From UHGV virus genome UHGV-1364187: a stretch of 64,000 nt of DNA; one strand, given 5' to 3'. A program made the position numbers and the translations under genes. Below are positions 1 to 64,000 of the stretch, in pieces (the stretch's first letter is position 1; the number at the start of each line of letters is the position of its first letter). The DNA is from a virus. Below the pieces are notes generated by a model, which was not told where the DNA came from, did not search any database, and saw only the letters and a list, made by a program, of their open reading frames with translations.

Positions 1-1551
1 ATTAATCTCATCAAATGGTATTGTAACAATACCATCAACATCAGTATATTTATCTATCATAGCAGATAGTTCTGGTGTAAAGTAAATATCATCATCATCT
101 TCTGTTGACAATGAGAATAAGTTTCCTTCTTCATCTCTAACTTTAATCTCACATACAGATTGATTATACTCATAGTTTTCATATTCATTTTCAATATGAA
201 TTTCACTATCAATAATCAATAAAGTGTCTTTTATCTCTATATCATCTCTAATAGATATAAGATTTCCATCTAATATAAAGAAGTCACCAAATTGTTTAAC
301 CCATTTAAGTTCTTTAATTTTCGCTTCTAATAGATGCTTTGCTGATAAAAGTTTTTGAGTCAATTCTGATGATAATAATTCAGCTGCAATCTTACCAATA
401 TTGATATCCCTATTAGTGTATGCAACATCCCCATAACATTTATAACAAATACCATTACCTTCTGAAAATGATTTACATTTAGCAGGAGATCTAAAGTAAA
501 CAGTTTTACCAATAAGATCCATTTCCATTCCTGTTATCATAAACTCTTGTCCATCTGGATAGAATCTATAATATCTAGAGATATATTTCTTCAGCATTTC
601 ATAACTAGTAATAGTTATCTTAACGAAATTTCTTGTACCACAATCATAATTTGGATCTTCATTAAGCTCTGTATCTTGATTATTTAAACCTAATAAACGT
701 GCTAAATGCCCACTATCAGATACATTAGTCTTAGATAATAATTGTGCAGTACGACCACTATATTCCTCAATAGTGTGTTCTGTAGCATTACTTAATCCAC
801 CAACAATATAGTTTGAATTAATAATCTTACTAAAGATCCCACCAACTCCATTTGGTTTAGCACCACCAGCTACAGCAAACTCTCTATGCTGTTTCTTATT
901 AATAGCTTCTCTAGCTTTAAATGAATCTTTATAACAATGATCTTCTGAATTTTTAATAATATCAACAAGTTCATCATTAAGTTGATTTGCTATATTATTA
1001 ACTTCATTTATAGGATATCCAGATAAATCACAATGCATAATATCGTATGCTCTCGGGTTTTCATTCATAAGATCTCTATAATCTTTAAGATTAGCAGTAT
1101 TAGCCAAGAACATACTAAATTCATCTATAGATTTGAATTGATATTCGATATCATCTATGATATTATTTAACCTAATATTATCCATATCTTTTCTATATGG
1201 AATAATAAGATAATTATTGATAAAGTCTGCTATCATGTCAGCTACAAAATCATCTTCAAATACTAGATGTTTTGGTTCGATATGATTTCCTGTCATAACT
1301 ACAAGTTTCCATAATGCTATATTAGTATAACTATCTGGTATTGACAAATCAACATCTGTACCATCGTCAAACACATAAGTGATAAAGTTGGACATTACTT
1401 GATCACTATTAATTCCATCTCTTAATACATTTAAGAGAGAGTTAAAGTAATAATCTACATTATCAGATGTAATATCTTTTGTGTAGATTATTGTTTTCTC
1501 GCCTCTTGTAAAACTTACAAAAGGACCATAGTTTTCTGGATAATCAAACAT
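1..1551 (-). CDS. Phage multisubunit RNA polymerase beta-prime subunit, C-terminal fragment. Partial: the ATG is at 1551..1549 and the ORF runs past the window start.
   Basis: My own reverse-strand translation of 1..1551 (not in the supplied track) contains RSPAKCKSF..GICYKCYGD..INIGKIAAELLSSELTQ, which matches beta-prime region G ([38 protein letters not shown]). It also contains VSDSGHLARLLGL, which matches region H (SGYLTRRLVDV). An RBS, aaaaataggaggg, lies upstream at 1556-1568. Confidence 0.6.
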   Translation of the reverse strand, partial: MFDYPENYGPFVSFTRGEKTIIYTKDITSDNVDYYFNSLLNVLRDGINSDQVMSNFITYVFDDGTDVDLSIPDSYTNIALWKLVVMTGNHIEPKHLVFEDDFVADMIADFINNYLIIPYRKDMDNIRLNNIIDDIEYQFKSIDEFSMFLANTANLKDYRDLMNENPRAYDIMHCDLSGYPINEVNNIANQLNDELVDIIKNSEDHCYKDSFKAREAINKKQHREFAVAGGAKPNGVGGIFSKIINSNYIVGGLSNATEHTIEEYSGRTAQLLSKTNVSDSGHLARLLGLNNQDTELNEDPNYDCGTRNFVKITITSYEMLKKYISRYYRFYPDGQEFMITGMEMDLIGKTVYFRSPAKCKSFSEGNGICYKCYGDVAYTNRDINIGKIAAELLSSELTQKLLSAKHLLEAKIKELKWVKQFGDFFILDGNLISIRDDIEIKDTLLIIDSEIHIENEYENYEYNQSVCEIKVRDEEGNLFSLSTEDDDDIYFTPELSAMIDKYTDVDGIVTIPFDEIN

Positions 1552-1660
1552 TAATATCCCTCCTATTTTTCTTAATATATTAAAGTTAATTCTTGTGTAA
1601 CTTTCAAATATATAATATATGATTTCATTTCATATTACTAAGAAAAAATAAAAGAACGGA

Positions 1661-1876
1661 TTACTCTGTTCTTTTATATTCTAAATCAAATACATCCATA
1701 ATAGTATCTAGATTTATACCTATAGATGATAATTTTTCTAATATATATTTCCGATATTCCATTTTAGTCTTTTCATGTATACACTTAACTCTAGAATACT
1801 TTGTGTATAATTTATCATTGTTTCTAGCAGCCATTCTAATACATATAGATTTTAATATATCATCACTTAAATTCAT
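1661..1876 (-). CDS. Hypothetical 71-aa protein
   Basis: ORF with an upstream RBS (aaagggggatgatt). Nothing recognisable. Confidence 0.4.
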   Translation of the reverse strand: MNLSDDILKSICIRMAARNNDKLYTKYSRVKCIHEKTKMEYRKYILEKLSSIGINLDTIMDVFDLEYKRTE

Positions 1877-2063
1877 AATTAATCATCCCCCTTTTAATAA
1901 TTATTAAAATCTACACCATATACTTTTTCTATTACTGTAAGTAGTTCAATATACTCATTTTCAGTAATAGGTTTACCATTGTGTGCAAATTGTTCAGTTT
2001 TTCCTCTATTTTTATAATACACAATACCATAATGATCTGTAATGATTTCCTCAATATCATCTA

Positions 2064-2366
2064 TTATAGTAATTGTAATATATATTTTTTTTGATCACCA
2101 ACTCTTGTAGATGAAAATACTATTAATGTATAATCTTTAGGTACGCCTTTATTGTCATCTATTTCGCAACCACAACTAGAAATACTATCATGTAAATCTA
2201 GATCTTCATCATATATAAAGTTTCTAATGAGTGACACATCACCACCATTCCAATTTTCTGGATTCCACGATCTGTCTTCATTAAACGCTCTAACTGGTTT
2301 AGATGCAAATCTTGGATTTGCACAATTTTCCTTATATAATTTTACAAATAATTCATGATTTACCAT
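2064..2366 (-). CDS. Hypothetical protein. The 3' end continues in another frame after an A8 run (see findings).
   Basis: 100-aa ORF with an upstream promoter/leader cassette variant. An open 65-codon continuation (1878..2070) lacks any start codon. Confidence 0.45.
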   Translation of the reverse strand: MVNHELFVKLYKENCANPRFASKPVRAFNEDRSWNPENWNGGDVSLIRNFIYDEDLDLHDSISSCGCEIDDNKGVPKDYTLIVFSSTRVGDQKKYILQLL

Positions 2367-2463
2367 AACTTAAACATCTCCTTTATTATTCTTTTATTCA
2401 ATAGTATAATATAATAATTGAAAATAATATTGGATAGAGTATAAAAACTCTATCCAATATTAA

Positions 2464-2916
2464 TTATGCTTTTTTAAGAGGTGCAATTGTTACTCTTCTT
2501 CTGAATGCATTTGGTACTTCTTTAATGTATTCTTTTTGAGCTTTTACCGCAGCTCTTGATGCTAAAGTACCATACTTAGCTTCCATTTTTTCTTCAAGAG
2601 ATTTTTCTTTCTCTTTATGTTTCTTCCATTGTTTCCATAATGGGTCATTCTTTTGTTGTGCTAAATAGATAGCAGCAGATTTTGTACGTCTTGATAAATC
2701 ATCAAGTTTTGAAAGAACTACTACAGAGTTAGCTTCTGTAATAATACCTTTATCGAACATTGCTTTAGCTACATCTGATTCTAAGAATTGCTCAAATTCT
2801 TCTTTAATAGGCATAGCCATAGCTAGTTCTTCCCATACCATAGCCTCTTTAATTGCTTTTTCATTATCTTCCTCTGTTTGAATTCTTGTATGTTCAAATA
2901 ATGCATCACCAAACAT
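2464..2916 (-). CDS. Hypothetical basic protein, 150 aa
   Basis: ORF with RBS aaggaggaatta, followed by terminator 2996..3040. Confidence 0.5.
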   Translation of the reverse strand: MFGDALFEHTRIQTEEDNEKAIKEAMVWEELAMAMPIKEEFEQFLESDVAKAMFDKGIITEANSVVVLSKLDDLSRRTKSAAIYLAQQKNDPLWKQWKKHKEKEKSLEEKMEAKYGTLASRAAVKAQKEYIKEVPNAFRRRVTIAPLKKA

Positions 2917-3108
2917 ATTAATTCCTCCTTAATTAGACTATATTGATTTATTTAAATGTTTTCATATATAAACTAATAAAGAGACAATTATGACAAAAAA
3001 TAAAAGGTAGTAGACTATATATCTACTACCTTTTATTATTTAAAGTTCTATCTTTAATACTATCTATAACTTATTATTTTTCATATAAAATACACTCATT
3101 TTTTTTAA

Positions 3109-3735
3109 TTATAATTCTTCTACTGATTCTCTTCCATCATTATTTATAATATTGTATGGTTCTTTAACATTTACAATTATTAAATCTGAACAACTTGTGT
3201 CTGCTTTACTACCTAATTCTTCTACTACTCTTATTAAATTTTCATCATCTCTTTTTATATCTTCAAAATTAAAGTCTATTTTTTCGCATAATTTAACATC
3301 TTCGATTTCTTCATCATAATAAGTATTAGTAAAGAATATACTATCTGAATTAATACGATATGATATGCTCAAAAATAATTCTGTAACTAATTTAGCTTTA
3401 TTGTCATCTATAGTCTTAAAATATGCGTATACATCTGAATTTGTTCTAAGTTTTAGATATTCAATACATGCTAACACACTTAAATCAAACCTACCAAAAC
3501 AATCATTAATTACTATTTGTTTCGTATTTTCTTTATCACTATCATGTTTATAATAAGAATATAATTCATCTGAATATATCATCTCATTACCACGATAATA
3601 TTGTTTTTCAATACTAACTTCAGCTTCTTGTTCAAAGTATTCTTCCAATTCTTCATTTTTATGTCCTAAGAATAAAACTACTTTTTCTAATAAACCACTT
3701 TTTTCATTGAATCTTTCATCTAATACTTTAATCAT
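3109..3735 (-). CDS. Hypothetical protein, 208 aa
   Basis: ORF preceded by the conserved promoter/leader cassette (3740-3795). Confidence 0.5.
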   Translation of the reverse strand: MIKVLDERFNEKSGLLEKVVLFLGHKNEELEEYFEQEAEVSIEKQYYRGNEMIYSDELYSYYKHDSDKENTKQIVINDCFGRFDLSVLACIEYLKLRTNSDVYAYFKTIDDNKAKLVTELFLSISYRINSDSIFFTNTYYDEEIEDVKLCEKIDFNFEDIKRDDENLIRVVEELGSKADTSCSDLIIVNVKEPYNIINNDGRESVEEL

Positions 3736-3760
3736 AATTAAACATCTCCTTTAGATATAA

Positions 3761-3795
3761 TATTATTATTCATTTATATAATATATAATTGAAAT
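3761..3795 (-). promoter_or_regulatory. Conserved phage promoter/leader motif. On the minus strand it reads AATTATATATTATATAAATGAATAATAATATTA, followed by AAAGGAGATGTTT and the ATG.
   Basis: The same roughly 35-nt motif, with small variants, occurs at 2381-2440, 4215-4246, 7489-7523, 9071-9102, 12591-12628, 15423-15475, 18773-18808, 40811-40845, 50607-50647, 56270-56306, 58956-58984 and 60349-60380. Each copy sits 20-50 nt upstream of a minus-strand start codon. Confidence 0.55.
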
Positions 3796-3805
3796 AATGC
3801 TTTTT

Positions 3806-4204
3806 TTACAAATCTTGTTTAAAATATACATATTCTATACCATCATCATCTGTTCTGACTATATAATCACTACCATCAGGAATTTCAACTACTCTAAATT
3901 TATCACTTTCATATTCTTCCACAATAGATATAAATAATTCATCTGTTCTGTTATAATCTGTAATAGCATTTATACTTATATAATTTGTTTCTAATATATC
4001 GTTACATACATAGAATGTATACTCTATACATATCATATTTTTTACATCATTAAGTTTACATTTTTCGTTTCTATTAAAGAGTACATTTTTAGAGTATATT
4101 TCTATACTCTCTGTATTATACTTACGTCTTAAGTACTCATATACAGTCTTCACTCTAAGAATGTTGTTTAATTGATTTGATAAAATTACTTTCATTATAA
4201 ACAT
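3806..4204 (-). CDS. Hypothetical protein, 132 aa
   Basis: ORF preceded by the conserved cassette (4205-4246). Confidence 0.5.
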   Translation of the reverse strand: MFIMKVILSNQLNNILRVKTVYEYLRRKYNTESIEIYSKNVLFNRNEKCKLNDVKNMICIEYTFYVCNDILETNYISINAITDYNRTDELFISIVEEYESDKFRVVEIPDGSDYIVRTDDDGIEYVYFKQDL

Positions 4205-4326
4205 CTCCTTTTAATATTATATTCATTTATATAATATATAATTATAATATTTATCAATTTCAATAATATTTGAAAGTATAAATTGTCTCTAACTTATCTA
4301 TAATGATTAAATAAGGAGGAATTAGG

Positions 4327-5367
4327 ATGGTCTTAGAAGAAAATTTAAATGATATGGAAGTTATCAAAAGATACAAGCAATTTTTTAAGGAGATGATTTG
4401 GTTTAATAAACCAAACATATCTGAGCAAGAATTAGAAGATGTAATGAATTGGTCAATACAGAAGAGAATCAAAAATTCATCATTAGAATTATATGATTCT
4501 TATAAGGAAAAACGAGCAGATTCATCAGTATTAGAATGGCTAGAATACTTCTATGCTAATGAACCAATTATAACTCCCAATGGGGTTATGTTTAAAAAAC
4601 ATAATGAAGAGCTTAATCCTGTGAATAAAATGATACAGGGATTCTTAAAAACACGTGCTAAATACAAAAAAGAAATGTTTAAATATCCTAAAGGATCTCG
4701 TGAATTTGAAAAATATAACCTACTTCAACTTCTCTCCAAGATTGATGCTAATAGTATATATGGTTGTTTAGGTAATTGGAGTGCTGTATATTATAACGTA
4801 AATGTTGCTAGTTCAGTTACAGCATGTGGTAAATCTTCTATTTCAGCAGCAGGTTTAGCATTTGAACAGTTCTTAGCAAATAACGTTAAATTTAGAAAGT
4901 TAGACGAAGTTATAGTATTTATTAATCATATCATTAAAGAAAAACCAAATAGAAAATTCAATGATAAAGATATTCTAGATAGAGATATTACAGTAGAAGA
5001 ATGTTTTATAAAAGTAATGTCTACATGTGGTCATGGTTATACTCCTTCTATGGAAGATTGTGAAATCATATGGGATATTATTAGTAAACTTAACAGTGAA
5101 GATCTTAATAGAATATACTATAAGAATAATCTATTAGAATTCTTTGACAATAAAGTAATGACTAATATGGTTATAGAAGTATTAAAGAGACTCAATAAAC
5201 CTTGGATGGATCCGAATAAAGTTCCAAAAGAAATTGAACTTGAAATGGATACAATGTGGGATTTAGTAAGTGAATATGTATTTTATAAATATCAAATCAT
5301 TGATAGACAAGATAGATTAGAGTTTCTTCCAAGAAAAATTACATGTATTATAGACACCGACTCTTTT
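4327..5367 (+). CDS. Family B DNA polymerase, C-terminal (palm/thumb) polypeptide, exon 1
   Basis: Carries motif B (LLQLLSKIDANSIYGCLG, the K..NS.YG pattern) and motif C (IIDTDS). The ORF stops immediately after DTDSFA at the intron boundary. Strong RBS taaggaggaattagg. Confidence 0.8.
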
Positions 5368-5772
5368 GCATAATAAACTGTTTTATTATGTAAATAGGAG
5401 CATTATATAGTAATATATAATGAAAACCCTTTTAATTGCTGGGAAGCCTTAAAGCTCACCTGCCTATATTTTAATGAATATAGGAACGAAAGTAGAAACA
5501 AGTGGTGAGATAGTATATGGTGTAAACCTAAGTACTGCAAACAATGGGTAATCAGCAGCGAAGTTTCTTATAAAGTTATAAGAAGAACGTTCAACGACTA
5601 TCGAAAAGACATGTTTATATAAACATGGAACTGAGTAGAGTACACTCAAGTGAGTGGAAATGGAGGGGGTCTTATTTTATATAAGATCATGATATAGTCT
5701 GCTCACTATGGAAACATAGTGAAGTTCATAAGAGAACTGCATAGAATTAACGACTCTATGTGAACATAAAGG
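5368..5772 (+). ncRNA. Group I self-splicing intron, with no homing-endonuclease ORF, inside the DNA polymerase gene between motif C and KKRY
   Basis: A roughly 400-nt ORF-free segment, GC-richer than its surroundings. A P7-like pairing is visible (ACGACTAT ... ATAGTCT). The core AATCAGCAGCGAAG..AAGAAGAACGTTCAACGACTATC is shared with two other introns in the window. The flanking exons are in the same frame. The exact splice junction is uncertain by about 3 nt. Confidence 0.6.
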
Positions 5773-6849
5773 AATATTTTGAACTTAGATTTTTGGTATA
5801 GATTTATCAAAGATAAAGTAATCGGTATTGATATGAAAATTAAACATGAAATGTATGACATTGCAGAAATCATTAAAGCTGATGAATTTGGTGATAGAGA
5901 AATGATGAAGCCTGCAGAGATAGTAGATATCGAAGATGATTATGATTTCTATGAAGATGAAACAGTAGAAATGGAAAGATTAATCAATCCTGCAAAATTA
6001 GTACCAAATGACTCATTAAGATATTCTATAATAAATATTATAGCATACTTATGTGGTAATATGATTAATGAAGAGATGGTATTATACACAAAACAGAACA
6101 ATTCTTATAGTCCTGATAGACCATGTAGTCTTATTATGAAGAATGAATTCTTATTTAAAAGAGTTTTATTGACAAATGTAAAGAAAAGCTACGCTAGCAT
6201 CATAGAGGTTCAGGAAGGAAATATAGTACCATCTTCCAGTTCATTGGACGTGAAAGGATTACAAATTAGAAAATCAACACTACCAAAAAGAACAAGAGAT
6301 CAATTACAAAGTATATTATATGAAGATATACTAAACTCTGGAGATAATCTCGATCAAAGATGCATACTCAAAGATATTATATTATTAGAAAAACAAATTT
6401 ATAAATCACTTACATCTGGTAGTAAAGAATACTTTAGACCAGCACAAGTTAAAGCTATGGGATCATATGAAAATCCACTAAGAATTTCTGGATTTAAGGG
6501 ATGTGTTGTATGGAATGAGTTAACAGATCTTAATACAGAAAAACATGATCTTAATATTAGAAATGCTGTTGATATTATCAAAGTAGTTTTAAATGCAAAA
6601 ACTGTCGATAAATTAAAAGATTTTCCTGATGTATATGAGAGAGCTGTGAAGCTATTAAACGATCCATCATTTGCAGGGGGAATTAATGGTATATCTGTAC
6701 CATTAGGAGTAGAAACACCAGAGTGGTTATATCAAATTATCGATTATAATACAATTATTAATGATAATTTATCAGTAATGCCATTAGAAAGTGTAGATAT
6801 AATTATTGGAAATTCCAATATAAACTATTCAAATATGGTGCAAATGTAA
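5773..6849 (+). CDS. Family B DNA polymerase C-terminal polypeptide, exon 2
   Basis: Contains the KKRY-type motif (NVKKSYASII) and thumb-like sequence. It is in frame with exon 1 after intron removal. There is an in-frame TAA at 5767, so exon 2 cannot begin before 5770. Confidence 0.7.
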   Translation, partial: NILNLDFWYRFIKDKVIGIDMKIKHEMYDIAEIIKADEFGDREMMKPAEIVDIEDDYDFYEDETVEMERLINPAKLVPNDSLRYSIINIIAYLCGNMINEEMVLYTKQNNSYSPDRPCSLIMKNEFLFKRVLLTNVKKSYASIIEVQEGNIVPSSSSLDVKGLQIRKSTLPKRTRDQLQSILYEDILNSGDNLDQRCILKDIILLEKQIYKSLTSGSKEYFRPAQVKAMGSYENPLRISGFKGCVVWNELTDLNTEKHDLNIRNAVDIIKVVLNAKTVDKLKDFPDVYERAVKLLNDPSFAGGINGISVPLGVETPEWLYQIIDYNTIINDNLSVMPLESVDIIIGNSNINYSNMVQM

Positions 6850-6892
6850 AAAAATAAAAGAAGAGTCAATTAAGACTCTTCTTTTATTATTG
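6849..6892. terminator. Bidirectional intrinsic terminator (AAAAAATAAAAG-stem-loop-stem-TTTTATT format)
   Basis: A perfect hairpin (aaaagaagagtc aattaa gactcttctttt) flanked by A-runs and T-runs, between convergent genes. Confidence 0.7.
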
Positions 6893-7481
6893 TTGCTGGA
6901 ATAATTAATTTATTGTATCTCATCTCTGCATGTGTGCCATACTCATCATATGGAAGATTATTATCAACTCCAGCAAAGTTTAAAAACTCGTTAGAATCTA
7001 CTAAATTATTATTGCTTATAATATTTCCTATAGATTCTAATGATCCATCTAATTGATTTTTATCAATTTCTAATGTATTAGTAATTCCTTTATCACTATC
7101 ACCCCATTGAACATGATATTCATATGGAGCATCCGATATTGGATTACCATATAAATCACATTGTCTAACTTGACATAATCTCATATCAACTCCAACTGTA
7201 GGTCTCATAATTCCATCATAATTATAAAAACAATTAGTTTGAGTATAAAAATGTACAACACAATCATTTGATATATCTGTGTTTATGTAGTTAGATTTAA
7301 TATAGTCTATAATCCATTGTGTAGTGTTACTATCGTTTCTATATACAAAATCGTTTCTAAACATAATTTCATCATAGAATTCGCTTGTATCTGGATTTAG
7401 GTTACAGTCATCAGATACAATAAGACAATTAGTCTCATAGTTTAATAATACATATAAATTTTTTAACATAACACATTCCAC
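6870..7481 (-). CDS. Hypothetical protein, 203 aa
   Basis: ORF with the conserved cassette upstream (7489-7523). Convergent terminator at 6849-6892. Confidence 0.45.
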   Translation of the reverse strand: MECVMLKNLYVLLNYETNCLIVSDDCNLNPDTSEFYDEIMFRNDFVYRNDSNTTQWIIDYIKSNYINTDISNDCVVHFYTQTNCFYNYDGIMRPTVGVDMRLCQVRQCDLYGNPISDAPYEYHVQWGDSDKGITNTLEIDKNQLDGSLESIGNIISNNNLVDSNEFLNFAGVDNNLPYDEYGTHAEMRYNKLIIPATIIKEES

Positions 7482-7685
7482 CTTTTCATAATATTATTTT
7501 ACACATATATAATATATAATCTAAAATGATTTTACTTAAAAAATAAGTATAGAATTTATAGTTCTATACTTACGAATTGTATACATATCTTGTCAATCTA
7601 TTATAGATAGACAAGATATGCTTTTTCTCCATTTTGTTGTTTACTCTCATATTTTTATCTCCTTTATTTTAGCTTAAAATTATGT

Positions 7686-8015
7686 TTATCTTATTGTACG
7701 TCTCATGTCAAATTCAATGTCAAATAATTTTGAATCTACTTTATTCAATTCATTAATAGCATTATGCAATAGTTGTTGTTCTGATTCTGTTAAAGATTCT
7801 GTTGATCTAACTTTAGATTGCAATAAAGATATTGCATTATCTAAGTATTCTTTTTTATTGCATAATTTTTTGTATTTGACTTCTAATGAATCTTCTTCCA
7901 TTATATCACATCCTTCTTTATCACGATAATATAAGAAACAAATCTCAGTAAGAGATTTGTTTGCTTTCTTTAATAATTCTTTTTGTTCTTTATTTAATTT
8001 CATCATATCTATCAT
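7686..8015 (-). CDS. Small coiled-coil protein, 109 aa
   Basis: Heptad-rich sequence. Member of a run of five small helical proteins. Confidence 0.45.
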   Translation of the reverse strand: MIDMMKLNKEQKELLKKANKSLTEICFLYYRDKEGCDIMEEDSLEVKYKKLCNKKEYLDNAISLLQSKVRSTESLTESEQQLLHNAINELNKVDSKLFDIEFDMRRTIR

Positions 8016-8035
8016 TCTCCTTTTAATTTATAATA

Positions 8036-8242
8036 TTATTTTATTTCTTCTGTAAGTTTTTTAATCTCATCAAGGCATTCTTCCATTTGACATAATAATT
8101 TGTCTAACTCGTCATGTAATATGTGTTTATTCTTATTTGTATTTTCCATCATACTATATATCTTATAATGTTTAGAATATATTTCATCCATCTTGTTATA
8201 ATATAACATTAGCCCTTCAATACGTTTCATCTTTTGTTCCAT
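8036..8242 (-). CDS. Small coiled-coil protein, 68 aa
   Basis: Heptad-rich. RBS aggggg. Confidence 0.4.
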   Translation of the reverse strand: MEQKMKRIEGLMLYYNKMDEIYSKHYKIYSMMENTNKNKHILHDELDKLLCQMEECLDEIKKLTEEIK

Positions 8243-8288
8243 AATAAACCCCCTAAAATATATAATTGATGTTTTATAAATTGATGTA

Positions 8289-8528
8289 TTATCTATCTGA
8301 TCTAACTCTAATTACTTCACATAAACTGAGAAAATAATTCTCAGTCATAGAATATAAATATCTTGTAAAAGCTATCCTATTAGAGATAGCTTTTATTAAT
8401 ACCTTGTCTATGATAGATAATCCATCATGACTTTTTAATGTATACAGTACTAATGATAATCTTTCTATTGATCTTGCTAAACTTCTTAATACCATTCCTA
8501 TAACGTTTCTATATACTTTTAATACCAT
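8289..8528 (-). CDS. Small hypothetical protein, 79 aa
   Basis: Shares the leader/RBS element ATAA(A/C)TAAACAACTCCTTTAAATTT with the gene at 9020 and with the decayed locus at 16903. The body contains hairpins, so it could instead be non-coding. Confidence 0.3.
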   Translation of the reverse strand: MVLKVYRNVIGMVLRSLARSIERLSLVLYTLKSHDGLSIIDKVLIKAISNRIAFTRYLYSMTENYFLSLCEVIRVRSDR

Positions 8529-8557
8529 AATAAAACAACTCCTTTAAATTTAATATT

Positions 8558-8809
8558 TTAAGCAACTTGATTTACAAGTTGCTCTAATCTTCTGTTAAGT
8601 TTTTGTACTTCTTCCATAGTTCTATCTATATTAGACATAACTCTATCAAGAGCTTCTATTAATACTAACTTTGTTTTTGCATCTTTGTATTTATCTAACT
8701 CACAAGTATACTTATGATAATTGATTTCATAAGTATCTAATAGTTTATCATACTCCATAAGTTGAGTATTAATTTTTAGCACTTCTTCTTTTAATTCGTA
8801 ATTTTTCAT
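8558..8809 (-). CDS. Small coiled-coil protein, 83 aa
   Basis: Heptad-rich. RBS ggagg. Confidence 0.45.
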   Translation of the reverse strand: MKNYELKEEVLKINTQLMEYDKLLDTYEINYHKYTCELDKYKDAKTKLVLIEALDRVMSNIDRTMEEVQKLNRRLEQLVNQVA

Positions 8810-8828
8810 ACCAATTCCTCCATACCTT

Positions 8829-9020
8829 TTAATTTAAATTATTCTTAATCATATCACATTCGTCAATCATATCTTGAACTAATGATTTTACAATCTCTAA
8901 TACTGATTTTTTATCGTCAATATTATCTACTACAATTAGTGTATGTAATGATTCTTGTAATACTTCAATCTGATCGTTAAATAAAACTTCTACTTCTTCT
9001 CTTAATTCTTTCTTTTCCAT
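8829..9020 (-). CDS. Small acidic coiled-coil protein, 63 aa
   Basis: Upstream cassette at 9071-9102. The leader is duplicated at 16903-16990. Confidence 0.45.
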   Translation of the reverse strand: MEKKELREEVEVLFNDQIEVLQESLHTLIVVDNIDDKKSVLEIVKSLVQDMIDECDMIKNNLN

Positions 9021-9115
9021 AACTAAACAACTCCTTTAAATTTTTAGTAACATAGACTATTTACAATCATCTATATTCACCTTAATAATATATAAGTGAA
9101 ATATGAGACTTTTAC

Positions 9116-9156
9116 AAAAAAAATAAAAGAAGAGTCCAAATGGACTCTTCTTTATT
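9116..9156. terminator. Bidirectional intrinsic terminator
   Basis: aaataaaagaagagtccaaatggactcttctttattt. Confidence 0.7.
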
Positions 9157-9598
9157 TACTTTCTATTCTATAAGTTGTATCGTATGGTGTACTATACGAG
9201 TTAACTTTAAATCCCAATTTCTCTAATCTTTTTATTTCAGCATTAGAAAAATTATATTGATATGAAGACACTTCTATTGAGATACAATCTTTTGAAATGC
9301 TAGCAAGAAGTTTTTCAACGTTATTAGGTTCTCTTGCAGATTTATAATCATCTGCTTTACATTCTCTTTCAATATCTATATTATACTTAGAATAGAAATT
9401 TTCATGATCTAATATTGGTTCGAGATTATCAAGTACAATCCAGTGTTCTTTACTCCAATTATCAGTCTGGGTTAAACAAAATGCACGAGCTTCTATTCTA
9501 TCAGATTTGATTTCTGCATCTAATATTATATACAAGTTATCATCGTATCTGTATATATTAAATGGTTCATTTTTGAAGTCTTCTAATTTCATTTCCAA
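9152..9598 (-). CDS. Hypothetical protein, 148 aa
   Basis: ORF between terminator 9116-9156 and the ThyA gene. Confidence 0.45.
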   Translation of the reverse strand: MEMKLEDFKNEPFNIYRYDDNLYIILDAEIKSDRIEARAFCLTQTDNWSKEHWIVLDNLEPILDHENFYSKYNIDIERECKADDYKSAREPNNVEKLLASISKDCISIEVSSYQYNFSNAEIKRLEKLGFKVNSYSTPYDTTYRIESK

Positions 9599-9689
9599 TA
9601 TTTCTCTTTGTCTTTCTTGTATTTCTTTTTATAATTGATTATATCTTTCTTTATCCATCTTAAATTCTCTCCTTTTATTATATAATTAT

Positions 9690-10697
9690 TTAAATTGCTA
9701 CTGAAGCTTTAATAGCATCACCACATTTATATCCATTAATCTTAATATCTTCTAGTTTAATATTTCTAATATCTTCGCCTAATAGATCTTTAGTAAATTC
9801 AATCTTAGGTAAGTCGTATAATTCTCTAGATAGATATTCTTTTGCCTGATCAATATGATTTTGGTAAATATGTGTATCGCCAAAATTATATGTCATTGTT
9901 CCAACTTGTAATCCACTAATAGCACCCATCATATGTAAAAAGATTCCATATTCTGCTAAATCAAATGGAACCCCTAGAATACTGTCAGCACTACGTTGAT
10001 TTACAATCATATGTAATTTATCATTGATTACTAAAAACTGGATAGAAAATACACAAGGTGGTAAATCTACATAAGGAACACTAGCAGTATTCCATGAATT
10101 AAGAATAATTCTTCTTGAATCTGATTTACTCTTAATAAGTTTTTGTGTAATATCTAATTGGTCTACAATGTTCACAACGACTTCTTGTTCTTGAGTATTC
10201 ATATTATTCATTTCTACATGTTTATTATACTTCCAAGCATTACCATAGATATCTTCATATACTGTAAGTTCTCTAGATGTAATTTCATCATTAAGAATCT
10301 TTTGTTCAAAGATATCGAGTTGTTCTCTATATAGTTTAGCAAATTCTTCATCCTTATCTTTTAATACAGTCCAATTGTCTGGGAATACTGGTCCTGTATA
10401 TTTTTCATTTTCTGGGCATTTTCCCTCAATATATCTTTTAAATTTCCATTCTGTCCAGATATGTACATTTTGCTCTAATAATGTCTTTAAGTTTTGTTCT
10501 CCATTAATGAACCATAAAAGTTCTTTAATAGCTGTTCTATAAGCAGTTCTTTTTCCAGTAACAATAGGAACACTACCATCTGATAAATCAAATTTCATAC
10601 TATAACCAGGAATACGGATAGTTCCTACTCCAGTTCGGTCTGTGCTAACTTCACCTGTTTCTAAAATAGTTTTAATCATTTCTTTATATTGTTTCAT
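9690..10697 (-). CDS. thyA: Thymidylate synthase (ThyA family)
   Basis: The N-terminus DRTGVGTIRIPGYSMKFDLS matches the ThyA pattern DRTGTGT..FG.QMRFDL. The ELLWF motif is present. The active-site cysteine sits in a DLPPC context (LPPCVFSIQF). Confidence 0.9.
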   Translation of the reverse strand: MKQYKEMIKTILETGEVSTDRTGVGTIRIPGYSMKFDLSDGSVPIVTGKRTAYRTAIKELLWFINGEQNLKTLLEQNVHIWTEWKFKRYIEGKCPENEKYTGPVFPDNWTVLKDKDEEFAKLYREQLDIFEQKILNDEITSRELTVYEDIYGNAWKYNKHVEMNNMNTQEQEVVVNIVDQLDITQKLIKSKSDSRRIILNSWNTASVPYVDLPPCVFSIQFLVINDKLHMIVNQRSADSILGVPFDLAEYGIFLHMMGAISGLQVGTMTYNFGDTHIYQNHIDQAKEYLSRELYDLPKIEFTKDLLGEDIRNIKLEDIKINGYKCGDAIKASVAI

Positions 10698-10750
10698 AAC
10701 TATTAACCTCTCTTTTCTAATGTAATTATATATAAGTTTATGGGTGGTTA

Positions 10751-10790
10751 AAAAAATAAAAAAAAGAAGAGGATTAATCCTCTTCTATAA
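10751..10790. terminator. Intrinsic terminator downstream of ThyA
   Basis: aaaaaaataaaaaaaagaagaggattaatcctcttct. Confidence 0.65.
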
Positions 10791-10794
10791 ATTG

Positions 10795-11382
10795 TTATAT
10801 GATATGTTCAGCTGCTTCGATGACTTCACGTCTATTGCATGTGGTAGCATTAATACGTTGTTCTATGTGAATAATATTATCATCAGTACAAGCAGAAATA
10901 TTTAAAGTATTAAACTCAGTATTTAATCTAATAAGTAAATCTTTTATTGTGAAATTCTGTTTCAATGGTTTATTGATATCAATATCAATAAGCATATATC
11001 TATCTTCATCACCATAATATCTAGTTGTTACATGATATCTAGATTTTATGTCAATATTCTTAGACTCTTTATTGTTTATACAATTTGATAATTTTTCATA
11101 TAGGTCAGAAACATCTAAACAATACTGACTACGTGCTCTAATATAATCTATAGTATTTGTTAAAAATTTAGCTTCTTTTTTAGTTATCTTGATATAATAT
11201 TCAGTATTTTCATCTTCAAATTCTTTAAGTTCTTTTTTGATGAATTCTTCATTTAGAATGATATAATTAATAGAACCTTTATATTCTATATATAGAACAT
11301 TTAGTTTTATACAATCAACAAGTTCATGTGTTATATGTGTATCTGTATCAAATTGTATAGTCTCTTCATAAGACATTTTCAA
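10795..11382 (-). CDS. Hypothetical protein, 195 aa
   Basis: ORF preceded by a 28-codon uORF with RBS (about 11383-11470). Confidence 0.4.
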   Translation of the reverse strand: MKMSYEETIQFDTDTHITHELVDCIKLNVLYIEYKGSINYIILNEEFIKKELKEFEDENTEYYIKITKKEAKFLTNTIDYIRARSQYCLDVSDLYEKLSNCINNKESKNIDIKSRYHVTTRYYGDEDRYMLIDIDINKPLKQNFTIKDLLIRLNTEFNTLNISACTDDNIIHIEQRINATTCNRREVIEAAEHII

Positions 11383-11494
11383 TTCATTAACTATATAATC
11401 ATATAGTACAGATTTCCCATTTTAGTTAATTTCTCTTTTAATACTTCCATTTTCTCTTTATCTACAAATTTTCTCATTATAATCTCTCCTTTTT

Positions 11495-12532
11495 TTACAT
11501 ATGTTTTAATTGATTTAATACTTCTGCTTGAATATCTGATGGGGTTGCTGGTAATGATAATTTTGGTAAAATATCTTCTGGTTTAGCTTCAAGTTTCTCA
11601 ATTAGCTCAATAGCATATTCTCTTTCTAGTAAAGGAACTTCAACTTTAAGATCAAATCTACCACTTCTAGTAACAGCATCGTCTACTCTATCTATATAAT
11701 TTGTTGTTGCTATAAATATTACATCGTTAATAGATGCAATACCATCTAGTACATTAAGTATATCACCAATAACATTCATTGTTTCTTTATTATCATCTGT
11801 AATTGATTCGTCACGTCTACCAACGTAACAATCAATATCTTCTAATACAATTACACATTTTTCTATAGAACCCATATTTCTCAAGTTACTAATTGTTATT
11901 GGTGTTGTTATAACTACTGAGTATTCTAAATAATTAGCAATTGCTTGGATTAATGATGTCTTTCCACCTCCTTTAGGACCATATAAAACTATACCACCTT
12001 TATATGAAATATTGTGTCTACGATAATAATCTTTATTAGAGATCCACATATCTAAATAATCTTTATTTTTTTCTTTACTTGGAGTTACAATATCGTCAAA
12101 TGTCTTAGTTGGTAAATCTAATAAACCATTAAACTCAGTGCTTTTAATTTTACCTTTTCTACACCCAACAGTTATATTATCCTGGATCTCTTTCATATAT
12201 TTTCTAGAATTAATACCAGTTAGTTTACACTTTAAAGCTGACATTGTATCTTTATTATTATTACACATTATTTCACACACTTCAAATTCCATTCTGGTAA
12301 ATTTATATACATTGAAAGAATATTTACCATCTGGTAAGAAGTAAGTTTTTCCATTATCACATGTACATTTAAGAGTATCAAATTTATGAGTATTTTTAAA
12401 TATCCAATCGTATGTAAAATTAAATCCATATCTACTTGCAAGTTTACAGAACTCAATAGTGTATCTATCATTTACTTTCTTGTAAACAATCTTTCCTAAA
12501 CTTACTGTAGCTGCTGTAGCTAAAGATACCAT
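11495..12532 (-). CDS. AAA+ family ATPase
   Basis: Walker A motif GPKGGGKTSL and Walker B motif VIVLEDID, with SRH-like sequence. An N-terminal domain of about 200 aa has no assignable function. Confidence 0.75.
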   Translation of the reverse strand: MVSLATAATVSLGKIVYKKVNDRYTIEFCKLASRYGFNFTYDWIFKNTHKFDTLKCTCDNGKTYFLPDGKYSFNVYKFTRMEFEVCEIMCNNNKDTMSALKCKLTGINSRKYMKEIQDNITVGCRKGKIKSTEFNGLLDLPTKTFDDIVTPSKEKNKDYLDMWISNKDYYRRHNISYKGGIVLYGPKGGGKTSLIQAIANYLEYSVVITTPITISNLRNMGSIEKCVIVLEDIDCYVGRRDESITDDNKETMNVIGDILNVLDGIASINDVIFIATTNYIDRVDDAVTRSGRFDLKVEVPLLEREYAIELIEKLEAKPEDILPKLSLPATPSDIQAEVLNQLKHM

Positions 12533-12639
12533 AATTTCTTTTTTTCATTGATTTTAACATATTATATTTCATAATAAAAAACATCTCCTTTAATATTATT
12601 ATTCAATTATATAATATATAATTAAAACTATTTTACTAC

Positions 12640-12682
12640 AAAAAAATAAAGACTAAGAGATAATACTCTTAGTCTTTATATA
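12640..12682. terminator. Intrinsic terminator
   Basis: aaaaaaataaagactaagagataatactcttagtctttata. Confidence 0.65.
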
Positions 12683-13579
12683 TTAAGCTATGTTTAAAGA
12701 ATCGGTACAAACCTTTCTAAAATCATCACTATATATCAATCTATCCCAAGGTCTTACAAAGAACATTACGTTATGATAGTGTTTACATAGATAAGATAAT
12801 TTTTCTAATCTTTGATTATCATTGAGTTCATTAGTATTACTCCAAGAATGATAATATGTATCATGTGACTCAAAGAACCTTACTGATCCTCTATCCATAT
12901 TAGCGTACTCATCAACTAATACTTTACACTGTTTTGTATATTTATTAAGTAAATATGTAGGGCAATTTAGACATTCTCCATATATAAACTTATCTTTATA
13001 TCTAGAGAATACATTATACCATATATTACATCCCTCTTCTGGTAATGCATAATGTTTACACATATCTAGTCTAAATCCATCACATCCTAGACTAAATAAT
13101 TCATCTAAGAATGGAACATAGACTTTTTCTTGTAGTTCTGTACTTTTATAATCTAATCTTGGCATTCCCCAACACCCGTTTATTATATCAAATCTATTAT
13201 CTGGATTGGTATAATCTTGTGTTATTATATACTTTAACAATTCTTTATCTACATCTTGATGTGGTTCTAGTTTTCCATTATCATTTCCAGCAACATGTCT
13301 CATTACTACATCTGGAAATACAAATATATCATATTTATGTGATTCTTTACATAAATCTCTTAAATCATCTTTAGTTCCTAGTCTATTTCCTATATTAAAA
13401 TTTAGTATTTGATATAGCTTCCACCATTCTTTATCGGCATTGTATTCATTTATACTTTTACATTCTGTAACTGGTGAAGTTTGTATAGCGTCAACTCCTT
13501 GATATTTAAAGAATTCTATATTTTCAGTAACATTGGTAAGTCTCCAGTTGAAAGTGTTTAAAATAATCATAATAAGCAC
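12683..13579 (-). CDS. Glycoside hydrolase family 13 (alpha-amylase family) enzyme, compact form
   Basis: All four GH13 conserved regions are present: region I DVVMRH, region II GFRLDMCKH (nucleophile Asp), region III YGECL (acid/base Glu), region IV FFESHD. An N-terminal GVDAIQTSPV matches the beta2 strand. Confidence 0.6.
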   Translation of the reverse strand: MLIMIILNTFNWRLTNVTENIEFFKYQGVDAIQTSPVTECKSINEYNADKEWWKLYQILNFNIGNRLGTKDDLRDLCKESHKYDIFVFPDVVMRHVAGNDNGKLEPHQDVDKELLKYIITQDYTNPDNRFDIINGCWGMPRLDYKSTELQEKVYVPFLDELFSLGCDGFRLDMCKHYALPEEGCNIWYNVFSRYKDKFIYGECLNCPTYLLNKYTKQCKVLVDEYANMDRGSVRFFESHDTYYHSWSNTNELNDNQRLEKLSYLCKHYHNVMFFVRPWDRLIYSDDFRKVCTDSLNIA

Positions 13580-13669
13580 CTCCTATAATTACCAATTTTT
13601 TACATTTATGTTAACTTACATTCTATACTTGAAAAATAAAAGAGTACACATGTACTCTTTTATTATAAC

Positions 13670-14632
13670 TTACTTTTTACACATCATAATAATATGTTGT
13701 ATTAAATATTTATTAGTAATATCTACATTATACATTTTTATAGATATAATACAACAATCACCAACATTAATGGTTTCAGAAGAAAGCTTATATCCCAATA
13801 AACTAAGTACCTGTAAAAGTTTTTGTACATTAACTTTGCTATTATCTACAGTAAATTGGTATACATCTTCTACTATATTTGAACTCTTTTCATAATTCTC
13901 TACAAGTTTAACTATATATTCTTCATTAATCTCATAAGTATATGTAGATTTATTATATAAAACATCATATAGAATATTATTTTTATCAAATGTAATATTA
14001 TATAATATAATATTATTAGTATTACCATATAAATATACACTATTCATTACAATAACAACATTTATATCATCACTCTTATCATATCGTTCTAATAGATCTT
14101 TTGTAACAAGTTTATTTATAATGAAATTTTGACCATATTTTTCAATATACTGAATATATTTCTTATGAATGTCTTGCATATGATACATATAGTCAATAAT
14201 ATCATCAATCTTTCCTATGTACATTAAACCTTTGTCTGTTATAATATGTAAATTATTATCAATATGTGTAAGACATTCACTTTCCATATCAATATTGGTT
14301 GCACTTTGCATATTATTTCTGATAAGATAATTATATATAACAGATTTAATATCACTAAATTTCATAATCCAATTAAACTTAAGATCATTCATTACATACT
14401 CATCATTAAGTTTGAATTTATCGCAACCTACTCTAGTAATTAGCTTAGTATCAATAATACCATAAGTTAAACATTCTGAGATAAATCCATTATGCTCATC
14501 ATTTTTATATTCTTCTCCAAATTGAAATTGTTTAATAAAGTTAATAAATATATCATTATATTTTTCTTCTTTCATTTTCTTTACTAAAACTTGCATCTTT
14601 TCTTGATTTGTGAATTCTTTCATTATAAACAT
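13670..14632 (-). CDS. Hypothetical protein, 320 aa
   Basis: ORF with RBS aaaggagatgttt. Confidence 0.45.
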   Translation of the reverse strand: MFIMKEFTNQEKMQVLVKKMKEEKYNDIFINFIKQFQFGEEYKNDEHNGFISECLTYGIIDTKLITRVGCDKFKLNDEYVMNDLKFNWIMKFSDIKSVIYNYLIRNNMQSATNIDMESECLTHIDNNLHIITDKGLMYIGKIDDIIDYMYHMQDIHKKYIQYIEKYGQNFIINKLVTKDLLERYDKSDDINVVIVMNSVYLYGNTNNIILYNITFDKNNILYDVLYNKSTYTYEINEEYIVKLVENYEKSSNIVEDVYQFTVDNSKVNVQKLLQVLSLLGYKLSSETINVGDCCIISIKMYNVDITNKYLIQHIIMMCKK

Positions 14633-14735
14633 CTCCTTTAAAATTTACATTATTATTTATTATTAACAGATTTTCTGTTAATGATATTTATATCTTTCTT
14701 CTTTCGGAACAAGTATTGCTGGAACAACCATATGT

Positions 14736-15344
14736 TTACCATCTACATATTTTTGAACTATTAAGAAGTTGTTGTTGCATTTGCTGTATTTGATTGTTTA
14801 CATTTTGTTCCAAATTAGTTATTCTATTGTCGATATGATCACAAACATTTCCTAACATACTAGACACTACTCTAGTTATATCATATGTAAGCTGTTGTGA
14901 ATTAAAATGGAATTTAGTTTCACCTAAATCATCTTTGATATACGTTTCATTCATATTACCATATATCGCTTCCATTATATTTTCAGCATCAACTACAGGA
15001 TTAGATACATGATAATTTGGATTATGTTGATTTGATGTATATTGTCCAGTGTGATAAATATCTATAAGAACTTCATGTGTAACCCAATTAAAGAACTCTG
15101 TAGCTTTTGGCATTCTAGAACTTTTCACTAAATCCAATAGACCTGATAAAGAAACAAATGTCATATTATTTCGTCTTCCTAAAGAATCGACGCTACTCCA
15201 AATCGACGTATCGTCCTTTTTACAATGTTTACGTATTGCATCATTTGTCCTTGAATATCCTAAAATCTCACATACATCTCTACCACAATATAATACATCT
15301 TGTTCGTTTCCTCCTTCTGGTATAATAAATTCTAACATTTCCAA
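14736..15344 (-). CDS. Bro-N / KilA-N family protein (anti-repressor-like)
   Basis: DVLYCGRDVCEILGYSRTNDAIRKHCK and ATEFFNWVTHEVL fit the Bro-N pattern. A 14-codon uORF and a 15-bp perfect palindrome lie upstream. Confidence 0.55.
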   Translation of the reverse strand: MEMLEFIIPEGGNEQDVLYCGRDVCEILGYSRTNDAIRKHCKKDDTSIWSSVDSLGRRNNMTFVSLSGLLDLVKSSRMPKATEFFNWVTHEVLIDIYHTGQYTSNQHNPNYHVSNPVVDAENIMEAIYGNMNETYIKDDLGETKFHFNSQQLTYDITRVVSSMLGNVCDHIDNRITNLEQNVNNQIQQMQQQLLNSSKICRW

Positions 15345-15422
15345 ATGTTCATTGTAATAATTCTTGAACTACATTGTTTTTATCTTGTTCCATAATATTA
15401 TCCTCCATAATGTTTAAAATTT

Positions 15423-15456
15423 ATAGTGAATATAGATCATTCTATATTCACTATAA
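15423..15456. promoter_or_regulatory. Perfect 15-bp inverted repeat TATAGTGAATATAGA-tcat-TCTATATTCACTATA within the promoter region of the Bro-N gene
   Basis: Read directly from the sequence. It overlaps the conserved promoter motif, so it is a candidate operator. Confidence 0.45.
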
Positions 15457-15488
15457 TAATATATAATTGTAAATCGTTTTACTATATT

Positions 15489-15740
15489 CTATTTATAATT
15501 GAAACTAAAGACATAAGCATTATAATATCTTAATTTATACACCTCATCAATTTCAATCTCCTCATCTCCTAGAAGATATGTTCCTCTTTTTGGTGCATGT
15601 GTTCGGTTATCTTCAAACCAATCACACATAACCATAATCATTAACTTTCCATCATATTCAACAAACATACCTTTTGTCATGCTTGTTGATTTTTCTTTCT
15701 CTTTGTTCTTATTTGTTTTAAAATAAGATATCCATTCCAT
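15489..15740 (-). CDS. Hypothetical protein, 83 aa
   Basis: ORF only. Confidence 0.35.
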   Translation of the reverse strand: MEWISYFKTNKNKEKEKSTSMTKGMFVEYDGKLMIMVMCDWFEDNRTHAPKRGTYLLGDEEIEIDEVYKLRYYNAYVFSFNYK

Positions 15741-15856
15741 TTATAATTTAATCTGTATGAAACGTATCCTCTAAAATATCCCATACAATAATCTATATCA
15801 TTGTCAGATATAGATGGTACCATACCCCCTTAATTGTTCATTAATTTCCATAATTA

Positions 15857-16222
15857 TTATCTCCTTTCATAATCTATAATTAATATAACAAATTTACCTT
15901 CATATGATGATAGTTCTTTTAGTATATCATGTCCACCTATATTGAACTTTCTATCTGTATATAAATAATCAGATGTTTCTGACCAATTTATATTATATTG
16001 TGTATCTAATGTACCATTTATACTATTACATATAAGATTTTGTGCTTCTTCTAGTGTACACTCTTTATCTGATATAAAGTATTTAACAGAAGATTCACAA
16101 TGAACTATACCGTAGTCATTTGTTATTTCTTCTAAAAGATTTAGATCATCAATATATAAATCATATTCTAAATCTTCTGCTTCTATTAATTTGATAAATC
16201 CACTAATTACTAAAGTTCTCAT
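15857..16222 (-). CDS. Hypothetical acidic protein, 121 aa
   Basis: ORF only. Confidence 0.4.
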   Translation of the reverse strand: MRTLVISGFIKLIEAEDLEYDLYIDDLNLLEEITNDYGIVHCESSVKYFISDKECTLEEAQNLICNSINGTLDTQYNINWSETSDYLYTDRKFNIGGHDILKELSSYEGKFVILIIDYERR

Positions 16223-16639
16223 TTTTTATTTACCCACTTTCATATTTCTTTATGTTTTCTTAGACACTCTATATTTATCAAATATTATATAGTAATAATT
16301 GATATCTTTAACTTAGTATAAATACCATGTTAAAAAAATAAATACTAGAGATTTTACTCTCTAGTATTTATATTATCATTTATGCATTTTAGATTAATGA
16401 TTTATCTTTAATCTTCATCATTTGAATAAGTATCTATATAATATTCATCTTCTATAGAACTTGTATGAACAGTTTCCGTATTTAGTACTTTATCTACTAA
16501 TCTTATACTAATTTTACTAATAGCTTCACTTATTTTCTTAGATACATAATATGTAACTGCTACATATCAAACTAATTTTACTACAAATTTATATCCAGTC
16601 ATAACTTTTTCCATATTAAACTTTTTCATATCTTATCTC

Positions 16640-16903
16640 TCCTTTTTTATTATTTACTACTCTTCGATTTGTTCTTCTGATTCTCTTTTTAATACACTTT
16701 TAATTTTAGATGATATTTTTGTAAAAACTTTCTTAATAAAATCTACACCACTTGTCATCATAACGAATATACTAAGTACGAATGCTGCACCTATCACTGC
16801 ACCAACAATAATCTCTCCAACTACTGTGAAGATGTCCTTATCAATTTTCTTTGTCTAAAGCTTTCTTGTAATCATTTGCAAATTGTACTAACTCTTTTTT
16901 CAT
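16640..16903 (-). pseudogene. Frameshifted small membrane-protein gene. The leader and start are duplicated from the 9020 locus.
   Basis: ATG at 16903 with the same leader as 9020. After 20 codons a frame change is needed to continue into a 62-codon TM-containing frame (DKDIFTVVGEIIVGAVIGAAFVLSIFVMM..). A second small ORF at 16383-16605 carries an in-frame TGA. Confidence 0.35.
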
Positions 16904-16995
16904 AACTAAACAACTCATTTTAATTTTTAATAACATAGACTAATTGTAATCTATATTCATATTGATAATATATAACTAAAATTTTGAATATTTAC

Positions 16996-17035
16996 AAAAA
17001 ATAAAGAAGAGTCTAATGACTCTTCTTTTATTATT
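16996..17035. terminator. Intrinsic terminator
   Basis: aaaaaataaagaagagtctaatgactcttcttttatt. Confidence 0.65.
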
Positions 17036-17050
17036 TATTTTATATCTTTA

Positions 17051-17782
17051 CTATTTTTCTCCATATGGATATTCTTCATTAGATATTTCTTTTATAACTT
17101 TATAAAGCATATCTTGAAAATATCTCCATTCCATACACACATCTCTCTTACTATATGCGGAAGAACATTTTCCCTCATGTGGAACTAAATATTTTCCTCC
17201 AGAAGGTCTTTCTTCAAATGTAAATCTACATTTATCATCTACTAAGTTAGCACATTTACCTCCCCATGATGCTGTAATATAATTATCATCATTATCGTTT
17301 CTACTTCTTAGATAATAAACTTTGTCTAATTCATCTTTCTCACAATCAACATCCCCTTCCCAATAATCTAATGTAACTAGACCTTTCTTTAATAATTCCA
17401 ATATTCCATTAACACTAAAATCTTGTACATCATATGGGGATAACTCACATCCCATACAATTACAACAATTTCCTTTACATTCAGAGCATAGAGAGCAATC
17501 TTCATTGTTCTCTATGTATAAAAAGTTTATTACTTTATTAATACGTGTATATAAACCATATATACCTTTTCTTAATTTACCGAAGAATGCTTTTACGTTA
17601 TCCTCTGTTTTGACATGGTCTAATTCTTTAAGTTTTGTGTTATAATTGATAAGTCTTTCTTGTAGTTTGTAGATATGATTTCTTAATAAACCAGATCTAA
17701 TATCTGAAACAAAAGACATATCAATTGTTTCTGGGTGCTCTAATAGTTCTGATATTTTTGATTTTAATTCATTCTTATTCAT
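17051..17782 (-). CDS. Cysteine-rich hypothetical protein, 243 aa
   Basis: Cysteine cluster CSLCSECKGNCCNCMGCE, plus further cysteines towards the C-terminus. Start overlaps the stop of the upstream gene. Confidence 0.45.
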   Translation of the reverse strand: MNKNELKSKISELLEHPETIDMSFVSDIRSGLLRNHIYKLQERLINYNTKLKELDHVKTEDNVKAFFGKLRKGIYGLYTRINKVINFLYIENNEDCSLCSECKGNCCNCMGCELSPYDVQDFSVNGILELLKKGLVTLDYWEGDVDCEKDELDKVYYLRSRNDNDDNYITASWGGKCANLVDDKCRFTFEERPSGGKYLVPHEGKCSSAYSKRDVCMEWRYFQDMLYKVIKEISNEEYPYGEK

Positions 17783-18405
17783 TAATTAATCCCCTTTTCT
17801 TTAACAGTTTTTCTTTCTCTATCTAGAATCTTTTGTAAAGATTCTATTGCCGTATCATGTTGAATTTTGAATGATAGAGTATAATCTTTCTCTATATAAT
17901 TATCTAGATAATATATAGTCTTTTCAAGTATATCAAGTATATCATTACATTTGATATTATCATTCATATATCTCATACTAATCATAGCTTGTAATATGTC
18001 TAATACCATAAAATACAATGCAAATCTAGTATATCCATATTTTTTGTAATTATTTATATATAATTTAATAATGATAGTATTGTTTGTTGATTTTTGATCT
18101 ATTGAATGCACATAATATGTAATACTATCATCATTATACAAATCTTCTAATTTACCTATACAATACTCATATGTATTATTTATATCATTTTGTAATATAT
18201 TGCTTATACATATGATAGGTTCCATTGGACATTTAGAATATTTTACCATAGAATCTCTATATTTACTTAGAAATTCTGTAGTAGTGTTAAAGAATTCTAC
18301 AGAATCTTTAATTTTAAATTGATCAGTGTTTATTGGAAATTCTAGATCGATCTTATAAAAATACTTATATTTTAGAGTATCTATTAACTTGTTTAAGAAT
18401 TTCAT
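17782..18405 (-). CDS. Hypothetical protein, 207 aa
   Basis: ORF coupled to the downstream gene. Confidence 0.45.
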   Translation of the reverse strand: MKFLNKLIDTLKYKYFYKIDLEFPINTDQFKIKDSVEFFNTTTEFLSKYRDSMVKYSKCPMEPIICISNILQNDINNTYEYCIGKLEDLYNDDSITYYVHSIDQKSTNNTIIIKLYINNYKKYGYTRFALYFMVLDILQAMISMRYMNDNIKCNDILDILEKTIYYLDNYIEKDYTLSFKIQHDTAIESLQKILDRERKTVKEKGIN

Positions 18406-18479
18406 ACTACATACCTCCTAAGAATGGTACATTACTATCTTTTAGCTTTAATGTAAATTCTGTAATGAGATAATGATCT

Positions 18480-18788
18480 TTATCTTTTGCAACATGTTTT
18501 TTTTGGAATATATTTGTATAATATATTATCGTCATCAAGATAATCTAACGTGTTTGACATTAAATTATATCTATCATTTCCTACTGGTTCTTTTGTGATA
18601 GCTATAATAGGTCTATAATATTTATTCTTTGTGTATGCATAAACATTTTCAATTTCTGTTTCTACAAATTCGATACACTTATTAATAAATCCTTCCTTAT
18701 CTTTAATACTTTTTAAATCTTTAATAATTTGCATTGTTAATTCTTTGTTTTCCATAATAAAACATCTCCTTCTAATAATATTATTCAC
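18480..18788 (-). CDS. Hypothetical protein, 102 aa
   Basis: Conserved cassette upstream at 18773-18808. Confidence 0.45.
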   Translation of the reverse strand: MNNIIRRRCFIMENKELTMQIIKDLKSIKDKEGFINKCIEFVETEIENVYAYTKNKYYRPIIAITKEPVGNDRYNLMSNTLDYLDDDNILYKYIPKKTCCKR

Positions 18789-18840
18789 TTATATAATATA
18801 TAATTAAATTTTTTTTTAATCATATATTATTGTAGTGACT

Positions 18841-18925
18841 ATATTAAAGTTTTATTAAACTTCTAACAAGAAAGTAAGGGGCTTTTAAAGGCGTTGACCA
18901 AGAACCCTTAAAAGGTAGATAAGGG
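18841..18925 (+). repeat. 85-bp element containing TTGACC and a TAAGGG/CCCTTA dyad (copy A). An inverted copy lies at 60725..60808.
   Basis: The sequence tttattaaacttctaacaagaaagtaaggggcttttaaaggcgttgaccaagaacccttaaaaggtagataag is about 90% identical to the reverse complement of 60725-60808. Confidence 0.7.
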
Positions 18926-18980
18926 AAGAACAAAGATAAGACTTTAATACAAATACAGATATATAAAAGGAGATAATAAC

Positions 18981-19586
18981 ATGATTAAAAAATTCAAACA
19001 GCAATTACAATTTATGAAGTTAACAAAATTTCTACGTTCCAAAGACATATCAATCTCTAAAAATTCAAATAATGAATATACACTTAAAGATGATACAATT
19101 GTCTTTGGGACATTTACTAAACAACAATTAATGAACGAATTTTACAAAACAATGACAGATTTAAATATGAATAAATCTTTAACCAAAAATATTTCAATAA
19201 CAAATGTATACTTTTATAAACATCTTGAAGTTTTCTTAAAGATATTTAAGTTTGAAATATTATATTCATTATCAGAATCTTCATCAATTCACAAAGCTTA
19301 TTATAATGATGAAGAAATAACTTTTACACAACTTAATGATTGTGTTGGGATATGTAGTAAAGATAGTAAAATAATTGTATTATATAAATACAATGATGAT
19401 AATGGATTTGAACCATATATGTCTGAAGATAATATAATTCCACAACAGGTTAGTAATCTTACGAAATATTATATAAATCAGATTATTATTAGAACATTGA
19501 TAAATACTCTTAAAGAAAATGGTATTGCTATTTATAGCAATACTACATTATTCAAATACAATAATAAAATTATAGAGTTACAATAA
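18981..19586 (+). CDS. Hypothetical protein, 201 aa
   Basis: First gene of a plus-strand operon downstream of the 85-bp repeat element. RBS aaaaggaga. Confidence 0.5.
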   Translation: MIKKFKQQLQFMKLTKFLRSKDISISKNSNNEYTLKDDTIVFGTFTKQQLMNEFYKTMTDLNMNKSLTKNISITNVYFYKHLEVFLKIFKFEILYSLSESSSIHKAYYNDEEITFTQLNDCVGICSKDSKIIVLYKYNDDNGFEPYMSEDNIIPQQVSNLTKYYINQIIIRTLINTLKENGIAIYSNTTLFKYNNKIIELQ

Positions 19587-19626
19587 ACGTAACTCTATAA
19601 TAAATTTTAAAAGGAGGAAAAAGTTT

Positions 19627-20262
19627 ATGAATAAACCAGGTTTAAAAGATATTATCGATTATATTAAAAGTAGTGGTATTACTGAATGTGAAAGTACAGA
19701 TTGTGGTGATTGCCCATTCAATGTGCATTCACCAGAATCGAAAGAATTTATTGGAAATCCAAACATTTGTGTACTTCTTAATGAAGTAGCAAAGACTACA
19801 GAATCAAAAGAAACTATTATTGAATATACTGATAAATCATTACTTACTCATATCAATGGGGAAGAATGTTTATTAGTTCCAGTTGGAACTGATGGTCTCA
19901 TAGATTCACATTTATGGAGAATTATTGGAATACTATTTGAAGAAGAATATTCAATTGTAAGAAAAGGAATAGATGAAGGTACTTTTGTTTTAGGAAGTTT
20001 TGCTAAATATGATAAGACATATAGATGTGAAAATTTCACATTATGTTTTATAGTAGTAAAAGATAAATCTATGTATAACGATAGTGGTACAACTAATCGT
20101 AGTGATGTATTAGAAAATGCATTATATAATGTAAGAAAATCTATACATTCTACTAAATTTTTAATCCCATATGACATCGGATGTAGATTAGATTTTGAAA
20201 CAGTGTTAACGATAATAAACGAACAACTACATGGTTGTACTGTTATCATTGATAATAAATAA
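19627..20262 (+). CDS. Macro-domain-like protein with an N-terminal cysteine-rich extension
   Basis: LLVPVGTDGLIDSHLWRIIG resembles the macro N-terminal diphosphate-binding stretch. FLIPYDIGCRLDFETV resembles the macro C-terminal motif (.FPAISTGvYG.P). Confidence 0.35.
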   Translation: MNKPGLKDIIDYIKSSGITECESTDCGDCPFNVHSPESKEFIGNPNICVLLNEVAKTTESKETIIEYTDKSLLTHINGEECLLVPVGTDGLIDSHLWRIIGILFEEEYSIVRKGIDEGTFVLGSFAKYDKTYRCENFTLCFIVVKDKSMYNDSGTTNRSDVLENALYNVRKSIHSTKFLIPYDIGCRLDFETVLTIINEQLHGCTVIIDNK

Positions 20263-20283
20263 AATGAAAGGTAGGTAATTAGT

Positions 20284-20763
20284 ATGATCACAGAAGTTAA
20301 AGGAAATATTTTCAATTTTATCAAAGAAGGAGATTATTTAATTCAGCAAGTAAATACAGAAGGAGTAATGAGAAGAGGAATAGCTAAACAAATTAAAGAA
20401 TTATTTCCAGATGTAAATGAAAGATATGAAACATTTGTTAGATTTTCTAACAAGTTTAATCTGTTAGGAGCATGTCAAACATTAGACACAAAATATAAAG
20501 GTGTAAATCTTAATATATGCAATTGTTTTGCACAAGATTTACATACTTATTATGATGGACATTTAACAAATTATGAAGCTTTAGAACAATCATTGAAAAT
20601 TGCATTATGGAGTTCTAGAAGCACAACAAGATTTTTACTTCCAAAGAATATTGGATGTGGAATTGGTGGAGGAGATTGGAAAGTAGTATATAATATTATT
20701 GAAAGAGTATTTGTTAATAGAGAAGTTCTTATTGTAGATTATGACGGTTCAGAACTTATATAA
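20284..20763 (+). CDS. Macro-domain-like protein (ADP-ribose binding/hydrolase fold)
   Basis: VKGNIFNF..YLIQQVNTEGVMRRGIAKQI matches V.GDIT...DVIVNAAN..L.GGGGVdgAI. FLLPKNIGCGIGGGDW matches vAFPaIstGvyGyP. The length, 159 aa, fits a single macro domain. Confidence 0.45.
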   Translation: MITEVKGNIFNFIKEGDYLIQQVNTEGVMRRGIAKQIKELFPDVNERYETFVRFSNKFNLLGACQTLDTKYKGVNLNICNCFAQDLHTYYDGHLTNYEALEQSLKIALWSSRSTTRFLLPKNIGCGIGGGDWKVVYNIIERVFVNREVLIVDYDGSELI

Positions 20764-21000
20764 TTAAAACTTATTAGGAGATGATTAACCAATAAGGAGG
20801 AATTTATTATGAGAAGTAAAGAAGAGATTCAAAAGAATATACATGATGCACATGTTGCATATAAGAAAGTAAGAAAAGATTTATTAAATAGTGTGTCTAT
20901 CACGTATAATAGTACAACTGGAGACACATCTTGTTATGTTTCAAGTATAGAATAGTAACCTTATTTCATACAGTAAATACAGTTGATGAAGCTGTGGAAA

Positions 21001-21356
21001 TGTATAATAGAATTTATGAGATTTGTAAAGACGAAACATACTATATTGATTATTTACAATTTGCAGCATTTAAAATAGTTACAACTGGTGAAATTGATGT
21101 ATCTGTATTATTGCATCATATGTATAATGATGCTAGATATACATTACGTTCAGAAATATATGGCTCTGAGGAATATGAATCATATGTGATTATTAATACA
21201 GGGGAATATGTATATTATAGCGATAAATATGGATATGGGCTTAGAAATAAATATGGAAATCCATATAGTAATGTGTATACTAACTTAAATTCTATCAATG
21301 CAATGCACATATTCAATATATTTAATATGCAGACATATGAAGGTGAGAATTTATGA
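21001..21356 (+). CDS. Hypothetical protein. The start is ambiguous: the track uses TTG at 20931, and a 48-codon ORF at 20810-20955 with a strong RBS precedes it.
   Basis: The ORF is clear but start choice is uncertain. Confidence 0.35.
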
Positions 21357-21709
21357 TAAAACGACTCATAGAATGGATAGTAAAACGATTCAAATATGCC
21401 AACAAAGTAGACCTTATTAAAGGTCTACTTGATGGTATAGATGATGAAGATATAAACAATATTTATAAAGTCTTAGACGGAAGACTCAATCCTGTATTAG
21501 TATCAGATAAGAATTGTAGTTATAAAACTATATCCTTATCTGATACTATAAATAATACGATTCTTATTATCATTCAAGATAATAAGATTATTGCATTTAG
21601 TGAATTCCATATTACTTTTAGTAATGGTTGGAGAACATATGCTATTATTAATGGTCAAGAACAAGAAATTGTTGAAGATGACCATACTAAAATATATCTA
21701 TTAATGTAA
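21353..21709 (+). CDS. Hypothetical protein, 118 aa
   Basis: ATGA overlap with the upstream gene. Confidence 0.45.
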   Translation: MIKRLIEWIVKRFKYANKVDLIKGLLDGIDDEDINNIYKVLDGRLNPVLVSDKNCSYKTISLSDTINNTILIIIQDNKIIAFSEFHITFSNGWRTYAIINGQEQEIVEDDHTKIYLLM

Positions 21710-21721
21710 AGGAGTTGTTAT

Positions 21722-22099
21722 ATGGATAGAGAAGATATAAGTAAAGTATTAGAATATTGCTCTAATAATTACAATAAAATCAAAAAAGTTCCATTATATA
21801 TAAGAAGTGGCAGCTTTTTAGAATTAGATGATAAAAAAATCTATATATGTAATGTGTGTAAAAATGATTTAGAGAACATGTCATCTGCATTATCAAAATA
21901 TCATCTCTCAATATATGGAGAATTTAAAGGTGATTTAAGATATAACTATATCGTAATTTCTAACAGATTTAATATACTTAAGATGAAAATTAGTAATCTT
22001 ATAATTAATCTAATATTCATACTTATAATTCTAATAATACTCGGTGTATTTCTAGCACCAGATATTATAAGATATATATTTATTATAAAACACTTATAA
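21722..22099 (+). CDS. Small tail-anchored membrane protein
   Basis: C-terminal hydrophobic helix LIINLIFILIILIILGVFL. Confidence 0.45.
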   Translation: MDREDISKVLEYCSNNYNKIKKVPLYIRSGSFLELDDKKIYICNVCKNDLENMSSALSKYHLSIYGEFKGDLRYNYIVISNRFNILKMKISNLIINLIFILIILIILGVFLAPDIIRYIFIIKHL

Positions 22100-22110
22100 A
22101 AAAGGAGAGA

Positions 22111-22545
22111 TTGATTATGAAAACAAACAAAGAATATATGGAAATGGCTATTAAAGCTTCACAAAATAGTAACGATGAACACACTAAAGTCGGATGTATT
22201 ATTGTATCAAAAGAAGGATATATTGTATCTAGAGGTCATAATCGTATCATTAAAGATACACTACCAAAAGGTAGAGATGGAGAATGGTTAAATACAAAAT
22301 ATCCATATGTACTTCATAGTGAAATCGATGCTTTAAATAAAGTTTATCATAGAAATTTATTAGAATGTGCAAGTATTTACGTGACACTATTCCCATGTAA
22401 TAATTGTATGCTTGCTTTAGCAAATGCTGGGATTAAGAAAGTGTATTATATGTGTGATAAATATGCAGATAAAGACTTTACAATTGCAGCTAAGATTATT
22501 GCTAAAGAATGCGGTATAGAATTAGAACAAGTGGAGGTGGAATGA
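22111..22545 (+). CDS. dCMP/cytidine deaminase, zinc-dependent
   Basis: The HSEIDAL and PCNNC motifs (H.E ... PC..C) define the cytidine/deoxycytidylate deaminase zinc site. Confidence 0.85.
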   Translation: MIMKTNKEYMEMAIKASQNSNDEHTKVGCIIVSKEGYIVSRGHNRIIKDTLPKGRDGEWLNTKYPYVLHSEIDALNKVYHRNLLECASIYVTLFPCNNCMLALANAGIKKVYYMCDKYADKDFTIAAKIIAKECGIELEQVEVE

Positions 22546-22887
22546 ATGAATTCACCACATCAATCAAATTTGAAAAGATTTATTAGTTTAACAAAACAAT
22601 TGTACATCAATGATGGTTCTATTGATATCCTTATTAATCCAGATCTTTATTCAGAAAGATATGGTATGGCATGCAGATTTCTTAAGAATGATTATCATTA
22701 TATAAAAGATACACTTGAACAAGAAAAGATTAAGATCATTGAATGTAAAGATGGATTGTTTAGAGTAGTTGATAATAGGACTTATAAGATTAAGAAAGCA
22801 TTTAAATGTGTGAGTATATCTTTATTGTCTATACTTATAATTATATTGATTGTATTACAGTTTCATATTTTAGATATATTCATTTAA
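22546..22887 (+). CDS. Small tail-anchored membrane protein
   Basis: C-terminal TM helix ISLLSILIIILIVLQF. The start overlaps the deaminase stop (ATGAATGA). Confidence 0.45.
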   Translation: MNSPHQSNLKRFISLTKQLYINDGSIDILINPDLYSERYGMACRFLKNDYHYIKDTLEQEKIKIIECKDGLFRVVDNRTYKIKKAFKCVSISLLSILIIILIVLQFHILDIFI

Positions 22888-22899
22888 GGAGGTATATTA

Positions 22900-23160
22900 A
22901 TGGATAAATACAAAACTATTATTGACGATATTATTATGGGAATGGATGGTAATAATCATATTTATTATGATTGTACAGTAGAAATGGAAGATGATGAATT
23001 CTTTAAAGAATTACAATTAAGACTACATAATGAGGGATTTGTAATTTCAAGAAACAAAAAGATAGGTGTATGTTTTGTAACACGTAGAACTACATTATTT
23101 GATTGGTTTTTAATATTGATAATAATAATTCTAATAGCGTATATAGCATTACATATGTAA
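22900..23160 (+). CDS. Small tail-anchored membrane protein
   Basis: C-terminal TM helix LFDWFLILIIIILIAYIAL. Followed by terminator 23161-23192. Confidence 0.45.
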   Translation: MDKYKTIIDDIIMGMDGNNHIYYDCTVEMEDDEFFKELQLRLHNEGFVISRNKKIGVCFVTRRTTLFDWFLILIIIILIAYIALHM

Positions 23161-23192
23161 AGAGAGACTATAAGTCTCTCTTTATTTTTTGC
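23161..23192 (+). terminator. Intrinsic terminator after the membrane-protein/deaminase operon
   Basis: agagagactataagtctctctttatttttt. Confidence 0.7.
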
Positions 23193-23265
23193 GATTATAC
23201 GTAAATGGAAGAATTATTAATGTTAACTTCTATGTAATAATTTACATAGAAAGGAGACGTAGAAA

Positions 23266-25422
23266 ATGGTTCAACAACAATTTACGTATCAACAGAAAGT
23301 ATACTATGATACTTCTACAACTAATGCATCATTTATACGGATGCATTATTATTTAAAACAATCTGGTAGAACAAATAATATGTTTATGCTGTCTATATTT
23401 GATCCAGATCTTATAGGTATTAATCCTAGAGATCCAAGATTAAATAAGATTATGAAACTTAAAATTTTTAAAGAAGTTAAAGTAAATTTCTGGTATTTCA
23501 TAAGAGAAGTTATTAGGATACCTGACCAAGGTGGTGCTATAGGTAGCGGTAAACAATATGAACTTCATCGTGGAAATATGGCTATGAACTTTGGATTTAT
23601 ACTTAACTGGTGTATGTTTGTAGAGTTTCCTCGACAGAATGGTAAAACGATTAGTGCTGTATGTTGGTATTTGTGGTTATTTAATTTCGGAACAACTAAC
23701 TCTGAAATTATGTTTATTAATAAATCATTCTCTGACTCTAAACTTAACCTTGAACGTCTTAAAGATATTAGAGAAGCACTTCCTGATTATCTAAGAATGG
23801 ATCAACCTATTAGAGATAGAGACGGTAAGCTTATTAAACCAGTATCTAGGGTAGAAACATTAGAGCATATTACTAATGGTAATAAAATTAAAACTCTTGC
23901 ATCAGCAACAAGTGAATCTGTTGCTAATACTAGAGGACGTGGATGTACTCAACCTTGTCAATGGTATGATGAACATGCATTCATACCTCATGTTGATTTA
24001 GTATATAAATCAGCTACGCCTGCATACAAAACAGCATCTCAAAATGCTCGTACTAATGGTAAAAACTATGGTATTCTTATTACAACAACACCTGGTGATT
24101 TGACAACTAAATCTGGTAAAGCATCTAATGCTGTTAGATTAGCAGCTACTCCATTTAATGAGAAATTCTACGATTTACCATTAAATGAATTACAAGAGAT
24201 TATTTCAAGAAATACAGATTCTCCATTTGTATATATTAGATACACATATCAACAACTTGGTAGAGGAGAAGATTGGTTTAGAGAAATTTGTATTCTTATG
24301 CAAAAAGACTGGAGTGCTATTAGACGTGAAGTATTACTTGAATGGTCTACTGCATCTGATAATTCTCCATTTACAAAAGAAGATTTAAATAAAGTAAAAC
24401 AATGGATAGTTCAAGAACCTATTCATACTATGATGATTAGAGGATTCTTTGTAAATATTTATTCTCAAATGGATCCAAGTGTATCCATGTTCCAATATCC
24501 ACCATTAATAGGTGTCGATGTATCTGGTGGATATCAACGAGATTCATCTGCTATTACTATAGTAGATTCAAAAGATACAAAAGTAGTAGGAGATTTAAAT
24601 TATAACTATATTAAACAAGACGATTTAGCTGCAGTTATATATGATCTAGTTACGCTTTATATGCCAACTGCAATTGTAAACATTGAACGAAATGGTGGAT
24701 TTGGTGCTTCTGTATTATCTAAACTTGTAAAAACTAAGATTAAACGAAATTTATATTATGAGATTAAAGATAGAGTAATAGAAGAACGTGTAGTTAATGG
24801 ATCTGTAAATAAAATTAAAAAGAAAGTGAAATGTTATGGATTCGATAATACTAAGAATAGTCGTAATAGATTGATGGATATTCTTAGAAACAGAATGGAT
24901 AATCATAAAGATAAGTTTATATCTCCTATTATATATAGAGAACTGGAAGGACTTATTGTAACAAAAGATGGAAGAATAGATCACTCTACAGAAACTCATG
25001 ATGACCAAGTATTTTCTTATCTATTAGCACTATATATGTGGTATGATGGTAAGAGTATGAAAGAAACTTGGGGATTAGACAAGAGAGAATTATTAACAGA
25101 TGAAGAAAGTGATGAAGTTATTAATGATATTAGTGAAAAAGAATATAATATCATGAAAGAACTAGGTCTAGTTGATAATGAAGTTGTTAAATCTCAATTG
25201 GATAAACTCGATAAGTCTATAACATATGAACAATATAGACAGAAAGAATATGAAGAAGATCAAAAAGCTTTACAACAACTCATTAGAACAAATCCAAGAG
25301 CATTACAAGAATATGCAAGATTAAATGCATTAGATCCAGAAGAATTAAAGATACAAACTAATACTGGAGTATTTGTTGTGCCAGCATCTGTATATGATAT
25401 GAGTCATATAGATGATGAATAA
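23266..25422 (+). CDS. Terminase large subunit
   Basis: N-terminal ATPase P-loop in VEFPRQNGKTISAVCW. C-terminal nuclease motif VDVSGGYQRDSSAITIV. 718 aa, with RBS aaaggagacg. Confidence 0.8.
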   Translation: MVQQQFTYQQKVYYDTSTTNASFIRMHYYLKQSGRTNNMFMLSIFDPDLIGINPRDPRLNKIMKLKIFKEVKVNFWYFIREVIRIPDQGGAIGSGKQYELHRGNMAMNFGFILNWCMFVEFPRQNGKTISAVCWYLWLFNFGTTNSEIMFINKSFSDSKLNLERLKDIREALPDYLRMDQPIRDRDGKLIKPVSRVETLEHITNGNKIKTLASATSESVANTRGRGCTQPCQWYDEHAFIPHVDLVYKSATPAYKTASQNARTNGKNYGILITTTPGDLTTKSGKASNAVRLAATPFNEKFYDLPLNELQEIISRNTDSPFVYIRYTYQQLGRGEDWFREICILMQKDWSAIRREVLLEWSTASDNSPFTKEDLNKVKQWIVQEPIHTMMIRGFFVNIYSQMDPSVSMFQYPPLIGVDVSGGYQRDSSAITIVDSKDTKVVGDLNYNYIKQDDLAAVIYDLVTLYMPTAIVNIERNGGFGASVLSKLVKTKIKRNLYYEIKDRVIEERVVNGSVNKIKKKVKCYGFDNTKNSRNRLMDILRNRMDNHKDKFISPIIYRELEGLIVTKDGRIDHSTETHDDQVFSYLLALYMWYDGKSMKETWGLDKRELLTDEESDEVINDISEKEYNIMKELGLVDNEVVKSQLDKLDKSITYEQYRQKEYEEDQKALQQLIRTNPRALQEYARLNALDPEELKIQTNTGVFVVPASVYDMSHIDDE

Positions 25423-25511
25423 AAGACTAGCTAAGCTAGTCTTTTATTTTTACGTTTTTAATACATATAGAACTTATACATAATCAAATTATAAAATATG
25501 GAGGGATTTTT

Positions 25512-26144
25512 ATGAAAGAATATATATATGGTAATACATGGAAAGAATTAGAGATGATGTTACCAAAAAATGAAAGTTATTATATCATGTTGTATTATAT
25601 GAAGCATCATAAGAATTATAGTATATACATTATGAATGATAATATAGAAGCTCATATATCATATAATAAAGAAGATACAATATATGATAATGCTAAGATT
25701 TTGATGTGGATATGTGATTTATTTAATATAAAATCTATAGGTATATTTGATGAAGATAAGAGTAATCTTGAAAAATTTATAAATGATCTTAATGACAACA
25801 CAAGAAAACTTATATATAAGACTGAAGAAAGTTTTAATATAAATTTCAAGAAAGAAACATTTGTTCATTATTCTATTAGTAAAGATAGTAGTTTTTCTAA
25901 CTATGAGAATACTGTTGATTATATATACAGTAAATTGAAATCGGAATGTAAAGATACAGAACCAAAACATAATCTTGATTTGAAAACGATTCTTAACAAT
26001 CCAACATTAGTTGACACATTATGTGATGAAGATAAAGAAAATATTGTTGATGAAATCTTATGTAATGCTAAATATTTAGCTTACTGGATAGAAGAATCAC
26101 ATCCTATATTAGAAGAAGTTATAGAAAAACTTAAGGAGGATTAG
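25512..26144 (+). CDS. Hypothetical protein, 210 aa
   Basis: ORF with RBS tggaggg. Confidence 0.45.
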   Translation: MKEYIYGNTWKELEMMLPKNESYYIMLYYMKHHKNYSIYIMNDNIEAHISYNKEDTIYDNAKILMWICDLFNIKSIGIFDEDKSNLEKFINDLNDNTRKLIYKTEESFNINFKKETFVHYSISKDSSFSNYENTVDYIYSKLKSECKDTEPKHNLDLKTILNNPTLVDTLCDEDKENIVDEILCNAKYLAYWIEESHPILEEVIEKLKED

Positions 26145-26146
26145 TT

Positions 26147-27229
26147 ATGAAATATGATATGGATTATATGAAGATTAGAAAACTATTAGAAGAAGGAAAG
26201 AAATATATATTTTCTATCACATACAATAAAACAGACTATAGTTGTACTATATTAGGAATGGATAAAAGTGTAGTTGTATCTTTCATTAATGAATCATTTA
26301 AATATGGTGTAACCAAGATGCTTACCGAATGTAAACAGTATATAAGACTTATAGTACTTAATCCAAGTGAATATTCATTAGCTTTATATAAAGCTATTAA
26401 TGAGATGAGTACATTAAAAGATCTTCTTGTATCTGATTCTATTATGGAATCAGTATACGGTAGTTTAGTTATAGATAGAATATCATTAACTAAAAAAGAT
26501 TTAGAATACACTAAAGAAAAATCTATAAACAAAGATTATATATCTTATAAAGAGTTATCAGAAAAGAGTAAAAAAGGGTATAAATACTATGACACTAATA
26601 CTGATGATAAATTGTCAAATAATTTTAAATCTAAAGGTGTTTTAAATTATGAATTACATCAAGTCATTTATGATAAAACACTATTAGAAACATATGACTT
26701 AGAAAGATCTATAGAAGAGTGTAAAAAGAATGTATTTTATTTCTTTAAACGTGTTCTTAAACATGACCTAACGGAATATGAAGTATTACTATTATTTTTA
26801 TATTCATTAGACTTTTCAATTACTGTACATGAATATGATAACATGATATCACGAGATATAAATAATCTAATATCAAATCTTATGATATATGATCATTTAT
26901 TTGGAAATAATAATTTATATGGAATATCATATTCAAATCTAACCGACAATTGTGTAAGTATTATACCTACTATATCAAAATATGTAAAAGATATTAGCAA
27001 ACTCAAAGAGTATATTTCAAAGTATACTTTGAAATATGAATGGCATAATTATACGGCTAAATTAAAATTTGATCAATCTATGAAAATAGAGAAATATATT
27101 ATGAATCATCACCTTGTTAAGAATAAATGTATGAAGTATAAGATTGAACAATTATATGGACTATTTGATGTTCCATATGATGAAATATTAAAACTATTTC
27201 CTAATAAGGAAATCTATATAACAATATAG
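26147..27229 (+). CDS. Hypothetical protein, 360 aa
   Basis: ORF with RBS aaggagga. Confidence 0.5.
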   Translation: MKYDMDYMKIRKLLEEGKKYIFSITYNKTDYSCTILGMDKSVVVSFINESFKYGVTKMLTECKQYIRLIVLNPSEYSLALYKAINEMSTLKDLLVSDSIMESVYGSLVIDRISLTKKDLEYTKEKSINKDYISYKELSEKSKKGYKYYDTNTDDKLSNNFKSKGVLNYELHQVIYDKTLLETYDLERSIEECKKNVFYFFKRVLKHDLTEYEVLLLFLYSLDFSITVHEYDNMISRDINNLISNLMIYDHLFGNNNLYGISYSNLTDNCVSIIPTISKYVKDISKLKEYISKYTLKYEWHNYTAKLKFDQSMKIEKYIMNHHLVKNKCMKYKIEQLYGLFDVPYDEILKLFPNKEIYITI

Positions 27230-27313
27230 AAGAGGTATATTACCTCTTCTATTTATTTTTTATCTTATCCTTAACTTAATTATAATTGAAAACTTATAAA
27301 GGAGGAATATATA

Positions 27314-28063
27314 ATGTCATTTGCAACTCAAAATATGAGTAATTATACTATTCATCAAGAAAATGAAGCATTAAAAGTTGTATCTCATTTGAATGAGATG
27401 TCAATTATTGATATTGTAAAACAAGATTTTATGCAAAGATATGATTTTAGTTTAGTATTACCTATTAATAATTTGCCTTCTATTATTGAACAAACTTTCA
27501 AACAAACAGAAGATACTTATCCAGAAAGTGTTCAAGATTTAGAAAATAGAAAAAATGAATTGTATAGAGTGATATTAGATAATGTTGCTCAATTATGTAA
27601 TGTAGTATTTGATGAAGTTGATGATTCATCATTATATTCATTTACATATTACGCTTATGATTTTCTTATTAGTAACTTCAAACCATATCTTATTTCTTTC
27701 TTTACTAATTTTATCATAAAAGAAAAGAATAATATCTATATTAATATGAACTTATCTATGTATAAGAAAGAAAAGAACTCTTCTACTAAATATGGAAAAT
27801 CTATGTATACTAATACTAAATTAGCTATCATTTCGGCTTATTTAGATTTGGTAATAAACAATATGAGTACATTTGATATTGATTTGGAAACTATACTGTC
27901 TAATGTATATCCAAACAATTCGATCATTACATTATTAGGAAATATACATCCTATTAATAATTTTTACACAGATAATTATATTTCATTAGTGAATACTCCA
28001 TTATTAAGACAATCTATTGTATCTAATATTAGATTTGCCTTACATAATGCTGCTATTAACTAA
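27314..28063 (+). CDS. Hypothetical protein, 249 aa
   Basis: ORF with RBS aaaggagga. Confidence 0.5.
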   Translation: MSFATQNMSNYTIHQENEALKVVSHLNEMSIIDIVKQDFMQRYDFSLVLPINNLPSIIEQTFKQTEDTYPESVQDLENRKNELYRVILDNVAQLCNVVFDEVDDSSLYSFTYYAYDFLISNFKPYLISFFTNFIIKEKNNIYINMNLSMYKKEKNSSTKYGKSMYTNTKLAIISAYLDLVINNMSTFDIDLETILSNVYPNNSIITLLGNIHPINNFYTDNYISLVNTPLLRQSIVSNIRFALHNAAIN

Positions 28064-28083
28064 CTTTTTAGGAGGACATTAAT

Positions 28084-29331
28084 ATGAATGAAGAATTATT
28101 AAAAATGAGAGAAGAAATAGATAAATTACCAGAAGAAGAAAAAATCAAAAAAATAGCAGATAGTATTGGAATGAAAATGGATGATCAAGATATTCAACAT
28201 GCTAAAATGACAGATGAGCAACTAGATGCTATATGTAATGTATTAGCAGATAATAAACCAGAAGTATTAAATGATAGAATGGATTTTGAATCAGAAGAGT
28301 ATAAAGAATATGTAAAACAATTACAATCTTCAGAGCAAAAAGAACATTTAGCTACAGTAGCTGTTAATCCTATTAATGGCGGTGCATTAGTATTAGCTAC
28401 TCATGATGAAGATGAAATAGGATACATAGATAAACCAACAGAAGAAATTGATTTGGTAAAAATATTCGATAAAGAAAAAGAAGAAATTACATTTGATCTA
28501 TGTAAAGAAACATTCGTTAATATCTACGGCATTACAGATAAAGAAGAACAAAAAGTCTTATTTGATGCTATTATGGATGTAGATAATGTAAAATTCGATG
28601 ATCTCCCATCCAAAATCAAAGGTATGGTTATGGGAGCTATTCAAGGTCAAGAAATTGATAATAAAATTATTGACGAATTTACAAAATATCTATTAAACAA
28701 TATGAAAACCGATATTGTCGCTAACAAAGCTGCAACTGTTGATCTTGATAAAGAGATTTCTAAATATAAATCTGAATCTAACAAAATTATGTCAGAAGCA
28801 TTAGAACATAATAGAACTGTATTAGAAAAAGAGCTTTCAAAAATTGCAGATAAAGCTGAACAAGAGGGATTAAAGAAAAAAGCTGCACAATTAAGAAGAT
28901 GCATTAAAGGTTTTGTTGACTCTTATACTTTTGAACCATTATTTAGAGATTGGAAAACATTAAAGATTAAAGGTAAAAGAGTTTCTATTAAAAAGTATCT
29001 AGAAGCGGAATTACCTAACTATAGACAACATATTATGAAATTTGATAATAGATATAGACAAAGTAATAAAAACATTCATAGTTCTGGACTTATTTTACAT
29101 ACATTAAAGAGATGCCTACCAAATGAGTCAGAGCAGGATCTTAAGAAATTTGTAATTTTATTTTGTATGTATTCTTCATTACTAGACGTAAATAAATATG
29201 AAGATCATATTTTCATGTATTATACAATTCATGATATTATTTCTCTTGATGCTATTCCAGATAAATCTATTGGATTGTCAAGAGAGATCTTAGAGAATAT
29301 TAAGAAAGTTATAGATGAAGTTATTAAATAG
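28084..29331 (+). CDS. Hypothetical acidic protein, 415 aa (possibly scaffold-like)
   Basis: Acidic N-terminal half with predicted helices. RBS taggagga. Confidence 0.45.
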   Translation: MNEELLKMREEIDKLPEEEKIKKIADSIGMKMDDQDIQHAKMTDEQLDAICNVLADNKPEVLNDRMDFESEEYKEYVKQLQSSEQKEHLATVAVNPINGGALVLATHDEDEIGYIDKPTEEIDLVKIFDKEKEEITFDLCKETFVNIYGITDKEEQKVLFDAIMDVDNVKFDDLPSKIKGMVMGAIQGQEIDNKIIDEFTKYLLNNMKTDIVANKAATVDLDKEISKYKSESNKIMSEALEHNRTVLEKELSKIADKAEQEGLKKKAAQLRRCIKGFVDSYTFEPLFRDWKTLKIKGKRVSIKKYLEAELPNYRQHIMKFDNRYRQSNKNIHSSGLILHTLKRCLPNESEQDLKKFVILFCMYSSLLDVNKYEDHIFMYYTIHDIISLDAIPDKSIGLSREILENIKKVIDEVIK

Positions 29332-29415
29332 AAAAAGAAGAGAATCTTAAATGATTCTCTTCTTTTTAATTTCTTTAACTACAATGTAATAGATTAAAAC
29401 GAAAGGACTGATAAA

Positions 29416-30138
29416 ATGGGAATGCCTAGTTTTTTAAAGAAAGAAGGACATAGTATAATTTATAATGGTAAAGGAACATTAGTTTTCTTTATACCAACAT
29501 TCTTTTTTTCTAAAGGATATGCTGAATCTATAGGAGAAAATATTAGTTTATTTGGTGTATTTGATTATGCAATATATGATGAAAAAGGTAATATATCTAA
29601 ATCACTTACTAATTTTAAACTACCTACTGTTTTCTTAACAAGACCAAGTAATATGGAAACAAAAAAAGATGTAAAACTTACAAAAAACACTAAACCTCAA
29701 GATTATAGACTTCTTAAATATAAACAAGGAGATTTAGTATTTGTATCTTGTAAACTTCCACAATCTATTGACAATGCTGAAATGTTATTTAAAATGATGA
29801 TTACTGCTGATATGCCTAATACTATTCCATATGATAAGATACATGACTATTGGGAATTGTCTATGGCATTAAATGGAACTAAGTATGGTATATCACAACA
29901 AATATTTGGAATATTTTCATCAGAAGTATTTAGAAAGATTGATGATAAAACTATTCCATTTAGATTATCTGGAGAAAAAGATATGACTAGATATCAAATG
30001 ATTTCTATTAAGATGATACCTAATTTAGTAACACCATTTACAGCATTTATAAGTGAAAACTGGGATGAATCTATGGTATATGCTAGTATGAATAATAATA
30101 AGAAAGAAATCCCTCTAGAGAAAATCATGATGATGTAG
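29416..30138 (+). CDS. Hypothetical protein, 240 aa (tail-module neighbour)
   Basis: ORF immediately upstream of the sheath gene. Confidence 0.45.
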   Translation: MGMPSFLKKEGHSIIYNGKGTLVFFIPTFFFSKGYAESIGENISLFGVFDYAIYDEKGNISKSLTNFKLPTVFLTRPSNMETKKDVKLTKNTKPQDYRLLKYKQGDLVFVSCKLPQSIDNAEMLFKMMITADMPNTIPYDKIHDYWELSMALNGTKYGISQQIFGIFSSEVFRKIDDKTIPFRLSGEKDMTRYQMISIKMIPNLVTPFTAFISENWDESMVYASMNNNKKEIPLEKIMMM

Positions 30139-30201
30139 TTCTTGTTTTCCTAACATGTAAATAATTAGAGCAAGACTCTATCAATAAAGGAGGAATCAAT
30201 T

Positions 30202-32034
30202 ATGGCTAAAATAGCTCCAAAGACTACATTTAGCTGGACCAATAATTCTCAGATTTCTACTATGACATCTGTATCAGAAGACGCACCAATTATTCTTGTT
30301 GCATCTACATCTGATAAAGGTACTGAAGATCTGAAACTTGTTAGCGGTTCAGCGTTCTTCAAAGAATATGTATCAGATAAGAAATCTATGTATACACGAC
30401 ACGGTCAACCATTACTTCAAGCAGCTGCTGTTGCTGAAGCTGGTGGAAAAATTTTATTCAAACGTATTGTTGCAGAAGATTCTAAATTGGCTAATGCCAT
30501 TGTAAGTGTTAAAGCTACAAAAGTTCCAGATACTCCTGGTCAGAATCCTGGAGATCCTTCAATTCCACCAGCACCTGGAACACCTCATGTAACTTTAAAA
30601 ATTCAAGTTGATACATTAACAGATGCTACTACAATGAATGAAGTAAAAGCTCATGCTGCTACTTTAGAATCAACAGCATCTGATAATGAGAAAACTTATC
30701 CTTTATTTGTATTCTGTGATACAGGTAGAGGTGCATCAGACAAGAGATTTAGAATTACACCAGATTATTCATCTGCTAGAGAATTAACTTTCATGAGATA
30801 TTCTTTCACAGTATTAGAAGGTACAACAAAACTTGAAGAAATGCAATTCTCTTTAGATCCAAATATTGAATATAATGGTGAAAATTTCGGATTAAATTCA
30901 GTTGTTAGAACAAATAGTACCCAACTTAAAGCTTATGTATATGAAGACAACATTGAAGCTTTAGCTGAATATGTAGCTCAAATTTTAGATACAGATAAAG
31001 ACACAATGCTGTTAACAGATATCTTAGGAGGTACTTCTCGTAATGGTATCGCTAATCCAGAGATTGAAATTGATGTTGATTCTATTAACCTTAATAATAC
31101 TCTAGGTGTAAGCTTACTTAGTGGAGATAATGGATCTTTCACAGATAAACCTATTCTTAATGGTGGTGATCCATACACAGAAGCATTAGTTGATGTATTT
31201 GCAAAAGAAGAAGATAATGAATTATTTGATGTTGATAAATATCAAATTGATGCTGTATTCGATGCTAATTATCCAGATGAAGTTAAGAAAGCTATCGAGG
31301 AATTAGCAGTTTACCGTACAGACTTTATGTTCTTTAGAGATCTTGGATTCGTATATACATATGACCAAATTAAAGCAAAAGCAGATCAAGTAACACCAAC
31401 TTACTTTGTTGCTATGTATCATAACTCATATGATATTATCGATCCGTATACAAAGAAACAAATTCCTGTTACTGTAACTTATTCATTAGCTAAACTATTT
31501 ATAAATCACTTTACAAGTGGTAAAGCTAATCCATTTGAAGGTATCAGATATAATATTATTTTATCTGATGCTATTGAAGGAACAGTAAATTATTTACCAA
31601 GAAAACTTAAATCTTCTGATCAAAAACAAGCTTTGGTTGATATTAATGTAAACTATGCTTCATATTACGGAGATACATTCGTAATTGAAACTCAATTCAC
31701 AGCAGATTTACAATATACTCAACTGTCTTGGTTAAACAATGTTATCTTAGTACAAGAAATTGTAAAAATGCTTAGAGAATACTGTCCAAGAACCAGATAT
31801 ACATTTATTGATGGTGATGGTAATGGTGATACACAAGCATTTGATAACTATAAGAAGAGTGTTGAAGAAAGACTCAATGAGTACAAAGGAAACTTCACAT
31901 CACTCGAATTCGAATGGCAATATGACGAAACACAAGTACAAAATAAAATCTTCTATGCAACTATTAAGTTTGCATTCAGAAACTTCATTGAGAGCGAACA
32001 CTTCAACTTATTCGCAATCAATACATCAAACTAA
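30202..32034 (+). CDS. Tail sheath protein
   Basis: LSGDNGSFTDKPILNGGDPYTEALVDVFAKEEDNELFDVDKYQIDAVFDANYP..AVYRTDFMFFRDLG aligns with the T4 gp18 core LSGGLSSNAEVTAGDLMEAWDFFADRESVDVQLFIAG..DARQDCLVLCSPP. Codon usage suggests high expression, and the RBS is strong. The size, 610 aa, fits a sheath paired with a roughly 30-kDa tube. Confidence 0.55.
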   Translation: MAKIAPKTTFSWTNNSQISTMTSVSEDAPIILVASTSDKGTEDLKLVSGSAFFKEYVSDKKSMYTRHGQPLLQAAAVAEAGGKILFKRIVAEDSKLANAIVSVKATKVPDTPGQNPGDPSIPPAPGTPHVTLKIQVDTLTDATTMNEVKAHAATLESTASDNEKTYPLFVFCDTGRGASDKRFRITPDYSSARELTFMRYSFTVLEGTTKLEEMQFSLDPNIEYNGENFGLNSVVRTNSTQLKAYVYEDNIEALAEYVAQILDTDKDTMLLTDILGGTSRNGIANPEIEIDVDSINLNNTLGVSLLSGDNGSFTDKPILNGGDPYTEALVDVFAKEEDNELFDVDKYQIDAVFDANYPDEVKKAIEELAVYRTDFMFFRDLGFVYTYDQIKAKADQVTPTYFVAMYHNSYDIIDPYTKKQIPVTVTYSLAKLFINHFTSGKANPFEGIRYNIILSDAIEGTVNYLPRKLKSSDQKQALVDINVNYASYYGDTFVIETQFTADLQYTQLSWLNNVILVQEIVKMLREYCPRTRYTFIDGDGNGDTQAFDNYKKSVEERLNEYKGNFTSLEFEWQYDETQVQNKIFYATIKFAFRNFIESEHFNLFAINTSN

Positions 32035-32051
32035 TAGAGGAGGTATACTAA

Positions 32052-32873
32052 ATGTATAAAGGACTCGTCAAAACAACCGATATTACAAATTATAATATAT
32101 TTAGAGGTGTAACTGACTTTGGTAACGTAAACCAGTTCATGGCATTTGAAGGTGGTCGTTCATTCATTAAAGTTATTTCATCTCCTAGATTCTTAACAGA
32201 GTATGCTTTAACATCAAAAGACACGGAAGTTGCTGCTGTAGTTAATAACTATGTACATCTTCTTGAATATGAATTCTTAGGTCTTGAAGGATTAGAAGAT
32301 ATTACTTCTGAAACTCAAGATATCAATGATGGTCTTCGTACTCTACAATTAATCAATAAAACTACTGAACAAGCATCTGCTACTATCGCACTTAATGGAT
32401 ATCATGAACGTTCTGGTGGTTTAATGTGGAGATATCATGATATGTTCTTAAGAGGTATTGTTGATCCTGGTTCTGGATTTAAACATTATCACGGATTAAT
32501 TCAAAAAGGTATCCTTAAGAAAGGTTATGCTAATGAAATCTTCCAAATCATGTACTTTGTAACAGATTCAACTGGTCTTGACCTTGAAGCTGCTTACTTA
32601 TTATCATGCTGCCAATTAACAAACGCTAATCAATTTGCAAACACACAAAAAGGTGAATACAACTTCAAAGAAATCTCTGTAGAGATGAACTGTTTCCCTG
32701 TTCGTAATGATTACGTTAACAAAGCTGCAGCTGATCACTTAAAGAACATGACTATTATTCGTAATTCAGCTAACTATGTTTGGACTGGTACAGAAGGTAT
32801 GGCTGGTACTAATGCTTCTAGTAATGGTGCTGTCGGATATAATGGACCAATCGAAACATATGATAATATTTAA
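32052..32873 (+). CDS. Probable tail tube protein
   Basis: Lies immediately downstream of the sheath gene with a strong RBS and similar codon usage. Followed by strong terminator 32881-32916. Confidence 0.4.
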   Translation: MYKGLVKTTDITNYNIFRGVTDFGNVNQFMAFEGGRSFIKVISSPRFLTEYALTSKDTEVAAVVNNYVHLLEYEFLGLEGLEDITSETQDINDGLRTLQLINKTTEQASATIALNGYHERSGGLMWRYHDMFLRGIVDPGSGFKHYHGLIQKGILKKGYANEIFQIMYFVTDSTGLDLEAAYLLSCCQLTNANQFANTQKGEYNFKEISVEMNCFPVRNDYVNKAAADHLKNMTIIRNSANYVWTGTEGMAGTNASSNGAVGYNGPIETYDNI

Positions 32874-32880
32874 TATAAAT

Positions 32881-32916
32881 ATACAGACTAGAAATTAATC
32901 TAGTCTGTATATTTAT
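32881..32916. terminator. Strong bidirectional terminator between the tail tube gene and the convergent 737-aa gene
   Basis: atacagactagaaattaatctagtctgtat, with T-rich flanks on both sides. Confidence 0.7.
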
Positions 32917-35129
32917 TACATTTCTTCATTTTGTTTATCTTTTAATGCTGCATATTGAATATGTGCTCTAGCTTTAGCTTTATCAATTTTATCCCAAGGT
33001 AATATTCCAGCATATTCAATTCTCATCATAGTATTACCAAAGATATCTATTTCTTCTGGACTTATTCCTTCTCTATTTTCTCCGTATGCTAATTCGACAT
33101 ATTTACTTTTTGTATTTAATGCATTTTCTATAGTCATATCTACTTGTTGATTATTTTGATATTTTGGTGCTGGTAATACCATTTCAATAACATCATTACC
33201 ACCAAACTCGTTATTATACAACTTGGTTAAAAATGGATTAAACATATTTTCAGTTTTCGTCTGTCTCTTATAAGCCTTTTTTAACATTTTGCTATTATTC
33301 ATTGTTAATTGTGTGGCAAAATCCACTTGTTGTAATCTGGTTTGAACAGCTTCTAATGGAACTCCTGTAGGACTTATAGCCATATTCTCTAGCATTTCCA
33401 TTAATTCTGTTTTTACTGGAATATCTTGTCCCTGCATAATTTCAAATCTTACAGGCGGTCCATCATTTCCTTCTGGTATAATCATATCATTAAATCTTCC
33501 TGTTACATTAAGGAAGTTATTTAAGTTATTGATATCTCTCATACCAAAGTTTCCTTTTTTAATTTGGTTGATAGTGTTCATCATAACAGCAGCTATATTC
33601 GTATCGATTGTTGATCTTACATAGTAAGCTCTTTTATCTTGTCCTCTTGTAATAATACCTAATACTGTACTGATATATAAACTTGTATATAGTTTAGCTG
33701 GTATTATTGATTTTTTAAGATCTGATATACCTCTATGTGTTTTTGGATCTTTTCTAAAATAAAAATGTACTACATCTTCTGGTGGAATATATGTAACTTT
33801 TACATTAGATAAATTATCACCATGATCTACACCATATTTTAGAATATTGTATAATTCTTCTTTAAAATCTTGATGTGAATTAATGAAGTTTACATCTATA
33901 GCATCTGATAATTGTTTTGATAATACTCTAATAGCATTATCTCGTGTTGTAGATGATTGATTTAACTCTTCCATTGTAGTAGTTCTTCTAATATGTGAAG
34001 TTAAATCTGTTGCACTCTTTGATAATGATTCTAGTTTTGAATCATCACAATCGATATAATAATATCCAGCACATAAATCTCCAATGTATAATGGGACTAT
34101 TTTTTCTCTTGCAAGTTCTTTTACAATAGAACCTCTTACATTGAAACTATTAGCTGTAACTTTACTATTTTTACTAGTATCTGATAAACCATCTGTAGTT
34201 TCAAACTTATTATCTGGTTTAAGATCATCGTACATATCTTTTATGTCTTTTGAATTATAATCCATTATTGTTTTTAATTTCTTTCTTTCTACAGCAGCTT
34301 CTCTAATAAACATGTCTCTATCCATACTAATATTAATGTCTAATTCACTAATACTTTCTAATTCTTCTTTTGTCAAATCCAATTCTACATTTTGACTAGT
34401 AGAATTCTCATATACTAATGTGTTTTCTGTAATAGTAAGTTTCTTAGTTCCTTCTATTTTTTGATTTCTTCCATTAAAGATATCACTAAATGCCTGTTTA
34501 TATGGTTTCACATAGTAATATACTTCTCCATATTTAGCAGTTTTGTAATAAATATCATCTACTTTTTCTTCTAGATTATACTCATTTTTTAGTTTTTCTA
34601 TATTGGATCTAAACTGAACACTATCCACTGCAGATACATTATTCATATACATAAACTCTTTATTGAATTGCTCTGATGATAATACATTCTCTTTAAGTAT
34701 ATCTAGAGCTTCTTCTAACTGAGGCATATATGTACATATAGTATCAATTTCATCATCCATATCTTTAATATATTTATTCTCTGAATATACATTAATAAGA
34801 TTTTCTATATTAGCATCATTTTCAAATATCTTCTTTAATCCACCTTCTATATCTTTTTCATCTTTACGAATATTATTATAGAGAATAGTTAATGAGGACA
34901 ATCCACTATCATCTGTATTTCTTTGAACGATACTATTGATAGCATTTGTAAGACCTGTATGCAAATCATTTAACTCATCTCTATTTATTGTACTATTAAA
35001 ATAATTTGACATATAAGACCTATTTAATAAATTTTGAATATTACTTGCTAATTTGTTTATTACATTATTTGATACATGTTTTTCTTGATTATCATCCTTT
35101 TTCTTAGCCATTGTAATATCTCCTTTCAT
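32916..35129 (-). CDS. Large hypothetical protein, 737 aa (possibly a virion or portal-like structural protein)
   Basis: Long ORF with a coiled N-terminal third. No motif I can assign. Confidence 0.35.
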   Translation of the reverse strand: MKGDITMAKKKDDNQEKHVSNNVINKLASNIQNLLNRSYMSNYFNSTINRDELNDLHTGLTNAINSIVQRNTDDSGLSSLTILYNNIRKDEKDIEGGLKKIFENDANIENLINVYSENKYIKDMDDEIDTICTYMPQLEEALDILKENVLSSEQFNKEFMYMNNVSAVDSVQFRSNIEKLKNEYNLEEKVDDIYYKTAKYGEVYYYVKPYKQAFSDIFNGRNQKIEGTKKLTITENTLVYENSTSQNVELDLTKEELESISELDINISMDRDMFIREAAVERKKLKTIMDYNSKDIKDMYDDLKPDNKFETTDGLSDTSKNSKVTANSFNVRGSIVKELAREKIVPLYIGDLCAGYYYIDCDDSKLESLSKSATDLTSHIRRTTTMEELNQSSTTRDNAIRVLSKQLSDAIDVNFINSHQDFKEELYNILKYGVDHGDNLSNVKVTYIPPEDVVHFYFRKDPKTHRGISDLKKSIIPAKLYTSLYISTVLGIITRGQDKRAYYVRSTIDTNIAAVMMNTINQIKKGNFGMRDINNLNNFLNVTGRFNDMIIPEGNDGPPVRFEIMQGQDIPVKTELMEMLENMAISPTGVPLEAVQTRLQQVDFATQLTMNNSKMLKKAYKRQTKTENMFNPFLTKLYNNEFGGNDVIEMVLPAPKYQNNQQVDMTIENALNTKSKYVELAYGENREGISPEEIDIFGNTMMRIEYAGILPWDKIDKAKARAHIQYAALKDKQNEEM

Positions 35130-35202
35130 TGTATTATAATTAACTAGATGTTGCCAAAATAGAATAGTATTAGACTTTTATTAGTCTAATACTATTCCGT
35201 AT

Positions 35203-35841
35203 CTATAGAAATCTATATGTTATATATACATCTATTACAATTTTCTTCTTTTTATATACAGTAAACTTACTAGTGAAATATTTCAATTTATCTGTAGATT
35301 TATCATTATATATACTTAATGATAGTTTATCTCCTTTATTTATTGGTAATAATCCTTTATATAATGACATGATGTATCCATTCTTTCTATACATAACTAC
35401 TCCATCTTTAGCAAGCATTGATGATAATCTAACAATATCAGGATCATCTGTTATGTCATCATAAAAATGATCATATTTTACAAAATTAGATAATTTATAT
35501 ATTAGATTTATTCCATCTGGAGGAACAACTATATTCATTATAATAATAGGTTGACTCTCTCCATTTAACCATATATACAAATTACCATACATATCCATAT
35601 CTACACTAAATAAGTTCTTATCACATATTGCATATATATCAGGTATGAAATAACAATATATCAATCCATTATTAAATTCATCTAAGATAAATTCAGTTGT
35701 TTTTGCATATGAAAATAACTTATTTGATGATACTAAAGATGATCCGTGGATCATCAATATATCATCTGATTTAAGAATTTTTAGAATATCTATAATTGAA
35801 TTAACGGTTTGATTTTGCAAAGTTTTCATCGTAGTATTCAT
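35203..35841 (-). CDS. Hypothetical protein, 212 aa
   Basis: ORF overlapping the stop of the polymerase N-fragment. Confidence 0.45.
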   Translation of the reverse strand: MNTTMKTLQNQTVNSIIDILKILKSDDILMIHGSSLVSSNKLFSYAKTTEFILDEFNNGLIYCYFIPDIYAICDKNLFSVDMDMYGNLYIWLNGESQPIIIMNIVVPPDGINLIYKLSNFVKYDHFYDDITDDPDIVRLSSMLAKDGVVMYRKNGYIMSLYKGLLPINKGDKLSLSIYNDKSTDKLKYFTSKFTVYKKKKIVIDVYITYRFL

Positions 35842-37744
35842 ATTGAACTCCTTCCATAGCTTTATTCATATTATTATACGTTGATATGAATATAGCAGGT
35901 TTATATAATTCTTTAGAAAATTCTGCAGGTCTCATTAATAAATTATTATTTACAATTCTAGCAGGAATAAACATACCTGTATGTTTATCTACATATTCAT
36001 AGTTACTACAGATCATTTGTGTTGTAAAGAATTCTTCAATATCATGAAGCATTTCTTTGTAATCTGCAAGATGAAGATATCTATGACAAAATTCGACAAT
36101 ACTTTCAGATTGAAGACATTCAAACATATCTCCAGCTCTATCATATTTCTCATTATCAAATGGATTTTCTTTATCATAAATCGCGTTATGTGCAATAACT
36201 CTAGCGATAATAGTATTAGGTGCAATATTATGTTGATCTATTTCACTTGGGTACAGGGCTTTAAAGTCAAAATCATCGCCATTATCAAATAACCATGTAG
36301 GTTTTCCATTAATTTTAACAAATCCATCTCTAACAACATGAGTTGGATCTCCTACTAATGCACCTGCATATTTATTTTCGGGTTTTTCACCGAACTTGTT
36401 AGCATTACATCCCATTATTAATCCATCTTCATAAAACTCTTTTGTTCCTCTATTAGAAAGATATACAGTTTGCCTATGTGATTTTGGAATACGAGTATTA
36501 TTAAGTAAAGCTTTATTGAAAATATATCCTACATCATCACATCTTTGTTCAACTACTTTTTGTACTATTGTATCCATGATGTTATATAAAGTAAAATCTC
36601 TAAAATTATAATATTCTCTATCTGCAAATCTAAGATTAGGTGGAAATGCTTCATATTTACCAATCTTAGCTATCATTTTACCTATGGTATCCAATTTATA
36701 GTTAGGAAACTTTGATTGACCTTTACGTCTACTTGCAAAATGTTGCAATTGGTCCATGTAAATAGTATATCCACTTATAGCAGAATAATCACCTTTAAGT
36801 TCAAATTCATTTTTGTGTTGTTCGTCTATATAATATTTACATTGTTTGTATTTAAAATCTGGATGACACATGATATCCATTGGATCATATCCTAATTTTT
36901 TAATTCTTTCCATGATATATGGAATATCAAATGCCATGTTCCATGCCAATACAAAATCTGGTTGTGTTGAATTTATATACATAAATAAATCTTGAAGTAA
37001 AGTTATTTCGTCATCATAAAATACTTGATCATAAACATAATCTATTACTCCTAATCGAGTAGCTTGTTTCCAACCACCTACAGATTTAACAACAAAGTCA
37101 TAAGCAGCTTTTTGAAATTCTCCTCTCATAACTTCTTGTTCTAATTGAGCAACTTGTGGATTAGTTGGATCTCTAAGTATCAAAGTAGTAACAATTTTCA
37201 TTTTATCATTTACTAATGTGATTAAGTTTATTGGATAATCTCCATAGTGATCTGATAAATCTTCATCTCCAGGCATATCTTTAACTCTAACCTCAATATC
37301 TAGATATGCTTTTGATAAATCAAATAATTGATTTTGATAATTCTGACTGAATACAAATCTATAGTAATCATTTATATCCATATCAGCTAAGAATACTTCG
37401 TTAAGTGTAAATAATCTCTTATTTGCACTAAAATTTTTATTCTTCATATTTTCATAAAAGTATTCTAAATTTCCAGTTTCTTTAGCTATACTTTTTAATA
37501 AATCTTTATATTTACAAGTAACTGGACGTACTCTTTCTTTTTCTATGAATAGATGATGATAATCTAATATTTCATTATCATTAGCCATAAAATAAGTATA
37601 AGTTGGATTTACAATATCTTGATGATGTTTCAATCCAGTATCATTATCTCGATATATAACAGTCATTACATCTTTATCATCGTACTGACCGTAGATTGTA
37701 TCAAGAATTGTTAAGTTTGATCCTTTATCATATCCTTTAATCAT
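35801..37744 (-). CDS. Family B DNA polymerase, N-terminal polypeptide (3'-5' exonuclease domain plus motif A)
   Basis: Exo I YLDIEV, Exo II FDIPYI, Exo III YNIMDT, and pol motif A DFDFKALYPSEI. The ORF ends about 135 aa after motif A, with no motif B or C. Confidence 0.8.
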   Translation of the reverse strand: MIKGYDKGSNLTILDTIYGQYDDKDVMTVIYRDNDTGLKHHQDIVNPTYTYFMANDNEILDYHHLFIEKERVRPVTCKYKDLLKSIAKETGNLEYFYENMKNKNFSANKRLFTLNEVFLADMDINDYYRFVFSQNYQNQLFDLSKAYLDIEVRVKDMPGDEDLSDHYGDYPINLITLVNDKMKIVTTLILRDPTNPQVAQLEQEVMRGEFQKAAYDFVVKSVGGWKQATRLGVIDYVYDQVFYDDEITLLQDLFMYINSTQPDFVLAWNMAFDIPYIMERIKKLGYDPMDIMCHPDFKYKQCKYYIDEQHKNEFELKGDYSAISGYTIYMDQLQHFASRRKGQSKFPNYKLDTIGKMIAKIGKYEAFPPNLRFADREYYNFRDFTLYNIMDTIVQKVVEQRCDDVGYIFNKALLNNTRIPKSHRQTVYLSNRGTKEFYEDGLIMGCNANKFGEKPENKYAGALVGDPTHVVRDGFVKINGKPTWLFDNGDDFDFKALYPSEIDQHNIAPNTIIARVIAHNAIYDKENPFDNEKYDRAGDMFECLQSESIVEFCHRYLHLADYKEMLHDIEEFFTTQMICSNYEYVDKHTGMFIPARIVNNNLLMRPAEFSKELYKPAIFISTYNNMNKAMEGVQYEYYDENFAKSNR

Positions 37745-37852
37745 TCCTAATTCCTCCTATTTTAATATGTTTACGTCATTATTATAATGTTTCATGATAT
37801 ATAAAAATATATAAAACCTTAAATCTGTAACATTTTTGTAAAATGATTAAAA

Positions 37853-38878
37853 TTGGATAAAGGAGGAGTTATTATGAATAACTTAGTAATCCCAGCTACT
37901 ATAGAAGATAAAAATGACAGTAGTTTTATGAATGGTATTTCTCTTAATTTAGATTTCTTTAATGGTGAAAATGAAATAGCTACATGTGATATAGAACCAA
38001 TGGTTACATCAGAAAAGAAAAAAAGAGGAAGACCAGCAGGAAGTACTAATAAGAAAAAGAAAGAAGATAGTGTAGAAACAAAAGAGACTGCTGACGGTAC
38101 AGTTATTGTTGTTGCAGATGATAACAAATCTGAACATTTACCAACAGTATACTCTAATGAAGATTATATGAATGGATTTGAATTAGGTAATAGTGTAATC
38201 AGACAATCTATTGCACAATTAGATGAACTTGGATATCAAGTTATGGAAGAGTTCAACAAAGTAAAGAATTCTCAAATGAAATCTAAATATGTTGTTCTTC
38301 CACAATTAGCATCGGCTATTAGTTCTATTATCAATAGTAAGATTAGTGCTGGTAATAGTATTAATAAAACAACAAAAGATGCATTTGATCTTGAACTTAA
38401 ACGTATGAAAGAAACAAATGCAACACAAAGTGAAATGTCTGATGAAGAATTTATTATGAATGCTTATAATGCATATATTTCTGCACCAGTAGGTGCACAA
38501 CCAATGGCATTACCTCCATCAATGGTCAACATGACAACTGCAGGTGATCAGATTGTTAGAGCTGCTATTGGAAATTCTAATGATGGATATAGTCAGTATA
38601 TGGGTAATATTACACCAGAACAAAACTTAATGAATTATGAACATAATCCAAATGTTCAAACTGTTGTTGTATACGATGTTGCAAATCCAAGAAATATGTA
38701 TTTTGATGTAATTGACATAACAACAGGTCAAAGTATTCCTAATGTACCAAAACCTGATGCTATGTTTTTGGAAAATCTTACATTAGATCAACGTAATATG
38801 GTTGCAAGAGATACTAATCTTGATAGAACATATAAGTTGATTTTATTAAATGCTAATAGTTCTATTGGGAATTATTAA
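37853..38878 (+). CDS. Hypothetical protein with an AT-hook
   Basis: KKKRGRPAGSTNKKKK contains the RGRP AT-hook core. Strong RBS, and terminator at 38881-38925. Confidence 0.45.
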   Translation: MDKGGVIMNNLVIPATIEDKNDSSFMNGISLNLDFFNGENEIATCDIEPMVTSEKKKRGRPAGSTNKKKKEDSVETKETADGTVIVVADDNKSEHLPTVYSNEDYMNGFELGNSVIRQSIAQLDELGYQVMEEFNKVKNSQMKSKYVVLPQLASAISSIINSKISAGNSINKTTKDAFDLELKRMKETNATQSEMSDEEFIMNAYNAYISAPVGAQPMALPPSMVNMTTAGDQIVRAAIGNSNDGYSQYMGNITPEQNLMNYEHNPNVQTVVVYDVANPRNMYFDVIDITTGQSIPNVPKPDAMFLENLTLDQRNMVARDTNLDRTYKLILLNANSSIGNY

Positions 38879-38880
38879 TA

Positions 38881-38925
38881 AAAAAGACTGATATCTTGTA
38901 AATGATATCAGTCTTAACTTTTTAG
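38881..38925 (+). terminator. Intrinsic terminator
   Basis: aagactgatatcttgtaaatgatatcagtctt followed by tttttag. Confidence 0.65.
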
Positions 38926-38942
38926 TAAAAAAGAGAAGTGAG

Positions 38943-39227
38943 TTGATGTTTATGCGTAATGTTGTATTTAGAGCCAGAGAATTTATTATAGTAAAACAAT
39001 ATGAAGATAAGTATATGGTAGTAAATACTAAAAAAGATTTTAAACATGGTCATACTCATATAAATAATTTAGAATATGGAAAGTTAATGATATTTATATT
39101 AATAGAAAAACGTATAAAAAATAAAAAACATAAACGATTATTAAAAAATAAACATTTTATAGAAAGTCTATATAGAATATCTAATAGTGATGAACAAGTA
39201 GAAAAAATAATAAGAAGATCTAATTAA
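38943..39227 (+). CDS. Small basic protein, 94 aa
   Basis: Lys/Arg-rich C-terminus. Followed by a bidirectional terminator. Confidence 0.35.
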   Translation: MMFMRNVVFRAREFIIVKQYEDKYMVVNTKKDFKHGHTHINNLEYGKLMIFILIEKRIKNKKHKRLLKNKHFIESLYRISNSDEQVEKIIRRSN

Positions 39228-39314
39228 AGATCTTCTTATTATTTCTTAACTCACATCTATATTATCAGAGATATATCTCTGGAACATAGGTAATCTGTAC
39301 ATATATGTTAATTG

Positions 39315-39566
39315 TTATTCAAGCGTATATATAGTTTTAATCTTATATTTAGATTTTTCTACTACATAATAATCATAATATATATCTTCGCTAGCATATA
39401 TCCGTTTTGTTAAATCTTTATTTTGTGTTCGGATAAATTCTTTAAGTTTAGTTTCTTTTACTATTAATATAGAATCATAATACCCATTTTCACACAAATC
39501 AGATCTTAATACTACATAATTTGTATAATCATCTGATATTACATCACCAATATTAAATCTCTCCAT
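39315..39566 (-). CDS. Small hypothetical protein (paralog of the next gene)
   Basis: Shares N-terminal F.IGD.V....Y.VVL with ORF 39569..39832. Confidence 0.4.
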   Translation of the reverse strand: MERFNIGDVISDDYTNYVVLRSDLCENGYYDSILIVKETKLKEFIRTQNKDLTKRIYASEDIYYDYYVVEKSKYKIKTIYTLE

Positions 39567-39568
39567 AA

Positions 39569-39832
39569 TTATTTATCCTCCTTAAAAAACATGTATTTTT
39601 GTCTTTCTATTATTCTAAAGAATTTAGGTTCAGAATTAAACCTATACATAAAAGCAATAGATGCTAAATTATCTAAAGTCAAATTACACAAATCATTTTC
39701 TCTAATACAATATATAGCAAAATATCCTTCTTCGTCTTTATCTTCTATAACATTCAAAACTACATATAATTCTCCATAACAATCTTTAACAAGATCTCCT
39801 ATTGAAAATGGATTAATGTTCATTATTATCAC
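39569..39832 (-). CDS. Small hypothetical protein (paralog)
   Basis: See the previous feature. Confidence 0.4.
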   Translation of the reverse strand: MIIMNINPFSIGDLVKDCYGELYVVLNVIEDKDEEGYFAIYCIRENDLCNLTLDNLASIAFMYRFNSEPKFFRIIERQKYMFFKEDK

Positions 39833-40148
39833 TCTTTTCTTCTTTCATAAGATATTCTAATAAGGTATTAATTTGTTCCACATACTGATCATTATTTTCC
39901 ATACATTCTAATTTAATAGTATTGAAGTAGTTTAAGAATTGTGTTATTTTAGTTTTGTATGTTGGTATATATAATAATGGAGTATTATCTGACATACATA
40001 GCATAATTCCATTTATATATTCTATACCAATATCTTTTAATTTCTTCATACATTTATCAGAAGAAATAGCTAATAACATATCATCATTCTCGATTTTATA
40101 TGATATATAGATATCCTTTCTAGGTATCTGTATACATTTTGTCATCAA
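39813..40148 (-). CDS. Hypothetical protein, 111 aa
   Basis: ORF only. Confidence 0.4.
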   Translation of the reverse strand: MMTKCIQIPRKDIYISYKIENDDMLLAISSDKCMKKLKDIGIEYINGIMLCMSDNTPLLYIPTYKTKITQFLNYFNTIKLECMENNDQYVEQINTLLEYLMKEEKSDNNEH

Positions 40149-40794
40149 TACATAATTTAATCATCACATCATTATAATCTTTCTCTATCAAATAGCAATA
40201 TGATGTATTATTAATATCTGGGTTAACAAAACACATATTAGTAGGTCTTTTGTGACAAGTTGATAATTTTAAGAATTTCGCCAAAGTGCCTGTTCCAGTA
40301 ATTCGTATAACTTCATAATCATGATTCAATAATTTATCTTGTTTTGATACTATATTATCAATATCATTTATATTAAATGCGAAATCATTAAAAGAGTTTA
40401 CAGTGACTACTCCTTCATAATCGTCAATGTCTTCTTCAGCGTTACAATAGAATAATATTTTATAACTATTCTCTTGTTTTGTCTTGTATGCTACTATATA
40501 ATTATGTAAATTAGCATAGATTGTGTCTACTTTTTGTTTAACATAGAAACTTAATGTATAATTTTCATCATGATTATTAACAATATAACAATATACGTTA
40601 ATAAAAGTATATATACTATTAAGATAATCATCATATACAATTATTTTAAAATCATATAATGATAATAATGTTTCTCTGTTTCGTATCATGTTTAAGATAT
40701 CTTGTTTTGCTTCTGGGTAGATAAGTGTACGATATACAGTATCATATTTTTTACTCATTTCTTTCATTTGTTTGTAAAAATTATTATTCATCAT
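40120..40794 (-). CDS. Hypothetical protein, 224 aa
   Basis: Cassette variant upstream at 40811-40845. Confidence 0.45.
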   Translation of the reverse strand: MMNNNFYKQMKEMSKKYDTVYRTLIYPEAKQDILNMIRNRETLLSLYDFKIIVYDDYLNSIYTFINVYCYIVNNHDENYTLSFYVKQKVDTIYANLHNYIVAYKTKQENSYKILFYCNAEEDIDDYEGVVTVNSFNDFAFNINDIDNIVSKQDKLLNHDYEVIRITGTGTLAKFLKLSTCHKRPTNMCFVNPDINNTSYCYLIEKDYNDVMIKLCIDDKMYTDT

Positions 40795-40886
40795 AAAGCA
40801 TCTCCTTTTATATTATTTTATTCATATATATAATATAACTGAAATAAAGATTAGTATACTAAAATGTATACTAATCTTTATTTTTT

Positions 40887-41660
40887 TTAAATCTGTTCAA
40901 ATTGATATATAGATTTTTGACTAATCTTAAATCTAGATTTACTTACAATTTCTACAGTAGGATCTATAAAATATTCTATATACATACTATCATTAGAAGA
41001 TATATATCTAAATATATTAAGTTTATTAATAGCAAATACTCCAGTAATATTAGAATCGTTTATAATATCCACAATAATATATTGAGTCTTGTTTCCATTG
41101 ATATATACAATATCTCCGATTTCATAATCTACTTTATTGTCAATATTAATAGTCTTTGAGTATATAGAATTCAATAACTTATTCTGATTGCTTATAATGT
41201 CTTCTATATTCCCCATATCAAATATAACAGATTTTGTTATAATAGATAATTCATTTACAGTATTGATATTAAAACTGTTAGTAAATAATAATGGTAATAG
41301 ACCATTAGAACTTCCCTCATTTATCCATATCACCATTCCATTAATATCATCTTTATTGTCAATCTTTGGCATGGATATATAAATATCTATTATAGTCTTA
41401 TTGTCAACGTTAAATGGTTTAATATAGATATCATGTTGTTGTGATACAATAGTCCCCTTAGATGATAATGTTACATTAGCTTTAAAATTATTAACAAAAA
41501 GCATCTTTTCTAATATTTCTCTTAACTTACTCACATCTGGATAGAATAATTCTGTTGTATTACACATGTCATCTTTTTCCATTTTAGATATAGAAACTAT
41601 ATCTTTTATAAATTTCCCCTTCATAAAAATATCCCCCTCATAAAATAAATTAGAGTACAT
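40887..41660 (-). CDS. Hypothetical protein, 257 aa
   Basis: ORF downstream of the SbcC-like gene. Confidence 0.45.
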   Translation of the reverse strand: MYSNLFYEGDIFMKGKFIKDIVSISKMEKDDMCNTTELFYPDVSKLREILEKMLFVNNFKANVTLSSKGTIVSQQHDIYIKPFNVDNKTIIDIYISMPKIDNKDDINGMVIWINEGSSNGLLPLLFTNSFNINTVNELSIITKSVIFDMGNIEDIISNQNKLLNSIYSKTINIDNKVDYEIGDIVYINGNKTQYIIVDIINDSNITGVFAINKLNIFRYISSNDSMYIEYFIDPTVEIVSKSRFKISQKSIYQFEQI

Positions 41661-41706
41661 AATTACTCTTTATTTTCTAGTTAGAAGTAATTATGTACTC
41701 ATGTTT

Positions 41707-44361
41707 TTAGTATTTATATATAATGTTACTTTCAGGATATTCATCATCAGATTTAAGTAAAATAAGATCAATATTATTGTATGGAATTTCTTGATTATGA
41801 GAAATCATAATAACTTGTTCTAATCCTAATTCATCGATCATTTTATACATTACATCTATAAATCTTCGCCTATTATGACTATCTAATTGTCCATCAGCTT
41901 CATCCAATTCAAATATATTATACTTAGTTGATGATTGATATAATATGCTGAATGACAATATCATAGATACAATAGCTTCTTGTCCAGATGACATAGAACT
42001 TACATCATCATGTGGCAATGTACCACCAATACATGGTATTTTGAATTCATTTTCATCTATATTAAATGGTAATAATGAATATTCTCCATCAAATACTATA
42101 TCCATTAGACTATTAGCTATATTTAATGTAGAATTTGAATATAAAGCCATAAACACTAACCCTATTCCTTTAGTTGGAGAACAATGTTTCTTTATGAGTT
42201 CTATCTTAGCATATTTAGTATTATATTCTTCTAATTCTACTAAATATCCTTCTAATAATTTAAGACTATGTCTTAATGTATCTCTATCATCTATAAGAGG
42301 TTTTATGACATTATTAATCTGATCTAGTTTTATCTTAGTTTGTTCTATAAGATTTAAATTTTGTTGAATAATTTGCATAGATGATTGTAAAGTATACACT
42401 TTTGAATTTAAATCTGATATTTGATTTTCTATATTATCGTATTCTTGTTTATATGATAACACTTTTTGAATTTGTTCTAATAACGTAGTCTTTGTATTGT
42501 AATTTGATCTTAATTCGTTAAGTTTATCATTATTATCACTTATCTTTATATCAATTCCATTAATATCTTCAAATAATATAGATATAGATTTCTCTATATA
42601 TAATATCATATCTTTCTTTGAAGATAATTGTTGATATTGAACATTAAGATTATCTAATCTAGATTTAGTATTTGTATACAATAGAAGAATACTACTATCT
42701 TCCATATATTTATGAATAAGATCTACTTCTTTATTCAGATAATAATAATTCTGTATACATGATATTACATCTATAGATATATTAACTTGATCTAGAATGG
42801 TTTTATAATTATTAACCATTCTATTACATATATCTATATCATTCTTACATTTGATAATCTCTATATTCTTAACTTTATCTGAGTATAGAGATTGTAGTTT
42901 GATATCAAGTTCTTTTTTCTCTAATTCTAATCTATCTATATTTTCTTGTGGATTTTGATTTAGAGCATCTATAGCACTCTTAATAAATGGGCAAGAATCT
43001 ATATTACAATTAGATGGTCTATTATCTAATACTTTTATGATATCCAATAATGTATTGTATCTTGTAATTTCATTTGATATGAATACTAGTCTACTTTCAA
43101 TATTAGATATATCTTTATCATAATCTATATTGGATATATTATCTATAGATTGTATAACATCAACTGTATATTTATCTCTTACCATAGATATATTATTAAC
43201 AATATCTGATAATATACTAAGAACAGATTGTAAGAATTCTATTGTAAATCCTCTATCAACAATAGACTTCTCTTTTATAATATCATCATATTGTTTAACT
43301 TCTTCTGTTAATGTTTTAATCTCATTTTCTAATTGATTATAATCATATTCAGATTGTAAAGATGCAATTTCTGTTTGATGTTTCTGTAATTCATTACTTT
43401 TAGATTCTCTATTAGATAATAAAGACATATTATTATTCTCTAATATTTTAATTTCTGTATTAAGATTTGTTATTTCATTTGATGTGTTTGAATATAAATT
43501 ACTTATACCTTTAAGATCGAAGTTGTATGATTTACATATAGAAACAATCTGATTAGCAACAGATTTCTTATTATTAGTAATTTCCATCAATGATGTACAT
43601 AAAGAATTATATGTTTCTTGTATGGACCCATCTGGATCATTCAATTGAATAATACTTTTATATTTTGCTAATTCTTCTACAATAAGATCTTTCTCGTACA
43701 TAGCTTTATTTAATCTTTCTTCAACTCCAGTTAAAGAGTTAGTAAGATATTCTCTATCTCCAATAGAAGAGATTTTAGCTGTTGTAGAATTTATAAACGA
43801 TTTAAATATAGAAGATCTCTTTACTAGAACTTTATACATATCATTATAATCTGTAAGCTCTGTAATAATAGAGTTCATGAATTTCTTTCTTTCACTTGGA
43901 GTCATACTAACTATACTTCTACATCTTTGTCCTAATTTACTTAATATAAGAAAGTTAGCATCTAAACCAAGTTCATTATATAAAGCTTCTTTATATGAAT
44001 TGACATTAAGGTTTGGATTAAGATCTATTAGTTCACCATCATCATTTAGTTTATGAAAATGAATCTTTGTTGTATCCCTTAATCCATTGCTCTTTACATT
44101 GTATAATATCTTTATGAAATATTGATTATCTATATCGATCTCTTTACATGCTGGAATTTCTGGAATTAAACTACTACTATCATCTGGCAAAGGATTAATA
44201 GCATTTAGTAATGATGATTTACCAGTTCCATTCATACCAGCTATAACAATTATTTTGTTTATAGATTTCGATAAATCTATTTCAATTTCATCTAAATTAA
44301 GTCCGTTCTTTATACCTATAAAACCAGTTAATTTAACTCGTGTATATCTCATTATAAGCAC
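41707..44361 (-). CDS. SbcC/Rad50-like SMC-family ATPase
   Basis: N-terminal Walker A VIAGMNGTGKSSLLNAI. A long central coiled coil with a Cys pair (CNIDSC) that could be a hook. C-terminal signature SSGQEA and Walker B IFELDEADGQLD, followed by ISHNQ. Confidence 0.75.
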   Translation of the reverse strand: MLIMRYTRVKLTGFIGIKNGLNLDEIEIDLSKSINKIIVIAGMNGTGKSSLLNAINPLPDDSSSLIPEIPACKEIDIDNQYFIKILYNVKSNGLRDTTKIHFHKLNDDGELIDLNPNLNVNSYKEALYNELGLDANFLILSKLGQRCRSIVSMTPSERKKFMNSIITELTDYNDMYKVLVKRSSIFKSFINSTTAKISSIGDREYLTNSLTGVEERLNKAMYEKDLIVEELAKYKSIIQLNDPDGSIQETYNSLCTSLMEITNNKKSVANQIVSICKSYNFDLKGISNLYSNTSNEITNLNTEIKILENNNMSLLSNRESKSNELQKHQTEIASLQSEYDYNQLENEIKTLTEEVKQYDDIIKEKSIVDRGFTIEFLQSVLSILSDIVNNISMVRDKYTVDVIQSIDNISNIDYDKDISNIESRLVFISNEITRYNTLLDIIKVLDNRPSNCNIDSCPFIKSAIDALNQNPQENIDRLELEKKELDIKLQSLYSDKVKNIEIIKCKNDIDICNRMVNNYKTILDQVNISIDVISCIQNYYYLNKEVDLIHKYMEDSSILLLYTNTKSRLDNLNVQYQQLSSKKDMILYIEKSISILFEDINGIDIKISDNNDKLNELRSNYNTKTTLLEQIQKVLSYKQEYDNIENQISDLNSKVYTLQSSMQIIQQNLNLIEQTKIKLDQINNVIKPLIDDRDTLRHSLKLLEGYLVELEEYNTKYAKIELIKKHCSPTKGIGLVFMALYSNSTLNIANSLMDIVFDGEYSLLPFNIDENEFKIPCIGGTLPHDDVSSMSSGQEAIVSMILSFSILYQSSTKYNIFELDEADGQLDSHNRRRFIDVMYKMIDELGLEQVIMISHNQEIPYNNIDLILLKSDDEYPESNIIYKY

Positions 44362-44414
44362 CTCTTTTCGTTATTATAGATAAGTTAACGATACAATAAA
44401 AATATAAAGAGAGA

Positions 44415-45650
44415 TTAACTCTCTTTATATTTTTTCATTAATAAGTCTAAATTTTTCTTTGAAATTTTACCTTTATCAATGGACAAAGTTACAATAATAT
44501 GAGAATCTGTTACATTTTGAACATTAGTAACATTAATTTCTTGCAGATTTAAAAATGTTTTAGAACTATCATCTGATGCAACATCAACTCCAATTAATTC
44601 TACTTCATTTTTAATTTCTGGAACGTTTAATAGGTTATAGTCTTGTTGTTTTGTAAATCTTTCTGTATATACTCTTCTGCGATAATCATCTAAGATTCTG
44701 TCTGTTTCTTTAAGATTATATTCTGATTCATATATGTTTGTTGATGTTTTATGCCTTAATTTATCAGCTTCAATATGTAAGTTTTCAACAGTTTCATCTA
44801 CCAATTTTTTGTAAGTATTATTATAACGATCATCTAATGTATTTTTCATCAATTTTGCAGTTCTTGATAATTCATCTAAATCTTTACAAATATACGAATC
44901 TCCGCATTCTATATTTGATTTAGACTTGTCATATTCTTCTAGAGCTTTTTTAATCTCATCTTTTACAAGTTGTCGTATTGTATCAATATAATTTACAGGA
45001 ATACCTTTACTTGGTTTAATATCATAATCTAATATAATATTACCTCTGGTATTAGAAGTATATTCAATCATAAAAATGTAGCATTTAATAATACCTACAG
45101 TATTATTGATATCATACTTATGATCTACTGTATATAAATTATTAGCAATAATATTAAGATTTTTAAACTGTTTTTCGTCTTCATATTCTCGTCTAAATAA
45201 TTCAACCCAATCAGGATTTTGTTTCTCATTCTCTCTATTTATCAGATGATTAATTCTATCATATTCATCAACTTTTATGTATATTGGTAGTAATCTAATA
45301 TTGTTTTCTAGACAATATTTTCTATAGTTTTCATACATATCTACTGGTCCTTGAACAATAAATAGACTACCATCATCAAGTTCTGACTTGTGTGTAGCAT
45401 AATTCCATTCACCATTAGTAGTATTATATGTTCTCTTTTCAAAATATTCATATTCATAACATTTCATATTTTCTAAGAATCTATATTCACTGTCATCTTC
45501 TCCATCTCTTCTAGGGCGATCAGTATCAAGTTTAATTCTTTTTATATCAAGTTCTTCTACCAATTTATTTGTAATAGTTGTCTTTCCGCTTCCTGTTTTT
45601 CCTAAGATAAAAATTATAGTTTTCATATTATTCTTCCTCCTTATTTTCAA
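44415..45650 (-). CDS. Guanylate-kinase-like P-loop kinase domain protein with an unknown C-terminal domain
   Basis: P-loop GKTGSGKTT. DTDRPRRDGEDDSEYRF matches the GMP-kinase motif TTRpPRpGEvdGvdYhF. Confidence 0.55.
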   Translation of the reverse strand: MKIRRKNNMKTIIFILGKTGSGKTTITNKLVEELDIKRIKLDTDRPRRDGEDDSEYRFLENMKCYEYEYFEKRTYNTTNGEWNYATHKSELDDGSLFIVQGPVDMYENYRKYCLENNIRLLPIYIKVDEYDRINHLINRENEKQNPDWVELFRREYEDEKQFKNLNIIANNLYTVDHKYDINNTVGIIKCYIFMIEYTSNTRGNIILDYDIKPSKGIPVNYIDTIRQLVKDEIKKALEEYDKSKSNIECGDSYICKDLDELSRTAKLMKNTLDDRYNNTYKKLVDETVENLHIEADKLRHKTSTNIYESEYNLKETDRILDDYRRRVYTERFTKQQDYNLLNVPEIKNEVELIGVDVASDDSSKTFLNLQEINVTNVQNVTDSHIIVTLSIDKGKISKKNLDLLMKKYKES

Positions 45651-45938
45651 GTAATTCTATTAATTCTGGATATTTTTCTATATCTAGTTTGATTTTAAAA
45701 TCCAATATATGCTCATCATTATTGTATGCTATTTCAGTAATATAACATCCAGGATAACACTACTCTATATCTTTTTTATATTTATCTATATGTGCTTCAT
45801 TCGTATTTACAAAGTTATATGTCTTTTTGCATTTTTCTATTTTATCTATTATATTTTCTATAATTCTTTTATTTTTTATATTCATACACATAATTATATA
45901 ACCTCCTTAAATTATTATATTTATGTACTGTATGATAT

Positions 45939-45980
45939 AAAAAAATAAAAAAGAAGAGGATTAGTCCTCTTCTTTTGTAA
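45939..45980. terminator. Intrinsic terminator
   Basis: aaaaaaataaaaaagaagaggattagtcctcttcttttg. Confidence 0.65.
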
Positions 45981-46257
45981 ATTTTATAATAAAGTTATTT
46001 ATACGTGTATTTGTTTGTAAAGGAATTGGTATACCATTTTCCCATAATATAAGATATTTCATTCTACACTTATTACACTTAAAATAACTTATATAATTAG
46101 CAGCTTTATCTATAGATGAAAAATTATTCATCCTAAGCATTAATTGATAATTCATAGGTCTTCCATTAATATCATACAATTCAATAGAATGTTCAGATAA
46201 ACAATTTCTACATACAGAGTATGGTACTATTATTGCTGGTATCTCTAATGAACCCAT
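45961..46257 (-). CDS. Small zinc-ribbon protein
   Basis: Cys pairs CRNC ... CNKC. Paralogous in pattern to ORF 46911..47225. Confidence 0.4.
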   Translation of the reverse strand: MGSLEIPAIIVPYSVCRNCLSEHSIELYDINGRPMNYQLMLRMNNFSSIDKAANYISYFKCNKCRMKYLILWENGIPIPLQTNTRINNFIIKFTKEED

Positions 46258-46269
46258 AAATGATCCTCC

Positions 46270-46911
46270 TTATAGAATAGCATATATTCCATTATTAACA
46301 ATTAGTTCATTAATAGGATCATCTAGTTGTTTAGATAATTCATATATGTCTAATCCTTTCTCTTCTGATAAAGATTTAAATATATCTTTAATTTTAGCAT
46401 CTTCTAATAATTTATCAATATCTGCTACGCTACTACATGTATCTTTAACCAGTTGTATTACCATTATATATGGAATATAATTTTCATATACATATCCTTC
46501 ATATAATCCAATATCTGATATAATCAATTTAAAAATTGCTCCTGTTGTTCTGATATATGAATAATAAGATAGTTCTTGTAAACCATATTTATAATTTAAA
46601 GTCATACATTTAACTTTATTATCCATTGGGTTGTTCATATGTGATAGTATAATATTACCATCATCAACATCACCCATGATTGCATAATATTCTGTATTGT
46701 TTAATTCATAAAATTTTGTACATATACAATTATTTACATCATGTTTTTTATCAAAGTATGCCACAGGAATACTCATCCATTTAGGAAGAGGTTTCCAACA
46801 TGATTGTGGTGTATTTATAATACCTTTTACTGCTCTATAAATAGATATTATTTTTGGTTCATATGCAAGTTCATTTACTTCTTTTTGTGATAAAAATAAT
46901 TCATTATACAT
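46270..46911 (-). CDS. Hypothetical protein, 213 aa
   Basis: ORF only. Confidence 0.45.
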   Translation of the reverse strand: MYNELFLSQKEVNELAYEPKIISIYRAVKGIINTPQSCWKPLPKWMSIPVAYFDKKHDVNNCICTKFYELNNTEYYAIMGDVDDGNIILSHMNNPMDNKVKCMTLNYKYGLQELSYYSYIRTTGAIFKLIISDIGLYEGYVYENYIPYIMVIQLVKDTCSSVADIDKLLEDAKIKDIFKSLSEEKGLDIYELSKQLDDPINELIVNNGIYAIL

Positions 46912-47225
46912 TATATAATTCCCCTTTCATAATCACTATATCTATAAAATGGATTGAATTGAACTTTTTGTTGTTCAAATTCTGGTTCGTGTTCTCCAGA
47001 ACCATCATCAATGAAATATCCATCTATACTATTTCCTGTATATGGATATTTACTATGGCATTTCAAACATTCAATATAACTTTCTCCATATTCACATGTC
47101 TGGAATGGTTTACCATTAACGTCGATATATGTCTCCTCAGTCATTGTTTCTATTATTCTAAAATGAATACTTCCACAATGTGGACATCTTGTTACATCTG
47201 TCAAAAATGCTGGGATAATTAACAT
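46911..47225 (-). CDS. Small zinc-ribbon protein
   Basis: Cys pairs CPHC ... CLKC, ending KY as in ORF 45961. Confidence 0.4.
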   Translation of the reverse strand: MLIIPAFLTDVTRCPHCGSIHFRIIETMTEETYIDVNGKPFQTCEYGESYIECLKCHSKYPYTGNSIDGYFIDDGSGEHEPEFEQQKVQFNPFYRYSDYERGII

Positions 47226-47230
47226 ATCAA

Positions 47231-47464
47231 TTACCCCCTTAGATTTGTTACTTTTGGTTTTGTAAACTTAACTTCTGATTCTTCACCTTGATAAACAATG
47301 ATAGTATCTTTAAATCTATCATTGTATTTGTTTGATATCTCTGTAAATAATCTAGCTTCTCCACCAACCATTACAGTTCCAGGAATATATTTTCTTCCTA
47401 TTTTCTTTTCTAATTCTAGTCTTTTCTTATGTTGCTCTTTTGAATATAGAAAATACTTAATCAT
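47231..47464 (-). CDS. Hypothetical protein, 77 aa
   Basis: ORF with RBS aaaggagga. Confidence 0.4.
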   Translation of the reverse strand: MIKYFLYSKEQHKKRLELEKKIGRKYIPGTVMVGGEARLFTEISNKYNDRFKDTIIVYQGEESEVKFTKPKVTNLRG

Positions 47465-47543
47465 ATAAATTCCTCCTTTAAGATTAGAAATTATATAATT
47501 GTTATAGATTGGATAAGTATCTATATAGATACTTATCCTTTTA

Positions 47544-49265
47544 CTATTTTTCTATATATGCTGGTACGAATGTTCCTGGGATAATTAAAGAATTTTCTTC
47601 TACCTTCCTCACATAATCTACAGTATTCTGTAGACAACATGCAGCTTCTTTCAGAATTTCAATTTCTTCATCATCACCTTGCCCAAGAACTTTCTTCTTA
47701 AATGTTGCACCTTCAACAAGCCCTACAGATTCTTTATATAGATTCATTAATTCACTAAATTTTTCTTCCCAAGAATTTGGTTCTTCAAAATCTTTAAAGA
47801 ATCCATCTTCTCTTAGATTAGAATATGGAGTAATATTTCCAGTTAATCCTGGATTAGAATCACTACTTGAACATGTATCAATATTACATAAGTTAGATAC
47901 ATCCATACGCCTTTGAATTTCAGATACATTAGAGCCAGTCTTTTCTCCAATACCAGATATACCTTTATAACTAAATTTAGTACAGAATATAGCATCATCT
48001 TCGTTAACACTATTTCGATAATTTACTAAACTACATTTTGTAATCTGTGATAATAGATAGTTTGGAGAAATATTGATAGCTTTTCTTATAGTAGAAATAG
48101 TTGCACGTTTACCACTTACTGAAATACGCTTAATACCATTAGATAATTTTATAGCATATAAAGATGCTAGATATTCATCTAATCTTACTCTCTTTAATGA
48201 TGAATCTTGGTTATCTTTCATCATAAGATCAGAGAAGTTTCTAATCATCCATAGTAATACTTTATAAATATCATCTTTATACTCTAAAGGTAATTTAATA
48301 GCAGCTTTTGTAGATGGATCGTAAATACCTTCTAGAGATTCTAACAGTTTAACACCTTTTTCATGACTGTATTTAGTGAGAGTTACATCATTATCCAAAC
48401 GATCTATCCAGTAATCTATAGTAAACAGATCTTCATATACTACATCTTTGTTAATCACTTTTAAGATTGTATATATAAGAGATTGTGTTACATAATCACT
48501 ATCGAATATCATTTTTGGAACTTGAATATAAATCTCATGTTTTTCAAATATATACATATTAGAATTATCATCTGGTTTGTCTTTTAATACCTTTATGCAA
48601 CCAATACCAGATTGCATAAAAGTACCCATCAAACCAAACTTAGCTAATAGATATTTGAATACTATAATATTCCTATTGAATATATTAGATGAATATAATA
48701 CAATAGGAAGTTCTTCACCATCAATAGTAGTCAATTTATTATGGAATCTAAATATCTTAATAGGCATAAATATAGTCTTTTGTGTTGTTGAAGCACATTT
48801 GGCATTAGTATTAGCATTATTATATGTGCTACCATCTACTATCTGAAACATTGGTAAATAGTAATTTCCTTGTAATTCAAAGTAATATTTATCTGTATAT
48901 CTTGGTAAATTAATAAGTACATCCAAATCTTCATACTTATCTCTAATACCAATTGTATAGTGCACAATCATAAGTCTAGTCTTAGAATTTCTAATTGGAA
49001 TATAATCATAGATATTTTCAATAGGTTTAGATATCCTATCAATCCTATCTTGTTCATATTTTCTCATAGTATTATAGATTTCTATTGGACTATCGATGAC
49101 TTCAAATGAATTTACTTTAATAGTGAAATATTTATCACGTTGACAAGTGAGAATTACATTCTGTAATTCTCTTACTATATTATCATCATTTCTTTGAAAT
49201 AGTTGCGGATTGAATCTTTCCCTTTCATCAAATGAGTAATTGTATAAAAGTTCAGGAATGTTCAT
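47544..49265 (-). CDS. Phage multisubunit RNA polymerase beta subunit, N-terminal fragment
   Basis: The C-terminal part LLSQITK..KFSYKGISGIGEKTGSNVSEIQRRMDVSNLCNIDTCSSSDSNPGLTGN parallels beta [51 protein letters not shown]. The ORF stops where the rest of beta would begin. Confidence 0.5.
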   Translation of the reverse strand: MNIPELLYNYSFDERERFNPQLFQRNDDNIVRELQNVILTCQRDKYFTIKVNSFEVIDSPIEIYNTMRKYEQDRIDRISKPIENIYDYIPIRNSKTRLMIVHYTIGIRDKYEDLDVLINLPRYTDKYYFELQGNYYLPMFQIVDGSTYNNANTNAKCASTTQKTIFMPIKIFRFHNKLTTIDGEELPIVLYSSNIFNRNIIVFKYLLAKFGLMGTFMQSGIGCIKVLKDKPDDNSNMYIFEKHEIYIQVPKMIFDSDYVTQSLIYTILKVINKDVVYEDLFTIDYWIDRLDNDVTLTKYSHEKGVKLLESLEGIYDPSTKAAIKLPLEYKDDIYKVLLWMIRNFSDLMMKDNQDSSLKRVRLDEYLASLYAIKLSNGIKRISVSGKRATISTIRKAINISPNYLLSQITKCSLVNYRNSVNEDDAIFCTKFSYKGISGIGEKTGSNVSEIQRRMDVSNLCNIDTCSSSDSNPGLTGNITPYSNLREDGFFKDFEEPNSWEEKFSELMNLYKESVGLVEGATFKKKVLGQGDDEEIEILKEAACCLQNTVDYVRKVEENSLIIPGTFVPAYIEK

Positions 49266-49883
49266 CTATTCTTCATCCTCTCCAATATAATTCAATGGAA
49301 TTTTTATCTCTCTTCCAATTGGATTTGGTGCACCAGGTTTATCTTCTATAATAAGTGTTACATTCATATCTAAATTATCAGATATACTCTTTAATTTAGG
49401 AAATGTAATACTATTAGAGTTTGATATAATACGTTTATCATTATTAAAAGAAGCACCAAATCTATCTTGATATTTGTCTATATCAATATGCTTCTCAATA
49501 ATAGCCTGTCTTAAACCTGCCATCTCTGGTGTATCGTCTTGATTAATCTTAGGAACATAGGCTTCTGTAGAAGAACTTATAACTTCACTCTCTAGTTCTT
49601 TTAACATATGATTCATTTGAATAAGTTCTTTCATATTTTCACAATCATCAAAATTTAATATATTTGATGACATATATGGTTCTTGATTTTGTTCTTGTGG
49701 TTTAATATAATAAGAACCAACTGGATTAGAATAGAATCCAGGTAATACTCCACCTGCACCTAAATATGGTAATATATAATCTCCACATTGTACAGCCACA
49801 TCACCACGTTGATATTGATTATGGATATTGTTATTGTTAGTAACTACATCATAAATCCTATTGTTCAATTTTATCTTTTTCAT
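49266..49883 (-). CDS. Hypothetical protein, 205 aa
   Basis: Start/stop coupled to the RNAP beta N-fragment gene. Confidence 0.45.
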   Translation of the reverse strand: MKKIKLNNRIYDVVTNNNNIHNQYQRGDVAVQCGDYILPYLGAGGVLPGFYSNPVGSYYIKPQEQNQEPYMSSNILNFDDCENMKELIQMNHMLKELESEVISSSTEAYVPKINQDDTPEMAGLRQAIIEKHIDIDKYQDRFGASFNNDKRIISNSNSITFPKLKSISDNLDMNVTLIIEDKPGAPNPIGREIKIPLNYIGEDEE

Positions 49884-49900
49884 TATAAAATCCTCCTTGA

Positions 49901-49950
49901 AAAAATAAATCTCGCATATAATAACTAAGATTATATGCGAGATAATATGT
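49901..49950 (-). terminator. Intrinsic terminator after the 199-aa gene
   Basis: atctcgcatataa..ttatatgcgagat hairpin; on the minus strand it is followed by TTATTTTT. Confidence 0.6.
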
Positions 49951-49963
49951 TTATAAAACCTGA

Positions 49964-50563
49964 TTAAGCAACTTTTTCTGATGCATCAGATTTTACTTTT
50001 TGACGAATTTCTTCATCTGGAATTACACTGAATACTTTATGTCCTTCTTCAAATGCAACTTGTGCTGTGAAATATCCATCACATTCAAGTTCAACAACTT
50101 CTGAATCTTTTGCATTTACATCAAGCCATTTATATAGTTCATCTGCAAATACACTAAACATATCTACTAAGAAGCATGTTTGATTGAATTTTAATCCTGT
50201 TTCTTTGAATGAAGAAGATAATGCTACATTTTGGAAGAATGAGTCATGGATTGTATACACTTGACAATCTTCAATATCTTTAGGATCAAATGTAAATGTT
50301 AAAGACCATTCTCCAGGAGCATCTTCTGTTTCTGCTGGAGTATAACTTACAATACCTGCAAATTTTGTTACATTTTCATAGTTTTGAATAGCTAATGCTA
50401 CTTTATTATCTTTTGATTTTACCATAGCTAAAAAGTCTGCAATAGATACAATGAATGATTGTGCTACAGGTGGACATGCCTGAGCTTCCCAAGATAAATT
50501 CTTTGTTTCTAAAGCCTTTACGTAATTCATTCCTAATGTACTTTCTGCTAATGTTTGTTTCAT
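49964..50563 (-). CDS. Hypothetical protein, 199 aa, probably highly expressed
   Basis: GC-richer codon usage than its neighbours. Cassette promoter upstream and hairpin terminator at 49909-49943. Confidence 0.5.
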   Translation of the reverse strand: MKQTLAESTLGMNYVKALETKNLSWEAQACPPVAQSFIVSIADFLAMVKSKDNKVALAIQNYENVTKFAGIVSYTPAETEDAPGEWSLTFTFDPKDIEDCQVYTIHDSFFQNVALSSSFKETGLKFNQTCFLVDMFSVFADELYKWLDVNAKDSEVVELECDGYFTAQVAFEEGHKVFSVIPDEEIRQKVKSDASEKVA

Positions 50564-50723
50564 AATAAATTCCTCCTATTTATAAAAGATTATATTTTTT
50601 TAAGTAATATTCATTACTTATACACCTTAATAATATATAATTGAAATTTATATTACTCTGGTATTTTTTCTAATTACAATATAGTTTACTTGCAGTTAAA
50701 GTTTTAATATAAAGAATAGTATA

Positions 50724-53042
50724 CTAAGAAAGTATACTATTCATATTTGCAAGAAATTCTTCTAGAGTTATAATAGGAATGCCATATTTCTGTGCTGATA
50801 TTATTTTTGTAGATGGATTGTTAAATGCATCAATATTAACTACGATAAGTAAATCAGTATCTCTAGTTACAGATTTATCACTTATATCGTGTCCTAATGA
50901 TGTTACTAGATCAACTAATTCTTTATCTCTAAAGCCAGTAAATCTAATCTTCTTTCCACCACATGCATATCCAAAAGAAGATCTCATATTAACAAACGTT
51001 TTCTCTATATACATTAAATCTTCTATAAAGAATATACGTCTATCAATTACAGTTTTTGCTTTTACTTTTCCAATACCTTTGATATTGACTAATCTATTAT
51101 ATAAGATATCATCTGGAAGATTTATTATATCGTGTAATGTTATCTTATTAAGTATAAGCTTCCATGTTTCTTCAGCCATACTATCAAATCCTATAGCTCC
51201 TACAATCTGATAGTCCCATATATTAGATTCTTTTAATGCTTCTCTTTGAGCTATGAATTTATCCGCCATTATAGAACTATTAAGAGCATTTACTATAATA
51301 TCTCTATCGAGTTCCATTAATTTATTGAAAGAGAATACATTAGTTTTCAATACACTTGCTTCTGCAAATTGATCTATTCCTAACTTATCTAGCATATTAA
51401 CAGTTCTTGCAACTATTCTTCCTTTACATGCTAAATTTTTACAATATGCAGATGCACCAGATTTTGATATCTCTAATGGAGAACCACATACTGGACAGTG
51501 TGTTGGAAATGGAATAGGTGGAGTTACACTATCTATTTCATCATTATAACTATTATTAGGCTTAGTTACATATGGCATAACATCATTTACATACTCTACA
51601 TCTATAATATTACCCTCTCTTAATCCCAATTCCATAAATCTTTCATAAGAATGACCAGATGATTTAGGATGAATAGTTCCCATAAATTCAACTGGTTCGT
51701 AATGTATCATAGGTGTAATATATCCATCTTGTCCAACTGTATAAGTATATCCTTTAAATATAGTAGATTTCTTTAATGGATTAAACTTAACAGCTTGAGC
51801 ATATTTATTAACAGCATTTTCTCTACCCAATGCATGTTTGATATCTTCATCCATATATTCTATAACTACACCATCATATTGGAAATCGATATAATCTCTC
51901 ATCATTTCAGCTTCTTCAACAAACTTCTTAATTTGATATAAGATAGAAGTAAGATTTCCACTAATGATAGTATAGGTATTATATACACCTCTAGTATAAT
52001 ACTTATTAAGAAATTCTAACTGTTCATTTTTAGGTATATCTAATGAACACGCTAATGGTACTAATGTTACATATTCCATATATTTCCATGCATCTGAAGA
52101 TGAAAATAGACCACTAATAGCAGATCTGCAGTTCTTATAATTATATCCTTTAGCTTGATTGAATCTATATAGATTACTATATGTCATAATAGCCTCAAAC
52201 TGTACACCAAAATCTTCTTCTAATGGAATATTTTGTGGTGCATTAGGAAATATATAATTTCTCATAATAGGAGTTAAATCTGCAGCTTCGCCACCTATGG
52301 CATCCCCTCTTGATGTGAATAATCTACTTACCATAGAACCTTCGACAGATACTCCATCAAATTTAAGCATAAGTAATACATTAATAATTCTATTAGGATC
52401 TAGTATACCACGTTTAACATGTTCTCCAAAGAAATCCCTTTCTAATACTCTTACATTAGAATCATCAAATACTCCTAGTTCTTTTGCTTGATAATTCATT
52501 ACATGTTTACATTTTTCAAGAGTACCAACAAGATTTGGATATTGATGAGCTGTATTTCTCTTTCTTTTATCTATATTATTAGCAAATATAGCTGGAACTC
52601 TCATACATTCTCGTCTTGTTATTGGTGGTTGAAATAATAGCATATCAGTATATAATAAATCTTCATCATTAAGAATATCATTTACAAATACAGCTGGAGT
52701 AATCATATCAACTATATCATTTTTAACAAAGTTCTCATCTTTTGTTTGTATAGGTTTTCCTCCAACAGGTGCAATATATCCATGATTGACATATGATTCT
52801 CTTAATAAATCATACATTCCATCTTCTAATACTAATCCTTCACCATAGTTTTCCCATACAGTATTACAATACTCTAATATAGTTTGTGATATAGATGCAT
52901 CATCATTTTCCCATGCATTATTTAATAAATACATTACTGCATCATTTAATATTCTTTTTGCTAATGGATTTATACTTCCATTAAGATATAGGTCAGAACA
53001 AATCTGACCTATATTATTATAATATTCATTATTAGTATACAT
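50724..53042 (-). CDS. ligA: NAD-dependent DNA ligase (LigA family)
   Basis: Adenylation motif KFDG (MLKFDGVSVEG). Zinc finger CPVCGSPL..CKNLACKG. HhH motif GIGKVKAKTV. C-terminal BRCT-like region. Confidence 0.85.
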   Translation of the reverse strand: MYTNNEYYNNIGQICSDLYLNGSINPLAKRILNDAVMYLLNNAWENDDASISQTILEYCNTVWENYGEGLVLEDGMYDLLRESYVNHGYIAPVGGKPIQTKDENFVKNDIVDMITPAVFVNDILNDEDLLYTDMLLFQPPITRRECMRVPAIFANNIDKRKRNTAHQYPNLVGTLEKCKHVMNYQAKELGVFDDSNVRVLERDFFGEHVKRGILDPNRIINVLLMLKFDGVSVEGSMVSRLFTSRGDAIGGEAADLTPIMRNYIFPNAPQNIPLEEDFGVQFEAIMTYSNLYRFNQAKGYNYKNCRSAISGLFSSSDAWKYMEYVTLVPLACSLDIPKNEQLEFLNKYYTRGVYNTYTIISGNLTSILYQIKKFVEEAEMMRDYIDFQYDGVVIEYMDEDIKHALGRENAVNKYAQAVKFNPLKKSTIFKGYTYTVGQDGYITPMIHYEPVEFMGTIHPKSSGHSYERFMELGLREGNIIDVEYVNDVMPYVTKPNNSYNDEIDSVTPPIPFPTHCPVCGSPLEISKSGASAYCKNLACKGRIVARTVNMLDKLGIDQFAEASVLKTNVFSFNKLMELDRDIIVNALNSSIMADKFIAQREALKESNIWDYQIVGAIGFDSMAEETWKLILNKITLHDIINLPDDILYNRLVNIKGIGKVKAKTVIDRRIFFIEDLMYIEKTFVNMRSSFGYACGGKKIRFTGFRDKELVDLVTSLGHDISDKSVTRDTDLLIVVNIDAFNNPSTKIISAQKYGIPIITLEEFLANMNSILS

Positions 53043-53563
53043 TAGATATCAATCCTTTCTAGTGTAGAAAAATACATACTATAATGTTTATCCTGTGTTA
53101 CATGATAAGTTTCGTCTGTTATAACCCACTTATCTCTAGTTAATCTATCTGCTGGAAAGTAAGTATCGCCATCAAAGAATTCATCAAATTTTGTTACGAA
53201 AATTCTCTTAGTATAATCTAAGAATTCTCTATATACCCATCCTCCTCCAATAATAAAAATATCATCATCAGGATTTTCACAATCTAATAACAATATATCA
53301 TTTACAGAATGAACAACTTCTACACCAGGAATCTTTATATCTTTATGACTTAATACTATATTTCTTCTATCTGGCAATGGTCTACCAATACTTTCATAAG
53401 TCTTTCTTCCCATCACTACAGTATGACCTGTAGTGATGTCTTTAAAATGTTTTCTATCTTCTCTAACTATTCCCCAAGGTAATTCATTATCTCTACCTAT
53501 TATCATATTTCTAGATATAGCAACAATCATATTAATCATTATAATCTCTCCAATCTTTAACAA
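53042..53563 (-). CDS. folA: Dihydrofolate reductase
   Basis: MINMIVAISRNMIIGRDNELPW...VVMGRKTYESIG is the canonical DHFR N-terminus. Confidence 0.9.
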   Translation of the reverse strand: MLKIGEIIMINMIVAISRNMIIGRDNELPWGIVREDRKHFKDITTGHTVVMGRKTYESIGRPLPDRRNIVLSHKDIKIPGVEVVHSVNDILLLDCENPDDDIFIIGGGWVYREFLDYTKRIFVTKFDEFFDGDTYFPADRLTRDKWVITDETYHVTQDKHYSMYFSTLERIDI

Positions 53564-53985
53564 TATATCCAGGAATAAATGTAGCTGGAATATTATTTGG
53601 TTTTATTTCTGCTGGTACAAGACAATTATTATATAATGCTCTTTCTTGCTCCAACATTATTTGAGCTGGAGTGTACATTCCTTCCTTATTAGGAGCTATA
53701 TTATTTGTATCTATAGCTGGAACAAAATATGCTGGTCTTATTCTCTGAACTAATGTCTTCTTAAATACCATTCTTAAGCCTATAGCTTTAAGATAAGTAT
53801 GCATAATTTGTGCAGTTATATTATTAGTTTCATTATCTATTTGTACATCCACGTTATATGGATCATCAGTAAGAATATTCTTAGCTAATCTTCTACCATG
53901 TGTACTAGCACTATTGATAAGTAGCATTACTAATAATAACTCAGCATCTACGTGCATTAAATTTGAAGCTTCCATAGACCCACCA
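53532..53985 (-). CDS. RNA polymerase beta subunit C-fragment, exon 2
   Basis: GGSMEASNLM..INSASTHGRRLAKNILTDD..LKAIGLRMVF parallels the beta C-terminus GGQRFGEMEV..SDDVNGRTKMYKNIVDG..LKEIRSLGINI. Confidence 0.55.
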
Positions 53986-54448
53986 CTACACAAATTGTGT
54001 AGCAGACTATATCACCACCATATACTTTAAAAAAGTACTTAGGTGCCTCCCATTTCGGATATACTATATCCTACTCTACTCACTTCGTCTATATCTAATT
54101 TATTAGATATACCTTATTTTTAACTAGATTACTAGTATATTAGCTTTCGATAGTCGTTGAACTTTAATCTTTGAATATAGTTTTATATTTATATATTATA
54201 TTTGATATTATTCAAAGATTCTTAGCTGCTGATTGTAGATCTGTTACGTTAACTTAGCACCTATTATTGAATAGGCTTTTATCTCAGCATATCAACACAG
54301 AATCAATTTTTTCTGTCTTTCGACGACATTCACACCCATCCTTACGGATCATGTTGTAGTTTGATTCTGAATAACTACTTCCCAGACAAATTAAAGAGGT
54401 TTTTACTTCTATCTTTTTCAAGATAAAAGGCACATGTATGTCTATGCA
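53986..54448 (-). ncRNA. Group I intron in the RNAP beta gene
   Basis: Read on the minus strand it shares AATCAGCAGCtAAG..GTTCAACGACTATCGAAAG..GATATAGTCTGCT with the polymerase intron. Splicing CCAGT|..intron..G|TGGTGGG restores the frame as ..YSRTPVGGSMEAS.., which parallels the conserved beta segment ..YSLVTQQPLGG... Confidence 0.6.
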
Positions 54449-56219
54449 ACTGGTGTACGACTGTATGGTGACTCGTATAATTTACTTGCACGAGATCTTG
54501 TATTTTGCCCTCTTACATTAGTTGCTGATAAAGATGTTGTTGAGAATTTCTCTTCTGCAACTTGTTTTAATCTGTAATAATATATATGACCAGCAATAAG
54601 TTTTCTTCTAGTAGGTATGGCTCTATAATTACCCATAGAATCTTTTTGTTGAATCATAACTGTATAAGGTTCGATCCAATCAAAATGTTTATACATTTGA
54701 TCTAATAAATCTATACCATATGATTCTGTTATAGGTTCTATTTGGAAATGAATACAATCATAAGACTTGATACTGTCTAAGAATAATTTCTTATCTTGTT
54801 CTGACATATTGTCTACTATATTTTTTGTATATCTGTACATATTAGGACTTACAAAAGATAAGAAATCAAAGTACATTTGAAACGCTTCTTCATCTGTGCA
54901 TAATGGAGATCTCATTCTTTCTATAATTCTAGAACTTATAAAATTAGATTCCATTTCAATATGTTGTCCAGGATTAAGACGTCCTACTATACCTGCAGAA
55001 TTCCATATTGCGTCTGCATGTTTTCCATTGTCAAATAAAGGCATTAATTCTTCTGGTAAGAATCCAGCAATAACACCTTTACCTCCATATCTATTAGTAA
55101 TCTTATCACCAATTTGTATACGACTAACTTCATATACCATGAAATCAATTACTAAGAAAGAGAATTCATTATCTTTTTCATTCAAGAAATGTTGTCCGTC
55201 TAATATTCTCTTATGAAATAGATATAACTCTTCTAAGTCATATGATTTTTTAATACTTTTATCATTTACAATTGGTTCTAATACATTAACTATTTCTCTA
55301 GAGAATCTTTGTTGATTCATATAAATCATAGCTAATTGAGAGTATTTAGAATCTGTAAATAGTAATTCTGGATCGTTACAATATATATCACAATCTATTA
55401 GTACACCTGACCCTATTGTAACTTTAACATCAGAAGTCATTATTTTTCTTAATCTATCTTGGCTTGCAGAATAAAATTGTTCTTCATTTTTCTTTAGACG
55501 AGTACCCATAAGAATACCATCTTTTACCTCTTCTCCTACAAAAGGACATACTTTATAACTACCATCTTTACCATAAAGATTCAATGGAACGTTATTAGTA
55601 TTTATACTTATACGTTTTGGTTTGAATACTGGAGTATCAAATTTTGGACGAACAGCTTCGCTTAGAATAATACCATCTTCGCAAGTCTTAGCTATATTCA
55701 TAAATACTCCATTAAGATTTATACCATCCATCTTATTACCATAATCATCATAAGATGAGCTTTTTCTTATTACATCACCTTGTTTAATTACATCACCAAC
55801 TTTTTTACTATCCATATATTTATTATTATACTTATATCCATTTGTTTCTGTAAGATAATTATAATCTACTCTATGATATATAGTATAAGAATTATTAGTT
55901 GGATTGCGTAATATAAGAATATAATCATGTTCTGGTAAATGTTCAAATTTTGATATCTTAGCAACTATCTCATATTCCATATCAGCTAACAATACAGCAC
56001 TATTATATCTACCATATTCATTAGCATATCCAGTATCACAGAATGCGATTTCTGAATTAATAAGATCTGTTCTATGATCATTATGAACATTATACATCTT
56101 CTTTCTTGATGCTGCATTATGATTATTGAACGGTTCTTTCAATCCTTTAGACAATACGTAATCTAATTTCTTTGGAACGTATTGATCTATTCTTGTTAGT
56201 GGATCTGTTATTATTGCCA
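54449..56219 (-). CDS. RNA polymerase beta subunit C-fragment, exon 1
   Basis: GDKITNRYGGKGVIAG matches the beta motif (..NRHGNKGV..). The probable start is the ATG at 56219 after RBS caaggaggag; the track start at 56286 is upstream in frame. Confidence 0.6.
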
Positions 56220-56301
56220 TGTTTCTTCTCCTCCTTGAATGTTTAATATATGATAGATATAAGAAAAAGTTCATTATATCTATCATATATATAATATATA
56301 A

Positions 56302-56763
56302 TTATGCGACGTTTTGGATCATAGATAATATGTCATCTGTAGATGATGTTAACCCTACTTCATCTTCTTCTGGTTCTTCATAAGTATCAGATAGCATAGA
56401 TTTCATCTCTTCTAAGACAATTGTATTAAATACTGATCTAAACTCTGAGTCTGTATTAAGTTTATTCTTAAATTGTTTTTGAGAGAATTTCATATCACTT
56501 CTATCACCTAGGTACAAATATGCACCTGCACCATTAAGAACTCCACGTTGTTTTAAGAACATAAACATTGATAAATCTGCATCAAATCCATCACTTTGAC
56601 TAAATACTAATGGAACAGATTGACCAGCTTTATTTGTTCTTGATTTAACAAGTGTTACCTCTGTAATGTTTCCGTCTAAGTCGAATACTTCTCCTTCTTT
56701 TAACTTAGATCCATCATCAAATCTAATAATATTATTTGCTAAGTATATAGGTGTATTGCCGCC
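56302..56763 (-). CDS. UvsX/RecA-family recombinase, exon 2
   Basis: GGNTPIYLANNIIRFDDGSKLKEGEVF..VTLVKSRTNKAGQSVPLVF parallels UvsX GGGTGPMYSADTVFIIGKRQIKDG..VEKSRTVKEKSKF and RecA TTGGNALKFYASVRLD. Confidence 0.6.
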   Translation of the reverse strand, partial: GGNTPIYLANNIIRFDDGSKLKEGEVFDLDGNITEVTLVKSRTNKAGQSVPLVFSQSDGFDADLSMFMFLKQRGVLNGAGAYLYLGDRSDMKFSQKQFKNKLNTDSEFRSVFNTIVLEEMKSMLSDTYEEPEEDEVGLTSSTDDILSMIQNVA

Positions 56764-57138
56764 CATAATTTTATATTACATACGATCGCTACTCGTATTC
56801 TATAATTTTCATTATAGATTAGACTATATCTTCATCCTTATTATTAAGGAGCACTCCATTTCGAATACGCTTGTATTCTACTCTATTTCTAGATAGTCGT
56901 TGAACGTTCTTCTCATATAAGAAGCTTCGCTGCTGATTGTCCATTACAAATAAGACTTAGGATTTTGTCCATATCTCATACTAACCGCTTTTTTCTACTT
57001 TCGTAACCATCACGCTTATCTTTACAGATTACGTTGTGGTGGGTTAGTCTTTAGGAGTTCCCAGCAATTAAGAGTGTTTCCTAAATGCTCATTACTGAAC
57101 ATTCTCCCCAGTTATGCAATACGTTTAGGGAGTGATTC
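56764..57138 (-). ncRNA. Group I intron in the recombinase gene
   Basis: Read on the minus strand it has the same core as the other two introns: AATTGCTGGGAA..CGAAAGTAGAAA..AATCAGCAGCGAAGCTTCTTAT..AAGAAGAACGTTCAACGACTATC..GATATAGTCT. The boundaries are approximate. Confidence 0.55.
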
Positions 57139-57909
57139 GTCAACCTTCAAATATGATACTTGTGCTTTCTTACGTTGAGCAGGTGTAATAGCAACTGCTT
57201 GTGTAATATGATTGATTACAAATAAGATAATATTAGCAGCTTTTAATAATGGAATAATAGTTCTAAAGATCTTAGCATTAGCTTTAGCTGTTGCTGTTGT
57301 ACTCATCTGTCCTGACATTTCTTCTTCGTCAGAAAATTTCTCAGGCATTAATAATGCTAATGAATCTAAAATAACTACTGTAGGCTGTAATTTGTATAGC
57401 CTATTACCAAATTCATCATATAAACCAGTATCATATTCAAACTCACTTCTATTAGCAAGTTTGATATCACTAATCATCTTGATTCTTTGGAAGAAGTTTT
57501 CACATGTGATACCAGTATTTCTATGAATATATTTATCTTTAGCCTCTTCAGGTGTCATTTTAGCAAGTTTAAATAGTCTACTATTACTAATACCACCCTC
57601 AATATCTTCATGATATATAGCAGCATTAGGAAATGGTTTAACAATATTTCCAGCTGCTTGAATAGTCCATGTAGTTTTACCACATCCAGATCTACCAATA
57701 ATCATTACCATTGATCCATCTGCAATTCCAATAGAATAATATTGATATTGCTGACCGTCTGGAGTTTTTCCAATAGCTACAGTACCATTTCTAAAATCAA
57801 ATGTAAGAAATCCAGTTGAATATCCAACAGGTGTTTCTGTTTCAACTTTCATTCTATAATCTTTAGATTTTTCTACAGATTTTCTAAACATATCTACCAA
57901 TAAGCTCAT
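57139..57909 (-). CDS. UvsX/RecA-family recombinase, exon 1
   Basis: Walker A GRSGCGKTTWTIQAA and Walker B VVILDSLALL. NAKIFRTIIPLLKAANIILFVINHI parallels UvsX TMKSLFRIVTPYFSTKNIPCIAINHT. Confidence 0.65.
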
Positions 57910-57961
57910 AAAAAATAAACCCCTTTCTTTATTTAAGTTATTTATAAGTTATATATAATGT

Positions 57962-58012
57962 AAAAAATAAAACGTAGGCTACCATTTAGGCAACTCTACG
58001 TTTTATTTTTTA
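57962..58012. terminator. Bidirectional terminator between the recombinase gene and the 308-aa gene
   Basis: aaaataaaacgtaggctaccatttaggcaactctacgttttatttttt. Confidence 0.65.
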
Positions 58013-58936
58013 AGGCATAATAATATTCTCGAATGTTTGTAAGTTGTGAACAACTTCTAATATTCTAGGATAATCTGGACATGCAGAAATATCAAATCTT
58101 ACTCTATCGAAATTACTATTAAGCTTATAATCTTGTGAATATACTATTAATACTTTTCTAATATTATCTGATGTCATACTATCTAATAGATCTAATATAG
58201 CAAGATTGATTGTTGAATTAATGAAACTTGCATCAGGACCAAATGCAGCAAGTTCATTCTCTGTATAAATATCATACATAACTCCAATAAACAAAGGAGT
58301 CATATGAGAATATAACTCTTGATAGATATTTACTATCATTTGTTCTGTCATTAATTCTCTAGACTGTTGTATAAGTTTATTAGTAAGTCTTTTTGTACAT
58401 ATTACATCATCACTATTTGAATATCTACAAATAGCAATATCTGTTGCAATATGATCTGGTAAACCAATACCTATAAGTTTACTAATAATTGTTCTGTTAA
58501 TTGTTCTAGCAATAGTCATAAGTGCATTCATTGTATATTGATCTTTGTCTTCTAATACTGCATAATCATAAACTAATTTGTTCAAATAACAGATATTTGA
58601 ATGATCAATATACTGTTCTTGAGATAATACTTGATTGAGCACCATTAAGAATTTACTATTCATAAATAAACTAATATATCTACAATCATTGTAACTCATT
58701 ATAGAATATAAGATATCTGAATAGTACATCTTAATTTGTTTAAATAACTCTTCATCAGATATTGTATCAAAATCAATAGTCAACATATCTTCTGGTGTTG
58801 TTAAATTCACGTTTACATACACAGTTTTCTTCGCCTCCTCTTCAGCTTTTTTAACAGAAGCCTCAAAGAATTTATTAAAATTTGGTTTTTGTGGCTTCTT
58901 TAATTCTAAGTTCTCATAAACTTGAAAATCTTCCAT
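58010..58936 (-). CDS. Hypothetical protein, 308 aa, downstream neighbour of the tubulin-like gene
   Basis: ORF with the cassette upstream at 58956-58984. Confidence 0.45.
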   Translation of the reverse strand: MEDFQVYENLELKKPQKPNFNKFFEASVKKAEEEAKKTVYVNVNLTTPEDMLTIDFDTISDEELFKQIKMYYSDILYSIMSYNDCRYISLFMNSKFLMVLNQVLSQEQYIDHSNICYLNKLVYDYAVLEDKDQYTMNALMTIARTINRTIISKLIGIGLPDHIATDIAICRYSNSDDVICTKRLTNKLIQQSRELMTEQMIVNIYQELYSHMTPLFIGVMYDIYTENELAAFGPDASFINSTINLAILDLLDSMTSDNIRKVLIVYSQDYKLNSNFDRVRFDISACPDYPRILEVVHNLQTFENIIMP

Positions 58937-59004
58937 ATATAAAATCTCCTTTCTAAATATTTATATTCAATAATATAATATATGATTAAAATTTAGTTTA
59001 ATAT

Positions 59005-59047
59005 AAAAAAATAAAAGAGCATACTTACATGTATGCTCTTTATTAAA
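59005..59047 (-). terminator. Intrinsic terminator downstream of the tubulin-like gene
   Basis: aaaaaaataaaagagcatacttacatgtatgctctttatt. Confidence 0.65.
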
Positions 59048-59050
59048 ATT

Positions 59051-60238
59051 CTATAGTTCTTTTCCAGTTGAAGTATTAACTAGGATTGATTTTGGACTTG
59101 ATTGTTCATTGTTAATTGTTTGAGTTTTATTTGGTTCACTTGATTTCTTTTTATTCTTAAAGAAACCAGGTTTAGTTGTTCTTACATTAAACTCATCTTC
59201 TTCAATTTCCATTTTGTTAATATCACTATAGAATGAATCTTGAGTTTTATTAACTCTACTTGCAACTTCTTGATATTTTGTATAAATATCTTGAAGTTCT
59301 TTTACTGGTAATTTTAATCCAGCGATAATAATAATAGCATATTGATCTTCGCCATCTAATACTGGTTGAATATGATCGTATGCTTCATATGGTTCTCCAA
59401 CAACATCTTTAATTGCTCTATAAGAGTAATCAATGATATTCTTTGTTTCTTCATTGATATTCCATACAACACCAATACGTTTGCATGATGGTTGTTCAAT
59501 ATCAATTGATTTTGTATTTTGGATAGCTTTAACTAATAAGTCATCTAACTGTTCTTGAGTTTTAATATCTCTTCCGATAGATACTTTTTCAATTAAACTA
59601 TATCCAGGATTGTTGATAAGTTTAAAGTGGTCTGTATCATCAATATTTTGACTTCCTTCTCTTAATACTGAACCAGTAATAACTTTAAGCTCTTCTACGA
59701 ATAATTCATTAGCCATCTTTTCAGCTGCAACTTTATTACCTTTAGCATCTGATAAGAATTTTGCATTACTAATAGTATGAACTACGTATTGTGGTAAGAA
59801 TTGTTTAAATAGATTAACTGTATTTCCTAATCCTCTTGCATCTGCATGGAATCCCATTAATGGGAATTGATGTACTGTGATGCCTGTATTTTCTGTAATG
59901 TAGTTTCCTAATACAGGAGCACCACCACATCCAGTTCCACCTTCAGCACCAAATACAATTACAACTGCATCGTCATCTTCTTCTAAGAATTCTGGTAATA
60001 ATTCTTCTAATTCTCCACCATTAAGAGATTGCTCCATCATATCAGCACCAAGTTTTGTTTCTTTACCTGCACCATTAATGTCTCCAATGATGATTGAAAT
60101 ATCTCTATACTCTACTGGGATGTCTTTGTCAGTGCTATTGATAAGTTTAACATATTCTCTAGATATTGCACCTTTTTCAATTGCATCAATACTTGCTTTG
60201 TTTCCTGCTGCACCAACACCGAATAATTTTGTTTTCAT
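59051..60238 (-). CDS. Tubulin/FtsZ-family GTPase (PhuZ/TubZ-like)
   Basis: N-terminal GVGAAGNKA matches the FtsZ GVGGGGNNA stretch. The T4-loop-like AEGGTGCGGAP matches GGGTGSG. The size, 395 aa, is appropriate. Confidence 0.6.
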   Translation of the reverse strand: MKTKLFGVGAAGNKASIDAIEKGAISREYVKLINSTDKDIPVEYRDISIIIGDINGAGKETKLGADMMEQSLNGGELEELLPEFLEEDDDAVVIVFGAEGGTGCGGAPVLGNYITENTGITVHQFPLMGFHADARGLGNTVNLFKQFLPQYVVHTISNAKFLSDAKGNKVAAEKMANELFVEELKVITGSVLREGSQNIDDTDHFKLINNPGYSLIEKVSIGRDIKTQEQLDDLLVKAIQNTKSIDIEQPSCKRIGVVWNINEETKNIIDYSYRAIKDVVGEPYEAYDHIQPVLDGEDQYAIIIIAGLKLPVKELQDIYTKYQEVASRVNKTQDSFYSDINKMEIEEDEFNVRTTKPGFFKNKKKSSEPNKTQTINNEQSSPKSILVNTSTGKEL

Positions 60239-60381
60239 AATAAAAATCCCTCCTAAAATATTATATATTATATAATCATGTGTTATAATATATTTTGAAA
60301 TTTAACACATGATAAGATTAGATAATAGATTAAGCTCTATTATCTAATCTTCATTCACTATTATAATATATAATTATAATT

Positions 60382-60594
60382 TTATTTGTTTACAATTTTT
60401 GACATATAATCTAGGTTTTCTTTATACTGAATTATTTCTTCGTTAAGATAATCATTTTGAATTTGTAAATCTATAATTGTTTGATTTTGTTCTTTTATCT
60501 TTTTATTAAGTTGAGTTATGTATCCTATTTCTAAAATTATTGTGAATACTATTAACCCAATTAATATGTAAGATTTTATAGATAATTTATACAT
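60382..60594 (-). CDS. Small bitopic protein with an N-terminal TM helix and a coiled coil (FtsB/DivIC-like architecture)
   Basis: SYILIGLIVFTIILEIGYI TM helix followed by a heptad-rich tail. Confidence 0.4.
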   Translation of the reverse strand: MYKLSIKSYILIGLIVFTIILEIGYITQLNKKIKEQNQTIIDLQIQNDYLNEEIIQYKENLDYMSKIVNK

Positions 60595-60595
60595 A

Positions 60596-60718
60596 TCTAT
60601 TTATTCTGTTTTTGATTATCTTTAACTTTTTTAGCATCTTCTTCACTAACTTCAGTAATACCTAAACCTAAATCACCTTGTTCTTGTATCATTACTAATT
60701 GTTCATCATTATTTCCCA
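60596..60718 (-). CDS. Small acidic 40-aa peptide
   Basis: RBS aggagagattaatat then ATG. The start abuts the second copy of the 85-bp repeat element. Confidence 0.3.
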
Positions 60719-60724
60719 TATATT

Positions 60725-60808
60725 AATCTCTCCTCTCTTATCTATCTTTTAAGGGTTCCTAGTCAACGCCTTTAAAAGCCCCTTAGTTTTTTGTTAGAAG
60801 TTTAATAA
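60725..60808 (-). repeat. 85-bp element, copy B (inverted orientation)
   Basis: See copy A. It runs directly into the RBS and ATG of the 40-codon ORF at 60718. Confidence 0.7.
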
Positions 60809-60812
60809 AAAC

Positions 60813-61544
60813 TTACATAGTTTTTATTTGCTTTACTTTAGAATTTTTCATTGTAAATGGCAACATGTAATCTTCATTAATAAGATTTGAATATAAATGT
60901 GAAGCTATCATATATGCATTTACAGTATTTTTTGCAATACTATCTTCTTCATCTATATCTAAATCTTCCAATCTTACCATACCTGTAGTTCTAATATCAT
61001 TATACATTTGTCCTTTAGCTACCATAGCATCAGCTTTAGGTTTATAAAATTCTGTAGCTACTTTATCAAGACCCATAACCACTAATGCATTTAATTCATT
61101 ATCAGAAGTTAAACTTCCTTTATCTTCATGTGTTAATCTACCAGTTTTACCATCACGTTTATCTATATTAGTTGGGTTACTGTTCTTCTTAGATAGAATT
61201 TGTTTCATTCTTTTTAGATGAAAATATACAACTGGAGCTGGTCTTGTTTCTAATGGATATCCATCTTTAGTATACACTGATGGATTGTATATAGTTTCAC
61301 ATATAGGAACTCCCATTACATCTAATGCATTTTTTATATCTCCATATGTAGGCTCAACTACAAATGGTTTATGATGAAATCTAAAACATAATGGTCTATT
61401 GATAAAAATTTCAAATTCTTTATCTGACATTTTTGAGAATAATTTCTTATAGTATTCTAAATTTGTATTACTTCTATCTAGTTTAGACATTACATCATAT
61501 ACTAGTCTTTCTATTTTATTTCTTACTTCTTTACTAATTGCCAT
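60813..61544 (-). CDS. Hypothetical protein, 243 aa
   Basis: ORF only. Confidence 0.45.
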   Translation of the reverse strand: MAISKEVRNKIERLVYDVMSKLDRSNTNLEYYKKLFSKMSDKEFEIFINRPLCFRFHHKPFVVEPTYGDIKNALDVMGVPICETIYNPSVYTKDGYPLETRPAPVVYFHLKRMKQILSKKNSNPTNIDKRDGKTGRLTHEDKGSLTSDNELNALVVMGLDKVATEFYKPKADAMVAKGQMYNDIRTTGMVRLEDLDIDEEDSIAKNTVNAYMIASHLYSNLINEDYMLPFTMKNSKVKQIKTM

Positions 61545-61554
61545 AATATCTCTC

Positions 61555-62715
61555 CTATCTACTACAATTATGAGTATACAGTATAAAATATGACAGTATA
61601 GCTCTATTGTATGAATTTTTTGTTGCTATTCTCGATTTTCTCTTATTATATGCTGGACTGTTCTCTGATAAGAATATTTCTAATATCTCTTTTTGTCTAG
61701 CGATATTAGGATTCTTCGAGTTTGGTTTAGCAGTATTAGAGAATGATACGAATCTAATATCAGAAGCTCTACCATTTGGATATGTATCTAAGTATTCTGT
61801 CAAAAGAATACCAATTAACTCTTCTATCATTGGTAGATTTTGTTTATTATCTAATATAGATTCCATAATACTCTTTATTTCATCTGTTTTTACATCACTA
61901 TTGGATACATATTTACATAATCTATAATCTACGTTTTTAGTAGTCATATTTGATATAACTTTTTGTGATGTTTGATTAATTTGTAAAGTTTTACTATCTG
62001 CTCTATGAAAATTATCTTCATCATCAGAGTCTGTATCATATGTGATATATTCTCTCTTTTCAAAAGCATCATAATACATAGAGGCAACATTTTTAAGCAT
62101 AGCTTTTATTCTATCACGTAATTGCAGTATAATATATGCAACATCTTCATCTGAAAATTCTTTAATTTCATCTTTATAAGTAGATAACCATGTTTCTGTT
62201 AAACTATTAACAGCTTTGATTACACTGCCTTCTTTCTTTATATCGAATTTAGATGATAGTTTATTATTTACTACATATTCCATAATATACCTATATTGTG
62301 TTGGAGCAATTGGGAAACAAACATAATGCATGGATGGATAAAATTTACCACTAAATGATAAATATACACATGCTAAATCTAAGTCTTTTCCATGCTTAGT
62401 ATCATAGAGAAGTTTCACTAAACATATTACACATACTGTGAATTCATCTTTAGCAGCCATAGCTCTAAATTTAGCATCTTCCCAATAATATGTGTGTGAT
62501 AACATTTCTCTTACTTTATTGATATCGATATCGAATGTATTAAAGAAATCATCACGATCTTCTGCCATAAATGATATTCTATCACATGGACATGTATCAT
62601 ATAACATAGTAGATCGTTTATTCATAAATCTAGACATAATCTGTTTAAATTTTGTTGGATCATATTTAGATTTTATATATGGATATATTTCATTTTTGAT
62701 AGCGTAAGTATCCAT
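61555..62715 (-). CDS. Hypothetical protein, 386 aa
   Basis: ORF only. Confidence 0.45.
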   Translation of the reverse strand: MDTYAIKNEIYPYIKSKYDPTKFKQIMSRFMNKRSTMLYDTCPCDRISFMAEDRDDFFNTFDIDINKVREMLSHTYYWEDAKFRAMAAKDEFTVCVICLVKLLYDTKHGKDLDLACVYLSFSGKFYPSMHYVCFPIAPTQYRYIMEYVVNNKLSSKFDIKKEGSVIKAVNSLTETWLSTYKDEIKEFSDEDVAYIILQLRDRIKAMLKNVASMYYDAFEKREYITYDTDSDDEDNFHRADSKTLQINQTSQKVISNMTTKNVDYRLCKYVSNSDVKTDEIKSIMESILDNKQNLPMIEELIGILLTEYLDTYPNGRASDIRFVSFSNTAKPNSKNPNIARQKEILEIFLSENSPAYNKRKSRIATKNSYNRAILSYFILYTHNCSR

Positions 62716-62776
62716 AAAGTTTACACCTCCTTATAGAATTACTTAGATGTTCTGACACATAAAATATACGAAGGAA

Positions 62777-63085
62777 TTAACCTTCGTATATTGCCACAAC
62801 AGCTAATCCTCCATTTTTTAATACATTGATAACAAACTGTTTCCCTTCAGGAACCATATTATCTTTTTCAAAATGGAAATTCATTGCTAAATATCTAGGT
62901 ATACATAAGTTTTGTATACCACGTTTACCTCCACAATCCATTGCAACTGATTTTGAATTAAACCTATCGAATGGTTCTACTGTAGTTGCAACAAACGGTT
63001 TATCTTCAGAATCATAATCACAATCATGACACTTGCAATCTGGTGGACATGTTTGTGGTTGTCCATTTTGATCTTCATCAGCCAT
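62777..63085 (-). CDS. Small Cys-rich protein, 102 aa
   Basis: N-terminal cysteines in QTCPPDCKCHDCD. Confidence 0.4.
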   Translation of the reverse strand: MADEDQNGQPQTCPPDCKCHDCDYDSEDKPFVATTVEPFDRFNSKSVAMDCGGKRGIQNLCIPRYLAMNFHFEKDNMVPEGKQFVINVLKNGGLAVVAIYEG

Positions 63086-63098
63086 ATTAATTCACCTC

Positions 63099-63485
63099 CT
63101 AAAAATTTCTACCTATTACACGTATATTAGCCAATTCACCATCCATACATGTTATTATAAATTCTTGACCTTTACTAATAGTATCACCTTCATCACGAGG
63201 ACACATAAACGCAAATTCTTGAGCTACATTTAATAATACATAATTACTTGTCTCATATTCTTCTGGTTCTACTTTATTTTTATTTACTATATGAGAAGTT
63301 GATACTTTTTGTTTAGACTCCATCGGTTCCATTTCTGGAATTTCTGGCATTAATAATGGAATTTTAAACTTAATTCCTTGTGTTGATTGACAGTTCATAT
63401 CTTCCATCATTACTGCAGTCATATTATTCGATAATTCATTTCTAAAATTATAAGGTTTAATTTCTTTAAATAACATATATCTCAC
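63099..63485 (-). CDS. Hypothetical protein, 128 aa
   Basis: RBS aaggaggtgag. Confidence 0.45.
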   Translation of the reverse strand: MRYMLFKEIKPYNFRNELSNNMTAVMMEDMNCQSTQGIKFKIPLLMPEIPEMEPMESKQKVSTSHIVNKNKVEPEEYETSNYVLLNVAQEFAFMCPRDEGDTISKGQEFIITCMDGELANIRVIGRNF

Positions 63486-63574
63486 CTCCTTATTTATTAT
63501 TAGGTTATATTCTAAAAAATTAAACAGATTTTAACACATATATAATTTTAAGACATCAAAAGGAGACTTATATT

Positions 63575-63982
63575 ATGATGACAGTACAACAATTACAACT
63601 TATGATTTTATATTTATTAGGATATCATACAGATCAATACATGAACGTATTATATCAAAATGACGATCATGTAGTAATTGATGGTATGAATGTTTATGTT
63701 GAAGATGGTGTTTCTAATATAACACCTAATAATAGAAGACTATTGAATATATTATATGATTTGCATAGTATATTACCTATATTTGAATATTCAATATTTA
63801 ATTCTAATATAAAAGTTTATGCTTACTATACAGAGATTATAAATAAGAAATGTATAGTATATATACGAACAGATTCTATGACAATAGAGTCAAAACCTTT
63901 TAGTAATCATTGTTTAGCTTATATAGATATTCTATTACAGTTACACAATGTTCATATAGATTTAACTCAATTTGAAAAATAG
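63575..63982 (+). CDS. Hypothetical protein, 135 aa
   Basis: RBS aaaggagac. Confidence 0.45.
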   Translation: MMTVQQLQLMILYLLGYHTDQYMNVLYQNDDHVVIDGMNVYVEDGVSNITPNNRRLLNILYDLHSILPIFEYSIFNSNIKVYAYYTEIINKKCIVYIRTDSMTIESKPFSNHCLAYIDILLQLHNVHIDLTQFEK

Positions 63983-64000
63983 AAAGGGTGATTTAATATG

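Follow-up and report, generated by a model that had tools for sequence, protein, structure and literature searches.

The 64-kb window analysed here, the whole stretch of DNA under study, belongs to a 256-kb viral contig of 27% G+C, and carries two genes for parts of a family B DNA polymerase. [quoted passage not shown] That a family B polymerase is encoded here as two polypeptides at distant loci on opposite strands was proposed in a first-pass annotation of the sequence, and is borne out by the ORFs, their motifs and their Pfam matches.

Table 1. Features of the two polymerase loci, in window coordinates
Feature	Position	Strand	Description
Shine-Dalgarno and spacer, AGGAGGAATTAGG	4314..4326	+	directly before the DNAP-C ATG
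DNAP-C exon 1	4327..5364	+	346 codons; N-terminal helical segment, fingers with motif B, helical insertion of ~150 aa, motif C (DTDS)
Group I self-splicing intron (predicted)	5365..5772	+	408 nt, no ORF; Rfam RF00028
DNAP-C exon 2	5773..6849	+	358 codons and stop; remaining palm, KKSY motif, thumb
Conserved 212-aa ORF	35203..35841	-	overlaps the 3' end of the DNAP-N gene by 41 nt
DNAP-N subunit gene	35801..37744	-	647 aa; N-terminal domain, 3'-5' exonuclease, first palm segment with motif A
Shine-Dalgarno and spacer, AGGAGGAATTAGG	37746..37758	-	same 13 nt, one base before the DNAP-N ATG

Reading the DNAP-N ORF for motifs identifies Exo I (DIEV, residue 149), Exo II (FDIPY, 272), Exo III (YNIMD, 387) and motif A (DFDFKALYPS, 491-500), as first annotated, and the exonuclease is matched by Pfam DNA_pol_B_exo1 (E=2e-9). 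The exonuclease residues are D149, E151, D273 and D391, and the catalytic residue of motif A is D493, which aligns with D411 of RB69. Motif A is followed by a helical tail of about 147 aa that is weakly conserved among homologues past about residue 580. Reaching RB69 gp43 required a family profile (E=5e-16), since a single-sequence phmmer search of PDB sequences with DNAP-N returned only weak matches to archaeal PolB proteins. An AF2 model of DNAP-N alone has a pLDDT of 81, with values above 85 for residues 1-450 that drop below 50 over 457-514, the motif A segment, a pattern compatible with a piece that would fold only alongside a partner. The top Foldseek match of the model is RB69 gp43 (E=9e-17). 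DNAP-N also matches gp43A of the T4-like phages that possess a split gp43, at E~1e-7.

In the case of DNAP-C, two ORFs called by program (4327..5373 and 5779..6849, both on the plus strand) correspond to two exons on either side of a group I intron, rather than to the single intron-interrupted ORF originally described. The spliced product of 704 aa carries motif B (KIDANSIYG) at residue 138, with motif residues K138, N142, Y145 and G146, and motif C (DTDS) at residue 343, with aspartates D343 and D345. A further motif, originally given as KKRY, reads KKSY (spliced residues 483-486, including K484 and Y486). The presence of motifs B and C on DNAP-C, and the absence of motif A, hold on the evidence of motifs, Pfam and profile alignments alike. 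Both exons match PF20286 (divDNApol), the Pfam family of divergent family B DNA polymerases, with 42.0 bits for exon 1 and 98.3 bits for exon 2 (profile positions 426-697, E=4.6e-28) against a curated cut-off of 25.7 bits. The finger helices (residues 98-149) are the part that the DNAP-C profile aligns to RB69 gp43 and to residues 620-696 of poxvirus F8. The AF2 model of DNAP-C also has a pLDDT of 81, and RB69 and T4 gp43 head its Foldseek matches, as for the DNAP-N model.

Each half is an incomplete polymerase, and the two combine into a full polB. Profile alignment places DNAP-N on residues 100-436 and DNAP-C on residues 556-595 of RB69 gp43, without overlap, and this complementary coverage is accompanied by Foldseek searches in which RB69/T4 gp43 are the best matches for both models. 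Coverage of Pfam DNA_pol_B likewise abuts, with profile positions 63-98 alone found in DNAP-N and positions 101-200 in DNAP-C (E=1.2e-12). The break lies in the palm domain, between the motif A helix and the fingers, as the DNAP-N profile ends at RB69 residue 436 and the finger helices of DNAP-C align from RB69 residue 556 on. The extra linker sequence noted at the split in the first-pass annotation is real, but its lengths are 147 aa after motif A and 137 aa before motif B, rather than ~135 and ~100 aa. In 50 homologues per half, at 41-85% identity, the catalytic residues of DNAP-N and of DNAP-C show no variation.

The intron in the DNAP-C gene is predicted from several features. Rfam RF00028 matches positions 5377..5721 with 81.6 bits, relative to a gathering score of 50. 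The 5' splice site would follow U5364, whose partner in P1 is G5397 (exon CUCU opposite GGAG), and the 3' splice site would follow G5772, the last base of the intron. The minimum free energy fold of the intron has a z-score of -6.2 and includes the P1 helix with the U5364-G5397 pair. The spliced junction, DTDS|NILNLDFWY, is colinear and gapless with intron-less homologues of about 700 aa, and other junctions are ruled out because of in-frame stops at 5371, 5374, 5761 and 5767. The P1 of the Rfam alignment itself, positioned 22 nt downstream with a 5' splice site after U5386, is impossible, as in-frame stop codons would be retained. Covariance score, U-G pair, terminal G and the predicted in-frame exon ligation are all as expected for a group I intron. 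The unspliced reading frame meets a stop two codons past DTDS, which supports the earlier proposal that one half would require RNA splicing.

The intron is inserted directly after the DTDS codons, where conservation of the host gene is highest. An nhmmer search with a profile of related introns identifies relatives in the DNAP-C gene of Listeria phage LPJP1 (E=3.5e-12) and in the virion RNA polymerase gene of AR9 (E=3e-16). An Rfam scan, in contrast, finds no intron in the DNAP-C genes of LPJP1 or Staphylococcus phage AH12, nor at 53.3-54.7 kb of the window; the related-intron profile did detect the LPJP1 and window elements missed by Rfam. The insertion sites differ slightly, being before DTDS in LPJP1, inside the motif (D|TDS) in AH12, and just after it in the window phage. 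Related group I introns recurrently target the DNAP-C gene, with insertion sites that all lie within a few codons of motif C. The match to RF00028 and the insertion at conserved codons are shared with group I introns of phage replication genes, whereas the window intron has no ORF and hence no homing endonuclease.

The closest cultured relatives of both halves, at 24-32% identity, are AR9, PBS1, BpSp, the Staphylococcus phages S6, MarsHill and Madawaska, Yersinia phage phiR1-37, and LPJP1. In AR9, PBS1, BpSp, S6-like phages, phiR1-37 and LPJP1 the two polymerase genes are 2-40 kb apart; counterpart pairs include AR9 gp131/gp151, matched at E=2e-54 for DNAP-N and E=3e-46 for DNAP-C, and phiR1-37 g170/g167. 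GenBank labels the AR9-type pair as 'DnaQ-like exonuclease and partial catalytic domain' and 'catalytic subunit'. The AR9-type phages have the same split and the same type of genome, with split multisubunit RNA polymerases and introns, and in phiR1-37 and LPJP1 the polymerase genes are on opposite strands, as in the window phage. The N-half of AR9 is shorter, however, at 554 aa. Homologues number more than 1300 for DNAP-N and more than 700 for DNAP-C; nearly all of the best 120 matches are 630-700 aa long for the former, and about 700 aa for the latter. Among the 150 best family representatives at 50% identity no fused polymerase is found, the longest protein being 817 aa, which is compatible with an old and stably maintained split. 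The split design extends to a large uncultured clade, represented by hundreds of metagenomic contigs of 220-265 kb.

The same split was noted in 2021 for all phiKZ-type jumbo phages (PMC7824862), and the phiKZ enzyme has been solved by cryo-EM as a stable 1:1 heterodimer of gp82 (DNAP-N, 638 aa) and gp50 (DNAP-C, 731 aa) (PMC13648687; Basu et al., bioRxiv 2026). The phiKZ polymerase is split inside a palm-insertion domain, which separates the motif A aspartate (D562, N chain) from the motif C aspartate (D426, C chain) (PMC13648687). DNAP-N matches gp82 with E=5e-9 (hhalign 96.5%) and DNAP-C matches gp50 with a BLASTP E of 1e-15 (hhalign 98.5%), in alignments that cover the exonuclease and thumb regions and not the insertion segments; no phiKZ polymerase chain appears among the PDB matches from profile and Foldseek searches of both halves. 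The domain partition is identical (one chain has the N-terminal domain, exonuclease and motif A, and the second has motifs B and C and the thumb), the chains are of similar size, PF20286 is matched, and the genes are likewise tens of kilobases apart (35 kb for gp50 and gp82). The differences are that identity to phiKZ is only 22-28%, that the phiKZ genes are on the same strand whereas those of the window are convergent, that the window DNAP-C gene contains a group I intron, that the Pseudomonas-specific 'little finger' insertion is absent from the window enzyme, and that the window enzyme has an additional acidic segment of ~65 aa after motif C, which is missing from phiKZ and AR9.

The phiKZ and window enzymes carry extra sequence at three matching places, namely the N tail, the C head, and the region between motifs B and C. 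In the window enzyme these segments are mostly helical (DNAP-N residues 520-647, DNAP-C residues 1-95 and ~186-335), and on the basis of their position and predicted helicity they may be equivalents of the phiKZ palm insertion. By analogy with the phiKZ structure, the following assembly can be proposed. The DNAP-C mRNA would first lose its 408-nt intron, with unspliced RNA yielding a truncated protein that lacks the thumb. The two chains would be made separately and then associate non-covalently, 1:1, with the DNAP-N tail, the first ~95 residues of DNAP-C and the ~150-residue insertion between motifs B and C folding jointly into a single helical palm-insertion domain that surrounds the break. 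Each chain would supply one metal-binding aspartate to a composite polymerase active site. The two halves very probably constitute the family B replicase of an uncultured jumbo phage of the AR9/phiKZ type, acting as a two-subunit heterodimer with a composite active site.

A different reading is that the halves are independent enzymes, DNAP-N being a stand-alone proofreading exonuclease and DNAP-C a self-sufficient polymerase, which meet loosely in the replisome. This is the description that the comparative study of 2021 gave of the phiKZ group (PMC7824862), and the exonuclease part of DNAP-N does fold confidently alone in the AF2 model. However, the invariant aspartate of motif A belongs to DNAP-N, and DNAP-C has no motif A, which leaves it without one of the two catalytic aspartates. 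Moreover, the D562A substitution in phiKZ DNAP-N abolishes polymerisation, and the two chains are deeply interlocked (PMC13648687). Independent enzymes are accordingly improbable, and the related possibility that the ORFs are independent paralogues fails on the complementarity of the halves.

The halves might instead be ligated into one polypeptide by split inteins, as in some split polymerase genes of phages and archaea. Split inteins do occur in phage polB, for instance in gp43B-1/B-2 of Aeromonas phage Aes508 and in the polB of Pseudomonas phage MIJ3 (PMC6892783). In the window enzyme, however, no Pfam intein/Hint match is found in either half at E<=0.1, the DNAP-N tail is weakly conserved after about residue 580, and the two chains of the phiKZ homologue stay separate in the solved structure (PMC13648687), making protein trans-splicing very unlikely. 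Equally unlikely is the notion that the genes are non-functional relics of an intact polB broken by rearrangement, with another enzyme replicating the genome. Nothing specific favours it, although the wide spacing of the genes, or the intron, might superficially suggest disruption by mobile DNA; against it, each piece starts with ATG behind a strong ribosome-binding site, none of the catalytic residues varies in the 50 homologues, lengths are kept across hundreds of metagenomic relatives, and no other DNA polymerase is found in the window. A PHROG 'polymerase' match at 47544..49265, considered as a second DNA polymerase, was rejected as an RNA polymerase beta subunit.

Lastly, the window derives from a short-read metagenome assembly (ENA ERZ27229639, contig k119_250412), but the suspicion that one gene was torn apart by misassembly is scarcely credible and can be set aside, because an independent assembly (ERZ2661536) has an identical DNAP-N gene that ends at the same stop and is overlapped by the same ORF downstream, and a 46%-identical relative has convergent genes 13.8 kb apart on one contig; all cultured relatives, furthermore, are split alike.

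The heterodimer reading places the window phage as a new uncultured member of an already known split-polymerase type. The arrangement, called unusual in the first-pass annotation, is not new in its design, being annotated in AR9, phiR1-37 and relatives, discussed for the phiKZ type (PMC7824862) and solved for phiKZ (PMC13648687), such that the conceptual gain from one more two-chain family B replicase with a composite active site is small. A two-polypeptide family B replicase that functions without ligation is also known from T4-like Aeromonas and Acinetobacter phages, where gp43 is split into 43A and 43B and the gene harbours mobile elements (homing endonuclease, group I intron, intein) (PMC3061061). 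There the break falls at the fingertip of the fingers domain, a palm-insertion domain is lacking, and neighbouring cistrons on one strand are separated by 2 bp to 3 kb (PMC3061061). Identity with the 43A/43B type was rejected, as the window polymerase is broken ahead of the fingers and its convergent genes are separated by 29 kb. Another comparable enzyme is the split PolB of Methanothermobacter thermautotrophicus, whose genes, in the account of Kelman et al. 1999 given in PMC3061061, are 85 kb apart, with a split palm and non-covalent assembly. This is an archaeal cellular enzyme whose break, by the same account, falls ~83 residues C-terminal to the fingers, with motif B between that position and the window break; the split is an independent event in a different family.

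With regard to expression, AGGAGGAATTAGG occurs as exactly two exact copies in the window, both ahead of the polymerase halves. This shared 13-nt sequence is less telling than it looks, since AGGAGGAAT commonly serves the phage as a ribosome-binding site. No common promoter is indicated upstream of the two halves, as ACTTATCTATAAT is not enriched. In AR9 both polymerase genes follow annotated early promoters, whereas the similar AATTATATATTAT motif, while enriched in the window, is absent upstream of both halves in the sense orientation. Comparison of promoter motifs in the window thus establishes no signal for co-regulation of the two halves.

The ORF overlapping the end of the DNAP-N gene has counterparts of 195-212 aa at the same place in relatives (L011, E=6e-15; L007, E=4e-11), and appears as an in-frame fusion to DNAP-N in a single metagenomic protein of 817 aa (P0247; hhalign 97.8%). 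It has no match in Pfam, PHROGs, PDB or a phage database. In AR9 this position is occupied by gp130, an RNase H, and an AR9-like RNase H was rejected for lack of similarity. The product may be an accessory partner of the polymerase, although its membership is uncertain. The third subunit of the phiKZ enzyme, the RNase H-clamp protein Rhc, has no RNase H-type counterpart in Pfam and/or PHROGs scans of 42 larger ORFs of the 64-kb window of the 256-kb genome (all window ORFs of at least 199 aa but one, plus four smaller). It is conceivable, if rather doubtful, that the fast-evolving ~200-aa product of the overlapping ORF would be translationally coupled to DNAP-N and constitute a third, lineage-specific replicase subunit, possibly in place of the clamp-like processivity factor Rhc. 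If so, three layers of control would act on enzyme assembly, namely separate promoters, splicing of DNAP-C, and translational coupling of DNAP-N and its partner. As a candidate accessory gene, the ORF is open to testing.

Two smaller points concern the relatives. The window phage encodes thymidylate synthase and DHFR, and so it may not use uracil-DNA as AR9 and PBS1 do. In several deposited genomes (LPJP1, AH12), the exons of this polymerase are annotated as unrelated hypothetical proteins, which gives the analysis a practical use.

The observation of the first-pass annotation, that a family B DNA polymerase is encoded as two polypeptides about 30 kb apart on opposite strands, is confirmed: the minus-strand N-half (DNAP-N) carries Exo I-III and motif A, the plus-strand ORFs of the C-half (DNAP-C) carry motif B and DTDS, and the two genes run towards each other, their 3' ends 28.95 kb apart. 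The interpretation as a two-gene polymerase is supported, and the halves are complementary, as had been proposed. DNAP-N matches Pfam DNA_pol_B_exo1 (E=2e-9) and has a short DNA_pol_B match at profile positions 63-98 only, adjoining without overlap the positions 101-200 matched by the first C-half ORF (E=1.2e-12); the second, 5779..6849 (+), hits PF20286 ('divergent family B DNA polymerase') in the C-terminal portion of that profile (E=4.6e-28). Against RB69 gp43, a profile of 50 N-half homologues covers residues 100-436 (E=5e-16), a span that takes in D114/E116, D222, D327 and motif A D411, and the corresponding C-half profile, likewise of 50 homologues, matches residues 556-595 (motif B) and also residues 620-696 of poxvirus F8. 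In the two family alignments of 50 homologues, D149, E151, D273, D391, D491/D493 and Y498 of the N-half and G146, D343, D345, K484 and Y486 of the C-half are invariant.

Features of the polymerase halves and of other elements in the window
Feature	Position	Strand	Remark
DNAP-N ORF	35801..37744	-	647 aa
Exo I DIEV	DNAP-N residue 149
Exo II FDIPY	DNAP-N residue 272
Exo III YNIMD	DNAP-N residue 387
Motif A DFDFKALYPS	DNAP-N residues 491-500
212-aa ORF	35203..35841	-	overlaps DNAP-N stop region by 41 nt
DNAP-C ORF with motif B and DTDS	4327..5373	+
Motif B KIDANSIYG	DNAP-C residue 138
Motif C DTDS	DNAP-C residue 343
DNAP-C exon 1 end	U5364	+	...IIDTDS
Group I intron	5365..5772	+	408 nt, no ORF
DNAP-C exon 2 start	5773	+	NILNLDFWY...
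AATTATATATTAT copies, for example	3778, 4231, 12611, 15456, 18793, 50630, 56291, 60363	-
Thymidylate synthase	9690..10697	-
Dihydrofolate reductase	53042..53563	-

The AlphaFold models of both halves (mean pLDDT 81 in each case) find RB69 and T4 gp43 as best Foldseek matches, with E=9e-17 over ~475 columns for DNAP-N and E=6e-7 for DNAP-C. Residues 1-450 of DNAP-N are modelled confidently; in the isolated chain pLDDT drops under 50 for the palm piece bearing motif A (457-514), and the tail too is weak, a pattern that fits a segment that would fold only against its partner.

Such a partnership has been described for phage phiKZ. Iyer et al. 2021 noted that in phiKZ-type ('group 1') jumbo phages the divergent family B polymerase has no exonuclease fused to it, the exonuclease being encoded at another place (PMC7824862), and Basu et al. 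(bioRxiv, 1 Oct 2026) report that gp82 (DNAP-N, 638 aa) and gp50 (DNAP-C, 731 aa) form a stable 1:1 complex, extensively interdigitated and of RB69-like architecture (PMC13648687). The two chains part within a large helical 'palm-insertion' domain composed of DNAP-N 589-638, DNAP-C 1-98 and DNAP-C 221-419. DNAP-N supplies the motif A aspartate, D562, and DNAP-C the motif C aspartate, D426; synthesis is lost with D562A, and activity rises with an additional protein, Rhc, which combines RNase H with a clamp-like domain (PMC13648687). DNAP-N of the window is a homologue of gp82 (E=5e-9; hhalign 96.5%), and DNAP-C one of gp50 (E=1e-15; hhalign 98.5%). The extra linker sequence claimed at the split is indeed present, at N residues 520-647 and C residues 1-95; together with a further helical block of ~150 residues that separates motif B from motif C in DNAP-C, it occupies the same three positions as the phiKZ palm insertion. 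The measures first given for this region need amendment, as 147 rather than ~135 residues follow motif A, 137 rather than ~100 precede motif B, and the motif read as KKRY is KKSY. Because of the homology to gp82/gp50 and the positions of the extra sequence, the best explanation is a non-covalent two-chain replicase, predicted by homology to be a heterodimer, in which DNAP-N and DNAP-C would share a composite active site. The feature is a further, uncultured case of a known and now structurally explained polymerase design.

The split had been called unusual, which does not hold among relatives. The halves are separate genes in AR9/PBS1, BpSp, Staphylococcus S6-like phages, Yersinia phiR1-37 and Listeria LPJP1, the nearest cultured relatives for both halves (24-32% identity). 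They lie 15 kb apart on the same strand in AR9 (gp131, 554 aa, annotated as 'DnaQ-like exonuclease and partial catalytic domain', and gp151, 641 aa), ~20 kb apart on the same strand in S6, 35 kb apart on the same strand in phiKZ, and on opposite strands in phiR1-37 (g170 and g167, 2 kb) and LPJP1 (~37 kb). Homologues in metagenomes number more than 1300 for the N-half and more than 700 for the C-half; in the top 120 of each, nearly all lengths are 630-700 aa and ~700 aa, respectively. In the 150 best-matching representatives of clusters at 50% identity, which extend down to 28% identity, no fused polymerase was seen, and none is longer than 817 aa. The split is the rule in the AR9/phiKZ-type group.

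Other polymerases are split differently. In T4-like Aeromonas and Acinetobacter phages gp43 is divided in the fingertip between adjacent cistrons, and T4-like split gp43 is often associated with homing endonucleases, introns or split inteins (PMC3061061); in Methanothermobacter PolB the palm is split C-terminal to the fingers, with the genes 85 kb apart (PMC3061061). The T4-like and Methanothermobacter splits are independent events, and the window enzyme is without the defining features of either. Pfam finds no intein domain in either half. Misassembly, which the first-pass annotation had raised as a possible objection, and pseudogenisation are excluded; an independent assembly has an identical N-half gene with the same stop, and in a 46%-identical relative a single 30.8-kb contig holds the N-half (1222-3195, +) and a C-half without an intron (17005-19086, -), again convergent around the tail and portal genes.

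In the case of DNAP-C, the single group I intron match from Rfam covers 5377..5721 (81.6 bits; gathering score 50), and the true boundaries lie beyond this span because in-frame stops occur at 5371, 5374, 5761 and 5767. A single junction agrees with the reading frame, the rule of U before and G last, and homology. Splicing there is predicted to give a 704-aa protein that aligns without gaps across the junction with ~700-aa intron-less homologues and with AR9 gp151 (DTDS-NFLMLDPFY), and the minimum-energy fold (z=-6.2) has a P1 helix in which exon CUCU pairs with GGAG and U5364 with G5397. Unspliced RNA would, as read from the sequence, reach a stop two codons past DTDS, and the thumb would be missing. 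The DNAP-C genes of LPJP1 (99715..102220) and Staphylococcus phage AH12 (16337..18626) are also interrupted, their exons being deposited as separate hypothetical proteins. In LPJP1 a homologous group I intron lies immediately before DTDS, and AH12 has one interruption between D and TDS and another close to the KKxY region. Insertions near motif C thus recur.

Two further elements, ~56762..57132 (-) and ~53981..54428 (-), resemble group I introns and are related to that of DNAP-C; both were missed by Rfam and have the core blocks AATTGCTGGGAA, AATCAGCAGCGAAG, GTTCAACGACTATCGAAA and GATATAGTCT in common with it. The former, matched by a single-sequence nhmmer search (E=6e-20), splits a UvsX-like recombinase gene into exons 57112..57909 and 56302..56766, and the latter, detected by a profile built without it (E=6.5e-21), follows the RNA polymerase beta gene 54442..56286.

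Regulatory coupling of the two loci, as earlier suggested, could not be substantiated. Each half gene has its own ~110-nt divergent intergenic region, and an identical 13-nt Shine-Dalgarno and spacer sequence, AGGAGGAATTAGG, precedes both (4314..4326, +; 37746..37758, -), these being its only exact copies in the window; the significance of this identity is weak, since AGGAGGAAT is a common ribosome-binding site in the phage. The 13-mer AATTATATATTAT is enriched in the window (8 exact copies; 21 when one mismatch is allowed, where 6.9 +/- 2.8 would be expected), mostly upstream of minus-strand genes. It is very similar to AAATATATATTAT, annotated as the early promoter in AR9, and probably serves the virion RNA polymerase of this phage as its promoter. 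No sense-orientation copy was found upstream of either polymerase half; AR9 gp131 and gp151 both lie behind annotated early promoters.

The 212-aa ORF downstream of DNAP-N has counterparts of 195-212 aa (E=6e-15 and E=4e-11) that are located likewise in related contigs. It evolves fast, and searches of Pfam, PHROGs, PDB and the phage database gave no match. An 817-aa metagenomic protein, P0247, joins it in frame to DNAP-N (hhalign 97.8%); this protein comes from a single 4.4-kb contig, and the fusion may be a frameshift error. Judged from the sequence context of the ORF, its product may be a lineage-specific accessory polymerase subunit. DNAP-C itself bears an acidic insertion of ~65 aa 3' of motif C (5434..5640; spliced residues ~370-415) with conserved DEFGD and DYDFY.DE motifs, found across the uncultured clade but not in AR9 or phiKZ; with AF2 confidence below 50, it may be a disordered interaction motif. 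Divergent from the DNAP-C gene are adjacent paralogous ORFs, 3109..3735 (-) and 3806..4204 (-), both phrog_16527.

The window (26.8% G+C) is part of ENA contig ERZ27229639 k119_250412 (256,505 bp) and also encodes split multisubunit RNA polymerase beta-type genes (54442..56286 and 47544..49265), an SbcC-like ATPase, an NAD-dependent ligase, large terminase, tail sheath and the UvsX-like recombinase. Homologues of thymidylate synthase (phrog_160, E=1e-84) and dihydrofolate reductase (phrog_316, E=2e-44) suggest that the phage synthesises thymine, or else a modified pyrimidine, to build its own DNA, whereas its relatives AR9 and PBS1 have uracil-DNA. A 395-aa ORF (59051..60238, -) has a weak match to the Tubulin/FtsZ GTPase domain (E=9e-5, below the Pfam cut-off) and may be a PhuZ-like tubulin, which, if true, would link the phage to the nucleus-forming jumbo phages.
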